Source of the DNA: a bacterium
GTDB taxonomy: Bacteria; UBA10199; 2-02-FULL-44-16; JAAZCA01
Length of the DNA stretch: 64,000 bases
Direction of reading: 5' to 3'
Assembly (NCBI GenBank): GCA_021810905.1
Contig: JAJZQH010000003.1
Coordinates: 1,897 to 65,896 of the forward strand
Both the position numbers and the translations under genes were made by a program. Shown here one piece after another: positions 1 through 64,000 of this stretch (the first letter of the stretch is position 1; each line of letters opens with the position of its first letter). The notes beneath the pieces were generated by a model, which saw nothing but the letters and a program-made list of their open reading frames with translations, searched no databases and was not told the origin of the DNA.

Positions 1-3000
1 AAAAGCAGGCGAAAGAGCGCCGCAAAGAGCACCATAAAGAGGCTCGAATGATTCTCCCGTGCCAGCGCCTTTAGCTTGTGCGCCACATCCTGACTGATGA
101 CAGTTCGATATTGCGCGGTTCTCCTGTCCGCGACGTCTCCTCCCTCACTATCGTGCGGCATCGAGGGGATGAAGAGTTCCGTCTTCTGTAAGGCATCCCT
201 CCAAAAGTCGATTTCAGGCTGTATCAATCTCCTGTCGCTCAGAAATCGGCGGTGCCATTCCGAATAATCACGAAACTGAAGCGAAGGAAGACCTGGCGTA
301 AAGCGCTCGCCGCCGTGTCGAGATCGCAGCATGGCCTCGATTTCGCGCTTCAGATTGTACAAGGACCACCCGTCTCCTATAATATGATTCATCGCGAAGA
401 GGAGATCCGATCCAACATCTCCGTTCTGCACCATGACCGCCCTGAAGAGCGATGGTTCCTCCAAAGCAAAAGCCGCGTCGCCTTCCTTCGCGGCGAGTGC
501 AGCAAACTCCGTCGCTACCTTCTCCCCTCTCTCGTTGGAAAGATCGACCATCCTGAAATGCAGCCGCCCGGTCTCGTGAATCCGCTGAAATACGCAGCCA
601 TCCTCCTCTTCGAACGATGTCCGCAAGCTTTCATGCCTGCGGACGATCAGGCAAAGCAACTCTTGAAGAACATCCGCCTCCACATTGTCGTCGAGATGCA
701 TGGTAAAGACCATGTTCGACGAGGCATCAGCCGGCTCCTCGCGATATCGCCGCCAGATCCTCTTCTGCGCGATGGTAGCATCATAGCGATCACAATCAGA
801 CGCAGGACGGATGATATATCGGCTTGCTCCCTCCCGCCGATTTCTCAACATTTCCGCAAGCGAGGCGATCGTCGGATGAATATAAATCGTCCTGATCCTG
901 AGATCCGCATGGAAGATGCGGTTCACGGCATTCATAACCTGCATCGCCCGCATCGAATGACCGCCGAGATCGAAGAAATCGTCATCTATACCGACTTCCT
1001 CCACACCCAGTTCGCGCTTCCAAATCTCTATCAATTGATTTTCCAATTCATCTTGCGCGCCGCGCCCGCCAGCACGCGGTCTCGTCGCCCCCTCTCGCTC
1101 TCCAGGACGGATCGGCCCTTCACATGTCAGGGCCGCATTCAATTCGCCACACTCGCCGATCCGCAGATCCGGATAATCCAGAATCTCCATGATTATCCGT
1201 TCAAAGGCCGAGACATAAGATCGGACTGTCGCCCCACTGAGTAGATTCGGGGCAAAAGCGAAGGATAAATGCAGTCCGCGCTCAACGTCATGAACGTGCA
1301 ATGCGAGCGGAAATTTCGCCGAGACGAAATCACCTTCTATTTTCTTGAATGAAGCATCCCCTATAAAGAGATGCGTAAAATCATGACTAACCTGACCGAA
1401 CATGACATCAAAGAGCTGCGCATGAGTGGATATTCCGTTCGCGTAAAGCCGGCCGACGAGATATTCAAACTGATACTCAGACCGATCATATCCTTCGAGG
1501 ATCACACCTCGCACACGGCGCATGAACTCACGCCATGTCAGATTCGAGCACATACAAAATCGCAGGGGTAACGTGTTGACGAACAGGCCGACCACTCGAT
1601 CGAACTCCGCGTTTTTACGATCCGTGAAGGGCATGCCGATGGTCACGTCCTTGCCGCCCGCAGCCCTCGAAAGGAGGACCGTCAGCGCCATCATCAATAC
1701 CATGTAGGTCGTCGCAGATTCCTCCTGTGCGAATCGCAGAAGACGCTCCGCGATACCCGAATCGAGATCGAGGGCGATGGACTCTTCTACGCAATCGAAC
1801 GATGAGAGTTGATCCCCCAGGATTGGAAGGGATTTTGTCTTCTCAATATCGCGGCATCGTTCTGACCAATATGCCTCATGCGCGTGTTTTACCGTGCTCT
1901 CGCGCAACCGCTGATGTTCCGAAAAATCTCTATATTGAAATACAGTCTCTGGGAGGATCTTTCCTCGATAGAGCGCATCCAGATCGTGAAAAAGGACGTG
2001 AGCGGACCGATCATCGAAGATGATATGATGCACGTCCATCGCGAGCACCTTCCTCCCGTCATCATATTCGACCAGGGCAAACCTCAAAAGAGGTGCCCTT
2101 TCCAGGCAAAAGGGACGGACGAACCGTTGCAGGGCACGCGTTTCACCATCGATTCGGTCGATTCGAAATGGAACAGATCGATGAATCCGCTGAAGCATGT
2201 TCCCATGCGCCACCTCGAAGGATGTCCTCAACGACTCATGGCGTTCGATCAGCGCCAGCACCGATGATTCGAGTTTCGGTACGTCGATATCGCCCAATAT
2301 CTCGTAAAAGAGAGGGATGTTATATGCGGTACTCTCCGGATGAAGTTGCTGCAGCAGGTAGAATCGGCGCTGAGACGATGACATTTCATAGCTATCGCGG
2401 GACTCGGTTCGATTGATTTCCGAAGTTGTCAAGACGCCATCGGCCGGAATTTTTCGAGCTAATTCCGCAATGCACGGATGTTCGAAGATATCGCCTATGG
2501 AAATCTCGGCGCCGAATTCGTTTCTGACGCGATCAACGATGCGAAGCGCGATCAAGGAATGCCCTCCGAGGTCGAAAAAATCATCGCGGACTCCCGCGCA
2601 TTCCATGCCGAGCTCTTGTCGCCAGATATCCGCCAGACGCAACTCAACGTCACTGCGCGGGGCCTCATATTCGTCATGAAATTCGGAGACCGCTTCCGAA
2701 AGCGCCGCACGATCCACTTTCCCGTGGATCGTGCGCGGTAACCGCGCCAATGACACAAATCTAGAGGGAACCATATAGCGCGGCAACATCTCCAGCATAT
2801 GTCGCCTAAGCTGCGTAACCCTATTATCTCCGTCAAAGACGACATAGGCCGACAGCGTTTTTTCGTCATGGACCGTTTGATTCACGACAACGACGTTTTC
2901 CTTTACCCCGCGATATGCAGCGATGCACTTCTCCACCTCTCCAAGTTCGATTCTATAACCACGCACCTTTACCTGATCATCGCGGCGGCCTATAAAATCG

Positions 3001-4178
3001 ATATCGCCCTCGGGAAGCATTCGCGCAAAATCGCCCGACCGATACATCCGCTCTCCGGGAACGAAAGGATCCGCGGAAAAGCGTTCCGCCGTCAGCCGCT
3101 CGTCATGGAGATATCCGCGTGATACCGCCGCGCCTGCAATATGGATCTCGCCCACTTGTCCGTCGGAAACTCGGAGTCCATCGTCGCCCATGAGATAGAT
3201 GCGCGTATTCGCAACAGGCTTCCCGACGGGGACATTCTCTCCGGGTTTGGGGCCGGTACGATAGCGATACGTCGTAGCGCAGATCGTCGTCTCAGTCGGA
3301 CCGTATGCATTGATGACGATCATTCGCTCATGCATGTCCTGATATCTTTTGAGGACTTCATCCCGGATCGGCTCGACGCCGACGAGAAGTTTTCGAAGTC
3401 GCAGCGTATCACGGGATCCGCTCAGAATCCTCGATACGTCGTCTATAAATCCAGGCGGAATGTACGCAAAAGTGACACCCTTCTCCCGAATCACATGGGT
3501 AAACTCCTCAACATCGTAGCATTGATCGTTCTTGAGCAGGATCAAACGCGATCCATGAAAAAGCGGGAGAAATATTTCGGCAACGCTCACGTCAAACGAG
3601 ATGCTGGCGCCGGCGAGAAAGACATCCGTTTCATCCAGGCGTCCTTCATAGACATCAGCCATGTGATGAATGAAGTTGGCGAGCTGGGCATGCTCGACCA
3701 TCACGCCCTTAGGCTTTCCCGTGGAACCGGACGTATATATGACATAAGCCAAATCGGACGGATCGGGCTGTACCTCCGGTTCCTCGATATCTCCCCGGAG
3801 GAAGAGGGAATCGTCCAGATCGATCACACGATATTCGTCGCTCCATTTCCACAAACTGCAGCTGCCGGACGTCATCACCACGCTCGATCCGCTCTCCTCC
3901 AGAATGCACTCGATACGCTTTCGCGGATTGGCGGAATCGAGCGGCAGATAGGCACCACCCGCCTTCAGGGCGGAAACCATGCCCACGATCATTTCGATCG
4001 ACCGATCGGCGACGATCCCTACGATTACATCGCGCCCGACGCCAAGCCCGCGGAGCCGATTAGCGATACGGCCCGCCCTCTTGTTCAACTCTCCATAGGT
4101 AATCCCTCGATCGCCGCACTCCACCGCTACGGCCTCGGGCCGCATCCTGCCCCACCTGCCGATAGCTTCAAACACCAT
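1..4178 (-). CDS. Non-ribosomal peptide synthetase, N-terminal part (A-T-C-T-C...), continues beyond the window start
   Basis: Absent from the ORF track because no stop lies in the window. My reverse-strand translation from ATG 4178-4176 reads MVFEAIGRWGRMRPEAVAVECGDRGITYGELN. The A3 core AYVIYTSGSTGKPKG is encoded at 3705-3749. Carrier-protein motifs DDFFDLGGHS have Ser codons at 2556-2558 and 954-956. Condensation His motifs are HHIIFDDRS (HH codons 2025-2030) and NHIIGDG (384-389). Plus-strand ORFs 252..1244 and 3141..4451 are antisense shadows. ATGA start/stop overlap with the upstream gene at 4178. Confidence 0.85.
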   Translation of the reverse strand, partial: MVFEAIGRWGRMRPEAVAVECGDRGITYGELNKRAGRIANRLRGLGVGRDVIVGIVADRSIEMIVGMVSALKAGGAYLPLDSANPRKRIECILEESGSSVVMTSGSCSLWKWSDEYRVIDLDDSLFLRGDIEEPEVQPDPSDLAYVIYTSGSTGKPKGVMVEHAQLANFIHHMADVYEGRLDETDVFLAGASISFDVSVAEIFLPLFHGSRLILLKNDQCYDVEEFTHVIREKGVTFAYIPPGFIDDVSRILSGSRDTLRLRKLLVGVEPIRDEVLKRYQDMHERMIVINAYGPTETTICATTYRYRTGPKPGENVPVGKPVANTRIYLMGDDGLRVSDGQVGEIHIAGAAVSRGYLHDERLTAERFSADPFVPGERMYRSGDFARMLPEGDIDFIGRRDDQVKVRGYRIELGEVEKCIAAYRGVKENVVVVNQTVHDEKTLSAYVVFDGDNRVTQLRRHMLEMLPRYMVPSRFVSLARLPRTIHGKVDRAALSEAVSEFHDEYEAPRSDVELRLADIWRQELGMECAGVRDDFFDLGGHSLIALRIVDRVRNEFGAEISIGDIFEHPCIAELARKIPADGVLTTSEINRTESRDSYEMSSSQRRFYLLQQLHPESTAYNIPLFYEILGDIDVPKLESSVLALIERHESLRTSFEVAHGNMLQRIHRSVPFRIDRIDGETRALQRFVRPFCLERAPLLRFALVEYDDGRKVLAMDVHHIIFDDRSAHVLFHDLDALYRGKILPETVFQYRDFSEHQRLRESTVKHAHEAYWSERCRDIEKTKSLPILGDQLSSFDCVEESIALDLDSGIAERLLRFAQEESATTYMVLMMALTVLLSRAAGGKDVTIGMPFTDRKNAEFDRVVGLFVNTLPLRFCMCSNLTWREFMRRVRGVILEGYDRSEYQFEYLVGRLYANGISTHAQLFDVMFGQVSHDFTHLFIGDASFKKIEGDFVSAKFPLALHVHDVERGLHLSFAFAPNLLSGATVRSYVSAFERIIMEILDYPDLRIGECGELNAALTCEGPIRPGEREGATRPRAGGRGAQDELENQLIEIWKRELGVEEVGIDDDFFDLGGHSMRAMQVMNAVNRIFHADLRIRTIYIHPTIASLAEMLRNRREGASRYIIRPASDCDRYDATIAQKRIWRRYREEPADASSNMVFTMHLDDNVEADVLQELLCLIVRRHESLRTSFEEEDGCVFQRIHETGRLHFRMVDLSNERGEKVATEFAALAAKEGDAAFALEEPSLFRAVMVQNGDVGSDLLFAMNHIIGDGWSLYNLKREIEAMLRSRHGGERFTPGLPSLQFRDYSEWHRRFLSDRRLIQPEIDFWRDALQKTELFIPSMPHDSEGGDVADRRTAQYRTVISQDVAHKLKALARENHSSLFMVLFAALFRLL

Positions 4179-5113
4179 CATAATGCGCCGCCCTTCGTGA
4201 CAGAAGTCTTCCCCTCACGATGCACGTTTGCAAAGATTTCGCCGATGATACCGAGGACTGAAGCGATGGTGATGTTGGAGACATCCAACGATGGGGCGAA
4301 TTCCACGATATCGAAGGCGCGCACTGAAATCGGAAGCGACTCGATCATCTTGAGGAGCACGCTTACCGGGATTCCGGCGGCCACGGGCGTTCCCGTTCCC
4401 GGAGCACAGGATGGATCGAGCACATCCACGTCGACCGACACATACAGATGATCGACACGGCGGGAGATATCTTCAACGCCTCGTCGAAATCGCTCCAGCG
4501 CACCAGTATCGAAGAGAAGTTCGTCTGAGGGCAGCTCGTGAATGCCCGTCCGCTTGATATACGGCATCTCCTCCTGTTCATACGCGCGCGTTCCCACCAG
4601 GAGGCAGTCGGTCGGCCTGATCTCCGTCGTTTCAATCGCGCGACGCAGCGCCGATCCATGTGAGAAAGAAAAACCATGATACGTATCGAGTAGATCGGGA
4701 TGCGCGTCGAACCAGATAACACCCGTCCTCCCTCGCTTCGCCACAGCCTTGAGGATAGGATGGGTAACGGAGTGATCGCCCCCTATGGACACAAGCGTTG
4801 AATCCGTCCCGTCAAGGACGGCGGAACAGCTGCATTCTATGGCGTCGAATGTCTTCATCGCATCGAAGGTGGAAACGTCAACATCTCCAATGTCGAGGAT
4901 CCGTATTGACGACAGGTCATCGCCGCGACGGGATGTCGATTTCAACCTCCCAGTCATGGATCGCACTCGCCCGGGCGCAAAAGCGGCGCCACGCTGGCCG
5001 CCGGCTCCTCCGTCGAATGGTATCCCGAGGATGAGCACGTCGGCATCGCCAGGGGAATTCGCTTTTGTCCCCACTCCGTTCCATGCGCCATATCCTTCGG
5101 ATTTTAAAAACAT
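4178..5113 (-). CDS. Arginase-fold ureohydrolase (agmatinase / guanidino-acid hydrolase-like)
   Basis: ORF 4178..5206. Arginase-family metal-binding motifs GGDHS, DAHPD and SVDVDVLDP. Start moved to ATG 5113 (MFLKSEGYGAWNG), preceded by AGGAGG. Its stop overlaps the NRPS start (ATGA). Confidence 0.8.
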   Translation of the reverse strand: MFLKSEGYGAWNGVGTKANSPGDADVLILGIPFDGGAGGQRGAAFAPGRVRSMTGRLKSTSRRGDDLSSIRILDIGDVDVSTFDAMKTFDAIECSCSAVLDGTDSTLVSIGGDHSVTHPILKAVAKRGRTGVIWFDAHPDLLDTYHGFSFSHGSALRRAIETTEIRPTDCLLVGTRAYEQEEMPYIKRTGIHELPSDELLFDTGALERFRRGVEDISRRVDHLYVSVDVDVLDPSCAPGTGTPVAAGIPVSVLLKMIESLPISVRAFDIVEFAPSLDVSNITIASVLGIIGEIFANVHREGKTSVTKGGAL

Positions 5114-5238
5114 AACATTCCTCCTATTCGAGAGCCCGTAACCCCGGACATTGCATGCAGGTCGAGTGTCCCAAAAAACAGCCCCGACAAAACGCTGGCT
5201 GGTCATGCATCATCCATGGGCACACAGTGATATTGCGC

Positions 5239-5823
5239 CTAGGGAATCGGCACAACGTTGAACTGGAACTGGGTCCCATCGACGATCTTCCGTTCAATGC
5301 TGTCAAGATCGCTCACGACTGCACAATAAGACGCCAGCCAATCAAGCGCCCTCTGTTTGTCGCTGTCACGGGTGGAGACCACTCCGTCGGACGGTACGAT
5401 CACATGATAGCCCCGGAAATAAGCATCCGCCGCCGTCGTTTGCACACATATCTGCGTCTGCATACCTGTGATGACGATGGTATCGACACCCAGCACCTTA
5501 AGACGTTCGTCGAGTTTCGTCTCGAAGAACCCGCTATCCTTATTCTTCTCAACGATGATATCACGATCATCGAGGTAGTCCTGTGCTATCATTGCGCCCT
5601 TTGTACCGCGCAGGACGGGCAACACGCCGTTATGAAGCTCCGCGTGGTTGTCGTCCTCGTCATAGATCAGCTGAAGATGGACGATTGGAATATTCATCTC
5701 GCGCATTTTTTTGAGAAAGCGGATCATCGAAGGAGCGAATCGCTCGACCTGCTTGCGGCGCTCTTCATTCTTGTTAATGAGGTCATACTGCAGATCGTTG
5801 GTTAAAATTGCATATCGCGCCAT
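5239..5823 (-). CDS. Isochorismatase-family cysteine hydrolase
   Basis: ORF 5239..5895. Start moved to ATG 5823 (MARYAILTNDLQ) behind GGGGAG. Family-typical segment DTIVITGMQTQICVQTTAADA carries the nucleophile Cys. Confidence 0.75.
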   Translation of the reverse strand: MARYAILTNDLQYDLINKNEERRKQVERFAPSMIRFLKKMREMNIPIVHLQLIYDEDDNHAELHNGVLPVLRGTKGAMIAQDYLDDRDIIVEKNKDSGFFETKLDERLKVLGVDTIVITGMQTQICVQTTAADAYFRGYHVIVPSDGVVSTRDSDKQRALDWLASYCAVVSDLDSIERKIVDGTQFQFNVVPIP

Positions 5824-5878
5824 TTTGGACTCCCCTAAATATTGAACAACAAATTCGTGCACAATAGCTTCCATTCGC

Positions 5879-7294
5879 TCAGATGGACCGACCAATATTC
5901 CTCTTCATCATTGTTGAAAATCGCGAAAGTCCATCCTTCCAGATTTCGAAAATCTCCTGCTCGTCGAGATATTCTGTTCTGGTCACGGATGGCTGATCTT
6001 CTCGCCAGCTGTCAAAGTTTTCGCCAATAATCGTCAAATGATAGCGTTCGAAATTATGGTAGAGGTCGGTCCCCGGATAAGGCGTCGTGATATAGTACTC
6101 CACGATATCCGCGAGCCCCTCTTCGAGCAGCTTTTCGGCATAGGCGATCGTCCGGTAGGCGGTATCCCTCGATTCGCCAGGCAGCCCAACCATCCAGTAA
6201 AGGAGGACATTCAGCCCGGCATCCTTGGCCATTTTACAGGATGCTCTGATCTGCTCGACTCGAATTCCCTTCCGGATGAGATCGAGTAATTCCTGGTTCG
6301 CACTCTCCGCGCCGTACTTGATGAGCCGGCAATTGCCCTCATGCATCTTTCGGAGGATTCGGGGGGTCACAAGATCGCAACGCGTCTGAGCGATCCATCG
6401 AAAACCCCGGTTCCGCATCTCCATTCCAAACTCCTCCACATAGGAGGGATTCGTCGTGAATGATTCATCGCCGACATAAAGCAGATCTATGTCAAAATAT
6501 TTTCGTAGAAGTTCCGCCTGCGTTACGGTTCGCTCCATACTCTGATACAACGGTTTTCTCCCCTTCCAGATCGTGTCCGCACAATACGCACAGTTATAGG
6601 TACAGCCCCTCGACGTATAGATCCGGGCGAAAGGAATCTGACCGCGATAGATGTCGTTCGGTATGAGATGATATGCCGGCATAGGGAGACGATCGGATAT
6701 GATCGCTTCCTTGCTGAATGGATTTACATTGATCTCACCATCACGTTTCCACGAGATTCCCGGGATACCTCTAAGATCTCCGCCATCATGGAGGCACCGT
6801 AATAGATCTGGCAGGATGAATTCGCCCTCCCCTCTCACAACGATATCGATATCCTCCTCTTCCAGGCATGAGCGATCCGTATAGGACACATGTGGTCCGC
6901 CAAGAACAACGAAGACATCTCGGCCCAGCACTTTTTTGACCAATCGGGAAACGCGAACGGCAACGCTGAAACTATTGGTAAAAGGCGACATGCCAACCAC
7001 ACGAGATGTGACCTGGCTGAGTTCCCTCGCAATGGCATCATAGTCGATGTCGCATCCGGAATAAGATGTGAGATCCAGGACATCTGCGGTCAAGCCTTCG
7101 TGCTCAAGGGTTCCCCCCAACGCGGCAATCCAAAGCGGGAGCTCCTTGATGTCGTAGATCGGGGCTTTTACGAATTTTCCACCGATTCTCCGTTCAAAGA
7201 AATCCCAGTAGACATCATAAAACGCGCTCTCCTCTTTATGAATGAACGGTTTCGCGATCAGCGGAAGCTGGATAAACGTAAAATCACTGTTCAT
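5879..7294 (-). CDS. B12-binding-domain radical SAM enzyme
   Basis: ORF 5879..7294. N-terminal Rossmann/cobalamin-binding-like part (VVGMSPFTNSF...VVLGGPHVS). Radical SAM cluster motif CTYNCAYC (CxxxCxxC). ATGA overlap with the hypF stop at 7291-7294. Confidence 0.8.
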   Translation of the reverse strand: MNSDFTFIQLPLIAKPFIHKEESAFYDVYWDFFERRIGGKFVKAPIYDIKELPLWIAALGGTLEHEGLTADVLDLTSYSGCDIDYDAIARELSQVTSRVVGMSPFTNSFSVAVRVSRLVKKVLGRDVFVVLGGPHVSYTDRSCLEEEDIDIVVRGEGEFILPDLLRCLHDGGDLRGIPGISWKRDGEINVNPFSKEAIISDRLPMPAYHLIPNDIYRGQIPFARIYTSRGCTYNCAYCADTIWKGRKPLYQSMERTVTQAELLRKYFDIDLLYVGDESFTTNPSYVEEFGMEMRNRGFRWIAQTRCDLVTPRILRKMHEGNCRLIKYGAESANQELLDLIRKGIRVEQIRASCKMAKDAGLNVLLYWMVGLPGESRDTAYRTIAYAEKLLEEGLADIVEYYITTPYPGTDLYHNFERYHLTIIGENFDSWREDQPSVTRTEYLDEQEIFEIWKDGLSRFSTMMKRNIGRSI

Positions 7295-9630
7295 GATATT
7301 TCCTCGTCTCCAATCGATGAGCGGCCAAACTGGAGACCCGCGATGATCGCCTGTCCAAGCGACACACCGCCGTCATTGCTCGGAACCCTCGAATGCCTAT
7401 AAACGGAGAACCCGTCGTGCGTGAGAGAGCGGTAACAATGCGAGAGAAGAAATTCATTCATGAAGACACCGCCGCTCAAGACGACCTTCGCAAGCCCATG
7501 CGTGAGCCGGATGCGATGACAAACGTCTCTGACAATATCTACGATCGTTTGATGAAAACGACGGCTGATAACGCCAAGCGAGATGCCACCTCGCACGAGG
7601 AGATCCACGATCTCACGAATCATCGGCCGCATATCAATCATCCCAGAGGATGTTGATTCCATGAAGTCATAAGAGAACGATGTAAATTCATCCTCTCCGT
7701 CCGCCATGATGTATTCGAGTGCCATGGCCGCATGCCCTTCATGGGAAATTGACTCGATCACGCCGATAAGCGCGGAAACAGCATCAAACAAGCGGCCCAT
7801 GCTCGACGTTTGTGGAGAATTGATCCCTTGTTTCGCCATACGCAGAAGGAGATCCAGTTCGTCGCCCTGTCGTTCTCGGATAATCGGCAGGGGGAGTTCA
7901 CGAAGCACGTGCTCATCGTAGATCTGTGAAAGAATACCTATCGCCGTTCTATAGGGATGCTGCACAGCTTTATCTCCACCCGGAAGCGGAAAAGGCCGCA
8001 GGCAGGCAAAACGCTGAAATTGTTCATAACCTCCGACAAGGAACTCACCGCCCCAGATGCTGCCATCGGCGCCGTATCCGGCTCCATCGAAGATGACGCC
8101 GATCACGTCCTCATCCAGGCCATGCTCGCACATACATGAAGCCATATGGGCATGATGATGTTGAACCCTGACCACAGGAAGATGTTCCATTTCCTCGGCA
8201 TAGGCGCTCGTCAGAAAATCCGGATGGAGATCGCATGCTACAAGCTCAGGCGCAATATCATAGCTCGCCCTGATATGATCGATGATCTCACGGAGGAACC
8301 GGTAGATATATTGATTATTGATATTTCCTATATGTTGACTGACGAACATCCTCCTGTCCTTTGTCAGGCATATCGTGTTCTTCAGATCTGCACCGAGCGC
8401 CAACACGGAAGGAAGGGTACGATGGCACATGATCGGATGGGGGGCATATCCGCGCGCTCGGCGGAGTATCTCAACATGATGGCCATCCCCATTCGAGCCC
8501 ATACATCTGACGATCGAATCGTCGATTCTGATATGGATATTGCGGTCATGCGAAAGAAAAAAATCTGCGACGTCTTCGAGCTTCGTCAAGGCATCGTCGT
8601 CATCGCTGATGATCGGCTCATCAACCGCATTGCCGCTTGTGGCCACAAGTGCCGGAAAATGACCCCGGAGCAAGAGATAATGAAGGGGTGTGGAAGCAAG
8701 CATGACTCCGTAGCGACGGTTATCCGGGGCTACAGCCTGGCAAATGAGATCGTTCTTCTTCTTTCGGAGCAAAACGATGGGACGTTGTGGGGAAGCAAGC
8801 AACTGCCGTTCATCCTCCGAAACATGCGCAAAACAACGTACCTTGTCGATTTCGTCGGACATCATCGCAAAAGGCTTGAGGCTGCGCCGCTTCCTCCTGC
8901 GCAACTCGTTGACGGCGTCTTCCTGCGACGGATCAACCATTAAATGATAGCCGCCTAGCCCCTTGACGGCGATAATTAACCCTTGCCGCAGAAAATTCAC
9001 GGTTTCAAGGATGGGATCGCGGGTATCTACCGGCTCGCCATCTCGCCGCTTGAGAAAGAGCTGCGGTCCGCACTTCCAGCACGCATTGGGCTCTGCGTGA
9101 AATCGTCGATCCGACATATCCTCATATTCATCCATGCATTCCTCGCACATCCGGAACACATGCATCGTCGTATTGCACCGATCGTAGGGAATGTCCTTGA
9201 TGATGGAGTATCGAGGCCCACAATTCGTGCAGTTGATGAAAGGGTAACGATGCCGCCGGTCGGCGGGGTCGAAGAGTTCAGACAAACACTCGGAACAGAT
9301 GCTGGCGTCGGGAGAGATGAGTGTTTCGCGTGAGGCATCTTGCCTGCTCTCCAGGATGCGAAACTCCTTATGGAGGCCAGTCGCCTTTTCGACTGAGATG
9401 AGCTTGATCTCATCAACGACGGCCATGGACGGCGCATCGAATTTGAGCTCCTGAATGAATTTCGCGCTTTCCTCCTGCGGCCCTTCAATTTCGACAACCA
9501 CGCCCCGTGAATTGTTGAGGACCCATCCGCGAAGATCGTATTTCTTGGCGACGCGATAGACAAAGGGCCTGAATCCTACTCCCTGTACGATCCCGCTGAT
9601 CAGATATCGGCGCACTTCAAACATGGCCAT
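7291..9630 (-). CDS. hypF: Carbamoyltransferase HypF (full-length architecture)
   Basis: ORF 7291..9630. Acylphosphatase-like N-terminus ISGIVQGVGFRPFVYR. Two zinc-finger pairs (CSECLSEL..CTNCGPRYSI and CEECMDEY..CWKCGPQL). YrdC-like AVKGLGGYHLMVD. Kae1-like C-terminal half with VQHHHAHMASC. GGAGG RBS upstream. Confidence 0.9.
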   Translation of the reverse strand: MAMFEVRRYLISGIVQGVGFRPFVYRVAKKYDLRGWVLNNSRGVVVEIEGPQEESAKFIQELKFDAPSMAVVDEIKLISVEKATGLHKEFRILESRQDASRETLISPDASICSECLSELFDPADRRHRYPFINCTNCGPRYSIIKDIPYDRCNTTMHVFRMCEECMDEYEDMSDRRFHAEPNACWKCGPQLFLKRRDGEPVDTRDPILETVNFLRQGLIIAVKGLGGYHLMVDPSQEDAVNELRRRKRRSLKPFAMMSDEIDKVRCFAHVSEDERQLLASPQRPIVLLRKKKNDLICQAVAPDNRRYGVMLASTPLHYLLLRGHFPALVATSGNAVDEPIISDDDDALTKLEDVADFFLSHDRNIHIRIDDSIVRCMGSNGDGHHVEILRRARGYAPHPIMCHRTLPSVLALGADLKNTICLTKDRRMFVSQHIGNINNQYIYRFLREIIDHIRASYDIAPELVACDLHPDFLTSAYAEEMEHLPVVRVQHHHAHMASCMCEHGLDEDVIGVIFDGAGYGADGSIWGGEFLVGGYEQFQRFACLRPFPLPGGDKAVQHPYRTAIGILSQIYDEHVLRELPLPIIRERQGDELDLLLRMAKQGINSPQTSSMGRLFDAVSALIGVIESISHEGHAAMALEYIMADGEDEFTSFSYDFMESTSSGMIDMRPMIREIVDLLVRGGISLGVISRRFHQTIVDIVRDVCHRIRLTHGLAKVVLSGGVFMNEFLLSHCYRSLTHDGFSVYRHSRVPSNDGGVSLGQAIIAGLQFGRSSIGDEEIS

Positions 9631-9652
9631 TTGCGCCTCCGCAATAACGTAT

Positions 9653-10675
9653 TCAGCATAGTCTCGGAAGTTCAGCCCCCTGCAGCAACTGGACGATTTT
9701 TTCCTCCCCGCCTTCGCCGCACATCACGACGTGGCAATCATCACATTCTAACACTTTACCGATGACCGATGCGTGTTCCCCATATCGATGCCGACGGAGC
9801 GTTTCGACAATCCCCTTGCTCGCTCCGGAGGAAGCGAAGATGCAGACATTCCCTTCATTGGCGAGGTAGAGAGGATTTACGCCCAGCATGTCCGCGGCCA
9901 TAACGGTCTCATGCAGGATGGGAAGCCGCACCTGTTCGATGCGCACGCCGAACCCCCCTAGCTGCGAGATCTCGTTTAAGAGCGTTCCCAACCCGCCACG
10001 CGTGATATCGCGCATGCAATGAATACGATTCCCAAACTCTTTCAGCACACCCGCAATCATATCGTTGAGTGGAGCGCAGTCGCTTTGAATCCGCCGTTCG
10101 AACCCCAACCCTTCACGAATTGAAAGTATATGGATGCTGTGATTGCCGAGCTGTCCGGAGATGATGACATCGTCGCCTGGCCGAATGGACGATATCGAAA
10201 GATGTATATCATTAGGCTGAAAAATACCGATGCCGGATGTGTTGATAAAAATCTTGTCGACCTCGCCGCGTTTGACGACCTTCGTATCCCCGGCAACGAT
10301 ATACACTTCCGCCTCCAGTGCCGCGTCACGGATGGAATGCAGGATCTGTTCGAAATCCGAAAGCGGGAAGCCCTCCTCCAGGACGAAGGCGAGCGTCAGG
10401 TACAGCGGCTTGGCGCCGCTAACAGCCAGGTCGTTCACCGTGCCGCAAACGGCGAGCTTACCAATATTCCCGCCGTGAAAAAAAATCGGATCCAGAACAA
10501 AAGAATCGGTGGTGATAGCAATGCGATCGGCCTTCCACTCGAGTACGGTGCTGTCCTCCATCTGGCCTCGGTGGGTCTCACCGAGGCATCGCACGATGAC
10601 ATCTCTGATGAGATCCCCACTCAACTTGCCACCGGTTCCGTGATCGAGCACAATGCGATCTGACAGATAATTCAT
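9653..10675 (-). CDS. hypE: HypE (carbamoyl dehydratase, PurM-like) with C-terminal PRLC
   Basis: ORF 9653..10693 (TTG-initiated in the track). Likely ATG at 10675 (MNYLSDRIVLDHGTGGK). AIR-synthase-related fold motifs. The protein ends ...GAELPRLC, matching the PR[IV]C terminal-cysteine motif of HypE. Confidence 0.88.
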   Translation of the reverse strand: MNYLSDRIVLDHGTGGKLSGDLIRDVIVRCLGETHRGQMEDSTVLEWKADRIAITTDSFVLDPIFFHGGNIGKLAVCGTVNDLAVSGAKPLYLTLAFVLEEGFPLSDFEQILHSIRDAALEAEVYIVAGDTKVVKRGEVDKIFINTSGIGIFQPNDIHLSISSIRPGDDVIISGQLGNHSIHILSIREGLGFERRIQSDCAPLNDMIAGVLKEFGNRIHCMRDITRGGLGTLLNEISQLGGFGVRIEQVRLPILHETVMAADMLGVNPLYLANEGNVCIFASSGASKGIVETLRRHRYGEHASVIGKVLECDDCHVVMCGEGGEEKIVQLLQGAELPRLC

Positions 10676-10700
10676 TTCCAAGCCGCCTATCAATAAAAGA

Positions 10701-10716
10701 GCAACGATGGTGCCAA
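10701..10716 (-). promoter_or_regulatory. Sigma-54 (-24/-12) promoter candidate for the hypE-hypF-rSAM-hydrolase-NRPS operon
   Basis: The minus strand reads TTGGCACCATCGTTGCT (TGGCAC-N5-TTGC). The -12 GC lies ~25 nt upstream of the hypE ATG at 10675. An A/T-rich tract lies further upstream (10800-10850). Confidence 0.6.
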
Positions 10717-10874
10717 ATTTCGCGAGTCACCGGCAAAGCCAGAGATTATACGGTCCGCACAAAATAAGCCCTTCGCAAACATAGTGAGCACAGTGTTACA
10801 CATGCAAAAAAAAAGCAAGGGCAATACAAATGAATTCATATCCCAAACCTTACAGGTCGAAAAGTTAACCGCGC

Positions 10875-10913
10875 TCAAAAATGAGAGAACGGGAGGGGAC
10901 GTCCCGTTCTCTC
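10875..10913 (-). terminator. Rho-independent terminator of the small gene 10935..11228
   Basis: Perfect 12-bp stem GAGAGAACGGGA (10883-10894) / TCCCGTTCTCTC (10902-10913) with a 7-nt loop. On the minus strand it is followed by ATTTTTGAG. Confidence 0.7.
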
Positions 10914-10934
10914 AGGTTGAACTGCTTCGAAAAC

Positions 10935-11228
10935 CTATGCCTCTTTAGGCGATCTGTGATAGCGATTCTTACGCTTGCCATCGCGTTGATTGAGCTCATG
11001 ATATATGAAAGTGGACAACGTCTTGATGACTCTCTCTTCCAGGGGGAGGAGATTCTCTCGCGCCAGCTCTCTCTTCCACCTCTTCGATATGCCGCGAAGA
11101 AAGAGGACGATGCGCTCCACCGTGCGGCCGTCCAGGTGTCCGATGCGGACGTCGGCCTTCTGAATCCTGTTATGGTCAAATCTCAGAGGCCTGAAATCAG
11201 CATTCAAGCGCTTCAAGAACGCCTGCAT
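10935..11228 (-). CDS. Small basic hypothetical protein (97 aa)
   Basis: ORF 10935..11228, followed by its own terminator hairpin. No family recognised. An overlapping plus-strand ORF (10881..11237) looks less coding-like. Confidence 0.4.
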   Translation of the reverse strand: MQAFLKRLNADFRPLRFDHNRIQKADVRIGHLDGRTVERIVLFLRGISKRWKRELARENLLPLEERVIKTLSTFIYHELNQRDGKRKNRYHRSPKEA

Positions 11229-11300
11229 GAGTCCTGATGCCTTATTCCTCCTGGTCTCATCTTTCGGTAGATGGAAATCGTCCAGGGGCTCGTCTTTCTT

Positions 11301-11939
11301 CTATCGGAAATAGGATGCGATCAACGAGGCTGCGATGAAGGCCATGATGCACCCGATGATGATATCCAGCCACCTCCATACGACGGCTCTCTTCAAGATG
11401 GAAGAGAGAAGGTGCGAGAAGAGCGCCAACGCGGAAAACCAGAGGAGTTCCGCCAGAAAAATGCCGAGGAGAAAGAAGGGCCTTTGAGGGAGAGATAATT
11501 GCCCGCCGACGCTGCCGATCAGGACGATGTTGTCCAACAGCGCATGCGGATTTAACCAGGAGAAGGCGAGAGTCGAGGCGACGATCTTTCCCAACGTAGG
11601 ACCGTTCGGCATGCCTCCGTTTGCGTTGAGGACTTTCGGTCTGATCGCCGACTTGAAGGAGAGGAATCCGTAATACAGGAGAAACAGGGCTCCTCCCCAA
11701 AGGGCGACGTTTTTCACCGTGGGCGAACGGGAAATGAAGAACCCCACGCCGTAGACCCCGGCCACGGCGAGGGAGACGTTCAGGATGATCGAGAGGGCGG
11801 CGATCGTCAGGACGTGTTGACGTTGCAGCCCCTGCCGCAGGACGAACGCATTCTGCGCGCCGATGGCAACGATGAGGCCGAGATTGAGGGCCAGTCCCTG
11901 GGAGAGAGGAGTGAGCGAGCAATCCATCAAGTTCATCAT
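11301..11939 (-). CDS. LysE/ArgO-family basic amino-acid exporter
   Basis: ORF 11301..11939. Aligns by eye with ArgO: GAQNAFVLRQG, WGGALFLLYYGF..FK, WLNPHALLDNIVLIGSVGGQL. Six hydrophobic segments. Confidence 0.85.
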   Translation of the reverse strand: MMNLMDCSLTPLSQGLALNLGLIVAIGAQNAFVLRQGLQRQHVLTIAALSIILNVSLAVAGVYGVGFFISRSPTVKNVALWGGALFLLYYGFLSFKSAIRPKVLNANGGMPNGPTLGKIVASTLAFSWLNPHALLDNIVLIGSVGGQLSLPQRPFFLLGIFLAELLWFSALALFSHLLSSILKRAVVWRWLDIIIGCIMAFIAASLIASYFR

Positions 11940-11996
11940 AAGCGTATTTTCGAATTTTTCAATATCCGTTCCTTATGGTTCTACTACAATGAATCC

Positions 11997-12783
11997 ATGA
12001 GATACCTCTACGTGATTCTTCTGTTCGCTTTTCTGGTGGCTCCGCTCGCGTCCTGCGGTTCGAGTACGACAACGGTTTTTGATTTGAGAATGGCGCAGAC
12101 GCTGCAGCAATCGCTGGATCGCTCGGTGAGCGAGCTCAACATCCCGGGCGCGGTCATGGCGGTACGCGCGCCCGACGGGTCGATCTGGTCCGGCGCCAGC
12201 GGCTACGCAACGCTCCCCAACTCTGCTCAACCTTCCGGCGTGCGCATGACGACCGACATGCACCTGCGCATTGCCAGCATGATCAAGTCTTTCACTGCCA
12301 CGATGATCCTCCAGCTCGTGGACGAGGGGAAGCTCACGCTCGACGAGACGCTGGATCAGGTCATGGCGCAGTGGTTCGCGCCCGGCGTCATCGACTTCGC
12401 GATACCCTACAGCGACGCCATCACGATCAGGCACCTGCTCGAGATGCGCAGCGGCATGCCGAATTATTCCAATACGCCGGCCTTCTTAGCCCTGCTCGCG
12501 CAGCAGCCGCCGCAGCCGGTGGAAGCGAAGGAGCTCATCCGCATGAGCGTGCAGAGCGCCAATCCTGCTCCATATCCGCCGGACACTCGTATGGAATACT
12601 GCAACACCAACTACATCGTGCTCGGGATGATCGTCGAACAGGTCACGGGCAACCCCTACGCCGTTGAATGGCATCGTCGTCATCACCAACGGCGAACGGG
12701 GCGCACATCCAGAAGCCGGCCGTCACCCCGCACGCTCGATCTTCTGGAACGCGGTCCGGGACGCGGGCATTTATTTGCCATGA
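11997..12783 (+). pseudogene. Serine hydrolase / beta-lactamase-family lipoprotein with internal deletion and frameshift
   Basis: ATG 11997 (MRYLYVILLFAFLVAPLASCGS, lipobox). SxxK (SMIK) and YxN-type (YCNTNY) motifs are present. Homology stops after VTGNPYA near 12660. A family-typical C-terminus (LNGIVVITNGERG...RDAGIYLP*) resumes in another frame and ends at TGA 12781-12783. The KTG-box region in between is missing. Confidence 0.55.
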
Positions 12784-13805
12784 GAGCGCATGCGCCTGCT
12801 CAGCATTTTGAGCGAGCGCTTCAATTCGTCGCTGATCTCAACCGGATGAAGACCTGCTTCATTCCCGGATAGAGCACCTTGGAGGGCGAGAGCTTCATGC
12901 GCGCGCTGCCCGCGTAATCAACGAGCTTATATGCCATGTCCAGATGCGGGGCATCCGCGGACGTTGAAAACTTCGTGCCCACTCCGAATCCGTCGATCGG
13001 CGCGCCGCGGTCGAGCAATCTTTTGATCTCATATTCGTCGAGGCTGCTGGAGGCGAAGATCTTCACGTTTCTGAGGCCAGCGGCGTCAAGCCGTTCCCTC
13101 GCCGCCTTGGAGAGCGAGAGCAGATTGCCGGAGTCGAGCCGGATGGCATTGATGCGGAAACGTCGTCCGAGCCTTCGGCTCAGTTCGACCACCTTTTCCA
13201 CGCCGCCAATTGTGTCGTAGGTATCGACCAGGATCGTAGAGCCTGGATAGAGACGCGCGAATCGCTCAAAGGCTTCCAGTTCATCGTCGTGCGCCTGGAT
13301 GTAGCTGTGAGCCATGGTCCCGAAGAGCGGAATGCCGAAGATTTTTGACGCGAGCACGTTCGATGTACCGGCGAAACCAGCGAGATAGCCGCTCCTGGCG
13401 GCAAGCAACCCCGCCTCAATTCCGTGCGCGCGCCTCGATCCGAAATCTACGACCGCTCTGCCCAAAGCCGCGCGGACGATGCGCGAGGCCTTTGTGGCGA
13501 TCGCGCTCTGAAAATGGATCTGGTTATGGTGGCGCCGAGGATGAGATGGACCTCAAATCCTTCGCGCAGGCCGTCGAGAACGGTCTCGAATACGCAGACC
13601 TCGAGCACCAGCCCGCAGACCCATAGCCGAGCGACGCCAGCCTTGCGCAGATCAGCGGCGAGAGGGCATCACGTAAAAGCGGAATATTCCTCAATATCGC
13701 TCGCAGCGGCCTTGAGGAGGATCGTGGCGTCGTCAGGGAGATCGACGATGATGAGCGCGTCCGATGTGGCGTGAGTTCTGGAATGAGCCGAGTCATAAAG
13801 TTCAA
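12771..13805 (-). pseudogene. pncB: Nicotinate phosphoribosyltransferase, decayed (frameshifts/deletions at both ends)
   Basis: ORF 12821..13465 encodes the intact core (IATKASRIVRAA-LGRAVVDFGSRRAHG...GTMAHSYIQ...LVDTYDT...GFGVGT...PGMKQVF). The upstream part is broken by a stop at ~13551 and by frame changes. A C-terminal-like peptide PVEISDELKRSLKMLSRRMRSHGK* sits in a different frame and ends at TAA 12771-12773. Confidence 0.6.
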
Positions 13806-13809
13806 TCAA

Positions 13810-14535
13810 TCACCTTGGCGTGAACTGCGAAAGATCGTAGATGCCGAGGCGCTTTTCGATCTCCACTACACGCCCCACTATCCTTTCAAAACCGTTCTCG
13901 CCAAAGAGCGCGTGTTCTTTGTCTTCGAATGCATCGCCCATCTGTTCGTATTCCTCTGCAGTTACTATCGTGCGCAGCGCTGGGAAGAGCACGGTGTCCT
14001 CGCGCGCCTCATGCGGACCATACATACGGATGAACTGATCGAGGGCCTGGGCCAAGGCGCGGCGATCTTGCGGCGCCTTCATCGCACGCGCGTCGGAAAG
14101 CTTGAGGGCAATGTCGGTAAGCTTGCGCCCGGCGCGATGCTGCGCGATCAACACGCCGACGAGATCCACGAGCTTGCCGGCCTTCAGAAATCGAGGGAAG
14201 AGGTGCTCTTCCTCTAGTCTCTCATGATAATCCTCTATGAATGAACGAATGATACCCGCGGCATCAGCGACTGCCGTGGGTTGAAGCTCCTCTCCGGCAT
14301 TGATACGGCGGATCGCCTCTCCGTAGATGAGCAGGATGCGCTTGAGCACTCCATGCTCCCTCATGAGATCCTCAGCCGGCGAGATTTCCTGCAAAGCGTT
14401 CGGACACGGCGATTGCTTCTGCTGGCCCGCCAGTTGCCGTGGCGACGCCGCGCAGACGGCCACTAGAAACGTTGCGCACATCGCCACTGCGGCCTGCACA
14501 AAGATCTTCCGACGTATTTTTTTCAGTCCGCGCAT
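13810..14535 (-). CDS. Secreted hemerythrin-like (HHE cation-binding) domain protein
   Basis: ORF 13810..14535. N-terminal signal-like segment. Repeated H/E-rich helices (LMREHGVLKRIL, EDYHERLEEEHLFP, HEAREDTVLFP). Confidence 0.7.
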   Translation of the reverse strand: MRGLKKIRRKIFVQAAVAMCATFLVAVCAASPRQLAGQQKQSPCPNALQEISPAEDLMREHGVLKRILLIYGEAIRRINAGEELQPTAVADAAGIIRSFIEDYHERLEEEHLFPRFLKAGKLVDLVGVLIAQHRAGRKLTDIALKLSDARAMKAPQDRRALAQALDQFIRMYGPHEAREDTVLFPALRTIVTAEEYEQMGDAFEDKEHALFGENGFERIVGRVVEIEKRLGIYDLSQFTPR

Positions 14536-14671
14536 GGGATCGCTCCTTGCGAATGCTGATTATGACATGGCAATAATGAAAAATACCAGCTACATTTGTG
14601 AATCAACAAAAAACGATTGCACAGCTGCGCCGCGAGCGGCTAGTGCTGAACGCTCAAGAGGAGCAACATCC

Positions 14672-15838
14672 ATGGTCAAACTCGGCATTGAGAAACTCAT
14701 CGAAGATCCATCCATTCTCAAAGGGAAACGCACGGGGCTCGTGGGCAGCGCCACCAGCGTTGATCGCAATTTTCGATCCGCGGTCGATTTGCTCCACGAC
14801 CATCCCGGCGTCCGGCTCACGACTATCTTCGGCTGTCAGCAGGGATTCTGGGGCGAGACTCAGGACAACATGATCGAGTGGGAATCGTGCAGATATCCAA
14901 TCCACGATCTGCCGCTCTACAGCCTCTACGGCAAGGAGCGCAAGCCGACCGCGAAGATGCTCAAGGACGTGGACGCGCTGGTCTTTGACATCCAGGACGT
15001 GGGCACGAGGATCTACACCTTCATTTGGACGATGGCCAATTGCATGCAGGCATGCGCAGATCTCGGCAAGGAATTCGTCGTCTGCGACAGGCCGAATCCG
15101 ATAAACGGTGTTGCCGTGGAGGGCAACGTCTCGCAGGAGGAATTCGCATCGTTCGTAGCATTATACGCGCTGCCGCTGCGGCACGGGATGACCGTGGGCG
15201 AAATAGCGGAATACGTGAATGGAGAATTCAAGCCGGGCTGCAGGCTCACTGTTATGAAGATGGAAGGATGGAGGAGGGAACAGTGGCTCGATGAGACCGA
15301 CGCGCCGTGGGTAATTCCATCCGCGAACATGCCTACGCTTGAAACCGCGGTCGTTTATCCGGGCACGGTGATCTTCGAAGGGACGAATATCTCGGAGGGC
15401 CGCGGAACGACGAGGCCGTTCGAGTTCGTGGGCGCGCCGTTCATCGACGGATTCAAGCTCGCGGCAATGCTTGAAGGATACAAACTTTCCGGCGTGTTCT
15501 TCAGGCCGTGCTTCTTTTTGCCGACGTTCAGCAAATTCGCCGGTCAAAACTGCGGCGGCGTTCAGCTCCATGTTACCGACCGCGGCGCGTTCCTGCCCGT
15601 CAAGACGGCCCTCGCAATACTCAAGACGATCATGGACCTCTATCCCGGCGAATTCGCGTGGAAGGAGCCTCCTTACGAATACACGTTCGACAAATTGCCC
15701 ATCGACATGATCTTCGGCTGCGATTGGATTAGAAAAGAACTGGAGAAAAAAGCCAGCGTTGAAACCATCCTCGACAGGGCGGAGATAGAGCTGAAAGACT
15801 TCATGCCGCGTAGAGAAAAATATCTGCTGTATCGATGA
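14672..15838 (+). CDS. namZ: DUF1343 / exo-beta-N-acetylmuramidase NamZ-like protein
   Basis: ORF 14327..15838 trimmed to ATG 14672 (MVKLGIEKL) behind AAGAGGAG. Hallmark FDIQDVGTRIYTFIWTM and NISEGRGTTRPFE. Confidence 0.8.
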   Translation: MVKLGIEKLIEDPSILKGKRTGLVGSATSVDRNFRSAVDLLHDHPGVRLTTIFGCQQGFWGETQDNMIEWESCRYPIHDLPLYSLYGKERKPTAKMLKDVDALVFDIQDVGTRIYTFIWTMANCMQACADLGKEFVVCDRPNPINGVAVEGNVSQEEFASFVALYALPLRHGMTVGEIAEYVNGEFKPGCRLTVMKMEGWRREQWLDETDAPWVIPSANMPTLETAVVYPGTVIFEGTNISEGRGTTRPFEFVGAPFIDGFKLAAMLEGYKLSGVFFRPCFFLPTFSKFAGQNCGGVQLHVTDRGAFLPVKTALAILKTIMDLYPGEFAWKEPPYEYTFDKLPIDMIFGCDWIRKELEKKASVETILDRAEIELKDFMPRREKYLLYR

Positions 15839-15874
15839 GGAACAACCTGCTCATCCCTGTTTCTAGATCAAATG

Positions 15875-15903
15875 AAAAGGGCCGCGATCTGCGGCCCTTT
15901 TCT
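15875..15903. terminator. Bidirectional rho-independent terminator between convergent namZ and FKBP genes
   Basis: AAAA-GGGCCGC (15879-15885), loop GATCT, GCGGCCC (15891-15897), then TTTT. Confidence 0.8.
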
Positions 15904-15929
15904 ATCGCGATTCAGTTCTCGCGCTGAAT

Positions 15930-16340
15930 TTATTTCACGTCCAGTAACTCCACCTCGAAGATCAGATTCGCATTCGGCGGTATGGCGGAACCTGCGCCGC
16001 GCGCGCCATAGCCGAGGTTAGCGGGTATCATGAGCGTGCGCTTTCCGCCCACCTTCATTCCGGCAACGCCCTCATCCCAGCCCTTGATCACCATGCCCGC
16101 GCCGAGTGAAAATGAAAACGGCTTGCCATGATCGAGGGAACTGTCGAACTTCTTGCCCTTCTTGCCGTTCTCGTCGAGCCAGCCGGTGTAGTTGACGAAG
16201 ACTGTCTTTCCGGCCGTGGCCACGGTACCCGTGCCCACCTTCACGTCCTCATAAGAGAGGCCGCTCTTGGTCTTCGTGACGCCCGCAAAGCAGACTGCCG
16301 AGATCGCCATCAACGCCACCGTCATCATCGCGATTTTCAT
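15930..16340 (-). CDS. FKBP-type peptidyl-prolyl cis-trans isomerase, secreted
   Basis: ORF 15930..16379. Start moved to ATG 16340 (MKIAMMTVALMAI) behind AAGGGGGA. FKBP core VNYTGWL..G..FDSS...PFSFSLG.G.VIKGWDEG..GMKVGGKR.L.IP..LGYG. Confidence 0.88.
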   Translation of the reverse strand: MKIAMMTVALMAISAVCFAGVTKTKSGLSYEDVKVGTGTVATAGKTVFVNYTGWLDENGKKGKKFDSSLDHGKPFSFSLGAGMVIKGWDEGVAGMKVGGKRTLMIPANLGYGARGAGSAIPPNANLIFEVELLDVK

Positions 16341-16385
16341 TTGTCCCCCTTTTCTCAAGTTAAAGGAATTCATCATCACAGAGAG

Positions 16386-17618
16386 TCAGCATCCGACCGG
16401 ACATCCGCATACTCCCGGCACGCTCGTGCCTGGCACACTCGTGTCGGGCGGGCATTGCGAATTCGAGGTACAGACCCCGCCAGTGTCGCAGTAGCAGGTA
16501 CAGTCTGTTCCGCCGGTGTTGCCTCCTGTATTGCCGCCGCCCGTGTTTCCGCCTCCACTGCCCGTGGATGCGGGGCATGCCCCCCAGGTGCAACCTGTAC
16601 CGCACTGTTTTGTGCCATCAGGATAGCAGGGCATGTACGAGCCCGGCGTGCACTGATAATCGTTCGGGCACGTGGGAAGTATTGCACCAGGACTGACGAC
16701 GCCGCTCTGTTGTAACGAGCCTGGTGAGATGTAAGTGTTTGCCATAGTGACGAGCCCGCTGCCGTCGTTCATGACCTGGACGGCGCTGTCGAGCGTGTTG
16801 CTGGATACATCAAGCGCCGCGCTCACGCAGGACCCCGCATCTCCGAGCGTGCATTTAAAGACGTCGACTCCCGTAAGAATGCTTCCGGCGTCCCCGAGAT
16901 TTTCGAGCCACGTCTCGTCGCCCATCACCACAGTTGCAGTCGTCACGATGACGCCGGCGCACGGAAGCGCCATTGCGCCGAGGGAGACTGTCGTGGCTAC
17001 ACCGCAGGCGCCTACGGAAATGCCCAGCCCCGCAAACTTGAGCAGCTCCGCGAGGTTTTTGACGTCGGAGTCGCAGGCCGGGAAGCAGGTCGACTTGGTT
17101 GAAGCCGAACTGCTGCTGACGGCACTGGCGCCACCGGCGCCGGTAATTAAGTTCGAGGCTTCCGCGGGAACGCTAACCCTCCTGAACACTTCTACGTAAT
17201 CTGTCGGAACGTAGATCTTCGCGATATCGACCGTCCCCGCGCTCAGGTCCCAGTTGGAGAAGAGAAGGATGAAGTCGCCCATGACCGTCCTGTAAGGCAG
17301 CCCGTCGGCGCCAAAGAAAACCGCCACATTGCCGCCCGTGGCGTTGGTCCAGAGTGCGCCCACAATCTTCTCGGTGGTTCCGCTGGAACCGGGAATCGCA
17401 TTGCTCACCAGCGGGAGGAGCATCTCGCCGTCTTTGTTCACCATAATCGCGCCGAGCGAATCTTTGCTCTGCATCACGGCCGCGACCTCGGGCGTATTTT
17501 CGTTGCTGCCGCTCGTACTCCCAGCGCTCCCGCTTCCGCTCGTTCCGCTGCCTACCGATATGCATGAAACGACAGACGGAAGAAAGCAGAGCATCATCAT
17601 AACCAGTATTTTTCTCAT
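16386..17618 (-). CDS. Cys-rich lipoprotein, unknown function (paralog of 52619..53983)
   Basis: ORF 16386..17618. Lipobox LPSVVSC and AGGAGGG RBS. Gly/Asn/Thr linker, then a Cys-dense C-terminus. It shares a near-identical 49-aa core with the 52619..53983 protein. Confidence 0.75.
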   Translation of the reverse strand: MRKILVMMMLCFLPSVVSCISVGSGTSGSGSAGSTSGSNENTPEVAAVMQSKDSLGAIMVNKDGEMLLPLVSNAIPGSSGTTEKIVGALWTNATGGNVAVFFGADGLPYRTVMGDFILLFSNWDLSAGTVDIAKIYVPTDYVEVFRRVSVPAEASNLITGAGGASAVSSSSASTKSTCFPACDSDVKNLAELLKFAGLGISVGACGVATTVSLGAMALPCAGVIVTTATVVMGDETWLENLGDAGSILTGVDVFKCTLGDAGSCVSAALDVSSNTLDSAVQVMNDGSGLVTMANTYISPGSLQQSGVVSPGAILPTCPNDYQCTPGSYMPCYPDGTKQCGTGCTWGACPASTGSGGGNTGGGNTGGNTGGTDCTCYCDTGGVCTSNSQCPPDTSVPGTSVPGVCGCPVGC

Positions 17619-17712
17619 AATCCCTCCTGCACGTTATGCGGCGCCAGATAGCTCATGTCGCAACCATTGTCTAGGTCTGCTTTCAACGGAATCGCAAAAA
17701 AAACGGCCCAAA

Positions 17713-19077
17713 CTATCTCTGCTTCGCGAACATCACCGGCACCTGTATGCCGCCGCCGCTCACGTTCACCTTGAAGCCGCGGTTGGTGGCGCGCGTGATG
17801 AATCCGCCCACGTTGAAGTTGGTGAAGCGCGCACCGTCCCAGTCGTAGTGGACGTAGACGCCGACGTCTGCAATCACGCGCCTGGGTCTGGAGAGAAAAC
17901 CTGCCACGTCAATCGTATTGAGATCGATGCGATCCTGGAGAACCCAGTACTTGTGATCTTTATGAAGTATGCGCGCGAGCCGCGCTGGAATTTTTTTCCC
18001 AACAAATACGTGCTCGCCTCCCATGCCATCAGCGTACTTGAGCACGAGCCTTGAAGGACGATGGAGCGCTTCTTCTTCGTTGCCTCTCAACAATCTCGCA
18101 GGAACGATCGTATCCGCGAGCCTCTCCGCGCGCGCCTCGCCTATGAGGCGCCTGAGAATATTTTTATCCTCGAGCACGGTGAGGATCGTCTTTGGCGCTA
18201 CGAGTCCAGTGATGAACGGACTGTAGTGAGGTGTCTCGGACCGCACGAGGTCGCGGAAGAATCCCGGGGCCTCTTTCAAATCTTTGAGTTCGAAGCTGTA
18301 CGAGAGCTGGAATGCATCCGGAGGCCTTGTATTTGCTCCGATCTGCAGCTTGCCATCCCTGAGACGGACGCATTCGCGCGAGAGGAGTTTGCAATCTTCA
18401 TCGAGCTTCACCTTGAAGGCGGATGGAGAGACGAGCCGCATGTCGAGTCCGATCGCGCGCGCCTTTTTAAGGATCACCTCCTCTTCCCAGTTGTACAGCT
18501 CGTACTGGAAGCGCACGAAACGCCTGCCGAGCCTTCGCATGTTGCGCACTTCGCTCGCGGCGGTATCGAGGCATATCACCTCGCGCCTAAGTATCGGAAA
18601 GAGCTTGAGGATCGTCTCTTGAATGAACGACGAGCGGCCGGTTCCGTCGAAGCCGATATCGTTCACCTCCATGAGCTTCGGCGGATTATCGGGACTGGGC
18701 TTTCCCACCACCGCCATATCGAATCGCAGGCTGCCGATGATGCGCCGCTTTCTGTGCTTGAGCACGCCGAGCTCGCGGATCATATACTCCGAGATAGGCG
18801 TTGGCGGCAGGAGTTCCCTGATCTCGTCGGAAGGCAGCGAGAGAATCCGCATGAGCGATTCGGTGATATCGCGACACGTGCGCCTTATGACCGGAAGATA
18901 CGACGCGGGAAGGATGCGCGGGAGCGCGGAACAATCGTGATCGTTGATGCCGATGAGCCCGGAATCCGCGAACTCGTTCCACAGCTCGGCCTTGAGAGCT
19001 CTGAGGTCGCGCTCCCTGAAGAGCCTCGCGAGCTTCGATGGAAGGGCCTCGTGAAAATGACGGTGTCTTGGAAACAT
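17713..19077 (-). CDS. Circularly permuted ATP-grasp-like (glutathionylspermidine-synthase-like) protein
   Basis: ORF 17713..19077. An E-x-N type motif (KLMEVNDIGFDG) lies in the N-terminal third. A K/G-rich nucleotide-loop-like segment (LVLKYADGMGGEHVFVG) lies near the C-terminus, the reverse of classical ATP-grasp order. Assignment is by motif order only. Confidence 0.45.
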   Translation of the reverse strand: MFPRHRHFHEALPSKLARLFRERDLRALKAELWNEFADSGLIGINDHDCSALPRILPASYLPVIRRTCRDITESLMRILSLPSDEIRELLPPTPISEYMIRELGVLKHRKRRIIGSLRFDMAVVGKPSPDNPPKLMEVNDIGFDGTGRSSFIQETILKLFPILRREVICLDTAASEVRNMRRLGRRFVRFQYELYNWEEEVILKKARAIGLDMRLVSPSAFKVKLDEDCKLLSRECVRLRDGKLQIGANTRPPDAFQLSYSFELKDLKEAPGFFRDLVRSETPHYSPFITGLVAPKTILTVLEDKNILRRLIGEARAERLADTIVPARLLRGNEEEALHRPSRLVLKYADGMGGEHVFVGKKIPARLARILHKDHKYWVLQDRIDLNTIDVAGFLSRPRRVIADVGVYVHYDWDGARFTNFNVGGFITRATNRGFKVNVSGGGIQVPVMFAKQR

Positions 19078-19174
19078 GGTGCAACGTATATCTCAACGGC
19101 GGAAATTTTTCACGGATTATCATAATATCAAAACGGGGCGAGTCACCAAGGTCATCCGCCGAGCGATTGCCTCG

Positions 19175-21808
19175 CTACAGCAACTCTCTCAACACGGAAG
19201 CATATGGACCTTTCGCTATCTTTTCGAGGGCCGAATGCGAGAGCCGCCGGATCCTTTCTTTGCTCAAGCCGAGCATGCCTCCCACTTCCTCATGCGTATG
19301 ACCTGCGAGGTGGCATTGGAGCACTATGATTTTTTCCCTGTCGCTCAATCCCGATCCCTCAATCGCCATGTCGAGTTTCGTGATGGCATCGCTTCGAAGC
19401 GCGAGATGATCCGGCCCGACCTCTCCCAAATCGGTCACCCGGCCTTCCAACGTGAAATCACCATCTTCTTCGTCCAGCGGCGCAGAGAAGGAGACTTCCC
19501 GCCTTGCTGCCGCTCCCCGCTGTATCATCATTTTAAAGAGCGTCAACGAGAGCGAACGCTTGACATAGGTCTCAAAACTCGCGATCGAGGGATCATAGCG
19601 TTGCGCCAGCTTGTGGAGCTCAATCCTTCCTGCCTGGAGAAGCGCCCCAAAGCTCATGTTCGCCCCGCCAAACCTTGTCATCACGGAAGAAGCAATGCCC
19701 GCCATCAACGGCTCATAAAAAAAGATCAGGTGATCGAGTGCCTGCCGGTCGCCGGACTTGGCCATCCAGAGGAGAAGCATCTTCTCACGCTGATCCAGAA
19801 ATATTCCGCCGCCGCTCCTTCGCTTTGTCGTTATCGTCGAATAGACGTCCATCCCATAGTGCGAAAACGCCCAATCGATCATCCGCCCTTCACTTTCTGA
19901 ACCGCGCCACAGATTGCGGAGATAACCATAGAGGCCCATCAATCCCGAGTTCCTCTCTCCAACATGCGAGCGAAAATCTCCCTGCACGATGCCAGCTGCA
20001 TCCTTTGCGCCCGCTTCGCACATCATTCCAGCGAGATAAAAAGCAATGACCGAATCAGGCACGCGGCGCCAGCCCGAGAGCTTCCCGCCTCTCCGCTCAG
20101 CCAGACGAAGCTGCAGCGCAAATGGCATTTCTTCGGCTGCGGATACACCACAATAATCCAGGATTTTATCGACTACCACTCTCGAATCGTCAGGTGTCTT
20201 CCTCAGACTAAAATGCGTGTAGAGACCTTTCAGCGATTGACCGATCTCCGGGACGACCGTACTCTCCATCTCGCGACAGGAAACAAACCTAACGTGAGGC
20301 AGGCCATTGAGTTCCTGCACCCTCTCCATAAGGCGCAGAATCGTCGCGAGGGGAACCTTCTCCCACGGCCAATTCCTGTTATATCGCAAACAGAGGCACT
20401 GTTGTTCGTAGGAAAGATCTTCAAACCTCTCAACTCCGAGTTGATCGAGCATGAAATCCAGCGCAGAACCTCCGTAGCCTTCCGGAACCCTGAGCCAATA
20501 ATGTTCAAGCAAGCCTGAGAGCGTCGCGCCGAGCTCATCGAGCACGATCTCATTCAGTTTCTTACCTGGCATCGCCCTCAGATGCGGACATTTCAAACCG
20601 TTCTGCTCGGGTAAGAGTCCTCTGGCTATCTCCAGCAGTTTCACCTGCGTGGAAGCAGGCATTCTTTCCCATTTTATGAGTTCGCACTCTAGAAGACCCT
20701 TCAGCTGCACATCCCAGGGAAGGATCTCAAATGACGGAACGCCCACATCATCAAGCAGTGCATCGATTATTCTGCGGGCCTCTTTTCCCCGGTTGAGATA
20801 ATTATTATACAGTCCAATCAGTGTAGAACTGAGTTCTGGCATTTCGATGTCCCTGAAGTGGTCGAAAGTCAAAAACCTCGGATGCACAACGCCAGCCTCA
20901 TTCGCCAAGCGAAAAAGCAGATGTCGCTTAAGCTCCACGCTAATTTTATCCCAGTGGATACGCTGATAACGCAGCCCGATGAATCTCGCCTGTTCCGCCA
21001 GAGACAATTCCTCAAACCTCTGCACTCCTAAATGATCGAGCATGAAATCCACGATCCCGCCTGCACCGTGTTCGTCCGTCCACATCCGAGAATAATGTTT
21101 GTAAAGCCCTTGGCACTGCGCTTTCCATCCCGGCAACCTCATTTTGAAATGATCGAATCCCAGCAGGCGAGGATGTGGCAGGTTTTGAACCAGCGCCATC
21201 TGCTCGAGTATTCTGACCTGTGCACTGAGAGAGAGATGAGAGACATTCTTAAAGGGAGCGGAATCAACCCGCAACCGGTCGATCTCTGCCTGAATGCGCA
21301 ACTCCTCCATGGGATGATACGTGTATCGAAAGGAGCCGAGTCCGCGGGTCCCGAATTTCAGGCAGATATCAGCTATGGAGACGCTTGCCCCCTCGATCAG
21401 CGCGAGCGCCGATGCGACGAGCATCTTTGCGGGTTCGAAAGAGAGTATTCCCAGGATATGGGCGTCATGCGCGATAATGATCGCGTGAGAGGGAGAGTCA
21501 AAGCCGTGGAGTTTGAGCGCATCGCGCGTCATCGGGCTGCTCTCGTCGACAAAACGCATTGCTTGCCGATCGAGCGCCCTCCGGATCTCGGCCGGCGTCT
21601 GCCGGTGTGATCCATCTCGCTCCCCGTATTCATCCGCGGACGACGGCGTTGCAGAGTGCTCTTCGGTGTCAACGCCGCAGGATTCAAGCTCCTGGGATTC
21701 GGCGCAGGGCGGTATCTCGTCGAGGGCAGCTGTCTCTTCAGCAAGGACTAAGCTCCCCAACAGCTCCAGCTGCGAAGCGAGGTCTCCTGTAGATTGCAGC
21801 GCGGCCAT
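19175..21808 (-). CDS. Giant sigma-70-family protein: ~690-aa N-terminal extension with five ~98-aa tandem repeats plus C-terminal sigma2/sigma4 domains
   Basis: ORF 19175..21808 with AAGGGGAGG RBS. The C-terminal ~185 aa carry region 2-like (YDPSIASFETYVKRSL) and region 4 HTH-like (LSDREKIIVLQCHLAGHTHEEVGGMLGLSKERIRRLSHSALEKI) sequence. Repeat anchors GLYKHY, GLYNNY, GLLEHY, GLYTHF and GLYGYL sit at residues 234, 332, 432, 528 and 625. Confidence 0.75.
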   Translation of the reverse strand: MAALQSTGDLASQLELLGSLVLAEETAALDEIPPCAESQELESCGVDTEEHSATPSSADEYGERDGSHRQTPAEIRRALDRQAMRFVDESSPMTRDALKLHGFDSPSHAIIIAHDAHILGILSFEPAKMLVASALALIEGASVSIADICLKFGTRGLGSFRYTYHPMEELRIQAEIDRLRVDSAPFKNVSHLSLSAQVRILEQMALVQNLPHPRLLGFDHFKMRLPGWKAQCQGLYKHYSRMWTDEHGAGGIVDFMLDHLGVQRFEELSLAEQARFIGLRYQRIHWDKISVELKRHLLFRLANEAGVVHPRFLTFDHFRDIEMPELSSTLIGLYNNYLNRGKEARRIIDALLDDVGVPSFEILPWDVQLKGLLECELIKWERMPASTQVKLLEIARGLLPEQNGLKCPHLRAMPGKKLNEIVLDELGATLSGLLEHYWLRVPEGYGGSALDFMLDQLGVERFEDLSYEQQCLCLRYNRNWPWEKVPLATILRLMERVQELNGLPHVRFVSCREMESTVVPEIGQSLKGLYTHFSLRKTPDDSRVVVDKILDYCGVSAAEEMPFALQLRLAERRGGKLSGWRRVPDSVIAFYLAGMMCEAGAKDAAGIVQGDFRSHVGERNSGLMGLYGYLRNLWRGSESEGRMIDWAFSHYGMDVYSTITTKRRSGGGIFLDQREKMLLLWMAKSGDRQALDHLIFFYEPLMAGIASSVMTRFGGANMSFGALLQAGRIELHKLAQRYDPSIASFETYVKRSLSLTLFKMMIQRGAAARREVSFSAPLDEEDGDFTLEGRVTDLGEVGPDHLALRSDAITKLDMAIEGSGLSDREKIIVLQCHLAGHTHEEVGGMLGLSKERIRRLSHSALEKIAKGPYASVLRELL

Positions 21809-21882
21809 GCCTCCCCTTATACGACGCCGCGGAGATATTCAACTACCCATTAAAAATTTCCCGTGCGACCGGTAGGAATTTT

Positions 21883-23403
21883 TCACGGATTATCGGAGCG
21901 CCGTCGTCGGAAATCCTCGAGAAATTCCGCTAGAGGCATTTTGAATTCGCCTGATCCGCCGTTCGCCATCGAGTTCCGCCACATCAATCCAGCAAGGCGC
22001 TGCTGAACGCCCTCGTCCTCTATGACGAGCGCTTCCAGGAGCAGGTTGCGACCGCCTTGCGCGCAGTTCGAGAGAATGAATAAGAGCGGGGCATCATTGC
22101 GCATTTCAAGACGTTCCCGCATCTTTCGCAGATTTGCGAGCAGCGAATTGAAAACCTTCACCGCATTCTTGTTGCCGATGAAGACAATATCGCGGTTCAT
22201 CAAACCGCCCAATCCAGGGGTTTCGCCGGTTTTCAGCCAAAGCTCAAGAGAGCAGCGAAAGCCGTGCTCCCCATAGACCGTCGCAAATCCGGGTCGCAGC
22301 TCAAAGCCCGCGTACCTCATCATCTCGAAGAGCGCTACGTGGAACCCTGGTCTCCACGTATCGTCATCAAAGACGATGAGCATGGAACCGCCTTCCGAGA
22401 TCCGCCTTTCGCATCCGCACAGGAGCTCATGCATCCTGGTGAGGTACATACGATCGAATGTGTGCAGGGGATCCATCTCCCAGTCCATCGCCTCAGGGTG
22501 TACCCACGTCACCAGATCAAAGGTCTCAAGAGAGTCGCCATCATCCGCAAGGCCCTCAATAAATCCGGATTGCACCATCCCACATCCGTCTCCGGCACGG
22601 ACCTGATGAATCTTTCCCTCAGGATCGTCCCCAAGAGCGCACTGAAACTCTTTGAGATTGATCCTGGCGCCCTCCAATTTCCAACTCAAGACATCAAATC
22701 CGATAGTCTTCACGAGACCCGGAAGCGCCAGTCTCATCCCCAAATTCTCGTACCATTTCCCCGCGCCGACCGAAAGTACGGTGCGCGCCTCACACTTCTT
22801 TCCGACTTCCTGATAGAGGAGTATTTGCGCGGTATCGTAATACAATCTTGGGACGAGTTCGTCGGCGCCTCCGCCATTATAGAAATGTTGATAGAGCCTC
22901 AGCAGATCATACCGCTGCGCAGCGACAAGCTGTTCGACCGAGAAGTGATCTCTGCTTGCAGACAGTGCCCGCGGCACTGAGTCCCTCAACTCGATATTTT
23001 TTTGAATCCATTGCGGGAGTTCAATGAGATGGTTCCCCGCAGCTTGCTGCGGGGTTTCCGCCACCATCTCCCTTGAGGGGAGAGGGAAGGGTGAGGGTGA
23101 TCGTCGATGTTGCCGGTGATACCCCGCGGCTTGCCGCGGGGAGCATTCATTTTCCGGAGCCGACTGTTCGCGATCGCGCGTGACTGGCAGTCGCGGAGTA
23201 ACCGGCCCAGGCGCGCCACGATATTGATCGCCAACCGCCACATATTCCGACGCCACGTCATTCAGGCATATACCCTGACGGGAATCGGGCAGCGGTATAA
23301 TATCATCGTCGCAGACCACGAACACTTCCTCTGCACCGGATTCCTCTGCAGGCAGCCCGTCTGCCGCGGCCATTACATCGAGATTTAACGGTTTTACGGT
23401 CAT
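21883..23403 (-). CDS. Hypothetical protein with class-I SAM-methyltransferase-like core; the ORF reads through a MITE copy
   Basis: ORF 21883..23403. Good RBS (AGGAGA) before ATG 23403. Rossmann MTase-like motif series VLSVGAGKW / IGFDV / FDLVTWVHP / ISEGGSMLIVF. Residues ENECSPRQAAGYHRQH...AAGNHLIEL are encoded by the repeat at 23021-23151. Confidence 0.5.
   Translation of the reverse strand: MTVKPLNLDVMAAADGLPAEESGAEEVFVVCDDDIIPLPDSRQGICLNDVASEYVAVGDQYRGAPGPVTPRLPVTRDREQSAPENECSPRQAAGYHRQHRRSPSPFPLPSREMVAETPQQAAGNHLIELPQWIQKNIELRDSVPRALSASRDHFSVEQLVAAQRYDLLRLYQHFYNGGGADELVPRLYYDTAQILLYQEVGKKCEARTVLSVGAGKWYENLGMRLALPGLVKTIGFDVLSWKLEGARINLKEFQCALGDDPEGKIHQVRAGDGCGMVQSGFIEGLADDGDSLETFDLVTWVHPEAMDWEMDPLHTFDRMYLTRMHELLCGCERRISEGGSMLIVFDDDTWRPGFHVALFEMMRYAGFELRPGFATVYGEHGFRCSLELWLKTGETPGLGGLMNRDIVFIGNKNAVKVFNSLLANLRKMRERLEMRNDAPLLFILSNCAQGGRNLLLEALVIEDEGVQQRLAGLMWRNSMANGGSGEFKMPLAEFLEDFRRRRSDNP
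23021..23151 (-). mobile_element. MITE/REP-like three-hairpin element, copy a (inverted, inside ORF 21883..23403)
   Basis: The reverse complement aligns end to end with copies at 46752, 52424 and 55828 (aatgaatgctccccgcggcaagccgcgggg...ccccgcagcaagctgcgggg..catctcattga). Confidence 0.8.
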
Positions 23404-23471
23404 ATATCTCCTGCCCTGACGACATGGACGTTATCGCAGAATTCCTGAAAAAGTTGCTCGATATTCGCACC

Positions 23472-23631
23472 CAAATCCGACACTTGAATTATCACTCAAA
23501 TCCTCCCTCCCTTGATGGGAGGGAGTTTGAGGGAGGGTGACCATGAAGACTTTCGTCACCCAAGGAATGAGTACCACCCTCTCCCTAACCCTCTCCCATC
23601 AAGGGAGAGGGAATTTTTTGTGTCGGATTTC
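23472..23631. repeat. Palindromic hairpin-cluster element bounded by an 11-bp inverted repeat
   Basis: AAATCCGACAC (23472-23482) pairs with GTGTCGGATTT (23621-23631). Internal hairpins are CTCCCTCCC-ttgat-GGGAGGGAG, GGGTGAC..GTCACCC and CCCTCTCCC-atcaa-GGGAGAGGG. It lies between divergent genes. Confidence 0.6.
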
Positions 23632-23695
23632 AGCGCAAAAAAACCCGCAACTTCTTCCCGGCTGCAGCCGATACACGCCGTAATCGAGGAATTCA

Positions 23696-25210
23696 ATGAG
23701 CACTACATTCACTCCAGGTATCGGCGGTTTTCCCGGCGTGATTTCGCCGCAGGAAGGCGTGGATAGCGTCATCCTAACCTCTACGGGCGATTATGACTTC
23801 GCCTGCGAACGCCCGGCGGAGGATGCTGCCGGCGGAAATCTCGGACTCATCGCCATCGACCACGCGCTCGAAGATGCCGGATTTGATCCGGAAAAGATCA
23901 GCACCATCTATCGCGGGAAAAAACGCAGGCCTCATCTCGATACTGAACGTACGCGGATCGTGGAAGGAATGCGCGCATTGGGCGCCGGAGAAAAAGGCGC
24001 GGTCATAGGCATCTCCACCACGACCGACGAATATTTCAGATTTGCCCCGCTCGCAAAACTCCTCAGAATGGCGTTTCCGGACGCCACCCTCATCGCGGGC
24101 GGGGCGCACTTCGTGCGCGAGCGCATCGGCGGATTCGCGGACCCGGTAGAGACTGCGCTCATGATGGGGCTGGTTGACGCCGTTGTGGTGGGACACGCGC
24201 AGCCGTTCGTAGACCTGGTCGTCAAGCACGGAGGCAGAATCGAAGAGGTCGATGCGCCTGGCTTCTATCGGCTCGATCCTGTTTCAAAGCGCGTCACGGG
24301 TCGCGGCAAGGGGAAATTTCCCGACCTGAACAAACTCACTCTTCTCTACGATCCGGTGTCGATGGGCATCCGCACGATGCTCGCCGACGGCTGCAGAAAC
24401 GGCTGCAATTTCTGCACGGTGGCGGGCAGGCCGGTCGCGCTCTTCGATCCCGAGATCGTCGTCAGGGACTTAAGCGCCGCACTACTTGAGCATCAGGACT
24501 TTCGCATCTCGCTCTATGATTCCAATCCGCTCGAACCCGCGCTTCGGAATTTCTATCGCAGCGTCTTTCTGGCGCTTGATGAAACAAACCAGTCCCGAAA
24601 ATTCGCCTATATCGATCCTGCCACGCTGGCCCACGATTTTCTGGAATCTCTGAACACCATATCGTTCGGCACGATCTGGTCCTTCAACGCGGGCCGCGAC
24701 GCGGTAACCGAGAAGCAGGCACGCGCGATCGGCACGAGGTATAAAGGAAAATATAAGGACCAGCGGATGCTCGACGCGGAGAAGAAGGCGCTGATCGAAT
24801 TCATCGATGCCATGAAGATGCTGAAAAAGCTCTATCCCGAAGAGCCGCCGTTCGGCCTGATGCTCTCCTATATCGTGACGCCGTTTGAAACCAGGCAGTC
24901 GGCGATGGCGATGTACGAAGAGATGCGCGAGTTCCTGGCGCTGGCCGACAAATCGATCGTGTTCCGCTTCGCCGTGCATGCCCTCAGGCCCTATCCGGGA
25001 ACGACCCTCAGAAATAAATATTCGAGTGTCATCGACATGGAAGAATTCAATTTCCGCCTCGACCTGGGCGACAGGATCTCGCCGTGGAAGAAGGGCGCGG
25101 CCCCAGCCCTCGCCTTTCATCGTGCAGTGACGATGATTCCCCCGGTCAACGATCAGACAGACTACCTCAAGGCCTTCAAGCGCGCCATTAACACTCATCT
25201 TCCCCGGTGA
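23696..25210 (+). CDS. Radical SAM protein with N-terminal Rossmann/B12-binding-like domain (paralog 1)
   Basis: ORF 23696..25210 with GAGGAA RBS. CRNGCNFC (CxxxCxxC). Long blocks are shared with 31766..33244 (GGAHFVRERIGGFADPVE, GHAQPFVDLVVKH, AGRDAVTE, LSYIVTPF, PYPGT, ISPWK, C-terminal LPR). Confidence 0.7.
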   Translation: MSTTFTPGIGGFPGVISPQEGVDSVILTSTGDYDFACERPAEDAAGGNLGLIAIDHALEDAGFDPEKISTIYRGKKRRPHLDTERTRIVEGMRALGAGEKGAVIGISTTTDEYFRFAPLAKLLRMAFPDATLIAGGAHFVRERIGGFADPVETALMMGLVDAVVVGHAQPFVDLVVKHGGRIEEVDAPGFYRLDPVSKRVTGRGKGKFPDLNKLTLLYDPVSMGIRTMLADGCRNGCNFCTVAGRPVALFDPEIVVRDLSAALLEHQDFRISLYDSNPLEPALRNFYRSVFLALDETNQSRKFAYIDPATLAHDFLESLNTISFGTIWSFNAGRDAVTEKQARAIGTRYKGKYKDQRMLDAEKKALIEFIDAMKMLKKLYPEEPPFGLMLSYIVTPFETRQSAMAMYEEMREFLALADKSIVFRFAVHALRPYPGTTLRNKYSSVIDMEEFNFRLDLGDRISPWKKGAAPALAFHRAVTMIPPVNDQTDYLKAFKRAINTHLPR

Positions 25211-25408
25211 TCGGAAGATCGCTTTCTTCGATAAAGACGCACTCGCAGAGCTCCTTAAATAATTCGACTTGAATTCATTATCAGGGAGTCTAGAATCCGC
25301 CCCATTCATAACCTTTCCCGATTGTTCTCAGCTTAAACGGTTGAACTATGTATGGGCATTCAGGCGTCCAATTGTACGGGTACATGTGGCGAGAGGAGTT
25401 AACGAATC

Positions 25409-27145
25409 ATGCAGAATGCGGGCATATTCTTTGACGTCGCAGAGATCGCATCGTTTCTTGTCATCCTCACCTTACTTGTGAAGCCGCTGGGCGTCTACAT
25501 GGCGCGGGTCTTTGAGGGCGAGAAGGTCCTGCTGAGCCCCGTGATTTCCCCGATAGAGCGGCTCATCTGCCGCATCGCCGGCATCCGACGCGACGACGAG
25601 ATGGACTGGAAGCAATACGCGCTCTCCATGCTCGTCTTCAATGCATTGGGAATCGCCGTGTTACTTGCGATCCTTCTCCTGCAGGGGATGTTACCGCTGA
25701 ACCCGCAGCACCTCCCCGCGTTTTCCTGGGACCTTGCGATCAACACGGCCGTGAGCTTTGTCTCCAATACGAACTGGCAGGCCTACGGCGGCGAATCCGC
25801 CGCGAGTTACGCCACGCAGATGGCGGGCCTCACCGTGCAGAACTTCCTCTCCGCCTCAACCGGCATCGCGGTCGCAATCGCGCTCATCCGCGGGTTCGCG
25901 CGGAGATCGGCGCAGACGATCGGCAACTTCTGGCTCGATATCACAAGATGCGCGCTCTACGTCCTCCTTCCGCTGGCATTCGTATTTTCTATATTTCTCG
26001 TATCGCAAGGCGTGATCCAGAACTTCAGTCAGCCCGTGAAGGCGTCGCTCGTGGAGCAGTATCACTCATCGGAGGAAAAGGTAGTTTCCGAACAGATCAT
26101 CCCGATGGGACCCGTGGCGTCTCAGGAAGCGATCAAGATGCTTGGCACAAACGGCGGCGGTTACTTCAACGCCAACTCCGCGCACCCGTTCGAGAATCCC
26201 ACCCCGCTGACGAATTTTTTTGAAATCCTCATGATGGCGCTCATCGCCGCATCCCTCACCGCTACGTTCGGATACATGGTGGGCGACTCAAAGCAGGGCT
26301 GGGCCATCTATACTGCGATGATGATCATCTTCATCGCCGCGATCGGCATACTCTACTGGGCCGAGGCGAGCGGCAATCCCATACTGCACGGTCTTGGCGC
26401 CTACGGACCGTCGATGGAGGGAAAAGAGGTGCGCATGGGCCTCGGAGGCACAACCCTCTTCAGCGCGACGACCACCGCGGAATCTTGCGGCGCTGTAAAC
26501 GCCATGCACGATTCGCTCACGCCCGTCGGCGGCATGGTCTCGATGACGCTCATGCTCCTGGGAGAGGTGGTGCTGGGCGGCGTCGGCTCCGGCCTCTATA
26601 CCATGCTCGCATTTGCGATCACCGCGGTATTCATAGCAGGTCTCATGATCGGCAGGACGCCGGAGTATCTGGGCAAGAAGATCGAGGTCTTTGAGATCTG
26701 GTCGTCCATGACCACGATCCTCTCCGCGGGAATAGTTGTACTCGTCACCGTGGCTATTGCGCTGAGCACCGAGGCAGGGCTCTCCTCTATCATGAATCCC
26801 GGCGCGCACGGGCTCTCCGAAATCCTCTATGCTTACGCGTCGGCTGCGAATAACAACGGGAGCGCATTCGCCGGGCTCAACGCCAACACAGTCTTCTACA
26901 ATCTGACGACCGCCGCGGCTATGCTCGTGGGGAGGTTCGTACCGGCGGTTGCGGTGCTTGCGCTGTCCGGGTCGCTCGTGAAGAAGAAATACATCCCTCC
27001 GAGCGCCGGCACGCTGCCCACGCACCAGACGGCCTTCGTACTCTGGCTCGTGATCGTGGTGATGATCGTGGGCGCGCTCACGTACTTTCCCGCGTTGTCG
27101 CTGGGTCCGATCATCGAACATATAATAATGAATGGAGTCCGGTGA
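25409..27145 (+). CDS. kdpA: Potassium-transporting ATPase subunit KdpA
   Basis: ORF 25409..27145. Typical KdpA sequence ([39 protein letters not shown]). Confidence 0.93.
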
Positions 27146-27146
27146 C

Positions 27147-29213
27147 ATGGATATTATTCAGAAAAAATCCCATAAATTTTTTCAAAAGGCGCTCCTCTGG
27201 TCCGCGTTCCTCGATTCGCTCAGGAAGCTCTCGCCCAGGCACCTATTGAGAAATCCGGTCATGCTCGCGGTGGAGCTTGGCAGCGTCGTCACGACCGTGA
27301 ATTTCGTCGTCGGATTTTTTTCCAGACCTGCCGATCCGGCATGGTTCACCGGCCTAGTCTCCGTCTGGCTCTGGCTCACGGTCCTGTTTTCGACTTTCGC
27401 GGAATCGCTCGCCGAGGGCAGAGGCAAGGCCCAGGCCGACTCGCTGCGAAAGACGCGTACGGAGGTAATGGCCAAGAAGTTGAAAAGACCGGAACCCGGC
27501 GCCGAATATTCCCTCGTTCCTTCGGACAAACTCATGAAGGGCGACTTCGTCCTCGTAGAGGCGAACGACCCGATTCCCAGCGACGGCGAAGTGATCGAAG
27601 GCGCCGCGCTCGTGGACGAGTCGGCCGTCACCGGGGAATCGGCGCCGGTCGTGCGCGAATCGGGCGGGGACCGGAGCGCCGTCACAGGCGGCACCAAGGT
27701 CATCTCCAACCACATCATCGTGCGCATAACGGTGGACCCCGGTGAGACGTTCCTCGACAGGATGATATGCATGGTCGAGGGCGCGAAAAGGCGCAAGACG
27801 CCGAACGAAGTCGCGCTCGAAGCGCTCCTCCTCGCAATCACCGTGGTCTTTCTGCTCGTCGTGGTGAATCTCAATCCGCTCTCCGCGTACAGCGCGCACG
27901 TGGCCGGCCGCGGTAGCGCGGTCTCGCTCACGGTGCTCGTCGCGCTCTTCGTCTGTCTCGCGCCGACTACCATCGCTGCGCTGCTGCCGGCTATCGGCAT
28001 CGCCGGAATGGATCGCCTCTTTCAGCGCAACGTGATAGCGCTCTCAGGCAAGGCGATCGAGGCCGCGGGAGACGTGAACGTGCTTCTGCTCGACAAAACC
28101 GGCACGATCACGCTCGGCAACCGGCAGGCGGTGGAATTCACGCCGCTCGGCGAGCACACCGATCACGAAGTCGCGGAGGCGTCGCTCATGGCGTCTCTCA
28201 CGGACGAGACGCCCGAGGGCCGAAGCATCGTCGTGCTCGCAAAGCAGAAGTACAATCTGCGCATGCACGAGATGCCTGCTGGAGCCCGCTCCATCCCGTT
28301 CACCGCGCAGAATCGGATGAGCGGCATCGACGTCGACGGGCAGTCTTATCGCAAGGGTGCGCCCGACTCTATCGCAAAGAGCATCGCGAGTCAGGGAAAG
28401 TCCGTACCCGATGGGCTGGATCGCTGCCTCGCGGATATAGAGGGCACCGGTGGCACACCGCTGGTCGTGATGAAAAATGACGAAGTCATCGGCGTGATCC
28501 ACTTGAAGGACATCGTCAAGGGTGGAATCCAGGAGAGATTCGCGGCGCTGCGCAAGATGGGGATCATGACGACGATGATCACCGGCGACAGCTACCTCAC
28601 CGCAGCCACTATCGCTGCCGAGGCCGGCGTGGACGATTTCCAGGCGCAGGCTAAGCCGGAGCAGAAGCTGCACTGGATACGCGGCTATCAGGCCAACGGA
28701 TACATGGTCGCCATGACAGGCGACGGAACGAACGACGCGCCGGCGCTCGCGCAGGCGGACGTCGCCGTTGCGATGAACACGGGCACGCAGGCCGCACGCG
28801 AGGCCGCCAACATCATCGACCTCGATTCCAATCCCACCAAGCTCATGGATATCGTGGAGATCGGAAAGCAGCTGCTCATGACGAGGGGCTCGCTCACCAC
28901 GTTCAGCATCGCCAACGACATTGCAAAATACTTCGCCATCATCCCCGCGGCGCTCTTCACCATCTATCCGCAACTGGGCGTGCTTGGACTGATGCGCCTG
29001 GCTAACCCGCATACGGCGATACTCTCCGCGGTCATTTTCAACGCGATCGTTATACCGCTGCTCATACCGCTGGCGCTCAAGGGCGTGAAATACCGGCCGA
29101 TGCCCGCGGAGAAGCTTTTGATCTACAACCTGCTCGTCTTCGGTGCGGGCGGCATAATCGCGCCGTTCATAGGCATAAAGCTTATCGACATGGCGATATC
29201 GCTGTTCGTTTGA
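27147..29213 (+). CDS. kdpB: Potassium-transporting P-type ATPase subunit KdpB
   Basis: ORF 27132..29213. ATG 27147 is preferred (GGAG 9 nt upstream). P-type motifs DKTGTIT, TGDS and [17 protein letters not shown]. Confidence 0.93.
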
Positions 29214-29223
29214 GGTGAATGAA

Positions 29224-29811
29224 ATGCGAAGAATAAAAACCGCACTGATCCTCTTTGCGCTGCTGGCGATAATAACCGGCGGAATCTATCCGGCGATCGT
29301 TACGCTCGTCGCGCGAACGGCGTTTCCCGCTGCGGCACGCGGCAGCCTGATCTTTGATGCCGGCGGCAACGTGCTCGGTTCCTCGCTCATCGGTCAGCAA
29401 TTCTCGGATGCGAAATACTTCTGGCCGCGGCCATCGTCCACGGCGGATCATCCGTACAACGCGATGGCCTCCGGCGGCTCGCAGCTCGGGCCCACCAATC
29501 CCGAACTCGCCCGCGAAGTATCGGAGAGGATTGACGCGCTGAAGGCCGCCGGCGTCTCCGCGCCCTTTCCTTCGGATCTCGTGACTTCGTCCGCAAGCGG
29601 TCTCGATCCGCACATCTCGCCTGAAGCGGCGCTGGTACAGATACCCCGCGTAGCAAAGGCGCGCGGAATGAACGAAGATGATATTCGCTCGATCGTCTTT
29701 AGAATGATCGAGGATCGGGCGCTGGGATTTATCGGAGCGCCGCGCGTCAACGTGCTTCAGCTCAATATCAAGCTGGGCGACATGGAAGGCAAAGCTTATG
29801 GGAAACGATGA
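29224..29811 (+). CDS. kdpC: Potassium-transporting ATPase subunit KdpC
   Basis: ORF 29215..29811 (GTG in the track). ATG 29224 lies behind GAGGTGA. KdpC motifs GSSLIGQ.F, SGGSQLGPTNP and SASGLDPHISP. Confidence 0.9.
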   Translation: MRRIKTALILFALLAIITGGIYPAIVTLVARTAFPAAARGSLIFDAGGNVLGSSLIGQQFSDAKYFWPRPSSTADHPYNAMASGGSQLGPTNPELAREVSERIDALKAAGVSAPFPSDLVTSSASGLDPHISPEAALVQIPRVAKARGMNEDDIRSIVFRMIEDRALGFIGAPRVNVLQLNIKLGDMEGKAYGKR

Positions 29812-31729
29812 AGAGAGAAGGCCTGAACCCGAATCGCTATTGGAGCTATCTCGCGAGGAAGAGGGAAAGGATCGCGGCAAGCTCACGATTTATTTCGGCG
29901 CCGCGCCCGGCGTGGGAAAGACCTACTCCATGCTCTCCGACGCCAGGTTGAAGAAGAGGGACGGCGTGGACGTGTTGGTCGGCTACTACGAAGCCCACGC
30001 GCGCCCCGAAACTGAGGCGCTGCTTGAAGGCCAGGAAATAATACCGCCGAGGAAGATTGAATATCGCGGCATGGCTCTCAAGGAGATGGACCTGGAGGCC
30101 ATACTCAAGCGCAAACCCGCGCTCGTGCTCGTGGACGAGCTCGCGCACACTAACGCGCCGGAGTCGCGGCACGTCAAGCGCTACCAGGACGTGGAGGAGC
30201 TTTTGGACGCGGGCATCGACGTCTATGCCACGCTCAACGTCCAACACCTGGAGAGTGTCAGCGACCTCATCTTCCAGATCGCGGGCATCCGCGTGCAGGA
30301 AAAAATTCCGGATACGATCTTTCAGTCCGCCGACGAGGTGAAGCTAGTCGATCTCCCCTACGAGGAGCTGCTCCAGCGGCTCAACGAAGGGAAGGTCTAC
30401 GTGAAAGGGATGGCCGAAGAGGCGCTCCGCCGCTTCTTCCAGCCGAGCAATCTCCTCGCGCTCAGACAGATGGCCATGCGCCTCTCGGCGGGACGCGTTG
30501 ACGAGCGCATGCGCATCTACATGCGCGCTCACGCGATCGCGGGGCCCTGGCCCATCTCCGAACGAATACTCGTGAGCGTCTATGCGAGCCCGTATGCGGA
30601 GCGGCTCGTGCGCTCCACGTTCAGGCTCGCATCCGAAATGAACGCGGAATGGGCGGCTATCTACGTGGAAGGCCCGGAGCACGCCCGCCTCTCGGACGAA
30701 GAAAAACGCTGGCTCGAAAACGCGATGGACATCGCGCGCAAGCTGGGCGCGCAGATCGTCTGGACAAAAGGCGACGATCCGGCCGACGAGATCTCCCGCT
30801 ACGCGCAGAACAACAACGTCACCAAGATCGTCATGGGAAAACCCGGGAGGCTCTGGTTCTTCCCCACCATCGTGCGCAAGATCATGTACCGCACCCGCAA
30901 CATCGACATCTTTCTCTTTGCGAGCGAAGGGAAGGACGAGGTCCGTCCGATTCGCGCGAAGCGGCGGCGCGGTTTCAAACTCCGCAATTATCTTTTGGGC
31001 CTTCTCTCCGTTGCTATCGTATCGGGCATCGGCTTTATGCTGAGGGATGTGATCGGTGAGATGAACATCCTCTTCATGATGCTGCTTCCGGTAATCTGGA
31101 CCGCCATCTACCTCGGGAGGGGCGCTTCGATCATAACGGCTCTGGCAAGCATTGTGGCGTTCGATTTCCTCTTCGTCCACCCCTACTACACCTTTACGGT
31201 CCACGAGATCGGAGACATGATTTCATTTTCAGTGTACCTGATCGTCGCCGTTGTCATCAGCAACCTCGCTTCCAAGCTGCGCTACAGGGTTGGTCTGCTC
31301 GCGCAGAGCGAATCGCGCAGCGTAGCGCTATGCGACGCGAGCAGACATCTCGTCACCGCGCGAAACGTGGATCAGGTACTCTCCCTTCTCATCAACCGCG
31401 TGAAGGCGATCCTTCCGTGCGAGGTCGCGATACTGCTTCCCAGCGGCGCACAGCTCTCGGTGGAGGCGGCGACGCCCGAATTCAAGATCGATCAGAAGGA
31501 GCTCTCCGTCGCAACGTGGGTATGGCTGAACGGCAAGAACGCGGGACAGGCCACCGAGACCCTGCCGCAAGCATGGGCCCACTACCTGCCGATGAGGACG
31601 TCCGACGGGATCAAGGGCGTGCTGGGCGTGCACCTCGACGATCCAAAGGAATTCCTGACGCCCGAGAACGACGCAGTGCTCGACGCGCTAGCGGGCCTCG
31701 GAGCGACGGCGATAGAGAGGATAGGGTAA
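29798..31729 (+). CDS. kdpD: KdpD sensor N-terminal portion only (KdpD/Usp domains, 4 TM, GAF-like); no HisKA/HATPase
   Basis: ORF 29798..31729. KLTIYFGAAPGVGKTYSML, a Usp-like middle part and four hydrophobic helices. The GAF-like end ...ALAGLGATAIERIG* terminates where the DHp helix normally starts. Confidence 0.8.
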   Translation: MGNDEERRPEPESLLELSREEEGKDRGKLTIYFGAAPGVGKTYSMLSDARLKKRDGVDVLVGYYEAHARPETEALLEGQEIIPPRKIEYRGMALKEMDLEAILKRKPALVLVDELAHTNAPESRHVKRYQDVEELLDAGIDVYATLNVQHLESVSDLIFQIAGIRVQEKIPDTIFQSADEVKLVDLPYEELLQRLNEGKVYVKGMAEEALRRFFQPSNLLALRQMAMRLSAGRVDERMRIYMRAHAIAGPWPISERILVSVYASPYAERLVRSTFRLASEMNAEWAAIYVEGPEHARLSDEEKRWLENAMDIARKLGAQIVWTKGDDPADEISRYAQNNNVTKIVMGKPGRLWFFPTIVRKIMYRTRNIDIFLFASEGKDEVRPIRAKRRRGFKLRNYLLGLLSVAIVSGIGFMLRDVIGEMNILFMMLLPVIWTAIYLGRGASIITALASIVAFDFLFVHPYYTFTVHEIGDMISFSVYLIVAVVISNLASKLRYRVGLLAQSESRSVALCDASRHLVTARNVDQVLSLLINRVKAILPCEVAILLPSGAQLSVEAATPEFKIDQKELSVATWVWLNGKNAGQATETLPQAWAHYLPMRTSDGIKGVLGVHLDDPKEFLTPENDAVLDALAGLGATAIERIG

Positions 31730-31765
31730 TGAAGAGTGTCGTTTCCTGCTTTCCCCGTAGGTCCG

Positions 31766-33244
31766 TCATCGCGGCAGGTAGCGGAGGATCGCGTCCTCAA
31801 AGTGCGGCAGATAGTCGTCGAGCCTCATCGGCGCGTCGCGATGTGTGACCTCGCGCATGAACCTGAGCGAAGGGCAGGCGTCTCTCTTCCAGGGCGAGAT
31901 GCCGACGCCATCGTCGCGGTCAAAGTCAAAATCCTCCAAGTCGATCGCGTCCGCGAGCCGCGCGCGCAGCGCCGTTCCCGGATAGGGCATGAGCGCCTGC
32001 ACCGAGAGGCCCACCTCCATTTCCGGCGTCGAGAGATCGAGAAACTCCCGCATATCGTCCAGCATCGCCAACGCGGAATCGCGCGTCATAAAGGGCGTTG
32101 TGATATAGGAGAGCGTGAGTTTCCGGGGGACGGCGGCGCTCGCCTTCCGTCGGCGCAGAAGCATGGCTCCGATGAAATTGCGCAACGCGGTTTTCTCCTC
32201 GTCGAGCGTGTGCTGATCCTTGATCTTTCCAAGGTATTTCGTCCCGATCACCCGCGCGTCCTCTTCCAACACGGCGTCACGGCCGGCGTAGAAATACCAG
32301 CAGCCGTACCTCTCAGCTCTCTCGACGACGCGATAAAAATTCTTCAGGAGCGCCGACGGATCGAGATAGACCGCCTTGAGCGAGCGATCCTCGCCTTCAA
32401 TCCTGTCGAAAATTTCGCGATAGAAGTCGTCGAGGTGCGGTAAGAACGGATTGGAATCCGTGAGAGAGAACGTGTGCACGCCCTCCCGGAGCATGGCCCC
32501 GAGCCCACACGCCACGATGTCAACCGTCAGATTCGGAGGCCGTCTCCCCGTGATGAAGCAGAAGTCGCACCCGTTACGGCACTGATCTGCAAGCATCGTG
32601 ATCACCTCTCCTTCGCCCGCGTCACCGCTGGAGGGGAGCCTCCCGACGCGAGGATAGAACCCTGTGCCGCGGCCCACGACCTTGTGATATACAGGATCGA
32701 GCTGATAAAAGCCGGGTGTCGTGACATCCTCTCTCCTGCCCCGGTGCTTGACGACGAGATCCACGAATCCCTGTGCATGTCCGCACACTGCCGCATCGGC
32801 CAACCCCATGCCGAGCGCCGCCTCGACCGGATCCGCGAATCCGGCGATCCGTTCGCGCACGACGTGCGCTCCGCCGAGGACGATCTGGACGCCGGGAAAG
32901 GCCCGCCTGAGCAGCGGCGAAAGCACGGCAAGGACGTGGTAACGGCTCGATGTCGTGGAGATGCCCATGACCGCGCCCGACTCCGCGGCGCCCGCGCTCC
33001 GGAACGCATCGACGACGGCGCTGCTGCCGCCGGAGAGGTCATAGGGCCGGGATGCGTGGGGCTTCAGGATCACGGCGTCTTTGAACCCCTCAGTGATCAG
33101 GGCCTCTTTTATGGTTTCGAGCCCGAGGTGTTCGGAGGCGGCATCCGCGGGCCTCGCAGGGTCCAGCTCAAAATCGCCGGTCGAGGCGAGGATCACCGAA
33201 CTCACATCCGGCTGCGGCATGATGATGGCAGGGGCCATGGGCAT
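31766..33244 (-). CDS. Radical SAM protein with N-terminal Rossmann/B12-binding-like domain (paralog 2)
   Basis: ORF 31766..33244. CRNGCDFC. Collinear similarity to 23696..25210 along the whole length. Same C-terminal LPR. Confidence 0.7.
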   Translation of the reverse strand: MPMAPAIIMPQPDVSSVILASTGDFELDPARPADAASEHLGLETIKEALITEGFKDAVILKPHASRPYDLSGGSSAVVDAFRSAGAAESGAVMGISTTSSRYHVLAVLSPLLRRAFPGVQIVLGGAHVVRERIAGFADPVEAALGMGLADAAVCGHAQGFVDLVVKHRGRREDVTTPGFYQLDPVYHKVVGRGTGFYPRVGRLPSSGDAGEGEVITMLADQCRNGCDFCFITGRRPPNLTVDIVACGLGAMLREGVHTFSLTDSNPFLPHLDDFYREIFDRIEGEDRSLKAVYLDPSALLKNFYRVVERAERYGCWYFYAGRDAVLEEDARVIGTKYLGKIKDQHTLDEEKTALRNFIGAMLLRRRKASAAVPRKLTLSYITTPFMTRDSALAMLDDMREFLDLSTPEMEVGLSVQALMPYPGTALRARLADAIDLEDFDFDRDDGVGISPWKRDACPSLRFMREVTHRDAPMRLDDYLPHFEDAILRYLPR

Positions 33245-33341
33245 ACGGCATTGTTATCGACCGAACCGCAAAATGGTTGCGATGTTTTTTAATGTCCTCT
33301 AGGAAAGATGCTTCTCGAAACCAGTCGAAGGAGAGACTCAC

Positions 33342-33770
33342 ATGACAAGCACATCTGGAAGGATCATCGCCGTCATCACCATCGCCCTCATCGGGCTCTG
33401 CATCTCGCTGGAGCTCTCTGCCAAGGCCCCGGCCGCGGCGGCAGCCGCGCCCAAGGCGCTCTCCATCAAACGCAACATGAAGATCGACGACTGCGCCGCG
33501 CGAGGCATAGTGCAGGATCAAATCCTCTTTATCTACTCTCACTCCTGCCCTTACTGCAAAGAGGCGCTGCCGATCGTCGAACGGGTCGTGAAGAATCACT
33601 CGCTTGAATCGCGATACGTGCCCGTCGACACCCTGACGGACGAGGGGCAGGACAAACTCGCCGGATGGGGCATAGAGGCCTCATACGTCCCGCTCTTGAT
33701 CAAGGATTGCCGCGCCTACGTAGGCTCAAGGGATGAAAAGGAATACGAGCGCATCCTCACGGGCAAATAG
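33342..33770 (+). CDS. Membrane-anchored/secreted thioredoxin-fold protein (CPYC)
   Basis: ORF 33342..33770 with AAGGAGAG RBS. N-terminal hydrophobic helix. Redox motif SHSCPYCKEA. Confidence 0.7.
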   Translation: MTSTSGRIIAVITIALIGLCISLELSAKAPAAAAAAPKALSIKRNMKIDDCAARGIVQDQILFIYSHSCPYCKEALPIVERVVKNHSLESRYVPVDTLTDEGQDKLAGWGIEASYVPLLIKDCRAYVGSRDEKEYERILTGK

Positions 33771-33806
33771 CGTGAGGATGGTTCGTATTCAAAAGCTTGC
33801 AGTCCC

Positions 33807-35480
33807 TCACTGCACGTCGTCGATCGTCTGGATCGGGATCGGGGTGAATGATATCGGCGGCGATGTCAGTTTGTAATCGCTCAGGCAGCTCCAGACCTCC
33901 GGCCGATCGGGAAGTACGTTCGCCGGCGGCAATATATATGGGGAGTTCAGATTGAGAGCCGGTTCCTGTCCCTGCATCTTGACTATCGGCAGGTTCTTCT
34001 GAAGCAATAATTTATATGCCCAATTCGGAACGGAATTAATTTTTTTGGCTGCCGGCTCGAGTGCCACGTTCTGGTTCAGGAGTTGCACCCTCTCTAACAG
34101 TTTTAAAAGTAAATATTTGTGCGGCAGGCAGCCATAGTGAACGAGGTCACTGCCATCCACGAAGATGTCGTGAGGCTGAGGCACATAAACAGCGTAATTC
34201 TTAGCACCTGAATAGACCACGATTGCGGGAATATTGATGCTGCGCAACATATGCGCGAGGAAATGGCTGGACGTTGCGTCGTCTCCTGCTCGCATGGCGA
34301 AAACGAGCTCAAGAGGGGCGTTCAGCGCTCGATCATCCGGACTTGCATACTTATTACTCTGATCAGCGCTATAGTTGCCGCTCTTCTGCACTTGCGAGCA
34401 GTAACTCCTGCCAGGATTGAACTGCTTATATTCCGGCGATATACCCACATAATAGCCGGAATCGGTCATCGTAATATCACCGCCTTGCCCGTGAAGAGCT
34501 ACCTGCGGGTCCACCCATGTGACCTCTTTTTCGATGATGCCCCTTGCGGTCGCGATCACCGGATCTTGCTGATTCAACGCACTGAGCGTCACGGGGAATA
34601 TCTTGTAGGTGTTGAAACCAGCGCCGCGGCAGACCCAGGAACCTTCATCGCTGGTGAATTTCGTATACAGTAGATCAGGCAGTCCAATCACCTTCTTTGA
34701 AGGAATCTGCTTGTTCCACTGATATCCATCGGGGATATTGTTGAAGAAGAAATCGACGAGAGTTGGGTCCCACGTCTTGATAGACCATGGCAATATGACC
34801 GCAGCCTCGACCCAGAACGCGTGTACGATAGAGACGATCCGCTGCCTGCACATCATGTCCTCGGTTCCGCACTTGGCGTCCAATGCCGCGTCGAATGCCG
34901 CTTGTTTGTCACTCGCCTTGTCGAATGGGTTGTACGTGAGGAACAGATCGCGAACGAGATCCAGCGTGCCTTCGGAAGTCAGTTGGGCCTTGAGATTGCT
35001 GAGATTGGAATAAGCGATGATTTCATCAAATTTGCCGTTCATCCACGCATCGTGATCCGCGGCAACTGCCTCAGGTCTGATAAACGCATTCCCCTGATTT
35101 TGCTGGATGAACTGGGCATAACCAAGATTGATTTTGTTGAACGAATGTATTGACGGCGGAGTGACGTTCACCTGCTGATCCACGCAGTGGTTATTCGCAT
35201 CGCATACCTGAGGAGCCGTGCACGTTCCGCACGAGGCGATCGTGCCGCCGCATTCGTCGGGAATATTGTCGCCGCACGTATAGCCCAGGTCCGCGCAGGT
35301 CTTTGGCACGCAACTCTCTGTGGGCGCCGGAGTGGCTTCAGGCAGTTCGCTCACGGTCGGCTCGTTACCAGCGCCGGCAGGCGTTCCCTCCCCGCCGCCG
35401 CTGCAGCCGATCACACCGGCTACGACGAGCGCGATGCAGATGATGAGTGAACCAGCGTATATTGAATATAGTTTCTTCAT
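33807..35480 (-). CDS. Lipoprotein with N-terminal Cys-rich repeat, otherwise unknown
   Basis: ORF 33807..35507. Start moved to ATG 35480 (MKKLYSIYAG...VIGCSGG lipobox) behind AGGAGG. Cys-rich module CVPKTCADLGYTCGDNIPDECGGTIASCGTCTAPQVCDANNHC. Confidence 0.7.
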   Translation of the reverse strand: MKKLYSIYAGSLIICIALVVAGVIGCSGGGEGTPAGAGNEPTVSELPEATPAPTESCVPKTCADLGYTCGDNIPDECGGTIASCGTCTAPQVCDANNHCVDQQVNVTPPSIHSFNKINLGYAQFIQQNQGNAFIRPEAVAADHDAWMNGKFDEIIAYSNLSNLKAQLTSEGTLDLVRDLFLTYNPFDKASDKQAAFDAALDAKCGTEDMMCRQRIVSIVHAFWVEAAVILPWSIKTWDPTLVDFFFNNIPDGYQWNKQIPSKKVIGLPDLLYTKFTSDEGSWVCRGAGFNTYKIFPVTLSALNQQDPVIATARGIIEKEVTWVDPQVALHGQGGDITMTDSGYYVGISPEYKQFNPGRSYCSQVQKSGNYSADQSNKYASPDDRALNAPLELVFAMRAGDDATSSHFLAHMLRSINIPAIVVYSGAKNYAVYVPQPHDIFVDGSDLVHYGCLPHKYLLLKLLERVQLLNQNVALEPAAKKINSVPNWAYKLLLQKNLPIVKMQGQEPALNLNSPYILPPANVLPDRPEVWSCLSDYKLTSPPISFTPIPIQTIDDVQ

Positions 35481-35671
35481 GGCAATCCTCCTGGGCAAAA
35501 ACTTCACAATGCTTATAATACAGCAAAGGACGTGCCATTGCGGCAGAAAAAAAAGACAACTGTAATATCAGCAGGTTGTAGAACTCTCGACCCTGGCGGG
35601 ATCACCATCAAATTGAGAATCAGGGCTGCCGGCATTGGATTTTTGACTGATAAATCGGACCGCTCTTCGCC

Positions 35672-37516
<1,845 letters not shown>

Positions 37517-37553
37517 GGATTAAAGTACGGGCAAACTTCGCTCTTCGTCTCCA

Positions 37554-39203
37554 TCACTTTGCGGATGCCACGGCATGGTTGACTATGGCCTGCGCCTCCT
37601 GCTGGATGCGGCGCAGGTGTTCCTCTCCGCGGAAGCTCTCGGCGTAGATCTTGTAGATATTTTCAGTGCCCGACGGACGAGCCGCGAACCACCCGCTCTC
37701 GGCTATCACCTTGAGCCCGCCTATCGGCGCATCGTTGCCCGGCGCGTTCGTGAGGATCTTCTCTATCTTCTCGCCAGCCAGTTCGCCGAGCTTCACCTCA
37801 CGCGGAGAAAGCTTCTTGAGCAGGGCCTTCTGCGCGGGCGTGGCGGGTGCGTCGATGCGGTCGTAGAGCGGTTCGCCGAACTCGCGCGTGAGCTCGCGAT
37901 AGAGCTCGCCGGGGTCGCGCCCCTCTTTCGCCGTCATCTCAGCAGCGAGCAGCGCGGGGATCATTCCGTCCTTGTCAGTGCTCCACGCCCCGCCGTCCAT
38001 TCTCAAAAACGACGCGCCGGCGCTCTCCTCGCCGCCGAAGCCGAGCGAGCCGCCCTGCAGCCCGTCCACGAACCACTTGAAGCCGACCGGAGTCTCGTAG
38101 AGTTTGCGGCCGACCTTTGCAGTCACGCGGTCGATCATGCTGCTCGACACCACGGTCTTGCCCACTGCGGCGTCCTTTCGCCAATTGGGTCTGTTCCTGA
38201 AGAGGTATGAGACCATCACCGCGAGGTATTGGTTCGGCTGCATGAGGCCCGCGCTGCGCGTGACTATGCCGTGCCTGTCGTGATCGGTGTCGCATGCGAA
38301 TGCGATGGCGAAGCGATCCTTGAGTCCGATGAGCCTCTGCATCGTATAGGGAGACGAGGGATCCATGCGGATCTTGCCGTCCCAGTCGACTGTCATGAAA
38401 CCGAACGTCGGGTCCACCACTTCGCTTACGACCGTGAGATCGATCTTGTATCGCTCCGCGATCTGCGCCCAGTAGTGCACGCCCGCGCCGCCAAGCGGGT
38501 CCACTCCCATCTTGATGCCTGCAGCGCGAATTGCCTCCATGTCGATTACGTTTGCGAGGTCATTAGTATATGCGTCTATGTAATCGTACCTGTGCGTGGT
38601 TGCCGCGTGAAGGGACTTCTCGAACGTAATTCTCTTCACTTCCGCAAGCCCGTTTCCAAGAATCTCGTTCGCCTTTGCCTCGATCCACCCGGTAATTGTC
38701 GGATCCGCTGGTCCACCATTCGGCGGATTGTACTTGAAGCCGCCATCAGAGGGAGGATTGTGCGATGGAGTGATCACAATGCCGTCCGCAAGTCCCGTAG
38801 TGCGGCCGCGGTTGTATGTCAGTATGGCGTGGGAGATGGCGGGCGTCGGCGTGTATTCGTCCTTGTCGGAGACCATCGTCTCCACGCCGTTTGCCGCCAG
38901 CACCTCCAGCGCGGTTGCAAACGCGGGCGCCGAGAGAGCGTGCGTATCGACTCCGATGTAGAGCGGGCCGCCGATGTCGTTTTTCCTGCGATACATGCAG
39001 ATCGCCTGCGTGACCGCGAGGATGTGAGACTCGTTGAAGGATCTCTCGAACGACGATCCGCGATGACCGGAGGTCCCGAACAAAACCCTCTGCGCCGCAA
39101 TCTGCGGGTCGGGCTTCTCGGTGTAATATGCAGTGATGAGCTTCGGGATATCCACGAGCATCGACTGCGAAACCGGTTTTCCTGCGAGAGGGCTGACGTT
39201 CAT
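37554..39203 (-). CDS. pgm: Phosphoglucomutase (alpha-D-glucose phosphate-specific)
   Basis: ORF 37554..39215. ATG 39203 is preferred (GGAG upstream). Active-site TPSHNPP, GVDPLGGA, ACDTDHDRHG and GGEESAG. Confidence 0.92.
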   Translation of the reverse strand: MNVSPLAGKPVSQSMLVDIPKLITAYYTEKPDPQIAAQRVLFGTSGHRGSSFERSFNESHILAVTQAICMYRRKNDIGGPLYIGVDTHALSAPAFATALEVLAANGVETMVSDKDEYTPTPAISHAILTYNRGRTTGLADGIVITPSHNPPSDGGFKYNPPNGGPADPTITGWIEAKANEILGNGLAEVKRITFEKSLHAATTHRYDYIDAYTNDLANVIDMEAIRAAGIKMGVDPLGGAGVHYWAQIAERYKIDLTVVSEVVDPTFGFMTVDWDGKIRMDPSSPYTMQRLIGLKDRFAIAFACDTDHDRHGIVTRSAGLMQPNQYLAVMVSYLFRNRPNWRKDAAVGKTVVSSSMIDRVTAKVGRKLYETPVGFKWFVDGLQGGSLGFGGEESAGASFLRMDGGAWSTDKDGMIPALLAAEMTAKEGRDPGELYRELTREFGEPLYDRIDAPATPAQKALLKKLSPREVKLGELAGEKIEKILTNAPGNDAPIGGLKVIAESGWFAARPSGTENIYKIYAESFRGEEHLRRIQQEAQAIVNHAVASAK

Positions 39204-39287
39204 TTTTGGCTCCATTATGTACGGGGACCTCTAAGAACCGTCCAGATGCAAGGCGCCCGACTGAGGCCGGCCGAGTCAGACAAGGCG

Positions 39288-39313
39288 GGAAAACTTCTGC
39301 CAGATGGCAGAAG
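39288..39313 (-). terminator. Rho-independent terminator after the thaumatin-like gene
   Basis: Stem CTTCTGCCA (39294-39302) / TGGCAGAAG (39305-39313). The minus strand continues with TTTT. Confidence 0.6.
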
Positions 39314-39402
39314 GCAAACCGCCGCGTCAGTTATCAATCGCCCGCCGCAGGCCGTGCCGATGGAGGGCAACGCAGCAGATGGGCGGTTATTAGAGGTTCC
39401 CC

Positions 39403-40374
39403 TTAAGGACAGAAGGTCATGAGGAACTGCGTATTGCCGGCGCAATTGTGCAGCCCCACGACATCATCATATGAATACGCATACACGCCGCCGGTGCACA
39501 TGCTGTGTATGGCTGCCACGTATTTTGTCGCAGCCACGGGACCCGCGCGGCAGGCGCCCGGGTCGATTGGAGGAGTCGGGCAGCAGTACATCACGGCAGC
39601 GTCGCCCTGCTCGGAGAGGCCCTCGCCGTTGTATCCTGTGTTGTTGGGCCAGTTGAGTTTCTTGCACGGAGAATAGCACCCAAGCGCGGTGTCGGGACTT
39701 GCCGCGTCGAGGACCCTCAGATCCTCGTTGTTATACTCGGGATGCACATCTACCTGTCCCTGGCTTAAGTTCTCGTCGGTCGGGCAGCCGCTTAGATTGA
39801 GGTTTGTGCAGTCGATGGTATTGCAGGAAGAGCAATCCGCGTTGATGCAGGTTGAACCTCCTCCGCCGACGATGGTGACTTTGTAAGGCAAGGAATAACC
39901 GTCGACAGCGCTCGTGTCCCAAGAGGTGATCGGCGGGAGCTTCTGTGCCGGCGCAGAGGGATTCACCGCGCACTGCGTGGGATCGGCATTGGTGCAACCC
40001 CACGTGGCCTCAAATTTGGAATCAATGGGCGGGGCACAGCCTGCTGCCGGGCACGGGTCCGAGCTCTGACCCAACGAGCAGTTCTGGCTGTTGGCATCGC
40101 AACCTGTCTTGGGCCAGAAGCGCGTCGACGCAAGCCCTATATCAGGAATGTTGTAATCCACGTATCCGCCCTTGGCCAATTGAGTGACGGCGGCAGTTCC
40201 GGTGGGCATGTTCGATTGCTGGATCCAGATCGTATAAGAGCAGTTGTTGACGATTCGGAAGAGCGCGGTCTGCGTGGGAAGTCCGCCGCCGCCCCCGCCG
40301 CTGCCGCTTCCTCCTCCACAGCCGAAGCAGAACGCCAATGCGATTATAAGAGACAATGGGCGAAAAATTCTCAT
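39403..40374 (-). CDS. Thaumatin-like (PR-5 family) lipoprotein
   Basis: ORF 39403..40374. Lipobox AFCFGCGGG. Collinear with plant thaumatin by eye: FRIVNNCSYTIW, RFWPKTGC, PPIDSKFEATW, DTSAVDGYSLPYKV, MYCCP, AYSYDD...FLMTFCP*. Confidence 0.8.
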   Translation of the reverse strand: MRIFRPLSLIIALAFCFGCGGGSGSGGGGGGLPTQTALFRIVNNCSYTIWIQQSNMPTGTAAVTQLAKGGYVDYNIPDIGLASTRFWPKTGCDANSQNCSLGQSSDPCPAAGCAPPIDSKFEATWGCTNADPTQCAVNPSAPAQKLPPITSWDTSAVDGYSLPYKVTIVGGGGSTCINADCSSCNTIDCTNLNLSGCPTDENLSQGQVDVHPEYNNEDLRVLDAASPDTALGCYSPCKKLNWPNNTGYNGEGLSEQGDAAVMYCCPTPPIDPGACRAGPVAATKYVAAIHSMCTGGVYAYSYDDVVGLHNCAGNTQFLMTFCP

Positions 40375-40481
40375 GGTAATATCCCCCTGAGCGGTTCGAC
40401 ACTGTAGAATATGATCGGGGACTATAGACTAATAATTATAGAAATCATCAGGAAAATGACTGGCGAAGTTACACAGGTTCT

Positions 40482-41147
40482 TCAACTCGGCTTGCTGTGG
40501 CGCACATCCCTCCCCTTTGCCGTGAATATCGCGAGTTCCGCGATATTGGTGGAGTGATCCGCCATTCGTTCGAGATAGCGGACGATCGAAGTCGCCGGAA
40601 ACAGCCGGTTCAGATTTTCAGGCTCCTTTTCTGCGCGCTCCAGCAATTCCTTCACGTAATACTCGGTGAGATCGTCCACCACGTCGTCGTTATTGAGCAC
40701 TCCCTCGGCCTTTGCCGCGTTGGAGTTGACGAACGCGTCGATGCTGTCCTTGAGCATCATCTGCACATTGTTCGACATCTGAGTGAGATCGATAGGTGAG
40801 TCCCCGTGCTTCACGATATCTATCACGCGGCTCGCCGTGTTGACGGCTAGGTCCCCCACGCGCTCCAGATCCGTCACTATCTTTAGGCCGCGTGTGATAA
40901 AGCGCAGGTCCCACGCCGCGGGCTGGTAGCGCGCAAGCAGCTCTATGCACTGTTCGTCGATGGATACCTCCAGCGCGTTGACCGCATGATCGCTCTCGAT
41001 TATCTGCTGCGCGAGGGCCGTATCGCGCGAGGCCAGGGCCTTCATGCAATCCGCAACCATCGCCTCAACTTTGGATCCCATGAGCAGGATCTGCTGCTTG
41101 AGCGCCTCGATTGCCTCGTCAAAGTGACGATCGATGTGGTGTTCCAT
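40482..41147 (-). CDS. phoU: Phosphate signalling regulator PhoU
   Basis: ORF 40482..41147. Two PhoU repeats (ESDHAVNALEVSIDEQC.., DLERVGDLAVN; DDVVDDL.., YLERMADHSTNIAE). Confidence 0.92.
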   Translation of the reverse strand: MEHHIDRHFDEAIEALKQQILLMGSKVEAMVADCMKALASRDTALAQQIIESDHAVNALEVSIDEQCIELLARYQPAAWDLRFITRGLKIVTDLERVGDLAVNTASRVIDIVKHGDSPIDLTQMSNNVQMMLKDSIDAFVNSNAAKAEGVLNNDDVVDDLTEYYVKELLERAEKEPENLNRLFPATSIVRYLERMADHSTNIAELAIFTAKGRDVRHSKPS

Positions 41148-41155
41148 GATTCCTC

Positions 41156-41908
41156 CTATCCATAGCGTCCGGATATATAGTCTTCAGTGCGTTCGTCGCG
41201 CGGCGCGGTGAAGAGCTGCGTGGTCTTTCCGAATTCTATGAGTTCGCCGAGCAGCATAAAACCGCAGTCCTCGGAGACGCGCGCGGCCTGCTGCATGTTG
41301 TGCGTAACGATGACGATCGTGTATTCGCTCCTGAGGTCCTGCATCAGCTCTTCGATGTGCGCGGTGGCTATAGGGTCGAGCGCCGAGCACGGCTCGTCCA
41401 TGAGCAGGATCTCGGGCTTTGTGGCGAGCGCCCTCGCGATGCAGAGGCGCTGCTGCTGCTCGCCCGAGAGGGAGAGCGCGCCCGTCTTGAGCTTGTCCTT
41501 GAGATCCTCCCACAGCCCCACTCCCGTGAGGCATTTCTCGACTGTCTCCTCCACCTGCGACCTGTTGCCGATACCGTGGATTCTCATCCCGTAAGCGATG
41601 TTCTCGAAAATGTTCAGCGGAAACGGATTCGGGCGCTGGAAGACCATGCCTACGGTCCTGCGCAACTTGAGGATATCCTCATCGAGCAGCGGGCGACCCA
41701 GCACGCTCACGTCTCCCGTGATGCGCACGCCGGGGATGAGGTCGTTCATGCGGTTGAATACGCGAAGCAAAGTGGACTTGCCGCAACCCGAAGGTCCGAT
41801 GATCGAGGTGATGCGTTTGGGCGCAATGGAGACGGACACGGACTTCAGCGCATGGAAGTCGCCATAGAACAAGTTCAGGTCTGTGCAGGTTATGGAATCC
41901 ATCCTCAT
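41156..41908 (-). CDS. pstB: Phosphate ABC transporter ATP-binding protein PstB (canonical)
   Basis: ORF 41156..41908. [10 protein letters not shown]-loop [33 protein letters not shown] and H-loop [10 protein letters not shown]. Confidence 0.93.
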
Positions 41909-42669
41909 CCAAACTTTCCAGTTACGTAATCCTCGGTGCGTTTGTCGCCCGGGGCGGTGAAGATCTTATTTGTATCGTCTACCTCTATCAGTTTTCCCAT
42001 GAGCAGAAAGGCCGTGCGGTCGCCCACTCGCGCTGCCTGCTTCGTGTTATTCGTGACGAGGATCAGCGTGTGCCTCGCCTTGAGTTCCTTCATCGCCTCT
42101 TCCACCTTTGCGGTGGAGATCGGGTCGAGGCCAGAGCACGGCTCGTCGAACATTATCACTTCGGGGCCCACCGCGAGCGTGCGCGCGATGCAGAGCCTCT
42201 GCTGCTGCCCGCCGGAGAGCTTCACCGCCGAACTGTCGAGCCTGTCCTTGACCTCGTCCCAGAGATAGGAGGCTACGAGCGTCTGCTCCACGAGATCGTC
42301 GGATGCCGATTTTCGAAGCCTGCGCACGAGTCTGGGTCCGAAGAGGATATTGTCGCGTATGCTCATGGGAAGCGGTATCGGCATCGCATAGACCATTCCG
42401 ATGCGCCGCCGCAACTCCTGGACGTCCCTGATTGCAGCCACGTCCTGCCCGCCCAGAAGAACGCTCCCTTCCACCGTGGCGTTGGTGACGCGCTCTATCA
42501 TACGGTTGATCGCCATGAGCAGCGTCGACTTGCCTGAGTTGGCCGGACCGATAATAGAGAGGATTTCGTTCTCCGCGATGTTGAGGGTCACCCCTTGCAA
42601 GGCAACTGCATCGCCGAATCTCACGCTGAGATCCAAAATTTCTATCTTGTTCTTCATGCGCGCCGTCAT
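41905..42669 (-). CDS. PstB paralog with degenerate Q-loop and H-loop
   Basis: ORF 41905..42669. [18 protein letters not shown] and [12 protein letters not shown] are retained. The Q-loop reads [12 protein letters not shown] (Q to A) and the H-loop reads [11 protein letters not shown] (H to N). Confidence 0.85.
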
Positions 42670-43508
42670 GCCGCCCTCCGGCCGCGCATCAAGCGATGCA
42701 TCATCGTGTACGCCGTTATGTTGATGACGAGTATCGTGCAGATAAGGACGGCGGCCGTTGCGTACGCGTTGTCGTTCGATATCCCCTCACGCGCCAGGAT
42801 GTAAAAATGCACGGACATCGTGCGCGCGGAATCGAAGAGCGAGCGCGGCATCTGCACGGCGGAGCCCGCGGTGAATATGACGACTGCGGTCTCTTCTATC
42901 GAGCGGCCGATACCGAGGATTACGCCGGTGAGTACGCCTGGCAGCGCGTACGGAAGCACGGCGCGCGTCACTACCTGCCAGCGCGTAGCGCCGAGCGATG
43001 CGGCCACGTCGCGATAGTTGCGAGGCACCGCGCGCATTGCCTCTTCCGCCGTGCGGATGATGGTGGGCAGCACCATCGCGGCGAGCGAGAGGCCGCCGGA
43101 GATTATCGACCACCCGAAACCCAGCATAACCACGAATAGGATGAAGCCGAAGAGTCCGAATATTATCGATGGAACGCCCGCAAGGCAATTGATGCCGAAG
43201 CGGATCGTCTGCGTGACCTTGCCCTCCTGCGTGTATTCAGCGAGATAGATCGCTGAGGCGATGCCGAGCGGAGCCGCGATACCTATCGCCACGAACACCA
43301 TGAGGATCGTGCCCACGATGGCGGGCAGGATGCCGCCCGCGCGGCCCATATCCAGAATCGGCTCTGTGAGGAATGCCCACGTCACGTGCTTGAGGCCGCC
43401 TACCAGCACGAAGCCTATAACGAAGACGAGCGCCGCAACTGCCGACGCGCACGCGAGCGTGAGTGAAATCTTCGCGATCTTCTGCGTTATGGACGGCGGA
43501 ATGCGCAT
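42666..43508 (-). CDS. pstA: Phosphate ABC transporter permease PstA
   Basis: ORF 42666..43508. Position and typical permease EAA-loop region (EAMRAVPRNYRDVAASLGATRWQ). Confidence 0.9.
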   Translation of the reverse strand: MRIPPSITQKIAKISLTLACASAVAALVFVIGFVLVGGLKHVTWAFLTEPILDMGRAGGILPAIVGTILMVFVAIGIAAPLGIASAIYLAEYTQEGKVTQTIRFGINCLAGVPSIIFGLFGFILFVVMLGFGWSIISGGLSLAAMVLPTIIRTAEEAMRAVPRNYRDVAASLGATRWQVVTRAVLPYALPGVLTGVILGIGRSIEETAVVIFTAGSAVQMPRSLFDSARTMSVHFYILAREGISNDNAYATAAVLICTILVINITAYTMMHRLMRGRRAA

Positions 43509-44390
43509 CTAGAATCGCCTCCTCGCCACGCGCAGCGCCACGGTGTTGAGCGCCATGATGAAGAAGAAGAGGACTATGCCCGTCGCGAAGAGCGCCTCGC
43601 GGTGATCGCCCACCGCGTAACCCATCTCGATGGCGATGTTGGCGGTGAGCGTTCGCACGGAATCGAGTATGGAATGCGGAATCTGCGTGGCGTTGCCGGA
43701 GATCATGATCACGGCCATGGTCTCGCCGACCGCGCGCCCCATGCCGAGGATCACGCCCGCGAGAATGCCGGAACGTGCTGCCGGAAGAATCACTCGCCAC
43801 GCGGTCTGCCACTCCGTCGCCCCGAGCGCGAGCGAGCCTTCCTTGTAGCTCCTGGGCACCGCATGGATCGCGTCGATCGATACGCCCACTATCGTGGGCA
43901 GGATCATGATGGCCAGCACGCAGGAAGCCGCGAGTATCGAAAGCCCCGGCCCACCCAGATGTACTCTAATGATAGGGGCCAGCCACATGACTCCGAGAAA
44001 TCCGTAAACCACCGAAGGGATGCCGGCGAGAAGCTCGATGGCGGGCTTGAGCACTGCGGCGAGCCTGGCCGGAGCAAACTCCGCGAGAAAGACCGCGCAT
44101 GCGACACCAAGCGGCACGCCGAGTATCAACGCCCCTGCGGTAACCCACAGCGATCCTATTATAAAAGGAAGTATGCCGAACTGCCCTTCGAGCGGAGACC
44201 ATATCCTGCCAAAGAGAAAATGGCCGAGCCCGCTCCTGATAATGATCGGCACGCCCTCCTTGAATATAAAGAGGGCAATGAGCGCCAGGATCGCAATCGA
44301 GGAGCACGCGGCGATAAAGAGCAGCTTTGAAATAAATCGATCCATAAGAAAGCTTGTGAGGCAAGCGACGGGATGGAGTATTCTCGGCAC
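43509..44390 (-). CDS. pstC: Phosphate ABC transporter permease PstC
   Basis: ORF 43509..44390 (the start could be ATG 44345, MDRFISKLLF). EAA-loop-like DAIHAVPRSYKEGSLALGATEWQ. Confidence 0.88.
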   Translation of the reverse strand: MPRILHPVACLTSFLMDRFISKLLFIAACSSIAILALIALFIFKEGVPIIIRSGLGHFLFGRIWSPLEGQFGILPFIIGSLWVTAGALILGVPLGVACAVFLAEFAPARLAAVLKPAIELLAGIPSVVYGFLGVMWLAPIIRVHLGGPGLSILAASCVLAIMILPTIVGVSIDAIHAVPRSYKEGSLALGATEWQTAWRVILPAARSGILAGVILGMGRAVGETMAVIMISGNATQIPHSILDSVRTLTANIAIEMGYAVGDHREALFATGIVLFFFIMALNTVALRVARRRF

Positions 44391-44430
44391 GCCTTCGTCG
44401 CCTCAGACGCCGGCTCCTCGTCTGCCCTCC

Positions 44431-44467
44431 GGACGCCGCGTTATTAGAGGCTTAGAAAGCGGCGTCC
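44431..44467 (-). other. Intercistronic hairpin between pstS and pstC
   Basis: 9-bp GC-rich stem GGACGCCGC (44431-44439) / GCGGCGTCC (44459-44467) with a 19-nt loop. No T-run, so a possible processing or attenuation element. Confidence 0.35.
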
Positions 44468-44510
44468 TCCGAGCGCCGAGAAAACTCCATCCCGTCGCTC
44501 GCCTCCAGAG

Positions 44511-45329
44511 TTATTTTGCTGCTATGAGTCCTTCCTTTTCGAGCGTCTTCTGCGCCTCGTCCGAGAGCATGTAATCGAGGAACGCCTTTGTCTGCGGAGA
44601 CGGTTCGCCCTTGGTGAGCAGGAAGATCGGCCGTGCGAGCGGGTACGATCCATTCTTCACGTTGGTGTCGTTTGCCGGAACTCCGTTATAGGTGAGCGCC
44701 TTGACCTTGTCGTTCACCAACCCGATGGAGACATAGCCGATCGCTGTCGGATCGGAGGCAACTGCCTGACGAACGGTGCCCGTTGAGTTTTGGAAGAGCG
44801 CTGAAGGCGCGAGCTTCGCGCCGACCAGCACCAGCTTGTCAAATGAGCGCCGCGTGCCGCTCCCCTCCTCGCGCGAGATCACGTGGATCGGCGAATCGCT
44901 GCCGCCCAGATCCTTCCAGTTTGCAACTTTGCCGGAGAATACGTCTCGCGCCTGATCGATGGTGAGCGCCTTGATGGAATTCACCGGGTTCACGACGATT
45001 GCTATGCCATCGCGGGCAACGACCGTTGATTTGAGCGCCGCTGCCTCAGGCGGGAGTTCGAGCAGATCCGCCATGCCGATCTGCGCCGCGCCCGAAAGCG
45101 CCGACTGTATGCCCACTGCGGAGCCGCCGCCTTGCACGTTGATCTGCACGTCCTTGTGCGTCTCGCCGTAGCGCTCCGCGAGCTTCTCGGCGAACGGCTG
45201 GAACGCGGTCGAACCGGCCAGGGTAATCGAATTTGCTGATGCGCGCGAGCATCCATTGCTTGCCAACGCGGCGAAGACGAAACCGCAACTCACAAATACA
45301 GCCAGGGCCTTCATTGATATCCTGTTCAT
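44511..45329 (-). CDS. pstS: Phosphate-binding lipoprotein PstS
   Basis: ORF 44511..45383 trimmed to ATG 45329 (MNRISMKALAVFVSCGF..SNGCS) behind GGAGG. PBP motifs GSTAFQP and SREEGSGTR. Confidence 0.9.
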   Translation of the reverse strand: MNRISMKALAVFVSCGFVFAALASNGCSRASANSITLAGSTAFQPFAEKLAERYGETHKDVQINVQGGGSAVGIQSALSGAAQIGMADLLELPPEAAALKSTVVARDGIAIVVNPVNSIKALTIDQARDVFSGKVANWKDLGGSDSPIHVISREEGSGTRRSFDKLVLVGAKLAPSALFQNSTGTVRQAVASDPTAIGYVSIGLVNDKVKALTYNGVPANDTNVKNGSYPLARPIFLLTKGEPSPQTKAFLDYMLSDEAQKTLEKEGLIAAK

Positions 45330-45384
45330 GTGATGCCTCCGTTTTGTTATCAAGCAATTGAGTAATGAACCAACATGAGTCACA

Positions 45385-45412
45385 TGTTCGAAATTTGTTA
45401 AAAAAATGTTAA
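45385..45412 (-). promoter_or_regulatory. Pho-box-like triple direct repeat upstream of pstS
   Basis: The minus strand reads TTAACA-ttttt-TTAACA-aattt-CGAACA (hexamers every 11 bp), 56-83 nt upstream of ATG 45329. Confidence 0.6.
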
Positions 45413-45442
45413 GGCGGCTTTATCGTCATAAAGCAAGGCATT

Positions 45443-46591
45443 TCATAGATATAACTGCAGCTGGACCCTCGCACGGTGGTCGATCTCTCCCTGAATGAAC
45501 CCCGGCGCTCCACCGGTCGTGACGATATTGGCTGGCCCGTTCACTCCGGCAGTTCCTCCAGCGCCTTTAACGAGTGCTCCGTTGATGAGGGCGCTGTAAT
45601 CCGCCTGAATTTTCAGATTGTGGCCGAAGAAGTAATAGTTGAAACATGCACCGGCTTCATAACCTTTAGTCACGCCTCCGGTGGGAACAACCCCCGCGAA
45701 TCTCCCCGCGACCTCAAAACGCTTTGGAATCAGAAAATAGCCGGCCTCGCCAAGGAAGCCGAACGTGTTTGTCTTTGCAGTGTGGTTCCTCAGGTAGTTG
45801 CCCTCACCATATAGGGAGAATCCCCGATACTGCAGGATGACATCGCTGGTCGTTGCTATTGTCGTGGCCTCGGGAACGGTTCCGCCGAGACGATTGTAGT
45901 TGCCGGCAATACCCACTGCCAGTTTAGGCGTCTCGGAAAAATCCAGATCGCTTATCGTGTAACCGGGCTCACCCAGGATGTTGAAGACAAGTCGGCCGCC
46001 CACAAGAAACATGAGATTGCGATTTGCAGCGTTAATATTGTTTCCGTCGTTAACCGCGAACACCGAATATTCCAGCCACCTGTCAACCGGCTTTCCGTGC
46101 ATCTCAATTCCCAGACCGCGGCCGAACGAGAAGGCCTCGTTGTTTACCGAGCGATCCACGAACTGCAGCTTCGTACTAGAAGTCAGCTCTTCCCTGTTAT
46201 AGGGCGCCTTAAACTGCCCGGCTTTCACTTGAATCCCATGACCGAAGTCATAATTGATGTATGCATCGCGCAGGTTCGGCCCGGTGTAAGCGACTCCAGG
46301 CGAAGCATTGGTCGTTCTGCCGCCCACCGCTTCAAACTGAACTTTGTAAGTAAGCTCTTTTGTGAAGGCATGCCCTGAAAAGATGAGCCGGCCGCGCCTG
46401 ATCTGAAACGAATTCGTCTTGCCGTGTCCTTCGATTGATACGAATTGATACTGCGGTTGCAGTTGGATTCCGAATTTCAATTCAAACTTTCCGTCGTCGG
46501 ATTCGAGCGTCAAGGGCTTATCGGCCCATGCCGCACGCCCTCCGCCGATGATGAACAGCACACCGATCAGCATTATGATAATCTTCCGCAT
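45443..46591 (-). CDS. Phosphate-selective porin O/P family outer-membrane protein
   Basis: ORF 45443..46591. Signal peptide, then alternating beta-strand pattern ending ...RARVQLQLYL. Sits in the Pho cluster. Confidence 0.75.
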   Translation of the reverse strand: MRKIIIMLIGVLFIIGGGRAAWADKPLTLESDDGKFELKFGIQLQPQYQFVSIEGHGKTNSFQIRRGRLIFSGHAFTKELTYKVQFEAVGGRTTNASPGVAYTGPNLRDAYINYDFGHGIQVKAGQFKAPYNREELTSSTKLQFVDRSVNNEAFSFGRGLGIEMHGKPVDRWLEYSVFAVNDGNNINAANRNLMFLVGGRLVFNILGEPGYTISDLDFSETPKLAVGIAGNYNRLGGTVPEATTIATTSDVILQYRGFSLYGEGNYLRNHTAKTNTFGFLGEAGYFLIPKRFEVAGRFAGVVPTGGVTKGYEAGACFNYYFFGHNLKIQADYSALINGALVKGAGGTAGVNGPANIVTTGGAPGFIQGEIDHRARVQLQLYL

Positions 46592-46698
46592 CTAACGCTC
46601 CTTTCCTCACATTGAAAGTGCTCGTGATTGACGACGAGGATGACCTGCAGGACTGCGCCACGACCTGGACAATATAGATCAAATCGTTACGAACGCCT

Positions 46699-46726
46699 TG
46701 TTCGGAAATCGTTAGAAAATTGTTAA
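46699..46726 (-). promoter_or_regulatory. Pho-box-like triple direct repeat upstream of the porin gene
   Basis: The minus strand reads TTAACA-atttt-CTAACG-atttc-CGAACA, nearly superimposable on the pstS site. Confidence 0.55.
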
Positions 46727-46751
46727 TGCGTGAACTTGTAGCTCATCAAGA

Positions 46752-46901
46752 CAATGAATGCTCCCCGCGGCAAGCCGCGGGGTATCACCGGCAACATCTC
46801 CGATCACCCTCACCCCTGCCTACCGGCAGGCAGGCTTCCCTCTCCCCTCAAGGGAGAGTGGCGGAACCCCCGCAACAAGCTGCGGGGAATCATCTCATTG
46901 A
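46752..46901 (+). mobile_element. MITE/REP-like three-hairpin element, copy b (with ~20-bp internal insertion)
   Basis: caatgaatgctccccgcggcaagccgcgggg...ccctctcccctcaagggagag...cccgcaacaagctgcggggaatcatctcattga. It ends directly against the stop codon (46902-46904) of the phosphatase gene. Confidence 0.8.
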
Positions 46902-48059
46902 CTATCTTTCAAAGAGTGCGGTTGAAATGAGGCGATGTATATCGGTATTTTCGATCGTCCCTGACTTGAAGTGGTCCTTCATGCCAATCGCGAAGAGAGG
47001 GACGTCGACTGCGGTGTGCGCGGCCTCAAGTGAAGCGGGATCGTTCGGATCGAGGACGCGCGGATACGCAGAGTGCGGACCCGTCGCCCACGTGATGATC
47101 GGGTAAAGCCTTCCGTCTGCATCCTCGCCGGCATTTGCGAGGACGCTGCTGCCTGCCTTCGCATAGCCGTTTATCGCAAGTCCGCCGGTTTCGTGATCCG
47201 CCGTCACCAGTATCAGCGCCTTCTCCGGATCCGTCATCGAGGCACCGGCGCGGACAGCGGCGTCGAACTCGATGGTTTCTTCAAACGCGTCGTGCGCCCG
47301 GTTATCATGTTCTGCCTGGTCGATTCGACCGCCCTCGACCATGAGGAAAAATCCTTTTGGATTTTTTGAGAGCCGTTCGATGGCGATCTTCGTCATCTCG
47401 GGGAGCGAGGGCCCTGAATATCCGGACTGCTTTCTCTCGAGCACAAATGGGATATGGCTGTCCGCGAAGCAGCCGACAACCTTTTGATCGATCGGCGCCA
47501 TCTTTATATCCCGCAGATTGTATGCCAGCGTGAAGCCCTTCCTGGTCACTTCATCCTTTGAGAAATATTTACAGCCACCTCCCATTGTCACATCGATCTC
47601 CGAGTCCAGCAGCTGGCCCGCGATTTTTTGCTCCTCGTTGCGATCAGCAACGTGTGCATAAAAACCCGCCGGCGTTGCATGGGTGATGCGAGTAGTGGTG
47701 ACGAGACCCACGGAGAGCCCCATTTTTTTTGCCTCTTCGGCTATCGTTACGAGCCTGTGATTCAGATCGCACCTGGGTCCCAGACCTAGACAACCGTTAT
47801 CGGCCTTGCTTCCGGTAGCCATAGCTGTAATTGCAGCCGCTGAGTCGGTCACCATCTTGTTGTGAGATCCTGTGCGCACGTGAGCGATGAGCGGGAGCTC
47901 ATCAATGAAGAGACCGCCGCGCCGCTCATTCTTATAAAGCCGAGTTGCAGTGATATCCGCGACGCCCATCCCGTCTCCGATGAAGAGGATGACATCTCTC
48001 GCATGAGCGGTTTGCGAGATGAGGCATGCTGCCAGCGCTATTGCAATTTTGAATTTCAT
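46902..48059 (-). CDS. phoA: Alkaline phosphatase (PhoA family), secreted
   Basis: ORF 46902..48059. Signal peptide, ILFIGDGMG, active-site VTDSAAAITAMATG and ADHETGG. Confidence 0.88.
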   Translation of the reverse strand: MKFKIAIALAACLISQTAHARDVILFIGDGMGVADITATRLYKNERRGGLFIDELPLIAHVRTGSHNKMVTDSAAAITAMATGSKADNGCLGLGPRCDLNHRLVTIAEEAKKMGLSVGLVTTTRITHATPAGFYAHVADRNEEQKIAGQLLDSEIDVTMGGGCKYFSKDEVTRKGFTLAYNLRDIKMAPIDQKVVGCFADSHIPFVLERKQSGYSGPSLPEMTKIAIERLSKNPKGFFLMVEGGRIDQAEHDNRAHDAFEETIEFDAAVRAGASMTDPEKALILVTADHETGGLAINGYAKAGSSVLANAGEDADGRLYPIITWATGPHSAYPRVLDPNDPASLEAAHTAVDVPLFAIGMKDHFKSGTIENTDIHRLISTALFER

Positions 48060-48103
48060 GGTTGTCTCCTTATCCAGTTATTATGAAATAAATATTTTGA
48101 ACG

Positions 48104-48126
48104 TGTAAAAAATTTGTAAGCGTTAA
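48104..48126 (-). promoter_or_regulatory. Pho-box-like repeats upstream of the alkaline phosphatase gene
   Basis: The minus strand reads TTAACG-CTTACA-aattt-TTTACA, 45-65 nt upstream of ATG 48059. Confidence 0.45.
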
Positions 48127-48161
48127 CTCATTGTCGCTGCCCGATCTGGCTCAATGCCGAT

Positions 48162-50009
48162 TCATTTGGCCGCGCTCAACCCGCGCTCCATATCGGGCAG
48201 CATTTTCTTCATCCTGTTCGCCATGAAAAAGGCCTTAAAGAACATCCCCCAGCTGACCAATGAATTCGCAAACAGATTCCACTGCCTCACGATTCTCTCC
48301 GCAACGTTCAAGCCCTCCGTCTCCATCTCTTCGGCGGCCCTGGTATTCTTGGCTATGGCATGCCCGATCTTGATGCTCTCCCACAACTTGCCCATGAATC
48401 CCCTGGAGTCCTTTGACTCAGCCCTTTTTTTACGGGTCGATCTGATCGCCTGCCAAATTTGTCCCATGTTGCGGCCTGCCAGGAATCTCCTTATCGCAGG
48501 GCCTTCTTTCACCATATACTGCAGGAAGAGCAATCCGCCGTACGTTGAAGTGAACAACAGCGCGTGGGGTTCTGTGGCTGGATAGACTGAAACTGCAGTG
48601 CCGATGAGAGATGCGGCTGCGCCTATGCCCAGCGCGTTGACTATATGTTCGGTCGAAAGCTGTCTTGTCCTCTCCGCCACGGTCATTCTGTGCGTTTTTC
48701 CATTCTTCACTTCTACGGTCCCGTTCGGATCGAGACCGCGCAGCCCCCAGTGCTCTTTTAAGTTTCTGATCGTCTTGCCGGCAATCACTCCAAAGCCAAT
48801 GCTCGGAGGGAGCAATGCGAGGAGAAGACCGCCTATGACCAGCGTCTTTGGGACAACAAACGCGTAGTTGGCCCACCGATAAAGCGCCTCTGCGTTCGTG
48901 GATAAGGCGGCAGCGTTGTGTGCCGTCGGCTGAAGTTTTTCCATGGCATCGCTTACATAGGCAGAGTTCTCACGCAGAAAGGAGAAGCGTTCGGGCGCAA
49001 ACAGTGCGGCCCCGAGTATGGCGCTCGAGGCGATGGCCACGGCAAACTTCGGCACACGGGCAATCGCGTTGCCGAGCGAAAAGAGCGCGGCGTTGACGTC
49101 AGGGGTGTTGATCTGTCTGTCCTCTCCCTTTTCCACGGCTGACACGTATTTCTGTTGCTCTGCCTCGAGCATGGATAACCCGCTCTTCGCCTTTGCCCAC
49201 CATCCCAGGATCGACAGCGCAAATGCCCCATTTACCGCAATCGTTCCCGCAATATAACCCGCTTCCCACATGGTTGTGCCCCTGCCGAACAATTGCGCTG
49301 CGCCTATAGCCAGAAGCGTCGCACCTGAACAGACCTTGTCGGCCGTAAACGCCACGTTTCCGAGCAGGTCATAATAGTTTCGGAGATGGAGCTTCGTCCG
49401 CTCATCTTCGCTCAACCTTGTATCTCTGGCGAATGCAGCGGTCGCTGCAATATTGCCTCCGATAGCAAGCAGGTATCGTGCAAGCTTGCCTCCCATATAA
49501 ACATTCGAGTATCCGGCTGATTCGATGTCGATCTGAACCCTCTCAGAAGGGCTGAGGGCATGCCCCATGTGATCGCCGACGAGAAAACGCATCGGGATCG
49601 ACATGACATTTCCGGTATCCTGAGTATGGAGCGGTTCATCCGTGTAGGTGCCGGCCGCAACAAGCGCGCCGCTTATTGCCTCAGCCCTTGCATAATCGCC
49701 GACTGCCGCGGCGGCGCTGGGGACTCCCTGCGTCGACAATCTCCACAATGCCTTTCCGTCGATTCCGCCGTCATGCTGAGATCCTTCCGCAACTGTGGAT
49801 ACAGGGCCAGAGACACCCGACGGAGCAAAGGTTGATGACTGATTTGAAATCGCAGCAGCATCTACTGAGGAAGCGGCCGCAGGGGAAAGGCGGTCATCAA
49901 CGATATCGTCCGCAGTCAGCTCTTCCGTTTCATCAAAAAGAGGCTCCGCAGAAATTGCCGAGCCAAACTGCTCTGCTGAAGCCGTAAGGGAAGCCTGCAC
50001 GCTTACCAT
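48162..50009 (-). CDS. 615-aa hypothetical multi-pass membrane protein with acidic disordered N-terminus
   Basis: ORF 48162..50009 with AAAGGA RBS. No signal peptide and no recognisable family. Several long hydrophobic segments (e.g. GATLLAIGAAQLF, GYIAGTIAVNGAFALSILGWW, TLVIGGLLLALLPPSIGFGVIAG). Confidence 0.6.
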   Translation of the reverse strand: MVSVQASLTASAEQFGSAISAEPLFDETEELTADDIVDDRLSPAAASSVDAAAISNQSSTFAPSGVSGPVSTVAEGSQHDGGIDGKALWRLSTQGVPSAAAAVGDYARAEAISGALVAAGTYTDEPLHTQDTGNVMSIPMRFLVGDHMGHALSPSERVQIDIESAGYSNVYMGGKLARYLLAIGGNIAATAAFARDTRLSEDERTKLHLRNYYDLLGNVAFTADKVCSGATLLAIGAAQLFGRGTTMWEAGYIAGTIAVNGAFALSILGWWAKAKSGLSMLEAEQQKYVSAVEKGEDRQINTPDVNAALFSLGNAIARVPKFAVAIASSAILGAALFAPERFSFLRENSAYVSDAMEKLQPTAHNAAALSTNAEALYRWANYAFVVPKTLVIGGLLLALLPPSIGFGVIAGKTIRNLKEHWGLRGLDPNGTVEVKNGKTHRMTVAERTRQLSTEHIVNALGIGAAASLIGTAVSVYPATEPHALLFTSTYGGLLFLQYMVKEGPAIRRFLAGRNMGQIWQAIRSTRKKRAESKDSRGFMGKLWESIKIGHAIAKNTRAAEEMETEGLNVAERIVRQWNLFANSLVSWGMFFKAFFMANRMKKMLPDMERGLSAAK

Positions 50010-50153
50010 CGCTGCGTCCTTTCGAAAAACAAGTTGCGCTCGTGACCATGCTTTCTGTAATAATGCTCATGACCTCTCTCACCTGGCGCATTAAGCGCAG
50101 ACGTGCTTTAGGAAGTGATTCGCAATCTGTTAATTATTGGTTAGGAGCGCCGC

Positions 50154-50843
50154 ATGGCTAAACTGAAAGTGCTCGTGGTCGACGACGAGGAAGACCTGCA
50201 GGAACTGCTGCGCTACAATCTCGAAAAAGAGGGCTATTCCGTATCGTGCGTCTCATCGGGTGAAGAGGCTCTCGCCTCTGTCAGAAAAAGCGTGCCGGAC
50301 ATCATCGTTCTGGACCTCATGCTTCCGGGCATGGACGGCTTCGACGTCTGCAGGGCGCTGAAGAAAGAGCAGAAGAGTGCGCGCATTCCTATAGTGATGC
50401 TCACTGCAAAAGGTGAGGACACGGACATCGTAGCCGGGCTCGAACTGGGCGCTGACGACTACGTGACCAAGCCCTTCAGTCCCAGGGTTCTGATAGCGCG
50501 GCTGAGAATGGTGCTGCGCCGCAAGCGCAAGGACGATGCGCCGTCTGCTGCAGAAACGATTGAGATACGAAATCTGACGATAGACCCGCAGCGGCACAGG
50601 GTCTCCATCAAGGGCAGGTCCGTCGAGCTCACCGCGACTGAGTTCGCCCTGCTGCATCACCTGGCCGGCAAACCCGGCTGGGTCTTCACGCGCGGCCAGC
50701 TCATCGATTCGATCAAGGGGAGCGACTACGCCGTGACCGAACGCTCGATAGACGTACAGATCGCCGGCCTCAGAAAAAAACTCGGCGCGGCCGGAGAAAA
50801 TATCGAGACGGTGCACGGCGTCGGCTACAGGTTCAAGGAGTGA
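50154..50843 (+). CDS. phoB: OmpR-family response regulator PhoB
   Basis: ORF 50154..50843. Receiver domain (VVDDEEDL, DLMLPGMDG, LTAKG) plus winged-helix C-terminus (LTATEFALLHHLA..VHGVGYRF). Adjacent to phoR and the pst genes. Confidence 0.88.
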   Translation: MAKLKVLVVDDEEDLQELLRYNLEKEGYSVSCVSSGEEALASVRKSVPDIIVLDLMLPGMDGFDVCRALKKEQKSARIPIVMLTAKGEDTDIVAGLELGADDYVTKPFSPRVLIARLRMVLRRKRKDDAPSAAETIEIRNLTIDPQRHRVSIKGRSVELTATEFALLHHLAGKPGWVFTRGQLIDSIKGSDYAVTERSIDVQIAGLRKKLGAAGENIETVHGVGYRFKE

Positions 50844-50846
50844 GAG

Positions 50847-52274
50847 ATGTCGAGAAAGCGGCTCTTGTGGCAGCTCTATCCTTCGTATCTCGCGATCACG
50901 CTGCTGGCGCTCGTGGCGATCGCGATATACTCGTCCAATGCGTTCAAGCAGCTCTTCTACGAACAGACTCTCTCGGAGCTCACGCATTCGGCCAGGCTCG
51001 TCTCGCAGATCATACTTGGATCCAACGCATGGAGCGAGAAGACCATAGACGCAATATGCAAACAGGCGGCCCAGAACTCATCCAAGAGGATAACCGTAAT
51101 CCTTCCCGACGGCGTCGTCATCGGGGATTCAGAGGAAGATCCGGGTTTGATGGAAAATCACGCTGAGCGGCCAGAGGTGAGCGAGGCGCTCGAGGGCTCC
51201 GTGGGAATAGCCACGCGCCACAGCCGTACGCTGGGCAAGGACATGACCTACGCCGCGATACCGCTCTACAAAAACGACAAGGTGGCGGCAGTCGTGCGCA
51301 CGTCGATGCCAACGCGTTCGCTGTCGGAAGTTATGAGCTCTCTGTATGCGGGCATCGCACTCGAAGCCGTGCTCCTCGCCATCCTCGTTGCGGCGATGCT
51401 CCTCGTCATCTCCAGAAAAATAATCAAGCCGCTGGAGAAGATCCGGATCGGGGCACGCAAATTCCTTGAGGGAGATCTCTCATACCGTTTGAGGGTTCAC
51501 GGTTCCGATGAGGTAAAGGCGCTGGCGACGACGATGAACCAGATGGCGGCCGAGCTGCAGGAACGGATCGAGCGCCTCAAGCAGATGGAGAACACGCGCC
51601 GCGAATTCGTAGCCAACGTCTCTCACGAACTCAAGACGCCGATCACCTCCATCAAGGGGTTTGCGGAGACGCTGCGCGACGGTGCGCTGGACGACCCTTC
51701 GCGCGCGAAGCAGTTCCTGGAGATCATAGCTTCGCATGCCGAGAGGATATCCAATATCATCGAGGACCTTCTGCACCTCTCCCGGATCGAGCAGGTGCAT
51801 GAGGTGCAGCAGATACCGCTGGAGCGCAGCGCGATCAGGGAGATGCTCGAGTCCGCGATCCTCATGTGCGAGACCAAGGCTTCGGAGAAAAAAATTACGC
51901 TGGAGCTATCCTGCGACGCCGGGCTCACGGCCCTCATAAATCCTGCGCTGCTCGAGCAGGCGGTCGTGAACCTCATCGACAACGCGATCAAGTACAGCGC
52001 CGAAGGCGGAAAGGTTTTCATCGAAGCGAAGGACGACGCCTCGGGCATGCGCATCTCCGTGCGCGATTCGGGAGTCGGAATACCGCAGGAACACCTGTCG
52101 CGGATTTTCGAGCGATTCTATCGTGTGGACAAGGGTCGGAGCCGCAAGCTGGGCGGCACCGGCCTGGGGCTCGCGATCGTGAAGCACATCGTGGCTGTGC
52201 ACAACGGACACGTCTCCGTCGAAAGCACCGTGGGTCAAGGGAGCAAATTTACGATCCGCCTGCCGGCCGAATAA
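50847..52274 (+). CDS. phoR: Sensor histidine kinase PhoR-like
   Basis: ORF 50847..52274. Two TM segments flank a periplasmic domain, then HAMP. H-box FVANVSHELKTPITSIKG, N-box NLIDNAIKYS, G-boxes DSGVGIP and GGTGLGLAIVK. Confidence 0.85.
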   Translation: MSRKRLLWQLYPSYLAITLLALVAIAIYSSNAFKQLFYEQTLSELTHSARLVSQIILGSNAWSEKTIDAICKQAAQNSSKRITVILPDGVVIGDSEEDPGLMENHAERPEVSEALEGSVGIATRHSRTLGKDMTYAAIPLYKNDKVAAVVRTSMPTRSLSEVMSSLYAGIALEAVLLAILVAAMLLVISRKIIKPLEKIRIGARKFLEGDLSYRLRVHGSDEVKALATTMNQMAAELQERIERLKQMENTRREFVANVSHELKTPITSIKGFAETLRDGALDDPSRAKQFLEIIASHAERISNIIEDLLHLSRIEQVHEVQQIPLERSAIREMLESAILMCETKASEKKITLELSCDAGLTALINPALLEQAVVNLIDNAIKYSAEGGKVFIEAKDDASGMRISVRDSGVGIPQEHLSRIFERFYRVDKGRSRKLGGTGLGLAIVKHIVAVHNGHVSVESTVGQGSKFTIRLPAE

Positions 52275-52423
52275 ACACTTTCGTCAGACGGCGAAGCCGG
52301 AAAACACTCATAATATCAGGATTGGACGGGAGCGATCCGGGGTCTGCGGTCTCCATATCAGGTGAATATTTTCGCTGGCTTTCGATACGAGAGATAGAAT
52401 ATAGACCTGCTTTCAAATGCCGC

Positions 52424-52557
52424 TAATGAATGCTCCCCGCGGCAAGCTGCGGGGTATCATCGGCAACATCTCCGATCACCCTCACCCTTCCCTCTCCCCT
52501 CAAGGGAGAGGGTGGTGGAAACCCCGCAGCAAGCTGCGGGGAATTATCTCATTGATG
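52424..52557 (+). mobile_element. MITE/REP-like three-hairpin element, copy c
   Basis: taatgaatgctCCCCGCGGcaagCTGCGGGGtatcatcggcaacatctccgatcaccctcacccttCCCTCTCCCctcaaGGGAGAGGGtggtggaaaCCCCGCAGCaaGCTGCGGGGaattatctcattgatg. Confidence 0.85.
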
Positions 52558-52618
52558 CATCAACCGTTGATGCATTGAGGCATTTAACCACCAAGCTGCA
52601 GATAGATGGAGGTGTACT

Positions 52619-53983
52619 ATGAAAAGGGTCATATGCTTGCCGATAGTGCTTCTCGCCTTTGTCCTCGTTTCATGTGTCAGCACTTCAAGCGGCACCAGCA
52701 GCGACAGCGGCACCACCAGCGGAACCTCGTCCACGACGATTCCCGCCAAGGCAGCAGTACTGCACAGCACGCCTCCATTCGGCGGGATCATGGTGGCCGA
52801 CAGTGGAGAGGTGATCCTCCCATTGGTCAGCTCCGACGGCAAGACGATCACCGGCGCCATCTGGAACAGCGAGACCGGCGGCACAGTCACGGTCTATCTC
52901 GATCCTTTGACCCACCTGCCCACCAAGACCATCCTTGGAGATTTCATCTTCCTCTTCTCCAACTGGAACGCGAACGCAGGAACCGTGGACATCGCTGAGA
53001 TCTACGGGCCAGGCAACTTCGTACAGTTGTTCAGGGGTGTGAGCGTCTCCTCGCTCGCGATCGCTAACGCCAATCTGAGTTCCAAAGACATGGCCTCCAA
53101 GTCGACGTGTTTCCCGGCCTGCGACTCCGACGCCAAGAATCTCGCGGAGCTCCTCAAGTTCGCGGGGCTGGGCATATCTGTCGGCGCATGCGGCGTGGCG
53201 ACGACCGTCTCGCTTGGAGCGATGGCGCTCCCGTGCGCCGGCGTTCTCGTGAGCACGGCCATCGCCGTTGTGGATACTGATACGTGGCTGCAGAATCTCG
53301 ACGATGCGGAGAGCATTCTTTCGGTGATCGACGCAGCGCAGTGCGCAACGCTCGATGTGGAGAGCTGCATCAGCACGATCCTCGGAGGTCTGAGCGCCCT
53401 CTTCGACAACGCGAGCAAGGTCGAGACCGCATATGCAGATTTTGAAACGAACGCAGATGCGGCGCTGGCAGATCCTGCCCAGCCGAGCGGCGTCATGCCC
53501 GGAAGTGGAGCTTTGCCGATAGCGGCGACAGGCACCTATGAATGCGATCCGAACGGCTCCATGCTCTATGAACCCTGCCTCACGGGCGGGACGAAGACAT
53601 GCCAGGCCGACTTCACCTATTCCGAATGTCCGAATGCGCCTTCCAGCAGCAGCTCAGGCAGCACCGGAGGAAGTGGAGGTTCCGGCGGAAGCGGCGGCAG
53701 TGGTGGAAGCGGAGGCAGCGGTGGAGGCAGCGGCGGGGCGTGTTCCTACAGCTACGATATTCCCAGCATGAAGTGCCCTGGCGAAACCTGCGTTACGTTT
53801 GCGGCTTGTTGCTCCTCATGTTCCATCAGCTCCTGCGTATCTACTTCTGACGAGCACTGCAACGGGGCGTCCTATTATTACAAGGTGTCAGGCGACCCAA
53901 CGCATTACTCGACCAGCTCGGCGTGTCAGTTGGCAGCTAACTGTGTTTACCAGTGTTTTGGCCAGACGGCCACGTGCAACTGA
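52619..53983 (+). CDS. Cys-rich lipoprotein, unknown function (paralog of 16386..17618)
   Basis: ORF 52619..53983. Lipobox FVLVSC. (GGS)n linker. Cys-dense C-terminus. Conserved core at 53098-53245. Confidence 0.75.
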   Translation: MKRVICLPIVLLAFVLVSCVSTSSGTSSDSGTTSGTSSTTIPAKAAVLHSTPPFGGIMVADSGEVILPLVSSDGKTITGAIWNSETGGTVTVYLDPLTHLPTKTILGDFIFLFSNWNANAGTVDIAEIYGPGNFVQLFRGVSVSSLAIANANLSSKDMASKSTCFPACDSDAKNLAELLKFAGLGISVGACGVATTVSLGAMALPCAGVLVSTAIAVVDTDTWLQNLDDAESILSVIDAAQCATLDVESCISTILGGLSALFDNASKVETAYADFETNADAALADPAQPSGVMPGSGALPIAATGTYECDPNGSMLYEPCLTGGTKTCQADFTYSECPNAPSSSSSGSTGGSGGSGGSGGSGGSGGSGGGSGGACSYSYDIPSMKCPGETCVTFAACCSSCSISSCVSTSDEHCNGASYYYKVSGDPTHYSTSSACQLAANCVYQCFGQTATCN

Positions 53984-54002
53984 CCCACCAGGAAATGATT
54001 TG

Positions 54003-54035
54003 AAAAAGGCCACCCTCTGTCCGGGTGGCCTTTTT
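54003..54035. terminator. Bidirectional rho-independent terminator
   Basis: AAAAA-GGCCACCC (54008-54015), 7-nt loop, GGGTGGCC (54023-54030), then TTTTT, between convergent genes. Confidence 0.8.
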
Positions 54036-54059
54036 GCGAATGCAAAGAAATCGATTGTT

Positions 54060-54260
54060 TCACTTGTCGGTAATTGACCAGGTTCCGGACGCGGGCTTGT
54101 GCTTGCCGCAGTGCGGGCATTCGTCCGCGCCGTTCCAGAATGGCTTTCCGCAGTAGGGGCACGGCTTGCGCGCGGCCTTGCAATGAGGGCAGCTCGCTGC
54201 AAGGGGATCCAGAAGTTCTCCGCAGAGGTCGCATGAAATCATGGGATCAGCGATCTTCAT
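54060..54260 (-). CDS. Small double zinc-ribbon protein
   Basis: ORF 54060..54299 trimmed to ATG 54260 (MKIADPMISCDLCGE) behind GGAGGG. Four CxxC pairs (CDLC, CPHC, CPYC, CPHC). Confidence 0.65.
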   Translation of the reverse strand: MKIADPMISCDLCGELLDPLAASCPHCKAARKPCPYCGKPFWNGADECPHCGKHKPASGTWSITDK

Positions 54261-54300
54261 ATGCCCTCCGGATGGAATATTCAGAATATCGTATCGCATT

Positions 54301-55677
54301 TTATCGCTCCGAAACCATGGGCAAAGCCAGCGCGTTCGCGCCGCTCACCAGGTCTTCATAAGAATCGTCGTCCTGTGTCACACGATCTTCCTCTTCTGGG
54401 AACGAAGACTGACCGGTCCCCGCATCGAAGAGGAGATTTTTTTCATCTTCTCCACCCGCATTTCTCACATCCACTACAGAGTGGCCTGCGTGAAATTTCA
54501 CCTGTTCCACACCTGAATCGAGAGCTGCGATCACGCGCCTGGTTACGCTGTGCAATCTGGCCGGGTCATCGTCCATAATGCGGATGTGCATCGAGCCGAG
54601 AATCGCGAAATTGAGGACAGCGATCGGCGTGAAGAATGGAGCCGCGCCTCCGAAGACGCGATCTGCGTGACGCTGCAGATCGTGATGGCGCGCCTCTTTG
54701 CTCCGGGCGGCAATCAGATACGAATTTTCCATATCGAGCAGCCCCGCCATGCCGTTAAAACCTGTGAACCACGGTTTATCGTAAAGAGATTGAAAGAGCC
54801 GCTGCGGCAGCAGCTCATCAACGGGAAAGATATTGAACGTTTCACTGCGCGCCGCTTCATCCGCCATGAGCATGTAGCCCGCGGCAGCCCGATCGTCAGC
54901 TGCGATCCCCTCCTGGAATTCCAGCTCCGTTCGATCATCGGCAATACCGATTCGAGGCGCTGCGACGCCGAACGCATCGAGAACCGAGTGAACCGCGCGC
55001 GACCATTCGGCTTGAGATAACTCGCCCATCGAGTGCGCGCGCATGAGCTCCATCCTGATCTTCGAATCGCCTGCGGCGCTGGAGATCGTGAGCGGCAGTA
55101 GCAGCGGCCTCTGCACAGGAAAAGCCAGATTCACCGCCTCCATGATATGCTCGTGTCTCACTGCGCCATCAGCAGCCATGAGCAGGATATTATTTCCATA
55201 GTCGAACAGTGCGGTGCGCACTGCAGGCCCGCCAGCTTTCCCGCGCAGAATTTCCGCGAGCTCATGCACCCTCTCACCAGCGTTCCTCAACACGCGCACG
55301 TAGTTGTCGCGGAAAAAAACGTACCTGGAAAGCGCTGCGTATCCGGCAAATACCGATTCCAGACTCATCTCCGCGTTACGATCGCGCAAAAGATATCCGC
55401 GCGCGTCTTCTCGGAACCTGCGCACGGTTGAAATGAGCGCTCCATACTCCCGCGCCTTTGGATCCGCGCTCCTGGAAAGCACGGCATGAAAACGAACGCC
55501 CAACGCCGCGTACGTTTGAAACCGCCTCGGATCTTCCACGGCGCTCAAGAGCACAGCGCGGCTCTGTCCGACCAGAGTCGGATCGTCCTCGACGATGGAC
55601 CTCGCCAGCCCCCTGCCGTGCTCCGTCCTGAGGATGGAAAAATCGTAGCCTGATACCGCGCCGCTGGAATCGTACAT
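54301..55677 (-). CDS. 458-aa hypothetical protein with acidic C-terminal tail
   Basis: ORF 54301..55677 with AGGTGA RBS. No family recognised. Its stop lies 40 nt upstream of the zinc-ribbon start. Confidence 0.6.
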   Translation of the reverse strand: MYDSSGAVSGYDFSILRTEHGRGLARSIVEDDPTLVGQSRAVLLSAVEDPRRFQTYAALGVRFHAVLSRSADPKAREYGALISTVRRFREDARGYLLRDRNAEMSLESVFAGYAALSRYVFFRDNYVRVLRNAGERVHELAEILRGKAGGPAVRTALFDYGNNILLMAADGAVRHEHIMEAVNLAFPVQRPLLLPLTISSAAGDSKIRMELMRAHSMGELSQAEWSRAVHSVLDAFGVAAPRIGIADDRTELEFQEGIAADDRAAAGYMLMADEAARSETFNIFPVDELLPQRLFQSLYDKPWFTGFNGMAGLLDMENSYLIAARSKEARHHDLQRHADRVFGGAAPFFTPIAVLNFAILGSMHIRIMDDDPARLHSVTRRVIAALDSGVEQVKFHAGHSVVDVRNAGGEDEKNLLFDAGTGQSSFPEEEDRVTQDDDSYEDLVSGANALALPMVSER

Positions 55678-55827
55678 TCAGATCACCTGTTCGAAAGCCC
55701 TCAGGAAGGCGTATAACGTCAACCCTTACCTCAGAGATAGCAATTTAATAATTTGAATATACACTGTTTTTTGAGATGCTCCAAGTCGCAAATGAATTGA
55801 TGGGCAGAAATAATGCTATCTGTGCGC

Positions 55828-55961
55828 TAATGAATGCTCCCCGCGGCAAGCCGCGGGGTATCACCGGCAACATCGACGATCACCCTCACCCTTCCCTCTC
55901 CCCTCAAGGGAGAGGGTGGCGGAAACCCCGCAGCAAGCTGCGGGGAATCATCTCATTGATG
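55828..55961 (+). mobile_element. MITE/REP-like three-hairpin element, copy d
   Basis: Near-identical to copy c. Lies 41 bp downstream of the cusA stop. Confidence 0.85.
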
Positions 55962-56002
55962 GGCCATCTTGACACACGCGGCAGGATGTTTGCTCGAGAA
56001 GA

Positions 56003-59000
56003 TCAGCCTCTGAATTCCCTCTTCTTCCAGAGGAGATAAATTGCGGGGTACACCAGGAGTTCCATCGCGAATGACGTGACGAGTCCGCCTACCATCGGAG
56101 CTGCGATGCGCTTCATCATGTCCGCGCCCGTGCCGATGGACCACATGATCGGGATGAGTCCCATGAATGCGGCCATGACAGTCATCATCTTCGGCCGGAT
56201 TCTTTTCACAGCGCCGTGCACGATCGATTCCTTGAGATCTGAGATATCCTTGAGCATCCCGTTCTTGCGCGCGTCCTCGTGCGCGATGTCGAGATACAGG
56301 AGCATGAAAATGCCGGTCTCCGCATCGAGACCCATGAGCGCGATGAGCCCCACCCATACCGCGATCGACATGTGATAACCCAGGATGTACAGGAGCCAGA
56401 TCGCGCCGATCGCGGAGAACGGAACCGCGAGGAGCACGATCGCGGCCTTGATGCCGGACTTCGTGTTCAGGTAGAGCAGCACGATGATGATGAAGAGCGC
56501 GAGCGGCAACACCACCTTGAGCTTCTCGCGCACGTGCAGCATGTTCTCGTATTGTCCGCTCCACGCGAGCGCGTAACCTGACGGCAGCTCAAGGTTCGCA
56601 TTCACCGCTTTTTTTGCGTCAGATACAAAGCTGCCCACGTCGCGTCCGGCCAGATCTACGTACACATAGCCCGACAGCATTCCGTTCTCGTTTCGAAGCA
56701 TGCTCGGGCCCTGCACCAGGCGAATATCGGCCAGCGCAGCGATGGGCACCTGCGCGCCGTCGGGCGCCGCGACCAGCACGCGCGAGAGCGCGCTCATGTC
56801 GTCGCGAAGTTCCCTGCTGTAGCGCACGTTGATCGGATAGCGCTCTCGCCCTTCCACCGTCGTCGAGACGTTCTCTCCTCCGATGGCCGAGAGGATCGTC
56901 TCTTCCGCGTCGGCAACCGAAATTCCAAGCCGCGCGAGTTCATCACGCTTGAGGTCGAAATCCAGGAAGTATCCGCCTGCGGCGCGCTCCGCGAATACGC
57001 TCCTCGTACCCGGCACGCCCTTGAGTATAGTTTCAAGGCGGCTGCCGATCTTCTCGATTTCCTTTGTATCGTTTCCGAGGATCTTGATTCCTATCGGCGT
57101 GCGTATGCCGGTGGAGAGCATGTCGATGCGCGCCCTGATCGGCATGGTCCACGCGTTGGAGACGCCCGGGAACTGCATGGCCTTGTCCATCTCTGCAACG
57201 AGTTCGTCCCAGCTCAACCTGTCGTTCCAGATATGCCTCAATGGAGCCTTCATTATATCCGGCATCCATGAGTACCATCGTTTTTTTCCACGCCACTCAT
57301 CCATCGGTTTGAGCACGACCGTCGTCTCCATCATCGAAAACGGCGCAGGATCCGTGGAAGTCTCGGCGCGGCCCGCCTTGCCGAAGACCCGCTCTACTTC
57401 TGGAAACGATTTCAATATGCGGTCCTGCTGCTGAAGGAGATTCTGCGCCTCAGTCACCGATATGCCCGGCAGCGTCGTGGGCATGTAGAGGATAGTGCCC
57501 TCGTTCAAAGGCGGCATGAATTCGCTGCCCATCATGACGAACGGCGGGATCGCGGTAAGGAGTAAAACCCCCGCGATCACGATGGTCCTCTTCGGATGTT
57601 TTAATACGAGCCTGCATGCGGGTTCGTAAACTCGGAAGAGCCTCTTGCTCACCGGATGTTTTTCCTCGGCGTAATAGCTGCCGACGAAGACGCGGTTGTA
57701 GATCCAGGAGAGCCAGGCGGGCTTGAAGTTGCGAAAATCCATGCGCGTGAAGAGCATGCGCATCACCGGATCGAGCGTCACCGCGAGGAGCGCGGCGATC
57801 GCCATGGCGAACGTCTTCGAATACGCCAGGGGCTTGAAGAGCCGCCCTTCCTGATCCACGAGCGTGAAGATCGGCAGAAATGCGACTGCGATGACCAGCA
57901 GCGAAAAGAACACGGAGGGCCCGACCTGCTTGAGCGCGTCGAGGCGCACCTGATGGAAGTCTCCCTTGCGGCCGCCGTCCTTCCATTGCTGCAGCTTCTT
58001 GTAGGCGTTCTCCACCTCCACGATCGCGCCGTCCACGAGCACGCCGATGGATATGGCGATTCCCGCGAGCGACATGATGTTCGCGGTGAGCCCCATGAAG
58101 TAGAAGGGTATGAACGCGAGGAGCACCGACAATGGGATCGTGAATATCGGCACAACGGCCGAGGGGATATGCCAGAGAAAGATCAGGATCACTATCGATA
58201 CGATGATCATTTCCTCTATCAGCGTGTCGGTGAGCGTGGAGATCGAACGCAGTATGAGATCCGATCTGTCATATGTGGTGACGAGCGTAACGCCTTTGGG
58301 TAAAGACGGTTCGATCTCCTTGAGCTTCTCCTTCACGCGATCGATCACTCGAAGCGCGTTTTCTCCCTGCCGCATGATCACGATGCCGCCCACCGCGTCG
58401 CCTCTTCCGTCGAGGTCTGCCACGCCGCGCCTGATATCCGGCCCAAGCTCCACGTTGCCGATCTGCCCGATGGTAACCGGCGTGCCGGCTATCGGGTCGG
58501 CGCCGACCGCTATATTCCGGATATCCTCCACGCTCTTTGCGTACCCGCGGCCTCGCACCATGTATTCGCGTCCGGAAAATTCCACGAGGCGGCCGCCGAC
58601 GTCGTTGTTGTTGCGCCTGATCGCCTCCACGACCTGTCCGATCGGGATCTTGTAGGCCGCGAGTTTATTGGGATCCACGCCCACCTGATACTGGCGCACG
58701 AACCCGCCGACGGTCGCAACCTCCGCGACCCCGGGGACCGACTGGAGATAATAACGCAGATACCAGTCCTGATAGCTGCGCAGCCCAGCGAGATCGTTCT
58801 GTCCGGATTCATCCACCAGCGCATACTGAAAAACCCATCCCAGGCTCGTTGCGTCTGGACCGAGTTCCGTGGTCACTCCCTCGGGCAGTCGCGGAGTGAT
58901 CTTGCTCAGATATTCGAGCGCGCGGCTTCGCGCCCAGTATATGTCCGTCCCGTCCTCGAAGATGATGTAGACGTAGGAGAAACCGAAGTCGGAGAAACCG

Positions 59001-59245
59001 CGTATCGCGCGCACCTTCGGCGTGCCGAGCATTGCGGTGACGATCGGATAAGTGACCTGATCTTCGATGATGTCTGGGCTTCGATCCCACCGCGAATAGA
59101 TGATGACCTGCGTATCTGAGAGATCCGGGATCGCATCGAGCGGCACGTTCTTGAGACACCATACCGCGGCAGCTATGGCAGCCGCGGCAAGCATCAGCAC
59201 GACGACCTTGTTCTTCGTCGACGCCTCTATGATGCGTTCAATCAT
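56003..59245 (-). CDS. cusA: Heavy-metal (Cu/Ag-type) RND efflux pump CusA
   Basis: ORF 56003..59245. Collinear with CusA by eye, including EFMPPLNEGTILYMPTTLPGIS and APFSMMETT (methionine-cluster positions). Confidence 0.9.
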   Translation of the reverse strand: MIERIIEASTKNKVVVLMLAAAAIAAAVWCLKNVPLDAIPDLSDTQVIIYSRWDRSPDIIEDQVTYPIVTAMLGTPKVRAIRGFSDFGFSYVYIIFEDGTDIYWARSRALEYLSKITPRLPEGVTTELGPDATSLGWVFQYALVDESGQNDLAGLRSYQDWYLRYYLQSVPGVAEVATVGGFVRQYQVGVDPNKLAAYKIPIGQVVEAIRRNNNDVGGRLVEFSGREYMVRGRGYAKSVEDIRNIAVGADPIAGTPVTIGQIGNVELGPDIRRGVADLDGRGDAVGGIVIMRQGENALRVIDRVKEKLKEIEPSLPKGVTLVTTYDRSDLILRSISTLTDTLIEEMIIVSIVILIFLWHIPSAVVPIFTIPLSVLLAFIPFYFMGLTANIMSLAGIAISIGVLVDGAIVEVENAYKKLQQWKDGGRKGDFHQVRLDALKQVGPSVFFSLLVIAVAFLPIFTLVDQEGRLFKPLAYSKTFAMAIAALLAVTLDPVMRMLFTRMDFRNFKPAWLSWIYNRVFVGSYYAEEKHPVSKRLFRVYEPACRLVLKHPKRTIVIAGVLLLTAIPPFVMMGSEFMPPLNEGTILYMPTTLPGISVTEAQNLLQQQDRILKSFPEVERVFGKAGRAETSTDPAPFSMMETTVVLKPMDEWRGKKRWYSWMPDIMKAPLRHIWNDRLSWDELVAEMDKAMQFPGVSNAWTMPIRARIDMLSTGIRTPIGIKILGNDTKEIEKIGSRLETILKGVPGTRSVFAERAAGGYFLDFDLKRDELARLGISVADAEETILSAIGGENVSTTVEGRERYPINVRYSRELRDDMSALSRVLVAAPDGAQVPIAALADIRLVQGPSMLRNENGMLSGYVYVDLAGRDVGSFVSDAKKAVNANLELPSGYALAWSGQYENMLHVREKLKVVLPLALFIIIVLLYLNTKSGIKAAIVLLAVPFSAIGAIWLLYILGYHMSIAVWVGLIALMGLDAETGIFMLLYLDIAHEDARKNGMLKDISDLKESIVHGAVKRIRPKMMTVMAAFMGLIPIMWSIGTGADMMKRIAAPMVGGLVTSFAMELLVYPAIYLLWKKREFRG

Positions 59246-60368
59246 GCTTGTGTCCGCCCGTCGTTGCGCCAGCGGCCGCGGATAGCTTTGATTCCGAATC
59301 TATGAGAAACAGCGCCGAGGTGGCGACTGTCTCTCCATCTTTCAGTCCTGACTTCACGACAAAGCTCTCCTTGAGTTCCGGACCCAACTGCACGTCGCGC
59401 GGCACAAAATGCAGCCCCTCGTGCACGACGAAGACCAGTTTTCTTGTCCCGGAATCGATGACCGCTGATTTGGGCACGAGCAACTGCTGACCCAGGTCGT
59501 CATTCAGAAAAGCGGTGACGAACATGTTGGGCTTGAGCATCGCATTCGAATTATCGATTTCGATCCTCGCGCGAACCGTGCGAGTCGCGGGATCCAGCAC
59601 CGGATCGATCGCGCGGATTGTGCCGGTTCCGACGGGCTTGCCGTCCGGCAGCTCTATCGCCGCGCTCTGCCCTGCCTTGACATACGGCAGTTCGCGTTCG
59701 TAGATCGACGCGTAGATCCACGCCTTCTTTCCAGGCAGCACGAGGTTTTCGTCCGGCTTGCCGCGCGCGGAAAGAGCGCCGATCGCATCCGCGCTCATGC
59801 CCATGAGCGCGAGCCTGCGTTTTGCGGCCTGCACGAGGTCTTTGTCGCCGAGACGGCGCGCCTCGATGAGCTCGCGCTGGGCAACTTCCAGATCCGGATC
59901 AAACGCCACGCGGCCCACCGCGCGGATCGCGGCCACTGCAGGGCCCGTGACAACAGGCTCCGTCTTCACTCCGATGAGCTGCTGCCGCGCGCTGTCGATC
60001 ATCACGGTAGCGCGCGCATCCCCGCCCTTTTCAGGGTGAGGCGCCTGCTCCGGCATCTGCATGCCGGGCATCTGCATCGACGTCGGACCACCCGCCCCCG
60101 CGCCCTGCGGGGATTCCTGCTTCGGTTTCTCTTTCACGGGAACGAGGTCCATGCCGCAGATCGGGCACTTGCCCGGCCTGTCGGATATGTATGAGGGATG
60201 CATGGGACAAGTATAAAGTTGCTTCGCCTCCTGCCCTCCGCCTGCGCCGCCGTGACCGTGGCAGGAAGACATGCAGAGAGCAGCAGAGCCGGCCGCCGCG
60301 GCCATGAATGCGATGACTGCAACCGCCGTGACGAAACCTCGCAATGGCGAAGCGTTTGTATTGTTCAT
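59238..60368 (-). CDS. cusB: RND efflux periplasmic adaptor CusB-like with N-terminal metal-binding YTCPMHP..CPICGM domain
   Basis: ORF 59238..60368. LYTCPMHPSYISDRPGKCPICGMDLVPV followed by a membrane-fusion-protein fold. Overlaps both cusA and cusC. Confidence 0.85.
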   Translation of the reverse strand: MNNTNASPLRGFVTAVAVIAFMAAAAGSAALCMSSCHGHGGAGGGQEAKQLYTCPMHPSYISDRPGKCPICGMDLVPVKEKPKQESPQGAGAGGPTSMQMPGMQMPEQAPHPEKGGDARATVMIDSARQQLIGVKTEPVVTGPAVAAIRAVGRVAFDPDLEVAQRELIEARRLGDKDLVQAAKRRLALMGMSADAIGALSARGKPDENLVLPGKKAWIYASIYERELPYVKAGQSAAIELPDGKPVGTGTIRAIDPVLDPATRTVRARIEIDNSNAMLKPNMFVTAFLNDDLGQQLLVPKSAVIDSGTRKLVFVVHEGLHFVPRDVQLGPELKESFVVKSGLKDGETVATSALFLIDSESKLSAAAGATTGGHKHD

Positions 60369-61657
60369 TTTTCATCCTCCTTCAGAGGCGCGCCGACCGC
60401 GCGTTCGAGGTCGGCAAACGCCTGGGCCGCATCCACTCTAGCCCTTACGTACATGAGCTGCGCGTTGGAGAGGCTGCGGATCGCGTCGACGACGCCCAGA
60501 AAATCGCCGTTGCCGGACGCGTACGCCTCGCGCGAAGAGGCGAGCAACACCCGCGCGCGCGGCAGCACGGTGGCGCCGTAGATCCTCGCCGTCTTCTGCG
60601 CTGCGTTGATGCGCGCATACGCGATCTTCACGTCCGATTCAGCCTTTAACACCGCCGAATCCTTGAGCGACTGCGCGCGTTCCAGCATCGCCTTTGATTC
60701 CTTCACTCCAAATCGCTGTTTGGAGAACGACCATAGAGGCACGGTGATGCCGGCTCGGCCATACCATGCATTCAGCACGCCGGCCGGATTGTCCATGTAA
60801 CCGAGCCGCAGCGTGAGGTCAGGGCCGTACTGGGATTTGGCGAAAGAGAGCTTCGCCCGCTGGGAAAGTATCTCGCTATCCGCTTCAGCGACCTCGGGCC
60901 TCTGCTCCCTCGCCTTTGCGACGAGCTTCTCCACGCCCGCCACATCAGGCGGAGGTGGAGGCTCCGCGAGCTTCACTGAAGGATCGAGAGGTTTTGCCAT
61001 GAGCTTCGAGAGCTCCGCGATAGCGGCGAGGCGATCCTGTTCGATGATCGCGATCTTTCCTTCGATGTCGCCCAGCTCCACGGATGCGCGGACTGGCTCC
61101 GAGACAGGGCCCTTCAAATTTGCATAGGATTCTTCAGCCGAGCCCTTGCCCTGATGGAAGATCGCAAAGGCCTCGTGCTCGATCCTCTCCTCCTCGGAGA
61201 GGCGCCACAGATCCAGGTATGCGCGCTTTACCTGGCGCACGAGTTCCTGCGCCGCGGTCTCCTTGCGCGAGAACGCCGCGTCGGCCGCGCGCTTCTCAGC
61301 CTTGTAGCCGTAGACGAGCTTGGCTGGGAACGGGATCTGTTGCTCACCCATGTACTGTATGGTGCCCTGGGTCACGTCCGCCGTGTTGATCGGCACGCCG
61401 ATGAAATCGACCATGAACTCCGGGTCAGGCGGGCTCGCAGCCTGCGGCGGGCGCGCGCGCGCGGCATCCAGCTCATGCCCCGCGGAGGCGAGGTCCGGAT
61501 TCTCCGCAAGCGCCGCGGCGATAGCGCTGTCCATCGTGAGCGTCTCATCGACGCGGGCCGCACCGCCAGAGGCGGCAGCAAAAGCGAGCGCCATCAACAC
61601 GGCCACGGCTGATGAAACGAGTCTCATCGACAAAAGAGCCTTTCGCGAGGGTGACAA
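60365..61657 (-). CDS. cusC: TolC-family outer-membrane efflux protein (CusC-like)
   Basis: ORF 60365..61657. Signal peptide and two-repeat coiled-coil/beta-barrel pattern. First gene of the cus operon. Confidence 0.8.
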   Translation of the reverse strand: MSPSRKALLSMRLVSSAVAVLMALAFAAASGGAARVDETLTMDSAIAAALAENPDLASAGHELDAARARPPQAASPPDPEFMVDFIGVPINTADVTQGTIQYMGEQQIPFPAKLVYGYKAEKRAADAAFSRKETAAQELVRQVKRAYLDLWRLSEEERIEHEAFAIFHQGKGSAEESYANLKGPVSEPVRASVELGDIEGKIAIIEQDRLAAIAELSKLMAKPLDPSVKLAEPPPPPDVAGVEKLVAKAREQRPEVAEADSEILSQRAKLSFAKSQYGPDLTLRLGYMDNPAGVLNAWYGRAGITVPLWSFSKQRFGVKESKAMLERAQSLKDSAVLKAESDVKIAYARINAAQKTARIYGATVLPRARVLLASSREAYASGNGDFLGVVDAIRSLSNAQLMYVRARVDAAQAFADLERAVGAPLKEDEK

Positions 61658-61833
61658 TAAGTGAATTTATAATTTTTTTTGACCGAAATGTCATTATCGA
61701 ACAATTAAACAGCCCCAATCCCGCAAGACTCGTTCCATCGCTCCTTACGAGGCTACGGCAATAGATTGTAGCTGGTGAATGGTGCTGCGAAACGCAGCAG
61801 CGGTGCATGTGCTTGAGCGTACTCTCATATTCG

Positions 61834-62270
61834 TCACCAGAATTCTGGCTTATGAAACGGGCCGTGACGGTCCTCCAAGTTTGGTGAAAACTGAGAGACC
61901 TGAAGAACGCCTTGTCTGATCTTTTTATAAAACGTCGCATACGCGAGAAGTGTTCGGCTCGGGTGTCTATGAGGATTCAGTACGCCGACTCGTTTTCCGA
62001 GCTCCTTTGTCGTGATCCTTATGACCTCGGCAAGATCGGAATCGTTTGAGACGATGACAGCCGTATCGAATCTGTCCTTGTACGCATCGTTGAGCATGTG
62101 AACGGCAAGATTTACATCCGAACCTTTTTCCTCGGTTCGGATGACGCGGACGTATTTCGTTTTACCGCACTCCTTTTCCGCCAGCGGCATCATAACGGGA
62201 TGCGAAAGAAAGTGACCCAATATGATGGAAAGTTGAACCCGTCGATATAGACGCTTGTCCTGCACGGGGA
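61834..62270 (-). pseudogene. NYN/LabA-like (PIN-fold) domain gene, decayed
   Basis: ORF 61834..62283 carries EKGSDVNLAVHMLNDAYKDRFDTAVIVSNDSDLAEVIR. The expected N-terminal motif SVYIDGFNF is encoded at 62229-62252 in a different frame (ORF 62190..62420). About 50 aa between the two motifs are missing. Confidence 0.6.
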
Positions 62271-62824
62271 TTTGATAAAGCAAAGGCCGCTTGGAGCGGC
62301 CTCGCGCCCTGCGCCGAAGCGACAGGGGTGGTATCTGAAATTATGATAGCCTTGAGTCCTTCCATTGTCCATGCGGAATTTCTTTTGCATCGAATCTCTC
62401 TCGGCTGTCTGTCGATTCAATTAACAGCAAGGCGCGTGCCAGATACGCGCTGATTGCAACTCCTTGAAAGTCAGCTGATTTATTTTTCGATATTCGGATC
62501 GACTGCAGTGAAACGCAGCAGCACTGCACGAAAACTGGGCAGTTGATCAAACTGGTCGCAATTTGCGACCGGTAGGTTCCCCGCCCTATACAAGCCCCCC
62601 CCCCGCTTGCCTATGGAGTCATTTTTATCCATATTTTTCAATCATATAGCCCGGATTTTCCCTTGTCGCGCTCCTTATAATTATGCTACTTTACCGCAAC
62701 TTGTTCATCCTATCATTATAATGGGGGCACGCAGCATCATTCTCCCCCTTTATAAGGGGGAGTTAGAGGGGGTAGATCCGAGTGAATACAGGGTGCACAG
62801 CGGTGCTCCTCGCGCGAAGCTGGG

Positions 62825-63090
62825 TGCGGCGGACTCCGTGCTCCGGCAAGTTGCTGCGGAAACGATTTCAGCTCTTCCCTCGTCGCTGGCGCACTTCGCT
62901 CGCTACTCGTCGCCAAAAAGCCGTTGGCGTCATTCGCGACTTGGAGATCCTCCTCTGTCGGCTTCCAAGTCGCGACGCCAATCGGCTTTTTAGCTCCTCA
63001 TACGCTCGTCTCGTAAACGCGCCTTTTACGCTCCTCCGGGAAGAGCTGAAATCGTCCCCGCAGCACATGAACTTCGCACACGGGCCGCAC
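62825..63090. repeat. ~266-bp imperfect palindrome (long hairpin / MITE-like)
   Basis: Nested inverted repeats: 62853-62879 (gctgcggaaacgatttcagctcttccc) with 63038-63064; 62915-62944 (aaaaagccgttggcgtcattcgcgacttgg) with 62965-62991; and gtgcggc at 62825 with gccgcac at ~63084-63090. Mirrored ORFs on both strands are artefacts of it. Confidence 0.7.
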
Positions 63091-63179
63091 GAACGTAGCG
63101 TTCCGAGTAGAGGCACGCGGCGTGTTGTGCAAGGTTGTTCGCCTTGTAGGTATAAAGAAAGACTTGCCTTGGAGGCAAT

Positions 63180-63572
63180 ATGTCTGAATGGCAACAACAA
63201 TTAATCGCAGACACATTTCAAAATTATCAAAATATGCTAATGCAAATATCACTCTTGCTTGTAACTGGCGGTGTCATCTTACTTTTGACTAAAGAATATA
63301 CAAAAAACTGGAAAATTTTAGGCGTCCTTGGAGTTGCGGTTGCCGTCTTCGGTATCGTCATCAATCATCATATTTATTCACTAATAATTGAGAGGTTAAA
63401 GGTCATCGCGGATAACAAAGGCAGCATTCTATTAGAAACACAACCAAACCAATGTCTGAGCCTTGGCGGCTGGTACGTTTTTCAAATTATTTGTAATAGC
63501 ATTGCCGCAATTATTTTATTCATCATTTTGTTAACGGCAAAGATTGATAGAATCGCCGCCCAAAAGAGGTAA
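63180..63572 (+). CDS. Small membrane protein (130 aa) in the AT-rich island
   Basis: ORF 63180..63572. Three or four hydrophobic helices. AT-rich codon usage unlike the rest of the window. Confidence 0.55.
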   Translation: MSEWQQQLIADTFQNYQNMLMQISLLLVTGGVILLLTKEYTKNWKILGVLGVAVAVFGIVINHHIYSLIIERLKVIADNKGSILLETQPNQCLSLGGWYVFQIICNSIAAIILFIILLTAKIDRIAAQKR

Positions 63573-63574
63573 GT

Positions 63575-64000
63575 ATGGTCAGCCGGATTATTTATATCTG
63601 TGCATTCATTTCATTGGTGGCGCTTACTCTCCAAGCTAGTGAGAAGAATTTTTCAAGTAATTCATTTTTATCTGGAGGCTGGACGCAGCTAGACGGTGCC
63701 AGGGTTGGATTTGATGACATCGTTTCGTTAAAAGACATGCAATTCATTCATTCTGACCGAGAGAGTGTCTCATTGGCGAGTACAAATGCAGGCGCGAAAA
63801 TGAAAAAAGTTGAGATAAAAAATAATTTTGACGGAATATTGACATTCTTCAATTTTTTTATACCTGATGATAGCAAAACGGTGAGAATCTTATTTAGCGA
63901 TACTTGGCCCCTCGCAGATATTTATGTGGATGACCACGGCCCTTTTGGAGGTACTAGTAAAAGCGGTATTGGTTTTATTCACGAGCAGTTTGAGTTAGGA
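63575..64000 (+). CDS. Secreted hypothetical protein, partial (runs off the window end)
   Basis: Not in the ORF track (no stop in the window). ATG 63575 lies 2 nt after the previous stop. My translation is MVSRIIYICAFISLVALTLQASEKNFSS... with a signal peptide. The frame stays open to 64000. Confidence 0.5.
   Translation, partial: MVSRIIYICAFISLVALTLQASEKNFSSNSFLSGGWTQLDGARVGFDDIVSLKDMQFIHSDRESVSLASTNAGAKMKKVEIKNNFDGILTFFNFFIPDDSKTVRILFSDTWPLADIYVDDHGPFGGTSKSGIGFIHEQFELG

Follow-up and report, generated by a model that had tools for sequence, protein, structure and literature searches.

The window analyzed here, a 64,000-nucleotide stretch of bacterial DNA, contains on its minus strand an open reading frame (21883..23403) that starts at an ATG, encodes 506 amino acids, and meets no stop codon as it crosses a repeat of ≈131 nt at 23021-23151. 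Four copies of this repeat occur in the window, and more are found in a related genome. The preliminary description of this locus, made from sequence alone, had proposed the reading frame, an AGGAGA ribosome-binding site (located at 23412-23407, 3 nt before the ATG), an acidic N-terminal part of ≈85 residues, and an element-encoded peptide, and our reexamination agrees with all four: residues 1-84 have a pI of 4.1, with 16 Asp and Glu against 6 Lys and Arg, and the quoted peptide (...ENECSPRQAAGYHRQHRRSPSPFPLPSREMVAETPQQAAGNHLIEL...) is exactly the one encoded. A second public assembly, GCA_027327785.1, is 100% identical in this region over 7,521 nt, so the junctions are not an artefact of the window, and the gene is annotated there as an identical 506-residue protein. 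The features of the locus and the other copies of the repeat are the following.

21883..23403, minus strand: open reading frame from the ORF listing, 506 codons plus stop, reading through the element, with an N-terminal extension, the peptide of the element, and a body that is methyltransferase-like
23407..23412, minus strand: Shine-Dalgarno-like (SD) sequence AGGAGA, 3 nt from ATG1, read from the sequence; anti-SD duplex -7.4 kcal/mol
23152..23403, minus strand: codons 1-84, acidic extension (pI 4.1), modeled as disordered (pLDDT below 50) and, by codon usage and ortholog N terminus, apparently predating the insertion
23026..23151, plus strand (IS orientation): 126-nt mobile part, with its left end at 23026 and its right end, ...GAGCATTCATT, at 23151, from the four-copy alignment and the IS200-like ends
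23021..23025, plus strand: TCAAT adjoining the left end, the probable target motif; on the gene strand it reads ATTGA (codons I127-E128)
23035..23054, plus strand: left-end subterminal hairpin CCCCGCAGC-TT-GCTGCGGGG, from motif search, fold, and end comparison
23064..23086, plus strand: central hairpin module CCaTCTCCC-TTGAG-GGGAGAGGG, holding the base change that creates ATG113
23122..23141, plus strand: right-end subterminal hairpin CCCCGCGGC-TT-GCCGCGGGG, followed by AGCATTCATT up to the element end
23062..23067, minus strand: possible internal starts within the element, ATG113 (23067-23065) and GTG114 (23064-23062), with AAGGGAG before them
21886..23025, minus strand: codons 127-506, conserved body, class I SAM-dependent methyltransferase fold plus a helical C-terminal part
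46753..46901, minus strand (IS orientation): second copy, mobile part 46753-46896 (144 nt, with a nested 20-nt palindrome) and ATTGA at 46897-46901
52425..52555, minus strand: third copy, intergenic, mobile part 52425-52550 plus ATTGA
55829..55959, minus strand: fourth copy, intergenic, mobile part 55829-55954 plus ATTGA

The methyltransferase-like body

The 506-residue protein gave no matches when searched against Pfam, NCBIfam, and the sequences of the PDB. In structure, however, the AlphaFold model resembles class I SAM-dependent methyltransferases, which bears out the methyltransferase-like character first assigned to the body. A Foldseek search of the PDB retrieved COMT, SgvM, RlmL, and others with E values of ≈1e-5, a probability of 1.0, and target-normalized TM-scores of up to 0.6. 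The pLDDT is 70-93 in the core and below 50 for residues 1-125, the low values in the latter region being due in part to a thin alignment (6 sequences). The sequence of motif I, VLSVGAGKWYE, is conserved only in part among homologs. Six of these homologs (P0002, P0006, P0007, P0009, P0011, and P0012) align from codon 127, and the stand-alone homologs begin ≈10 residues ahead of a P-x-W-I motif, right past the insertion point.

The repeat family and its ends

As had been recognized earlier, the repeat at 23021-23151 is one of four window copies, which share 94-98.5% mutual identity, and it alone lies in the opposite orientation. The second copy is intergenic, 5 nt past the stop codon of an ORF at 46902-48059, and the fourth is the nearest relative of the in-gene copy, matching it at 129 of 131 bases (98.5% identity). 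Copies from the window and the related genome are 92-98.5% identical, whereas the host proteins of the two genomes share only 58% identity. The 20-nt hairpin motif was matched 13 times at up to three mismatches and not once in shuffles, and as RNA the element is predicted to fold at -61.4 kcal/mol (z = -4.6). A search of the whole window against Rfam found no family at the gathering score, with only chance-level microRNA matches around the element; a metagenome scan with a core-specific element pattern returned no matches, and a literature search for the hairpin sequences found no paper.

Palindromes sit near both termini of the element, the left hairpin 9 nt and the right one 10 nt from its respective end. 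The two ends look alike (AATGA..TCCCCGC), chiefly owing to the palindromic hairpin they share. Its length of 126 nt (one copy has 144 nt) leaves no room for a transposase gene. In ≈14 metagenome loci, a 30-nt end AATGAATGCTCCCCGCNGCNNGCNGCGGGG, matched by the right end of the element, is found directly 3′ of the stop codon of a tnpA gene (≈150 aa), the product of which matches Pfam Y1_Tnp (PF01797) with E = 7e-38. The left ends of these ISs consist of a variable flank, TCAAT, 9-14 nt, and a CCCCG.AGCTTGCT.CG hairpin, a layout that the window element shares. Beside variable flanks, TCAAT adjoins the left end in all six element copies, in eight or more of the ISs with tnpA, and in four derivatives from soil; these tnpA-less derivatives of the same IS, from soil metagenomes, measure 129-137 nt. 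Scanning the 30-nt end over species-representative genomes yielded five matches in unrelated MAGs (Gorillibacterium, Nitrospirae, Anaerolineaceae), and no transposase lay beside the match at either of the two loci inspected.

IS605-type elements and palindrome-associated elements of the PATE type carry subterminal palindromes and a 4-6-nt target at the left end, and they generate no duplication (PMC3119063; PMC10055086). By analogy with the IS200/IS605 mechanism in these reports, we infer that TCAAT serves as the target and does not form the start of the element itself, so that 23021-23025 probably lies outside it and the mobile part spans 23026-23151, or 42 codons. The minus strand reads this part as codons 85-126, NECSPRQ...AAGNHL. 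No consistent flank duplication was seen: immediately beyond the right end one finds T, G, A, A, or T, and in no case a second TCAAT. Alternative boundaries would give a 1-nt match in 4 of 6 copies (p ≈ 0.04) or a 3-nt match (GAA/GAA, GAC/GAC) in 2 of 6. These target-duplication models, for which there is no close empty site, were set aside in favor of the TCAAT target on the strength of the IS200-type ends. As far as the sequence goes, such ends also argue against a classical MITE mobilized by a DDE transposase. The term MITE, used in the preliminary description, thus holds in the sense of a small non-autonomous repeat and probably not in that of a classical inverted-repeat, target-duplicating element; the IS200/IS605 ends place it with the PATE type. 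No IS200-type tnpA lies within the 64-kb window. A RAYT-like gene (L001 9016-9666; Y1_Tnp, E = 4e-11) near the ortholog in the related genome was considered as the partner transposase and rejected, as no matching hairpins occur within 21 kb of it.

An element-free ortholog and a coding-like N-terminal extension

The preliminary description had suggested a comparison with orthologs that lack the insertion. The sole close ortholog, P0002 (L001 10001-11302; identical in a Logan assembly), is element-free, and its genome contains the element elsewhere, in the genes for P0003 and P0010. Homology between the two genes restarts exactly at the element edge, the ortholog having TCCAT where the window has TCAAT. 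The ortholog is compatible with a net insertion of either 126 or 132 nt, for which the predicted empty sites are CCGGAAATTGAACTCCCG and CCGGAACTCCCG, respectively.

The two N termini agree, with MTVKPLNL in the window protein and MTIEPVTF in the ortholog (pattern MT[VI][KE]P[LV], position-locked p ≈ 4e-4 to 9e-4). Past the first 7-8 residues, similarity between the extensions is not detectable (E = 0.27), and because they are too diverged, aligning the 5′ DNA of both genes with MAFFT gives usable information only once ATTGAA/ATGGAA is reached. Codon usage offers a separate view of the extension: codons 1-84 have a log-likelihood of +6.2 nats for the frame of the body, which corresponds to the 22nd percentile of true in-frame windows; 0.3% of off-frame windows and 0.2% of shuffles score as high. 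An "intergenic" control was left out of this comparison, being contaminated with a real ORF. The 51 upstream codons of the ortholog are likewise of coding type in frame.

Between the element and the conserved E-L-P-Q-W-I domain start there is no in-frame ATG, GTG, or TTG, and the next in-frame candidates, TTG139 and GTG143, would cut off conserved residues. Together with the matching N termini and the upstream codon usage, this excludes a start downstream of the element. In a reconstructed empty allele, the nearest in-frame start before the domain is GTG55, since the gene has ATT at the position of the ortholog's ATG52. Some of the extension therefore had to be translated without the element.

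Reading frames of the element and its occurrence in other proteins

The frame used in the gene had been described as open in other copies of the element, and it is open in all of them. In the sense orientation, both intra-ORF phases (ATT|GAx and xxA|TTG|A) are open in all four copies and the third coincides with the host's own TGA stop, whereas in the antisense orientation a stop is met in all three phases. Both the 126-nt form and the 144-nt variant have a length that is a multiple of three.

The element peptide is encoded in frame in three further proteins, P0008 (2289 aa), P0010 (1101 aa), and P0003 (389 aa), so that with the 506-residue protein its hosts comprise four unrelated proteins. 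In P0008 it occupies residues ≈1764-1806, with ≈1760 residues before and ≈480 after it, and the part upstream is homologous to P0015. This sole relative (26% identity) is partial and ends before the insertion point, and no empty site was obtained for P0008. The insertions in P0010 and P0003 mostly fall in Ala/Pro/Glu-rich low-complexity stretches. A search with the joined peptides of the four element frames returned only P0013 and P0014, which are short ORFs within copies, and missed the known cases.

Proposed origin of the in-frame element and alternative explanations

We consider it probable that a non-autonomous IS200/IS605-derived element (a PATE, a kind of MITE) inserted in frame into a pre-existing coding gene. 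The element would move as single-stranded DNA, with a Y1 (HUH) TnpA acting in trans to recognize both subterminal hairpins, and would insert 3′ of the fixed pentanucleotide TCAAT with no target duplication. One copy would have entered the sense strand 5′ of ATTGA (Ile-Glu), exactly between the acidic disordered extension and the methyltransferase-like domain, and the ATG1 frame would continue through the element into the domain. Survival of the frame would follow from the 42-codon (126-nt) length of the mobile part and from its freedom from stops in that phase. The predicted default product has 506 residues, of which 42 are extra, basic and Pro/Arg/Gln/Ser-rich, and located in a linker, where little harm should be expected. 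Judged by sequence divergence, the insertion is a recent one when set against the separation from the lineage of the ortholog, because it is absent from the latter and differs at 2 of 131 bases from another copy. The first of the two readings offered in the preliminary description, in which the insertion is carried as an extra peptide, is thus the one we favor, based on the element-free ortholog, the shared N terminus, the coding-type upstream codons, and the recurrence of the element in frame. On this reading, the full-length protein would be made and would probably work. The AGGAGA duplex of ATG1 is among the most stable of those calculated for the in-frame start candidates.

The second reading, a true start downstream of the element with the upstream part as a fused leader, fails in its downstream start, and survives in a variant in which translation now begins within the element, at ATG113 or GTG114 with AAGGGAG as the ribosome-binding site. 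The product would then have ≈394 residues, 14-15 of them from the element, and the old extension would be a leader. Public annotations disagree on the gene, and one entry, P0001, has precisely this form, with 394 residues beginning at ATG113; that start is a choice of the software, however, and the other public annotation gives 506. The duplex at GTG114 (-7.2 kcal/mol) nearly equals that at ATG1, with equally short spacing, whereas at ATG113 GGGAG abuts the start codon and the duplex amounts to -2.6 kcal/mol. ATG113 itself arose by a G-to-T change unique to the 23021 copy, all others having AGG there, which could be taken to favor an internal start, as could the mere ≈10 residues that stand-alone homologs have ahead of P-x-W-I. 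The strong hairpins of the element (-61 kcal/mol) could slow ribosomes arriving from upstream, but the internal site itself sits in the central hairpin. Moreover, ATG1, its SD, and the next 126 codons are intact and open, so ribosomes from ATG1 would read through. On balance, we regard initiation within the element as rather unlikely; if it did occur, the element would supply a start signal in addition to coding sequence. The two products differ in their predicted peptides: EQSAPENECSPR is the tryptic peptide across the upstream junction (codons 84/85), and (M)VAETPQQAAGNHLIELPQWIQK is the N-terminal peptide for the internal start. A promoter scan of 22900-23750 found none.

Our preferred reading, an insertion tolerated in a translated gene, also has to be weighed against two views of what the open frame means. 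The insertion may be harmful, mildly or strongly, and so recent that selection has yet to remove it; the frame would then be open because half of intragenic insertions stay open, and not because the product functions. The very few differences from the copy at 55829 fit a disabled gene, read-through needs no selection given that the sense orientation is always open, and a gene family that is rare (10 relatives among 1.84 billion representatives) and has no annotated function is possibly dispensable. We nevertheless think a disabled gene quite improbable. The insertion point coincides exactly with a domain boundary and falls in a segment modeled as disordered, where the least damage is expected; the body downstream is free of stops and frameshifts, with strongly coding codon usage; and the element is read in frame in three further proteins, in one of which ≈480 open codons follow it. 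Even so, a recent insertion 98.5% identical to another copy may perhaps simply not have been purged yet, and an intact ORF is no proof of function. The remaining view, that the upstream 84 codons were never coding and that the element entered a 5′ untranslated or intergenic stretch to create a long ORF by chance fusion, appears highly improbable. The region is G+C-rich and its other frames are fairly open, as illustrated by a 93-aa ORF on the opposite strand. In the ortholog, ATG52 at the domain start has a better SD match (-6.8 kcal/mol) than ATG1 (-2.2 kcal/mol), so its extension is possibly untranslated. Against chance fusion stand an in-frame codon usage that so few off-frame windows and shuffles attain, the agreement of the first residues with the ortholog (p below 1e-3), the 93 codons that are open upstream of the element (≈3% by chance, a rough estimate from base composition), and the lack of any start nearer than GTG55 in the empty allele.

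A further reading concerns the family as a whole. Its length of 3n, its ATTGA-limited open phases with a closed phase that is the host's TGA, and its flexible peptide could suggest that the element is shaped for intragenic life, as a coding selfish DNA comparable to the Rickettsia palindromic elements (RPEs) and driven by a Y1 (HUH) IS200-type transposase; the SD-like site followed by GTG can be counted toward the same idea. We put this forward tentatively and doubt that it is correct. If it were, linkers and N termini would be remodeled in an uncultured bacterial lineage by a driver that can be named.

Comparison with known systems

Rickettsia offers the best-known examples of palindromic repeats inserted in frame into genes. 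RPEs are palindromic repeats of ≈130-150 bp, present many times per genome and in frame in unrelated genes (Ogata et al. 2000, 2002, as summarized in PMC10969869). The window element resembles them in its palindromic build and in occurring in frame in several ORFs that are unrelated to one another, with a conserved peptide, which in both cases is added at apparently fold-compatible places. The likeness to RPEs drawn in the preliminary description is apt as an analogy and does not extend to membership: the 506-residue protein, P0003, and P0010 had no match in NCBIfam (E up to 0.1), nor did the 506-residue protein in Pfam, libraries that presumably include RPE domain models. The hosts differ as well. 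Rickettsia genomes have ≈30% G+C, whereas the window has 56.8% and comes from an uncultured bacterium. The ends of the window element tie it to IS200/IS605 Y1 transposases, whereas RPEs are not known to us to have a transposase of their own, and four in-frame cases are known for it, compared with dozens for RPEs.

A closer structural parallel is found in the PATEs of Haloquadratum (PMC3119063) and Geobacillus (PMC10055086), which are likewise too short for a transposase and have near-terminal palindromes and a conserved short oligonucleotide at the 5′ end. They lack a target duplication, of which the window element shows no consistent sign. Their ends also resemble those of tnpA-carrying ISs, and they form homogeneous families that are >90% identical. 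The window element differs in belonging to another sequence family and a bacterial lineage, in having an extra central hairpin module, and in its partner tnpA, none being seen in the 64-kb window. In-frame coding insertions are not described for the Haloquadratum and Geobacillus PATEs (PMC3119063; PMC10055086).

Small non-autonomous repeats with in-frame open frames also include Coxiella QMITE1/2 (PMC5896051), intragenic ERIC sequences, and the MITEs of Anabaena (PMC10969869). These are classical elements, bounded by terminal inverted repeats and generating target duplications, or have no mechanism assigned; in the window element, by contrast, a fixed ATTGA target sets the phase and a 3n length preserves the frame. 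The REP/BIME sequences associated with RAYTs (PMC2817692; PMC3733652) are similar in being G+C-rich hairpin repeats, mostly extragenic, with a Y1 (HUH) link to the IS200 superfamily. They are described as 20-40-nt units tagged GTAG or CGTC, whereas the window element is a two-ended 126-nt unit with IS200-like ends. REP units flank RAYT genes, and the RAYT-like gene of L001 has none of the element's hairpins within those 21 kb.

Set against these systems, the window element follows a rule that can be tested: ATTGA fixes the phase, the 3n length keeps the frame, and one orientation is open. Recognition of such repeats would improve gene calls, as seen in the conflict between 394 and 506 residues and in the small spurious ORFs in other copies. 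An RPE-like outcome is now found in an unrelated bacterium of 57% G+C, with an element whose source is traceable to IS200/IS605 through its ends.

The host gene and the repeat copies

The open reading frame with its ATG start and AGGAGA that the preliminary description reported is present on the minus strand, and the peptide it quoted for the palindromic element is indeed encoded there. The element's frame is open in every other copy.

Host gene and element copies (window coordinates)
21883..23403, minus strand: host ORF, 506 aa, ATG start
23412-23407, minus strand: AGGAGA, 3-nt gap to the ATG
23021-23151: element copy in the host gene, the only one of four in opposite orientation
46753-46901, 52425-52555, 55829-55959: other element copies, all three intergenic

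Pairwise identity among the four copies is 94-98.5%. The element's 20-nt hairpin motif has 13 matches at ≤3 mismatches and 0 in any shuffle, and the RNA fold of the element reaches -61.4 kcal/mol (z = -4.6). The host-gene region is identical across 7.5 kb in a second public assembly, GCA_027327785.1. The copy at 46753-46901 carries a nested 20-nt palindromic insertion (CCTGCCTACCGGCAGGCAGG, 46802-46821) plus a 2-nt deletion. Public annotations include small proteins that start within element copies (window 55830-56015 and other copies); P0013 (96 aa, MNAPRGKPRGITGN...; second open frame of the element) and P0014 (121 aa, on the reverse strand) are probably spurious ORFs made by the repeat.

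The host protein and its relatives

The host protein matches no family in Pfam or NCBIfam. Among 5.8 billion proteins searched, four entries were relevant: two annotations of the host gene itself (P0001, 394 aa, starting at an ATG within the element, and P0004, 506 aa), one close ortholog (P0002, 433 aa, 58% identity), and P0003, an unrelated protein whose sole common part is the element peptide. More distant relatives of the body, the part that follows the element, came from a full HMMER scan across 1.84 billion representatives. Stand-alone relatives (P0009, P0011, and P0012; 276-335 aa) start ≈10 residues before a conserved P-x-W-I motif, and the domain also sits within larger proteins (774 and 3291 aa); in every one of these relatives, homology runs from host residues ≈127-130 on, directly past the element. 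In the AlphaFold model, residues 1-125 have pLDDT <50 and the body is folded, with confidence in the tail limited by an underlying alignment of just six sequences. Foldseek against the PDB matches the body to class I SAM-dependent methyltransferases (E ≈ 1e-5), so that the earlier term "methyltransferase-like" is borne out at the level of fold only.

The gene directly downstream (19175-21808, minus strand) encodes an 877-aa protein of which only the last ≈190 residues resemble a sigma-70/ECF factor (TIGR02937, E = 2e-15; region 4, E = 9e-13); within its long N-terminal part, the stretch at 20418-20460 is repeated ≈591 nt away, at 21009-21051. Long acidic low-complexity starts rich in Ala, Pro, Glu, and Asp occur in several proteins of the two genomes: P0003, P0010, the product of 7733-8680 in the ortholog's locus (L001), and the window protein. 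Many of these are almost without relatives even in very large collections of proteins, a sign that the lineage may be poorly sampled.

Coding status of the stretch upstream of the element

The preliminary description offered two readings, one in which the element inserted into the gene and is carried as an extra peptide, and one in which the true start lies downstream of the element, and proposed a comparison with an ortholog lacking the insertion. P0002 (L001, 10001-11302) is such an ortholog: the element is absent, a 51-residue extension is in frame with the body, and the locus is identical in an independent Logan assembly. The two extensions start alike (MTVKPLNL in the host protein, MTIEPVTF in the ortholog), the seven residues after Met giving a BLOSUM62 score reached by 4e-4 to 9e-4 of random pairs. 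With a codon-usage model trained on 25 long ORFs from the window, the gene's frame over codons 1-84 beats the best other frame by 6.2 nats, a margin at the 22nd percentile of genuine in-frame windows of 84 codons; of the off-frame windows just 0.3% reach it, and of the shuffles 0.2%. The ortholog's 51 extension codons score +4.3, a value that 1% of off-frame windows attain.

The anti-Shine-Dalgarno duplex at ATG1 is -7.4 kcal/mol, and further in-frame starts comprise several extension codons as well as ATG113 and GTG114 within the element. After GTG114 there is no in-frame start until TTG139 and GTG143, and because both lie beyond the conserved motif, the gene has no usable start downstream of the element. 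The second reading thus fails as worded and survives only as a start inside the element. In a reconstructed empty allele, the nearest start ahead of the domain is GTG55, since the host gene has ATT at the position of the ortholog's ATG52; by this reconstruction, part of the extension would have had to be translated before insertion. Against the extension, the Shine-Dalgarno match in the ortholog is better at ATG52 than at ATG1, and the two extensions are otherwise not alignable. Conserved start, codon usage, start codons, and empty allele together support a coding upstream part, and insertion of the element as an extra peptide is the better supported of the two readings.

The host-gene copy differs from that at 55829 in 2 of 131 bases, one of the changes creating ATG113. 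Element copies are 92-97% identical between the two genomes, as similar as within one, whereas the host proteins share only 58%; this suggests that in both lineages the element either was active recently or is under strong sequence constraint.

The element peptide in other proteins and the open frame

Three further proteins contain the element peptide in frame.

Proteins with the element peptide
P0008, 2289 aa: element at residues ≈1764-1806, ≈480 codons open after it; residues 104-1534 homologous to P0015
P0010, 1101 aa, HEAT-like: element at residues ≈175-216, flanked by Ala/Pro/Glu-rich stretches
P0003, 389 aa: element at residues ≈55-96, following an acidic N terminus

P0003 and P0010 belong to the ortholog's genome (ENA ERZ27237050); the element is therefore present there but absent from the orthologous site.

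The mobile part is 126 nt, or 144 nt in the nested-palindrome copy at 46753-46901, both multiples of three. Insertion 5' of a sense-strand ATTGA reads NECSPRQ... in phase ATT/GAx and MNAPRGK... in phase xxA/TTG/A, and each of the four copies, the 144-nt one included, is open in both phases. The third sense phase is the host's own TGA stop, impossible within an ORF, and the antisense orientation meets a stop in three of three phases. About half of intragenic insertions would therefore stay open without any selection, so the open frame of the host gene is expected rather than remarkable. The position at a domain boundary in a low-complexity segment, as also in P0003 and P0010, suggests that the insertion is tolerated.

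Neighboring repeats and strand bias

Directly upstream of the host gene, the divergent intergenic region contains another palindromic element, different from the first.

Second palindromic element
23464-23639: whole element
23498-23539 and 23575-23616: arms, 42 nt, 81% complementary
23464-23483 and 23620-23639: outer arms

It has a central hairpin module, CCCTCTCCC-ATCAA-GGGAGAGGG, in common with the host-gene element, which suggests that hairpin modules may be shuffled between repeat families. A 216-aa Y1_Tnp protein of RAYT-like appearance (L001 9016-9666; Pfam E = 4e-11) is encoded 335 nt upstream of the element-free ortholog; none of the element's hairpins occur in this 21-kb locus. GC skew on the plus strand is negative over the whole window (-0.01 to -0.09), and three of four copies have the insertion sequence (IS) orientation on the minus strand. 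IS200/IS605 elements such as IS608 and ISDra2 prefer the lagging-strand template, and the skew and orientation, for four copies only, hint at such a preference.

Element class

A 30-nt end, AATGAATGCTCCCCGCNGCNNGCNGCGGGG, is present in 25 metagenome contigs and also in MAGs from unrelated phyla, where the cores differ. In ≈14 of the contigs it lies just past the stop of a ≈150-aa gene on the other strand, which encodes an IS200-type Y1 transposase (Pfam PF01797, E = 7e-38); because it adjoins this gene, the 30-nt sequence is the right end of an IS200-like insertion sequence. Left ends of the tnpA-carrying ISs read variable flank / TCAAT CTCTG(G/T)GGGTCAGATT CCCCGAAGCTTGCTTCG, and further contigs hold tnpA-less fusions of both IS ends (129-137 nt). 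MAGs labelled Gorillibacterium, Nitrospirae, and Anaerolineaceae and many soil metagenome contigs (L005-L009, L011-L035) match the right end at each of the 26 positions that the search pattern specified, both beside tnpA and within tnpA-less elements (129-190 nt) whose cores differ. These look like one widespread family of IS ends common to several phyla.

The window element has the same layout as these ISs, on the plus strand flank / TCAAT GAGATGGTT [CCCCGCAGCTTGCTGCGGGG] ... [CCCCGCGGCTTGCCGCGGGG] AGCATTCATT / flank; no tnpA is found within the 64-kb window. The last five bases of its right end, TCATT, resemble TCAAT, and such resemblance of right end to target is usual in the IS200/IS605 family. 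At the homologous position the ortholog reads TCCAT, exactly where nucleotide homology between host and ortholog begins (ATTGAACTCCCG versus ATGGAATTCCCG).

IS605-type transposons and palindrome-associated transposable elements (PATEs) have subterminal palindromes and a 4-6 nt target that adjoins the 5' end without duplication, and they move as single-stranded DNA by TnpA-mediated "peel and paste" (PMC3119063; PMC10055086). Because the layout of the window element fits these descriptions, we assign TCAAT (23021-23025) as the target motif, which leaves a mobile part of 126 nt (23026-23151). We class the element as a new family within a known kind, the PATEs derived from IS200/IS605, and it is like a Rickettsia palindromic element in how it behaves toward coding regions.

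Follow-up and report, generated by a model that had tools for sequence, protein, structure and literature searches.

The window analysed here, a stretch of 64,000 nucleotides from a bacterial genome, contains a kdp operon for K+ uptake that lies between two paralogous radical SAM genes, named paralog A and paralog B in the following (Table 1). Both genes face each other across kdpA, kdpB, kdpC, and a kdpD-like gene, which raises the question whether the two enzymes and the K+ transporter belong together, and what the enzymes do. It is likely that both paralogs encode stand-alone radical SAM enzymes of class-B type without a functional tie to kdp, and that the bracket is particular to this genome.

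Table 1. Positions of the genes and sites at the kdp locus, in coordinates of the window. L028 is the closest kdp locus found elsewhere.
Feature	Position	Strand	Length	Remarks
REP-like element, nested palindromic	23464..23639			intergenic, upstream of A, outside the enzyme genes; inverted repeats I3 and I8
Paralog A	23696..25210	+	504 aa	class-B-type radical SAM protein
Promoter-like site TTGAAT-16-TAGAAT	25269..25296	+		within the 199 bp that separate A from kdpA; consensus match only
kdpA, K+-translocating subunit	25409..27145	+		PF03814, 790.6 bits; 73% identical to L028 kdpA
kdpB, P-type ATPase subunit	27132..29213	+		E1-E2_ATPase and HAD Hydrolase domains; 81% identical to L028 kdpB
kdpC	29215..29811	+		PF02669, 230 bits
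Kinase-less KdpD-like sensor	29798..31729	+		KdpD-N, Usp, DUF4118, and GAF (GAF_3) domains (Pfam)
Paralog B	31766..33244	-	492 aa	same architecture as A

Paralogs A and B and their protein family

Both open reading frames were found where an initial annotation, made from the sequence alone, had placed them, although the public gene call starts paralog B two codons later, leading to a protein of 490 aa. The description of A and B as collinear and about half identical holds, as BLASTP aligns them with 48% identity over 493 aa and 6 gaps (E 9e-144). At the protein sequence level this likeness is far above chance, and A and B are paralogs. All motifs listed in that annotation are present in both translations, namely CRNGC[ND]FC, GGAH.VRERI.GFADPVE, GHAQ.FVDLVVKH, AGRDAV.E, LSYI.TPF, PYPGT, ISPWK, and the terminal LPR, the last of which is common to A and B but not conserved across the wider family. 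In paralog A a Rossmann (B12-binding-like) domain at the N-terminus is followed by the radical SAM core and a helical region at the C-terminus, and the cluster motif is C233-x3-C237-x2-C240 in A and C220-x3-C224-x2-C227 in B.

Classification by profile searches, as proposed in the initial annotation, led to no characterized family at threshold. The B12-binding profile PF02310 scores 19.6 bits in A and 17.5 bits in B (cut-off 32.1), and the Radical_SAM profile PF04055 reaches 24.5 bits in B against a gathering score of 29.5, whereas A gives no match. Among 46 family members, 30 match PF02310 (best E 3.5e-9) and 21 match PF04055 at E<=0.01, and some distant members are above the Pfam cut-offs for both. 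The only NCBIfam model that is touched is TIGR04072, a ladderane-associated B12-binding/radical SAM family of lipid biosynthesis with the same general architecture. However, neither A (15.7 bits) nor the best of ten distant members (37.9 bits) belongs to it, since the cut-off is 360; B has no NCBIfam match, and the cut-offs of the named B12/radical SAM families (TIGR04072, TIGR04013, PhpK, ApyD, and others) were not reached. A curated family assignment was dropped, as neither Pfam nor NCBIfam nor PADLOC gave one at threshold for A, B, or the distant members scanned. These sub-threshold Pfam matches, together with the fold search described below, bear out the earlier view of radical SAM proteins with a B12-binding-like N-terminal half that form an unrecognized subfamily.

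The CX3CX2C motif is invariant in a 14-sequence as well as in a 46-sequence alignment. Also invariant in the 14 relatives (numbering of A) are G105-x-S107 and G135-G136-x-H138, furthermore D275/N277, G333-R334, S391, P432/P434-G435, and W464. The spacing from S to GG is 28 residues in the family, in agreement with the SxL-(26-28)-GG stretch of the classical fingerprint for B12. No cysteine outside CX3CX2C is conserved in the family, and the members P0008 and P0011 contain three cysteines in total, which argues against an auxiliary cluster. The GGE motif for SAM-binding after strand beta2 is absent, and in a profile alignment an invariant D275-S-N277-P aligns with the GGEP of a viperin-like enzyme. 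As GGE is apparently replaced by D-S-N-P, the chemistry may be atypical.

The structure model (pLDDT 84.9, pTM 0.84) has the partial (beta/alpha)6 TIM-barrel core fold with a B12-binding-like Rossmann domain ahead of it at the N-terminus, and the top ten Foldseek matches are all TsrM, TokK, or CysS (E 4e-15 to 2e-11). Searching the PDB with family profiles gave weak matches to radical SAM cores, the best being a viperin-like enzyme (E 1e-5). A reading as prokaryotic viperin or as a defence protein was dropped because of the two-domain class-B-like architecture and because PADLOC found nothing. TsrM (6wte), TokK (7kdx), CysS (9n1b), and MgmA (9ccb) are class B cobalamin-dependent methyltransferases with solved structures, to which the family is 11-16% identical. 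No sequence model above threshold joins the family to these enzymes, for which the best profile match is TokK (E 7e-4). Moreover, A and B have about 500 aa compared to 570-680 in the solved enzymes, their C-terminal region differs, DSNP stands where those enzymes have GGE, and the genes are stand-alone, whereas the solved enzymes belong to antibiotic or methanogenesis gene clusters. In the methylthiotransferases RimO and MiaB (4jc0, 7mjv), an auxiliary [4Fe-4S] cluster depends on three N-terminal cysteines, and the C-terminus carries a TRAM domain; both features are lacking in the family (no TRAM match).

The kdp operon and its bracket

The genes kdpA, kdpB, and kdpC are present in the order known from the kdpFABC-kdpDE system of E. 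coli and at full length, with the start of kdpB at 27147 in the public gene call. However, the locus had been called complete, and this part of the initial annotation does not stand. The KdpD-like protein of about 643-644 aa lacks the kinase half of E. coli-type KdpD and has no HisKA or HATPase domain in Pfam, with 535 bits against NCBIfam NF007793 (cut-off 1123) and 365 bits against NF038185 (cut-off 550). Neither a kdpE beside the locus nor a KdpF-like small hydrophobic ORF in the 199-bp gap before kdpA was found. The stop codon of the kdpD-like gene lies 36 bp from that of the convergent paralog B, and it was considered whether a rearrangement with B had truncated kdpD. This was dropped, as the kinase-less 644-aa form is widespread and conserved: all 119 other homologs listed are 54-68% identical and 599-656 aa long, and none has a recorded kinase domain, so that the protein is not truncated here. 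The kinase-less form is common in many lineages without the A/B enzyme family. We regard kdp as an ordinary operon for K+ uptake that is self-contained and whose KdpD-like sensor is of the widespread type without kinase. A foreign origin judged by composition was dropped as well, since all kdp genes lie within the GC3 range of the window (0.58-0.81). The values for kdpA, kdpB, and the kdpD-like gene (0.79-0.80) match those of the core genes pst, ABC-F, and PGM (0.74-0.81), and kdpC has 0.67.

The initial annotation had asked whether kdp is always flanked by the paralogs in related genomes, and had itself taken unlinked paralogs as an argument against its idea. We compared 15 independent family loci, 13 searched by tblastn with A, B, KdpA-D, and the flanking proteins of the window as queries, and two further contexts. 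Each of these loci, which lie on contigs of which several are short (L013, L015, and L027 with 3-6 kb), contains one family copy and no kdp. Beyond the single family gene, tblastn gave no match to KdpA-D or to the flanking proteins in the 13 loci, and clustering all neighbouring ORFs of 14 loci against each other revealed no recurrent neighbour. Conversely, the closest kdp locus (L028) is flanked by a gene for a 313-aa protein and holA, and no radical SAM gene lies beside it. Neither a conserved linkage to kdp nor a conserved pairing of the paralogs is thus seen, which is the outcome that the initial annotation had named as speaking against it, and the bracket around kdp seems to be a chance arrangement in this single genome, not a system. 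Deducing a function from the neighbours was given up, as there is no recurrent partner and isolated coincidences are too few. As single observations, dxs lies near two unrelated family members, P0157 and P0158 have hybrid histidine kinases in their neighbourhood, and both A and P0005 have an ATP-grasp-like gene close by.

A functional link to K+ or osmotic physiology, as had been suggested, would mean that A is co-transcribed with kdpABC and that at least one of the two enzymes modifies a Kdp component or regulator, or makes a K+-responsive metabolite. Paralog A lies on the same strand 199 bp upstream of kdpA, and between the two no site resembling a terminator was found, which would be compatible with read-through from A into kdp. 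The regulation is also atypical, with the kinase-less sensor and no adjacent kdpE. However, the kinase-less form is common where the enzyme family is absent, and B is convergent on the kdpD-like gene, which makes co-transcription impossible. The gap harbors a promoter-like site, a candidate that hints at an own promoter of kdp, though the number of such sites in the A-kdpA region is not above the shuffled expectation. Nor was a riboswitch found in either region: Rfam gave no match at gathering threshold in the window, neither a riboswitch nor another regulatory RNA near A, B, or kdpA, and scans by E-value gave only spurious miRNA-model matches on a palindromic repeat. Together with the absence of kdp from all 15 family loci and of a radical SAM gene from the closest kdp locus, this makes a functional link very improbable. 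The initial annotation had also proposed that the inverted paralogs are a recombination substrate or surround a mobile kdp cassette, so that they would be the arms of an invertible segment or the ends of an acquired kdp island. The layout is indeed inverted and symmetrical, and kdp is apparently prone to transfer across domains, with Methanoperedens homologs being 60-62% identical. Yet at the DNA level A and B are only 56% identical (43% at third codon positions), with 16 nt as the longest exact run and 70% over 304 nt as the best local stretch, which is too little for homologous recombination. Neither a tRNA nor an integrase, transposase, or flanking direct repeats were found, and the GC3 of kdp is that of core genes. 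Mobility or inversion is therefore largely refuted already and extremely improbable. The core palindrome of the REP-like element upstream of A occurs at six sites in the window, compared to zero expected.

Age and history of the duplication

If A and B are stand-alone enzymes, their spacing of only 6.6 kb still calls for an explanation, because such proximity is improbable under random placement and may have a historical cause, e.g., a local duplication. In the phylogeny that the initial annotation had suggested, A groups with P0002 (93% bootstrap) and B with P0004 (90%), and all four form one clade (94%), so that A and B are each other's closest paralogs within the window. For A as well as for B, the nearest relative thus belongs to another organism, and the identity at third codon positions is only 43%, which both point to an old duplication.

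The bracket could be the remnant of an ancient local duplication, inverted or tandem, after which A and B stayed close and kdp was placed between them later or by rearrangement; this would explain the proximity and imply no present function of the bracket. Besides the common clade, it would be improbable for two family genes to come to lie within 10 kb by chance if the genome measures a few Mb. Furthermore, an organism with a NamZ 73-79% identical to that of the window (L004) has a B-type ortholog at a distance of 3.4 kb from namZ and oriented towards it as B is in the window, whereas in the window 16 kb including A and kdp separate B from namZ, so that this interval is variable. Against such a remnant, the closer relative of each paralog sits in another organism, the contig of P0004 has no A-type gene within 6.9 kb upstream and 10 kb downstream, downstream of P0002, the only A-type ortholog, lies a convergent gene instead of kdpA, and neither insertion scars nor repeats were found beside kdp. 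Taking both sides together, we consider this history rather doubtful.

Likely activity of A and B

From the fold and the invariant residues we infer that A and B use cobalamin and transfer methyl groups. Both are probably methyltransferases. In A, C233, C237, and C240 would hold a single [4Fe-4S] cluster, which would reductively cleave S-adenosylmethionine to a 5'-deoxyadenosyl radical. The radical would abstract a hydrogen at an unactivated substrate carbon, and by analogy to TokK, CysS, and MgmA the cobalamin of the N-terminal domain would then most probably deliver the methyl group. As the genes are stand-alone and have no conserved neighbour, the enzymes probably do not act on the product of a local gene cluster but on a general molecule of the cell that is encoded elsewhere.

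The fold alone is no proof of cobalamin-binding, as illustrated by the radical SAM 1,2-diol dehydratase AprD4 (6fd2), which is 14% identical to the family. AprD4 belongs to an aminoglycoside pathway and has an N-terminal domain that binds no cobalamin; no aminoglycoside genes were found near any family member examined. A and B might likewise have a Rossmann domain without cobalamin and perform a dehydration, a rearrangement, or C-C bond formation, for which the B12-binding scores below threshold and DSNP in place of GGE could be taken. However, all family members aligned keep the S-x-x ... GG spacing known from the B12 fingerprint, the top Foldseek matches are all cobalamin-bound methyltransferases, and PF02310 is matched by well over half of the members, so that such a different chemistry is possible but unlikely. 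It is quite improbable that the family is a functionally new cobalamin-type radical SAM branch, with DSNP for GGE and almost only in uncultured lineages, which performs an undescribed modification of a common cellular molecule, with read-through from A into kdp that would link one of the copies to K+ limitation.

As found, the locus matters little, because there are a great many uncharacterized subfamilies of radical SAM proteins and the bracket is not conserved, and the negative result guards against over-reading it as a mobile element or osmoregulatory module. If a new cobalamin-dependent reaction were proven, the paralogs of this genome would lend themselves as a pair to studies on the divergence of specificity. 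What can be added to radical SAM classification schemes is a defined rare family for which a confident structural model is available and the invariant residues are listed. This family is small and rare, with about 100-160 clusters, the count at E<=1e-10 being 161; a metagenome scan with the 14-sequence alignment led to six loci, and the members P0004 and P0158 occur in the same two metagenomes.

A rare family of paralogous proteins

The proteins A and B, which flank the kdp genes in inverted orientation, match each other end to end in BLASTP (48% identity, 238/493 residues, 6 gaps, E 9e-144) and share every motif block quoted in the initial annotation, whose description of them as collinear, about half-identical paralogs is thereby confirmed. 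Neither is placed by curated libraries: B12-binding of Pfam reaches 19.6 and 17.5 bits for the two paralogs (cut-off 32.1), Radical_SAM 24.5 bits for B only (cut-off 29.5) and TIGR04072 of NCBIfam 15.7 bits (cut-off 360), while PADLOC gives no match for them, as expected of the unrecognised subfamily that had been proposed. Among 5.8 billion proteins, a word-indexed search matched 13 relatives to A and 6 to B, every one of them unnamed or "hypothetical". With E<=1e-30 as the limit, an exhaustive profile search across 1.84 billion cluster representatives yielded 107 proteins; the number rises to 161 at E<=1e-10 and to 690 at E<=1e-3. Among 185,579 species, one genome each, the family occurs at three loci, all from MAGs, whose labels are "Bdellovibrio sp.", "bacterium" and "Candidatus Woesearchaeota". 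PF02310 matches 30/46 and PF04055 21/46 family members at E<=0.01, and a few distant members exceed both Pfam gathering scores. The family is a new, rare subfamily within a very well known enzyme architecture.

Features of the window and their coordinates
Feature	Coordinates	Strand	Remarks
Palindrome copies	23064-23086, 23503-23525, 23589-23611, 46838-46860, 52490-52512, 55894-55916		23 nt
454-aa ORF	17713-19077	-	weak ATP-grasp match
877-aa protein	19175-21808	-	sigma-70/ECF-type domain
506-aa ORF	21883-23403		contains one palindrome copy
Nested hairpin element	23464-23639		upstream of A
Paralog A	23696-25210	+	ORF, 504 aa
Promoter-like site	25269-25296		between A and kdpA; TTGAAT-16-TAGAAT
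kdpA			between A and B; PF03814, 790 bits
kdpB			between A and B; E1-E2 ATPase + HAD hydrolase
kdpC			between A and B; PF02669, 230 bits
KdpD-like protein, 643 aa	29798-31729		KdpD-N, Usp, DUF4118 and GAF domains
Paralog B	31766-33244	-	ORF, 492 aa
Phosphate-starvation cluster	39403-52274		
Thaumatin-domain protein, 323 aa	39403-40374		within phosphate-starvation cluster
Low-GC segment	61800-64000		short ORFs only
NYN/LabA-like ORF	61834-62283	-	likeness by eye

Fold, invariant residues and predicted reaction

An AlphaFold2 model built on a 14-member alignment is confident (mean pLDDT 84.9, pTM 0.84), and the structure comparison gives two figures for each known structure: TsrM 21.7 and 384, CysS 20.8 and 375, MgmA 20.8 and 338, AprD4 20.3 and 385, RimO 18.4 and 319, TokK 16.6 and 367, MiaB 16.0 and 324, OxsB 14.7 and 419. 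The best ten Foldseek matches are only to TsrM, TokK or CysS (E from 4e-15 to 2e-11). Taken together with the PF02310/PF04055 matches across the family, model and fold search bear out a radical SAM protein with a B12-binding-like N-terminal half, and A and B are accordingly divergent representatives of the class B architecture, B12-binding domain plus radical SAM. Invariant in the alignment are, in A numbering, G105-x-S107, G135-G136-x-H138, C233-x3-C237-x2-C240, D275-x-N277, K302, G333-R334, S391, P432-x-P434-G435 and W464. The 28-residue spacing from S107 to G135 agrees with the classical cobalamin fingerprint in its SxL...GG part. An oddity is the invariant DSNP, which in a profile alignment sits where a viperin-like enzyme has GGEP, a SAM-binding motif. 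No cysteine outside CX3CX2C is conserved in the family, and two members possess no more than three cysteines altogether, which points to a single Fe-S cluster and the absence of an auxiliary one. The family proteins are soluble and mildly acidic (median pI 6.3), properties that give no hint of a nucleic-acid substrate.

The best explanation is that A and B belong, as two stand-alone paralogs, to a class-B-type radical SAM family that is so far uncharacterised. One [4Fe-4S] cluster on CX3CX2C would cleave SAM to a 5'-deoxyadenosyl radical, which would take hydrogen from the substrate, and the methyl group would most probably be donated by cobalamin in the N-terminal domain. For the reaction itself, AprD4-like chemistry without cobalamin is a real alternative.

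The kdp locus between the paralogs

The initial annotation called the kdp locus complete, which holds for kdpA, kdpB and kdpC, whereas the regulatory part is atypical: the KdpD-like protein lacks HisKA and HATPase, that is, the histidine-kinase half, and no kdpE adjoins the kdp genes. Nor does the 199-bp gap before kdpA contain a KdpF-like small hydrophobic ORF. The KdpD-like protein scores under the NCBIfam cut-offs of both the KdpD and the short "KdpD_non_kinase" models. Truncation by B is rejected, since all 119 other homologues among the matches listed are equally short (599-656 aa, 54-68% identical) and share its domain set; those few whose source is named come from Methanoperedens, Zixibacteria and Dadabacteria.

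A link between the paralogs and kdp was sought by tblastn in 15 independent family contexts (encoding-contig look-ups, genome scan, metagenome scan); the queries were A, B, KdpA-D and the flanking proteins of the window. Each context contains exactly one family gene and none of the kdp or flanking genes. The sole A-type orthologue, P0002, follows an FGE-sulfatase gene and precedes a convergent gene, not kdpA, and the B-type orthologue P0004 has a metallophosphoesterase gene on one side and a PLP-enzyme gene on the other. Conversely, the closest retrievable kdp locus (KdpA 73%, KdpB 81%, KdpD-like 69% identical) has no radical SAM gene beside it; its neighbours are holA and a gene for 313 aa. 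The proposed linkage is thus not borne out; in these contexts the family genes occur unlinked to kdp and without conserved pairing, and the bracket appears to be specific to this genome. All-against-all clustering of neighbouring ORFs gave no recurrent neighbour except in pairs of closely related contigs, which suggests that the substrate may be made elsewhere in the cell. A promoter-like site lies between A and kdpA and no terminator-like site follows A, so that A and kdp may or may not be co-transcribed. A link to K+ by read-through from A is unlikely. At gathering threshold Rfam gives no family in the window, cobalamin and c-di-AMP riboswitches included, and even permissive scans give no riboswitch near A, B or the kdpA leader.

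Of the origins suggested earlier for the inverted arrangement, an old duplication around a mobile kdp cassette stands only in its age. In a neighbour-joining tree of 28 family members, A pairs with P0002 (bootstrap 93%) and B with P0004 (90%) within a clade of these four (94%), so that the duplication antedates the separation of the organisms bearing P0002 and P0004. A mobile or invertible cassette is essentially refuted: there is no tRNA and no direct repeat flanking kdp, the ORFs include neither an integrase nor a transposase, and composition gives no sign of foreign origin (GC3 0.79-0.80 for the kdpD-like gene, kdpA and kdpB, 0.67 for kdpC, 0.78 for B, 0.71 for A, 0.74-0.81 for the pst, ABC-F, PGM and two-component genes). 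A and B are too diverged for homologous recombination, with a DNA identity of 56% (43% at third codon positions), a longest exact run of 16 nt and a best local stretch of 70% over 304 nt. A purely historical local duplication, which is not a functional claim, is plausible, and A and B may lie close together as its relic. On this the contig L004 bears weakly: there, 3.4 kb separate the B-type gene from a namZ 73-79% identical to that of the window, in the same relative orientation, and in the window 16 kb, including A and kdp, lie between the two.

Further observations

A third subclade comprises P0158 and P0005; further types of paralog seem to be present in this lineage. P0004 (L004/L005) and P0158 (L025/L026) come from the same two metagenomes (JGI samples 3300044698 and 3300037424), with a tetranucleotide similarity of 0.87, compatible with one genome or two; organisms of this lineage may have several family paralogs on separate loci. 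The only metabolic gene seen twice near family members is dxs, within about 3 kb at the unrelated loci L017 7256-9154 (P0013) and L026 3772-5739 (P0158). It encodes DXP synthase, the first step of the MEP isoprenoid-precursor pathway, and two cases are too few to infer an isoprenoid link. The 454-aa ORF (glutathione-synthase ATP-binding domain, 22 bits) is the only neighbour that recurs at a locus from another subclade, where a very close homologue (L016 7409-8764, E 1.5e-194) lies 3.5 kb from P0005; this may be mere kinship of the organisms.

The 877-aa protein is recognisable only in its C-terminal domain (residues ~690-866), and its ~670-aa N-terminal extension has no family match. A G/C-rich, REP-like palindrome, CCCTCTCCC-n5-GGGAGAGGG, occurs at six sites in the window versus 0 expected in shuffles, and two copies build the hairpin element. 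Since one copy falls within the 506-aa ORF, the N-terminal ~110 codons of this ORF may be spurious. The phosphate-starvation cluster comprises phoU, two pstB-like ATPases, permeases, an OprO/P-type porin, alkaline phosphatase and a PhoB/PhoR-like two-component pair; the thaumatin domain encoded in it is unusual in bacteria. The low-GC segment (0.47 versus 0.53-0.63 elsewhere) may be foreign or degraded.

Follow-up and report, generated by a model that had tools for sequence, protein, structure and literature searches.

The gene described here lies on the minus strand of the window (the whole stretch of DNA that was analysed, 64 kb in length), 107 nt after phoU on the same strand and directly upstream of the phosphoglucomutase gene pgm, and thus sits between pgm and the Pho cluster as the initial annotation had placed it. 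The open reading frame starts with ATG, stops with TAA at 39403..39405 and encodes 323 aa, and its ends are identical to those of the NCBI gene call on contig DAHVYM010000026.1 (GCA_027327785.1). The locus carries the following features:

39403..40374, minus strand: complete gene for a predicted thaumatin-like lipoprotein precursor, 323 aa (ORF list, sequence, Pfam 55.9 bits)
39406..40266, minus strand: thaumatin-fold domain, residues 37-323, with 20 Cys and five insertions relative to classical thaumatin-like proteins (TLPs)
40282..40317, minus strand: Gly/Ser tether, residues 20-31 (GGGSGSGGGGGG), predicted to be disordered (translation, pLDDT)
40318..40320, minus strand: codon of Cys19, the predicted lipidated first mature residue (column Cys in 89% of 46 aligned homologues)
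40321..40374, minus strand: predicted signal peptide, residues 1-18 (MRIFRPLSLIIALAFCFG; translation)
40382..40387, minus strand: Shine-Dalgarno-like GGGGGA, 7 nt 5′ of the ATG (direct sequence reading)
40435..40440, minus strand: perfect TATAAT hexamer, a possible -10 box (sequence)
39290..39313, minus strand: terminator-like hairpin CUUCUGCC-AUCU-GGCAGAAG followed by UUUU (RNA fold of 39216..39402, sequence)

The TATAAT hexamer sits inside the AT-rich 107-nt spacer between phoU and the gene, where no -35 partner was found, and it argues only weakly for a promoter because the promoter scan gave no full sigma-70 site. The same spacer yielded a fold z of 0.16 and no terminator-like site. Downstream, the assertion that the gene has its own terminator stands in part: an 8-bp stem folds about 90 nt past the stop codon and is followed by just four U, whereas the consensus terminator scan returned no minus-strand terminator, the hairpin going unflagged because its U run is shorter than five. 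The GC content of the gene (0.59) equals that of the neighbouring genes. An Rfam search of the whole window and of 39100-40600 gave no matches, and the family HMM run against six-frame ORFs found no second copy within the 64 kb.

The encoded protein (hereafter the query) matched the Pfam family PF00314 (Thaumatin; InterPro IPR001938) with 55.9 bits against a cutoff of 27.4 (E = 6e-15), and the match spans positions 1-209 of the 209 in the profile and residues 43-323 of the query. Alignment by hhalign of the family profile with osmotin, NP24 and thaumatin gave a probability of 98.6% (E = 5e-16, 200 aligned columns), and sequence searches of the PDB matched exclusively TLPs; with these two profile results, the collinearity with thaumatin and osmotin proposed in the initial annotation is far above chance. 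The predicted structure (pLDDT 89.1, pTM 0.85) has the thaumatin fold, a β-sandwich core with disulfide-rich lobes forming a cleft, and its best Foldseek matches were Mal d 2, Pru av 2, a Puccinia TLP, thaumatin, osmotin and an Amycolatopsis TLP. The five insertions relative to classical TLPs lie at about residues 126-145, 171-185, 204-231, 244-261 and 268-277. An NCBIfam search with the query gave no significant match. A regular expression of the classical thaumatin signature PROSITE PS00316, which we take to be G-x-[GF]-x-C-x-T-[GA]-D-C-x(1,2)-[GQ]-x(2,3)-C, matched osmotin and thaumatin and was absent from the query and from 120 of 120 homologues; the query therefore represents a divergent branch, the signature being diagnostic of classical TLPs and not a definition of the family. 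The gene is an intact, true member of the thaumatin family (PF00314; GH64-TLP superfamily) and thereby a candidate for CAZy GH152, a family membership that the profile search supports over the full length.

The query belongs to a divergent "long-type" TLP subfamily, whose members are about 80 residues longer and which occurs widely among bacteria. When clustered at 50% identity, the subfamily falls into at least 247 clusters; it is present in at least 64 GTDB bacterial species, and PF00314 was matched by 83 of the 101 representatives (from 144) that the Pfam scan took in. Bacterial homologues from several phyla are 41-73% identical to the query, some of them already named 'thaumatin family protein' by NCBI, and the lineages include the predatory or eukaryote-associated Myxococcota, Bdellovibrionales, Legionella and a Rickettsiales endosymbiont. 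These counts and names, together with the Legionella report of 2014 and PDB entry 7P22, contradict the earlier view that bacterial members are uncommon. The long-type insertions and shifted cysteines are common to all bacterial members. Haptophyte and dinoflagellate algae also have the subfamily, examples being Chrysochromulina tobinii, with a protein named 'thaumatin domain family protein', and Biecheleria, with a transcript. A rough neighbour-joining (NJ) tree placed the query in a clade with about 109 leaves, in which all labels are bacterial and lipoboxes occur in about 80%, and a haptophyte clade of 14 leaves lay apart from it. To our knowledge, no member of the long-type bacterial subfamily has been characterised.

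The dense cysteine pattern noted initially is largely retained in the alignment: of the 16 Cys columns of osmotin (eight disulfides in large TLPs), 14 are matched by a Cys of the query. In place of osmotin C66 and C162 the query has the nearby family-specific C113 and C275, so that two disulfide partners are shifted. Its four further Cys are C127 and C135, a pair found throughout the family, and C176 and C181, a pair specific to the query; ten disulfide pairs are predicted in all. The REDDD residues are regarded as the putative catalytic cleft of GH152 TLPs (PMC11800479), and osmotin R44, E84, D97, D102 and D185 were used as the reference. Query R85, D153, D158 and D303/D304 align unambiguously with this cleft; all 46 aligned family members have R85, D158, D303 and D304, and the D153 column holds Asp or Asn across the family. 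The similarity to TLPs is therefore not limited to cysteine spacing, since it includes the fold and these cleft residues. For osmotin E84, MAFFT pairs K120 of the query, and MAFFT and hhalign disagree beside the first insertion, where hhalign is unreliable. The motif K120-x-E122-x-T124 is invariant across the family and lies on a predicted strand, and we infer that E122 is the cleft glutamate equivalent to osmotin E84 because it is invariant on the topologically matching strand. The suggested acidic cleft has support in the thaumatin fold, the Arg and Asp residues and the acidic pI of the mature protein (4.33), but its Glu is not fixable by sequence.

The N-terminus has an n-region with R2 and R5, a hydrophobic core and a lipobox-like C-F-G ahead of Cys19, whose +2 residue is Gly. 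A-L-A at residues 12-14 could in principle suit signal peptidase I, which argues against the lipoprotein reading. Under a strict lipobox rule of the PROSITE PS51257 type (charged n-region, hydrophobic core and [LIVMFWSTAG](2)-[LIVMFYSTAGCQ]-[AGS]-C within the first ~35 residues), the query fits with Gly at -1 and Phe at -2 and fails solely at -3, because this residue is Cys. Among 120 homologues, 77 passed the strict PS51257-like rule and 86 a relaxed one. Tether residues 20-28 have pLDDT values below 50, and comparable linkers occur in most close homologues; Big_5 Ig-like domains, a feature typically found in surface proteins, also occur in close relatives. Since OEP, RND and porin genes are present on the same contig, the organism is taken to be a diderm. 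The lipoprotein signal and Gly-rich tether described at first are therefore supported by the family-wide Cys and the Gly/Ser linker, although the lipobox departs from the canonical form in its Cys at -3 and Phe at -2, and the protein is probably lipid-anchored to the bacterial envelope via Cys19.

The glucan-binding role suggested in the initial annotation gains indirect support from the domain fusions and neighbouring genes of homologues. The accessory domains found across the 101 subfamily representatives are CBM56, CBM6/35, GH16, SKN1, X8, Carb_bind and ricin-type lectins. CBM6 is fused to the TLP in Hahella and others, CBM56 in Cellvibrio, Microbulbifer and Cellvibrionaceae, and a single Microbulbifer ORF combines CBM56, GH16 and TLP; a CBM6-GH16 gene lies directly downstream of the TLP gene in five loci, and GH16 genes lie near it in Kofleriaceae and Myxococcales loci. 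Because relatives are fused to CBM56, CBM6 or GH16 or adjoin GH16 genes, a β-1,3-glucan target is indicated. These glucan-related fusions and neighbours were observed in relatives; the query itself has no CBM and its gene no glycoside-hydrolase neighbour. TLPs constitute family GH152, in which β-1,3- and β-1,3-1,4-glucanase activity was reported for one fungal and one insect member (PMC11800479).

Our main reading, to which we assign a probability of about 0.6, is that the query is an exported, disulfide-rich, tethered long-type TLP whose cleft binds, and may cut, β-1,3-glucan; family membership, fold and residue conservation are established for it, and its lipidation, localization, substrate and catalysis are predicted. 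The precursor would be exported via Sec, Cys19 would be lipidated and the chain cleaved ahead of it by the Lgt/LspA/Lnt pathway, and the outer membrane would be the probable destination, since Cys19 is followed by Gly at +2 and the organism has outer-membrane genes. The mature protein would then hang from the outer membrane on its 12-residue Gly/Ser tether, and the acidic domain (pI 4.3) would present a cleft of R85, E122, D153, D158 and D303/D304. This cleft would most likely bind β-1,3-glucan, either fungal or oomycete wall glucan, laminarin/chrysolaminarin, curdlan or paramylon, and may also cut it as an endo-β-1,3-glucanase with E122 and D158 as the catalytic pair; the protein would thus serve to capture nutrients or to attack organisms with glucan walls. 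Against the glucanase reading, numerous plant TLPs whose REDDD is complete are glucan binders that show no measurable hydrolysis.

The protein might instead be a non-catalytic glucan binder, a surface lectin, adhesin or sensor that tethers the cell to β-glucan particles or prey or passes chains on to other enzymes without hydrolysing them itself, an alternative that we hold possible but doubtful. One point in its favour is that binding of β-1,3-glucan by TLPs is better documented than their enzymatic activity (Trudel et al., 1998, as cited in PMC13251364); another is the Asn that occupies the D153 column in 34 of the 46 members. Likewise, the GH16 fused to the Microbulbifer TLP is itself catalytic and a GH16 gene follows the TLP gene in the five loci above, so the TLP could be an accessory binding module. 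Conversely, those CBM56-TLP and CBM6-TLP proteins in which no other catalytic domain occurs are built as is usual for a CBM joined to a catalytic module, E122, D158 and D303/D304 are invariant, and two GH152 members are proven glucanases (PMC11800479).

The genes around the query bear on two further explanations. All ORFs within ±8 kb of the homologue were clustered for 64 GTDB loci plus the window (65 loci), and no conserved operon partner emerged across them save generic ABC ATPases; neither was a conserved partner gene found beside the relatives that are 59-73% identical, and the small genes that follow the three closest homologues bear no relation to one another. A periplasm-facing lipoprotein that remodels the cell's own glucans (osmoregulated periplasmic glucans or a curdlan-like exopolysaccharide) would accord with the gene's position directly upstream of phosphoglucomutase, the source of glucose-1-phosphate for glucan synthesis, with the pgm found near the homologue in the alphaproteobacterial MAG L033, and with the frequency of a periplasm-facing orientation among lipoproteins. 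This explanation is improbable, as the window and L033 are the only 2 of the 65 loci with pgm adjacency, no glucan synthase or opg genes appear within the 64-kb window, and the modules to which family members are fused are characteristic of secreted enzymes for the breakdown of foreign polysaccharide.

That the protein acts as an antifungal toxin like osmotin, being released (for instance on outer-membrane vesicles) and then permeabilising target membranes, is very unlikely, even though many plant PR-5 proteins are antifungal (PMC3048497) and the family is enriched in the predatory or eukaryote-associated lineages listed above. A lipid-anchored protein on a short tether is out of reach of a target membrane unless released, and the glucan-module fusions indicate a carbohydrate target and not a membrane. 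Membrane-active osmotins are basic, whereas the query is acidic.

Comparably small is the chance that the gene is a Pho-regulon member co-transcribed with pstSCAB-phoU and serving phosphate scavenging. The gene shares the strand of phoU at the 107-nt distance with no convincing terminator between, and the entire cluster from the 615-aa gene through abcF is co-oriented. Yet the Pho-box-like motif of this genome, TAAC-N7-TAAC-N7-GAA, precedes pstS, the porin gene and the 615-aa gene and is missing ahead of the thaumatin-like gene, phoU adjacency is confined to the window (0 of 64 related loci, and likewise absent beside the closest homologues), and the thaumatin fold has no known phosphate chemistry. 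A Pho box of the gene's own was accordingly rejected.

The initial annotation had raised horizontal transfer from eukaryotes. A recent transfer of this kind, be the donor a plant, a fungus or some other eukaryote, was rejected as extremely improbable despite the family being best known in eukaryotes and having algal members within the long-type subfamily, because the query is 18-28% identical to solved eukaryotic TLPs against 41-73% to bacterial homologues, its NJ clade holds bacterial labels only with haptophytes elsewhere, its closest relatives are bacterial predicted lipoproteins, its GC content matches that of its neighbours, and all bacterial members have the subfamily insertions and shifted cysteines.

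Thaumatin-like proteins are textbook plant defence proteins. The gene described here belongs to a large, mostly unannotated bacterial TLP branch that has its own structural additions and, usually, a predicted lipid anchor, and whose hosts are predatory, intracellular and polysaccharide-degrading bacteria. If the β-1,3-glucan reading is true, this branch would be a pool of β-1,3-glucan-directed candidates for GH152, whose characterised members are two and eukaryotic, and it would be of some help in annotating CAZymes and in explaining how bacteria handle fungal and algal glucans. No concept is overturned, because bacterial TLPs are already present in Legionella genomics, the PDB and NCBI annotation. 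As a tentative extension, which we would put forward as a possibility at most, the lipobox clade that includes this gene (~110 sequences) might consist of surface-tethered GH152-type β-1,3-glucanases or adhesins that allow uncultured 'deltaproteobacterial' and Bdellovibrio-like lineages to hold on to or digest eukaryotes that have glucan walls or glucan stores (fungi, oomycetes, algae), and the long-type branch might be primarily bacterial and have been exchanged with haptophyte and dinoflagellate algae.

Compared with plant PR-5 proteins and TLPs (osmotin 1PCV, Jun a 3 7P20, Mal d 2 3ZS3, thaumatin 1THV), the query is collinear from the 'xxIxNxCxYTxW' strand to the C-terminal 'YSYxxDD...TFCP' and has in common with them the 14 of 16 Cys columns, the Arg and three Asp of REDDD and an acidic character. 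It differs in an identity of merely 18-28%, the five insertions (~80 residues), the shifted C113/C275, the extra C127/C135 and C176/C181 and the missing classical signature, and it carries a predicted lipoprotein signal and a Gly/Ser tether in place of their plain secretory signal. Among GH152 members with an intact REDDD cleft, Lentinula edodes TLG1 and Bemisia tabaci Bta13961 hydrolyse β-1,3- or β-1,3-1,4-glucans (PMC11800479). Their Pfam domain and, with E122 as the putative Glu, their cleft residues are also found in the query, a likeness drawn via the family, whereas both are eukaryotic and of classical size and the query is long-type and bacterial. The GH64 laminaripentaose-producing β-1,3-glucanases (3GD9, 5H9Y, 7VTK, 5H4E) are 13-19% identical to the query and have an additional domain, and the GH64 profile (Pfam PF16483) matched it insignificantly (E = 0.095, 12.4 bits vs a cutoff of 27); GH64 membership was rejected on these grounds.

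Among bacterial proteins, the Amycolatopsis rifamycinica TLP (PDB 7P22) is of classical size (about 220 residues), and it belongs to a different bacterial branch, because it is without the long-type insertions and was not picked up when PDB sequences were searched with the family profile at E <= 1e-3; a search of the accessible literature on 7P22 or bacterial TLP biochemistry found no paper. The Legionella thaumatin-motif proteins lpg1328, llo0044, lmi1344 and lha2013 were reported as 'eukaryotic-like' motifs (Gomez-Valero et al., 2014, PMC4256840). Long-type members with 37-42% identity are present in L. impletisoli, in L. yabuuchiae and on a plasmid of Legionella sp. D16C41; these proteins are 514-726 aa in length, are without a lipobox and end in a long C-terminal extension for which Pfam gave no match. 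Finally, the haptophyte protein KOO23864.1 of Chrysochromulina tobinii, in whose 90% cluster P0098 also sits, belongs to the same long-type subfamily with about 45% identity and insertions in common with the query, and the haptophyte TLPs, in their separate 14-leaf clade, are anchored by an N-terminal cytoplasmic tail and a transmembrane helix instead of a lipobox.

The ORF list and the sequence place the gene for a thaumatin-like protein (TLP), hereafter the query, as follows:

39403..40374, minus strand: TLP gene, 323 codons, ATG to TAA

A ribosome-binding site, GGGGGA, lies 7 nt 5′ of the start codon. An NCBI record calls the identical protein, with the same ends, on the MAG GCA_027327785.1 (contig DAHVYM010000026.1), and the query protein is present on a second, independent short contig too; a family HMM search found no second TLP copy in the window. 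Against PF00314 (Pfam Thaumatin; cutoff 27.4 bits) the query scored 55.9 bits (E = 6e-15), its residues 43-323 covering the entire profile (1-209), and a PDB sequence search returned TLPs as the only matches, whether queried with the single sequence or the family profile. With tobacco osmotin and thaumatin I (sequences identical to 1PCV and 1THV) as references, profile-profile comparison of 46 homologues with osmotin, NP24 and thaumatin gave 98.6% probability (E = 5e-16) over 200 aligned columns spanning osmotin residues 2-205. Furthermore, the AlphaFold model built from the family alignment was confident (pLDDT 89.1, pTM 0.85), poor prediction being confined to signal peptide, tether and a single loop, and Foldseek retrieved more than 25 TLP structures with it (E = 1e-9 to 4e-15). 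These results indicated that the likeness to thaumatins extends over profile and fold and is not limited to cysteine spacing. The family assignment made in the initial annotation is thus upheld, with a probability of about 0.95 that this is a bona fide thaumatin-family gene.

In the E-INS-i alignment the query is collinear with thaumatin/osmotin from FRIVNNCSYTIW to MTFCP and has Cys at 14 of the 16 osmotin Cys columns, so that the end-to-end collinearity and the retained cysteine pattern described earlier were both reproduced. Osmotin C66 and C162 are lost in the query; because the family-specific C113 and C275 lie close by, two disulfides have probably been re-routed relative to osmotin. Compared with classical TLPs, the query has five insertions, together ~80 residues, the first of which encloses an extra, family-wide pair, C127/C135; a further pair, C176/C181, is almost exclusive to the query. 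With 20 Cys besides Cys19, the mature protein, which is acidic (pI 4.33), would be expected to form ten disulfides. The classical thaumatin signature pattern of PROSITE was found in osmotin and thaumatin but not in the query or in any of 120 homologues, and the query belongs to a divergent "long-type" TLP branch.

In the acidic cleft (REDDD: osmotin R44, E84, D97, D102 and D185), R44, D97, D102 and D184/D185 mapped to query R85, D153, D158 and D303/D304. R85, D158, D303 and D304 are constant in all 46 family members; at position 153, 34 of them have Asn and 12 have Asp. The cleft Glu is the weak point, MAFFT setting E84 against K120 and hhalign being unreliable in the same stretch. An invariant K120-x-E122-x-T124 forms the model strand 120-125 just before the SWDTSAVDGY strand, its TLP counterpart being "TLAEYAL", and this placement suggests that E122 may be the equivalent of osmotin E84.

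Residues 1-19 comprise MRIFRPLSLIIALAFCFG followed by Cys19 (|C), and residues 20-31 are GGGSGSGGGGGG, with pLDDT <50 at 20-28. The lipoprotein signal read in the initial annotation stood in the family comparison but not under a strict rule: of 46 aligned members, 89% have Cys at the position of Cys19, and a rough neighbour-joining (NJ) tree places the query inside a clade of ~109 sequences, ~80% with a lipobox, whereas the query's own lipobox fails a strict PS51257-type rule, solely through Cys at -3. This rule was passed by 77 of 120 homologues, and P0002, a homologous protein 73% identical to the query, has a textbook ...LIFSG|CGGGG. From these sequence features, lipid anchoring of the query appears likely. 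Since OEP, RND and porin O/P proteins are encoded on the same contig, the host is a diderm; under the E. coli Lol rule, Gly at +2 directs lipoproteins to the outer membrane, where the query would be sorted if that rule applies. In some close relatives a Big_5 Ig-like domain lies between anchor and TLP domain, which fits surface display. An extra ~40-residue Cys-rich module (consensus near CSVSxxCSSQCSGTGYSxDGGTNCFSDSAC) sits between lipobox and TLP domain at residues ~25-70 of some close homologues (P0016, P0039, P0048 and P0052), with no Pfam match in P0016.

Next, the distribution of the family was surveyed. A word-indexed search yielded 209 clusters at 90% identity, and exhaustive HMMER over 1.84 billion representatives yielded 922 matches at E <= 1e-3, of which 480 reached E <= 1e-10 and 247 reached E <= 1e-30. 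Three peptide patterns, scanned against the GTDB species representatives, located 64 loci. The hosts include Myxococcota (three Nannocystis species, Kofleriaceae, Haliangiales and others), Legionella (L. impletisoli, L. yabuuchiae and one Legionella plasmid), the genera Cellvibrio, Hahella, Microbulbifer and Marinicella, the species Inquilinus limosus, members of Acidobacteriota and Bdellovibrionales, and a Rickettsiales endosymbiont of the euglenid Peranema; the query's nearest relatives among them were from MAGs labelled Deltaproteobacteria or Pseudomonadota (51-59% identity). The Nannocystis protein is already named "thaumatin family protein" at NCBI, PDB 7P22 is a bacterial TLP, and a 2014 paper (PMC4256840) reported thaumatin motifs in Legionella, lpg1328 among others. 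These counts and records contradict the earlier view that bacterial members are uncommon.

The Legionella-group TLPs (650-726 aa; locus L020, 7968-10145, plus strand, and loci L012, L015, L023, L029 and L034) have the domain N-terminally, followed by a ~380-residue extension with no Pfam match, and are without a lipobox. Locus L061 (7860-10397, plus strand) encodes an 845-aa long-type TLP of the Rickettsiales endosymbiont of Peranema trichophorum; euglenids store paramylon, a beta-1,3-glucan.

The long-type branch is not confined to bacteria. A separate 14-leaf clade, with an N-terminal tail and transmembrane anchor in place of the lipobox, holds proteins of Chrysochromulina tobinii and C. parva, a dinoflagellate (Biecheleria) transcript provides one member of 1009 aa, and a few representatives carry the eukaryote-type modules X8, CBM1, PAN and Somatomedin B; therefore, bacteria-algae exchange occurred somewhere in this branch. 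These algae store beta-1,3-glucan. Algal (haptophyte/dinoflagellate) long-type TLPs are represented by 283-1338 of locus L069, 229-1311 of locus L070 and the proteins P0098, P0274 and P0159. For the query gene itself, horizontal transfer from eukaryotes, raised in the initial annotation, was rejected as a recent event: the query nests among bacterial lipoproteins in the NJ tree (unbootstrapped, with only two classical TLPs as outgroup and hence no deep direction), its identity to solved eukaryotic TLPs is only 18-28%, and the gene is compositionally native, its GC of 0.59 equalling that of the neighbouring genes.

The TLP gene lies 107 nt after phoU, where a co-oriented Pho cluster ends (615-aa gene, alkaline phosphatase, porin O/P, pstS, pstC, pstA, two pstB and phoU), and is followed by pgm and an ABC-F gene, confirming its position between pgm and the Pho cluster. 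The features of this region are:

39216-39402, minus strand: TLP-pgm spacer, 187 nt
41156-41908, minus strand: pstB-type ABC ATPase gene, 250 aa
41905-42669, minus strand: pstB-type ABC ATPase gene, 254 aa
45387-45411, minus strand: Pho-box-like motif upstream of pstS
46701-46725, minus strand: Pho-box-like motif upstream of the porin O/P gene
48162-50009, minus strand: 615-aa gene, first of the cluster
50119-50143, minus strand: Pho-box-like motif upstream of the 615-aa gene

The motif, TAAC-N7-TAAC-N7-GAA, is a direct repeat of three units with an 11-bp period and has three exact matches versus 0.2 expected by chance; the phoA-like gene has a variant, TTAC-N7-TTAC, and the core is unlike CTGTCAT, the E. 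coli consensus. It is missing upstream of the TLP gene, and the phoU-TLP-pgm arrangement was absent in all related loci examined; the gene's neighbourhood in the window is therefore uninformative about function. The 615-aa gene, which had no Pfam match, is a candidate for an uncharacterised phosphate-starvation protein. Two tandem pstB-type genes, overlapping by 4 nt, lie between pstA and phoU, versus the usual single pstB. Elsewhere, large ORFs (410, 454, 877, 506 and 504 aa) occupy both strands of 16386-25210, adjoining a kdpABC-kdpD cluster, and their sole Pfam match was Sigma70_r4, to a segment of the 877-aa protein (19175-21808).

The spacer after phoU is AT-rich and weakly structured (z = 0.16) with one lone TATAAT, and read-through from phoU into the TLP gene is conceivable. 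The gene may have its own terminator, as proposed, but the candidate is weak: an 8-bp hairpin with a UUUU tail, ~90 nt beyond the stop codon and within the TLP-pgm spacer. The promoter and terminator scan found nothing on the relevant minus strand. Folding of the TLP-pgm spacer gave -90.6 kcal/mol (z = -5.6), a value equalled by 0 of 200 shuffles, and Rfam returned no match; beyond the terminator-like hairpin, the spacer could hold a pgm leader or a structured RNA of another kind.

Across 101 representatives, accessory domains were overwhelmingly beta-glucan-directed. CBM6 is fused to the TLP in Hahella, an unclassified gammaproteobacterium and a Cellvibrionaceae MAG, and CBM56, a beta-1,3-glucan-binding module (PMC13251364), in Cellvibrio, Microbulbifer litoralis and another Cellvibrionaceae MAG; one 823-aa ORF of Microbulbifer hainanensis (locus L058, 6453-8924, plus strand) unites CBM56, GH16 and TLP. 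A CBM6-GH16 gene lies immediately 3′ in five loci (L037, L038, L039, L040 and L058), directly following a CBM-TLP gene in Hahella, Cellvibrio and Microbulbifer, and GH16 genes occur within a few kb at one Cellvibrionaceae, one Kofleriaceae and one Myxococcales locus.

TLPs form CAZy family GH152, from which a Lentinula beta-1,3-glucanase and a whitefly beta-1,3-1,4-glucanase have been characterised and in which REDDD is considered the catalytic cleft (PMC11800479); GH152 is counted among the beta-1,3-glucanase families (PMC10637969). The fusions and neighbours of its relatives, together with the conservation of the acidic cleft and the relationship of GH152 to GH64, best support a function in which the query would bind beta-1,3-glucan on the cell envelope and perhaps hydrolyse it; this ligand is somewhat more likely than not, and hydrolytic activity somewhat less likely than not. 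Collectively, the query is no rarity but a new member of a known, experimentally neglected bacterial TLP branch.

Follow-up and report, generated by a model that had tools for sequence, protein, structure and literature searches.

Three-hairpin repeats in an uncultured bacterium as probable non-autonomous, ends-only derivatives of an IS200-group insertion sequence

What kind of element is a small, hairpin-rich repeat that occurs four times within the window, by which we mean the whole 64,000-nucleotide stretch of bacterial DNA that was analysed, and does it serve the genes beside which it lies? A first, sequence-only reading had described these repeats as a family of MITE- or REP-like elements, and when the sites were read and aligned, the four copies were found at the positions it had given, to within 1–3 bases. 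The conserved unit is 131 nt long at 23021-23151 (reverse strand with respect to the other copies), 52425-52555 and 55829-55959, and 149 nt long at 46753-46901, where a +20/−2 indel adds a small hairpin, CCTGCC-TACC-GGCAGG, at about 46815-46830. In the alignment, the pairwise identity of the four window copies is 94–98%, the similarity ends sharply at AATGAATG... and ...CTCATTGA, and the flanking DNA is unrelated among the four copies; as the flanks are unrelated around all of them, a segmental duplication is ruled out. The window coincides with bases 2221-66220 of contig DAHVYM010000026.1 in the MAG GCA_027327785.1. Further copies lie outside the window: one on the same contig is left-truncated and located immediately behind an MFS gene (L004 10117-10197), and another, on a different contig from this sample (L254 8297-8427), is full-length and near-identical, except that the loop of one of its hairpins is flipped and reads CTTG instead of CAAG. 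The family first proposed is thus a real one, with copies beyond the window and no larger duplicated segment behind the similarity. One Logan assembly contig terminates inside the 23021 copy.

Direct searches with the element itself returned little. A strict 30-mer of the element end had 0 matches in the GTDB representative genomes, in which the source species is absent or masked; the hairpin sequence had no match in a literature search, and BLAST of the element against phages gave no match. Against plasmids, the central 41 nt alone matched, in intergenic DNA of E. coli and Rhizobium. The four open translations of the element, concatenated, matched two proteins among 5.8 billion in a peptide search, a type of search that is unsuited to counting element copies.

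All three stem-loops that had been described are present. The whole unit scores z = −6.1 to −6.6 against shuffles, whether folded as RNA on either strand or as DNA, and matches to the two hairpin patterns, for either of which dinucleotide shuffles of the window give an expectation of 0, were observed 5 and 8 times. On the transposase-sense strand, the layout is TCAA / TGAGAT-GATT-hairpin ... central hairpin ... GATA-hairpin-AGCAT-TCAT / T, with the slashes bounding the element proper. The end hairpins are two copies of a 20-nt near-palindrome, CCCCGCRGCAAGCYGCGGGG; the left hairpin reads AAGCC in three window copies, and AAGCT is found in most hairpins of the family. In the copy at 55829..55959 (active, transposase-sense strand: window minus strand), with a proposed element proper of 126 nt (55830-55955), the left-end subterminal hairpin is CCCCGCAGC-TT-GCTGCGGGG on the active strand (55926..55945, minus), a hairpin that also occurs upstream of IS200-type tnpA genes. 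The central hairpin, CCCTCTCCC-CTCAA-GGGAGAGGG, lies at 55894..55916 (unstranded) and is adjoined by a CACCCTCACCC tract at 55882-55892, and the right-end subterminal hairpin is CCCCGCGGC-TT-GCCGCGGGG on the active strand (55839..55858, minus). In the order right-end, central and left-end, the hairpins lie at 52435-52454, 52490-52512 and 52522-52541 in the copy at 52425..52555 (minus strand; element proper 52426-52551), and at 46763-46782, 46838-46860 and 46868-46887 in the copy at 46753..46901 (minus strand; element proper 46754-46897, 144 nt). The latter copy has lost 2 nt from the central hairpin, carries one A-C mismatch in the left-end hairpin and contains the extra 20-nt hairpin insertion at about 46815-46834. 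In the fourth copy (23021..23151; active strand: window plus strand; element proper 23025-23150, 126 nt), the left-end, central and right-end hairpins lie at 23035-23054, 23064-23086 and 23122-23141, all on the plus strand.

The sequence-only reading had taken the two ends for imperfect terminal inverted repeats, which would make the repeat a TIR-type MITE of the classical kind, whose ends are recognised and moved by a DDE transposase. The size is typical of a MITE, and AATGAATGCTCCCCGC and the reverse-complemented TCAATGAGATGATTCCCCGC do resemble each other, but this likeness of the ends is explained by the near-palindromic hairpin that is present twice, together with the cleavage motifs TCAT and TCAA that are considered below. 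Furthermore, in each of the four window copies the loops of both hairpins show CAAG on one and the same strand, which is a direct and not an inverted arrangement, and a check for target-site duplications found none at any of the four copies apart from a conserved TGA that belongs to every copy. Among the matches listed for the hairpin, Y1_Tnp is the sole transposase family that is recurrently flanked by it. We consider movement as a TIR-type MITE extremely unlikely. What holds of the earlier class assignment is the small dispersed element without a transposase gene of its own: as had been stated, the window contains no such gene, and no ORF matches the TnpA profile even at E ≤ 10.

The link to an enzyme comes from loci that were fetched by the bare 20-nt hairpin only, at least 120 metagenome contigs and 7 viral contigs. 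Many of the matches listed sit at contig ends, and the flanks are conserved as A(A/G/T)TGAA-N3-4 on the 5' side and as TATC, CATC or AATC on the 3' side, the remainder being unrelated. By all-against-all ORF clustering and Pfam, a PF01797 Y1_Tnp gene was detected in 10 of the 127 hairpin loci listed, with a matching hairpin on both sides of the gene in seven of these, and with a flank that is missing or off a short contig in the other three. The hairpin-adjacent transposases have about 150 aa and invariant HUH histidines and catalytic tyrosine, and they score 113–158 bits on the NCBIfam model NF033573 'IS200/IS605 family transposase' (cut-off 55). Full IS units with hairpin and tnpA span about 530–600 bp, and a profile search with TnpA returned more than 7700 proteins, mostly on contigs of less than 2 kb, and thus a very large family. 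Ends without an enzyme are common: of the 188 end matches in the loci fetched, 12 come with tnpA, and 67 lack the gene but are accompanied by another hairpin no more than 300 nt away. One Nitrospira MAG carries at least 20 copies of a 106-nt derivative, whose end sequences are common to the full ISs of four other loci (L104, L203, L236 and L207), each of which is preceded by TCAA in unrelated flanks; the arrangement of the window element matches that of this derivative. Among the matches listed, the end motif is found in MAGs labelled Deltaproteobacteria/Desulfobacterota, Nitrospira, Binatia, Methylomirabilis, Lachnospiraceae, Muribaculum, Acidobacteria, Phycisphaerae, Betaproteobacteria, Woesearchaeota and Methanosarcinales, and the labels of the hairpin-bearing records include Desulfobacterota, Nitrospirota, Binatia, Firmicutes, Bacteroidota, Acidobacteriota, Planctomycetes and archaeal MAGs. 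A cognate tnpA with the exact ends of the window element was not found within the approximately 90 kb of the source genome that were readable. As a separate observation, a Mutator-type transposase is present in three of the hairpin loci listed.

The palindromes of the window element are short, GC-rich and mostly intergenic, have a GCAAGC centre and occur in pairs; REP/BIME sequences and REPINs with RAYT are likewise dispersed, GC-rich and mostly extragenic palindromes, and REP hairpins are recognised in single-stranded form by a Y1/HUH enzyme related to IS200 TnpA (PMC3333891, PMC8266576). The repeats had been called REP-like, and on such an account a domesticated RAYT, present as a single copy, would have spread the hairpins as repetitive extragenic palindromes, and the 131-bp unit would be a REP doublet. 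JGI names some transposases of the family 'REP element-mobilizing transposase RayT', single-hairpin mini forms occur in metagenomes, and a RAYT-like gene is present elsewhere in the sample, on a separate contig (L132 9016-9666). This gene, however, is flanked by a different palindrome, GTGCCTGGCAC, and the element has no copy in that locus. The enzymes that are linked to the hairpin are of the IS200 class and not of the RAYT class, as all eight hairpin-side transposases tested pass the IS200 model and fail the RAYT (REP-associated) model NF047646 with at most 44 bits (cut-off 80), and the compact tnpA-plus-hairpin units, which recur near-identically in different contexts, are those of a typical IS. 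The two ends of the window element also differ from each other, each having its own guide and cleavage set, unlike two inverted REPs, and its copies read GCGG or GCAG (CCCCGCGG or CCCCGCAG) where REPs carry a conserved GTAG/GTGG on the 5' side of the palindrome. The likeness to REPs is thus a resemblance and not a membership, and we regard a REP/REPIN origin as quite unlikely. The GTAG variant is present in some relatives only.

If the hairpins are the ends of an IS200/IS605 element, the sequences next to them can be compared with the rule that has been worked out for IS608. There, the guide, a stretch of 4 nt that adjoins the hairpin foot on its 5' side, pairs with the cleavage tetranucleotide, which is not read by TnpA; the pairs are C-3:G-35 and T-4:A-34, and the fourth bases pair with each other (PMC3201880). 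In IS608, the left end is cut 3' of TTAC and the right end 3' of TCAA, 10 nt past the hairpin, and the element inserts 3' of its target without duplication (PMC3201880). We applied this rule as C1:G2, C2:G1 and C4:G4, and it leads from GATT to TCAA and from GATA to TCAT, both of which lie exactly at the conserved boundaries of the window element. In the copy at 55829..55959, the left guide GATT (55946..55949, minus; AATC on the plus strand) directly precedes the left-end hairpin when the active strand is read 5' to 3', and the left cleavage and target site predicted from it is TCAA at 55956..55959 (minus; TTGA on plus), which we interpret as host DNA that was present before the element inserted on its 3' side. 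The right guide GATA (55859..55862, minus; TATC on plus) covaries with the cleavage tetranucleotide across the family, and the predicted right cleavage site TCAT (55830..55833, minus; ATGA on plus) begins 5 nt beyond the hairpin foot, on its 3' side, and has a conserved T next to it at 55829. The right-end pair GATA/TCAT is intact in all four window copies, with the right guide and the cleavage site at 52455-52458 and 52426-52429 (minus) in the second copy and at 23118-23121 and 23147-23150 (plus) in the inverted copy. The left-end pair GATT/TCAA is intact in two of the four, the other such copy being that at 46753 (guide 46888-46891, target 46898-46901, minus). The remaining two have the left guides AATT (52542-52545, minus), which is mismatched to its target TCAA at 52552-52555, and GGTT (23031-23034, plus), a mutated guide next to the target TCAA at 23021-23024. 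The copies with AATT or GGTT are probably decayed and immobile; alternatively, the pairing rule may be looser than assumed.

The rule is also reflected in the variation across the family. On the 3' side of the hairpin, the predicted tetranucleotide occurs in 52 of the 127 cases listed, compared with 22 ± 3.2 for shuffled guides (maximum 34 in 2000 shuffles), and on the 5' side it occurs in 30 of 127, compared with 10.7 ± 2.8 (maximum 22). The matched guide/cleavage pairs among the matches listed are GATA/TCAT (35), GATG/TCAC (5), AATA/TTAT (3), AATG/TTAC (2) and GATT/TCAA (2). Left ends with the guide CATT have TGAA 12–15 nt upstream, mostly at 14 nt, in 10 of 12 cases listed, and at other left ends listed AATA pairs with TTAT and AATT with TTAA; about one-third of the family hairpins listed agree with the prediction for neither end. 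The rule is obeyed as well at an IS200/IS605 tnpA that is annotated on the Nitrosomonas plasmid NZ_CP133084, with GATT accompanied by TCAA and AATA by TTAT. The hairpin as a real structure is supported by 29 compensatory double changes, counted across 52 distinct second hairpins. A T follows the cleavage tetranucleotide in 66 of 72 family members among the matches listed. The four-base rule does not explain this conserved T, and its presence after TCAT makes the position of the right cut uncertain by 1 nt. TCAA precedes all copies and the related full ISs, and the guide rule and conservation together point to the element boundaries given here and to TCAA as the probable target. An empty insertion site was not recovered, and the sole comparison of this kind is with the protein homologue P0004, which begins to align precisely where the element ends. 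The guide rule and the orientation of tnpA identify the active strand as the one complementary to that on which the repeats were first read, and AATGA, a candidate target on that first strand, was dropped. The active strand is the G-rich strand in four of the five copies of the source contig; a preference for the lagging-strand template has been described for the IS200/IS605 family (PMC5027513), and with n = 5 the fit to such a bias is weak.

Our data thus suggest that each repeat is a non-autonomous, ends-only derivative (PATE- or MITE-like) of an insertion sequence from the IS200 group (IS200/IS605 family), a reading to which we assign a probability of roughly 0.85. It is based on the hairpins that flank IS200-type tnpA genes elsewhere, on the covariation of guide and cleavage site and on the wide occurrence of ends-only forms, as well as on the lack of a target-site duplication and of a tnpA-like ORF in the window. 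The repeats are best read as a kind of mobile element that is already known and is newly seen in this uncultured bacterium. By analogy with IS608, from which we infer the mobilisation in trans and the exact cut positions, a Y1/HUH transposase (TnpA) made elsewhere would bind the two subterminal hairpins on single-stranded DNA, and the guides GATT and GATA would pair with the cleavage tetranucleotides TCAA and TCAT. The strand would be cut after each tetranucleotide, and the element of about 126 nt would leave as a single-stranded circle, which could then be pasted 3' of another TCAA without target duplication.

The similarity to IS608 from Helicobacter pylori is extensive. Both have subterminal hairpins at both ends and belong with an HUH/Y1 transposase (in our case that of the family members), and both have a four-base guide 5' of the hairpin foot, a T-N-A-N cleavage tetranucleotide and crossed pairing. 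The right cleavage site is 8–9 nt 3' of the right hairpin here and 10 nt in IS608, AG follows the hairpin foot in both, and neither has inverted repeats or a target duplication. In contrast to IS608, the window element contains neither tnpA nor tnpB, the target is TCAA and not TTAC, the left cleavage site lies 6 nt from the guide, whereas it is 19 nt from the hairpin foot in IS608, the hairpin is a near-perfect GC palindrome of 8–9 bp, and a conserved T follows the right cleavage site. Ends-only IS200/IS605 derivatives have been described as palindrome-associated transposable elements (PATEs) in Haloquadratum walsbyi (PMC3119063) and Halanaerobium hydrogeniformans (PMC7290912), and like these, the window element is short, consists of only the palindromic ends of an IS200/IS605 member and is presumed to be mobilised in trans. 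The loops of the Halanaerobium IS605 ends carry AAGCT (PMC7290912), as do most hairpins of the present family (GC-AAGCT-GC). Unlike the PATEs, the window element derives from the tnpA-only IS200 group and not from an IS605 type with tnpA plus tnpB, and it has a conserved extra central hairpin and near-identical copies, four in 64 kb.

The positions of the copies relative to genes had suggested a role as terminators or mRNA stabilisers. In the copy at 46753, the target TCAA abuts the TAG stop codon (46902-46904) of a PF00245 alkaline-phosphatase gene (46902..48059, minus strand), just as described. The copy at 55829 indeed lies just past the cusA stop (56003), at a distance of 43 nt, and 152 nt upstream of the start of 54301..55677 (minus strand); the copy at 52425 follows the stop of a phoR-like gene (52274) after 150 nt, in agreement with the earlier description, and precedes the ORF 52619..53983 by 64 nt. 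Three copies that lie 0–150 nt past stop codons, and hairpins that are very stable, are what would be expected of a host-selected cis-regulatory RNA, be it an intrinsic terminator, a stabiliser of mRNA 3' ends or a small RNA, and the left-end hairpin of the Salmonella IS200 reportedly terminates incoming transcription. However, a terminator scan of 46500-56300 gave no site at the three copies located there, with TTT as the longest T-run after a hairpin, and Rfam gave no match at gathering score across the window and chance-level matches only in a relaxed scan of one copy (best E = 0.23). Without a T-run and without an Rfam match, the proposed terminator role is unsupported. In addition, the element has either orientation relative to the neighbouring transcripts and would be carried both ways, one copy lies inside an ORF, and the differences between the stems of the four window copies are mismatches and not compensated pairs. 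A host-selected RNA function is, in our judgement, highly improbable. The effects on host genes, namely the placement beside stop codons and the in-frame codons described in the following, are by-products of insertion.

The copy at 23021, in a position on which the first reading had not remarked, lies in frame inside a called ORF of 506 codons (21883..23403, minus strand), to which it adds about 42 codons, NECSPRQAAGYHRQHRRSPSPFPLPSREMVAETPQQAAGNHLIE. The homologue P0004 (433 aa, 58% identical) aligns from residue 127, which is the first residue after the element, and has its own short, weakly similar N-terminal extension; as this protein is from the same sample, it may be a paralogue rather than an orthologue. 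In another assembly, the same gene encodes 394 aa (P0003) and starts at an ATG inside the 23021 element, and in our reading of the alignment, this internal ATG is created by a G-to-T change in that copy. The L254 copy is likewise in frame in a called ORF (P0005). Rickettsia palindromic elements (RPEs) insert in frame into coding genes, and the window element is similar on the level of this feature: a copy of about 130 nt with stop-free frames lies in an ORF and adds about 42 codons, with P0005 as a second case. We do not claim a selection for coding tolerance. The idea that the element is stop-free by design was rejected, as two open frames of six in a 126-nt sequence with 62% GC are about what chance would give, and a 42-codon mini-ORF (ATG...TGA) that spans the element on the strand first read was dismissed as well, with about six of about seven inter-copy differences being non-synonymous and the sequence being of low complexity.

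The central hairpin deserves separate consideration. It has a stand-alone relative at 23572-23616, and in the form CCCTCACC / CCCTCTCCC...GGGAGAGG it is kept in elements of two deltaproteobacterial MAGs (L232 and L180), which together with a sediment contig (L078) are the closest relatives by nucleotide HMM. This conservation is left unexplained by a model in which the element is purely a deletion derivative. It could be that the three-hairpin subfamily is a coding or regulatory cassette that is tolerated or used, with the central hairpin as a selected module. This idea draws on the CCCTCACC / CCCTCTCCC...GGGAGAGGG hairpin, which is kept in at least two other deltaproteobacterial genomes while the surrounding sequence has diverged, and on the two near-identical copies in frame inside called ORFs, one of which has an ATG-creating point change; we nevertheless judge it unlikely. 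The central hairpin could be, for example, a relic of the start-codon-occluding stem-loop of IS200, or a host-factor site.

As derivatives of an IS200-group element, such repeats are relevant for annotation, in which they should be masked as IS200/IS605-derived, and for assemblies, which break at them. They seed or extend spurious ORFs and can shift called starts, as exemplified by the one gene with 506 aa or 394 aa depending on the assembly. The current understanding of how IS200/IS605 elements work is unchanged by these findings. What goes beyond the routine is the combination of one hairpin that is near-invariant across phyla, a natural covariation of guide and cleavage site, and a conserved central hairpin. 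The near-invariant 20-nt hairpin marks an IS200 subgroup across phyla, and the natural variation of this subgroup obeys the pairing rule that was worked out experimentally for IS608, so that the target site of any family member can be read from its sequence. The natural guide/target pairs, with TCAA, TGAA, TTAA, TTAT and TCAC as targets, would amount to a catalogue of reprogrammed targets of single-stranded DNA transposons.

The central module of the element, which in copy A occupies window positions 55876-55916 (CACCCTCACCC...CCCTCTCCC...GGGAGAGGG), resembles sequences in other bacteria, through either common descent or convergence. Of 5426 complete E. coli genomes, 3461 contain a match to it that spans about 41 nt with some 90% identity, mostly a single one per genome, and the one E. 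coli match that was inspected lies in the hrpB-mrcB intergenic region; three Rhizobium plasmids match it as well. The E. coli sequence may be a repeat of the 'BoxC' type. Within the window, the intergenic region adjoining copy D of the element (23021-23151) carries two more GC-rich hairpins at 23498-23616. The first reads CTCCCTCCC-TTGAT-GGGAGGGAG, followed by TTTGAGGGAGGGTG, and the second, which the central module closely resembles, reads CACCCTCTCCCTAA-CCCTCTCCC-ATCAA-GGGAGAGGG, followed by AATTTTTTG. As a T-run comes 3' of this second hairpin, it looks like a terminator, judging by its sequence; the element's own hairpins have no T-run.

Two further repeats lie near copies B and C. A 40-nt stretch at 46613-46652, just upstream of copy C and between the porin and phosphatase genes, is 93% identical to 50164-50203 (repeat D10), where the opening codons of the gene for the phoB-like response regulator (50154..50843) lie, and it looks like the remnant of a truncated gene. 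The other is an inverted similarity between 16862-17300 and 52916-53333, made up of one segment of 237 nt (78%) and one of 138 nt (70%), which joins an ORF on the minus strand (16386..17618, 410 aa) to one on the plus strand just downstream of copy B (52619..53983, 454 aa). These two ORFs are paralogous genes, and neither had a match in the Pfam search.

In the metagenome locus L132 (ERZ27237050 k141_983839), the region 8800-9900 encodes a 216-aa Y1_Tnp protein that scores higher with the REP-associated (RAYT) model than with the IS200 model (56.9 versus 26.1 bits), both scores being below the cut-off. Three copies of a palindrome distinct from the element's hairpin (GTGCCTGGCAC) surround the gene, and P0004, a homologue of the protein from the ORF that contains copy D, is encoded directly downstream. 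The locus appears to be a REP/RAYT-like system that is separate from the element and present in the same sample.

Mini-elements of about 55-60 nt with one hairpin, such as AATGAACTA-hairpin-AATTAGACCCATAGAGATTAA, were found in the metagenome/viral loci L041, L051, L123, L131, L039, L071, L065, L034, and L112. They combine a left-type guide/target pair with a right-type TCAT tail on the same hairpin, and the guide is therefore unable to match both sites. The copy at 8297-8427 of locus L254 is near-identical to the element except that the loop of its left-end hairpin is flipped (GCTTGC versus GCAAGC, reader's strand), so that its two hairpins form a genuine inverted pair, which the hairpins of the four window copies do not. 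At the right end, a T directly 3' of the cleavage tetranucleotide is found in 66 of 72 family members, and in the four window copies this base is at positions 55829, 52425, 46753, and 23151. This conserved T is outside the reach of the four-base guide rule, and it could mean that the site is five bases long or that targets in which TNAN is followed by T are preferred.
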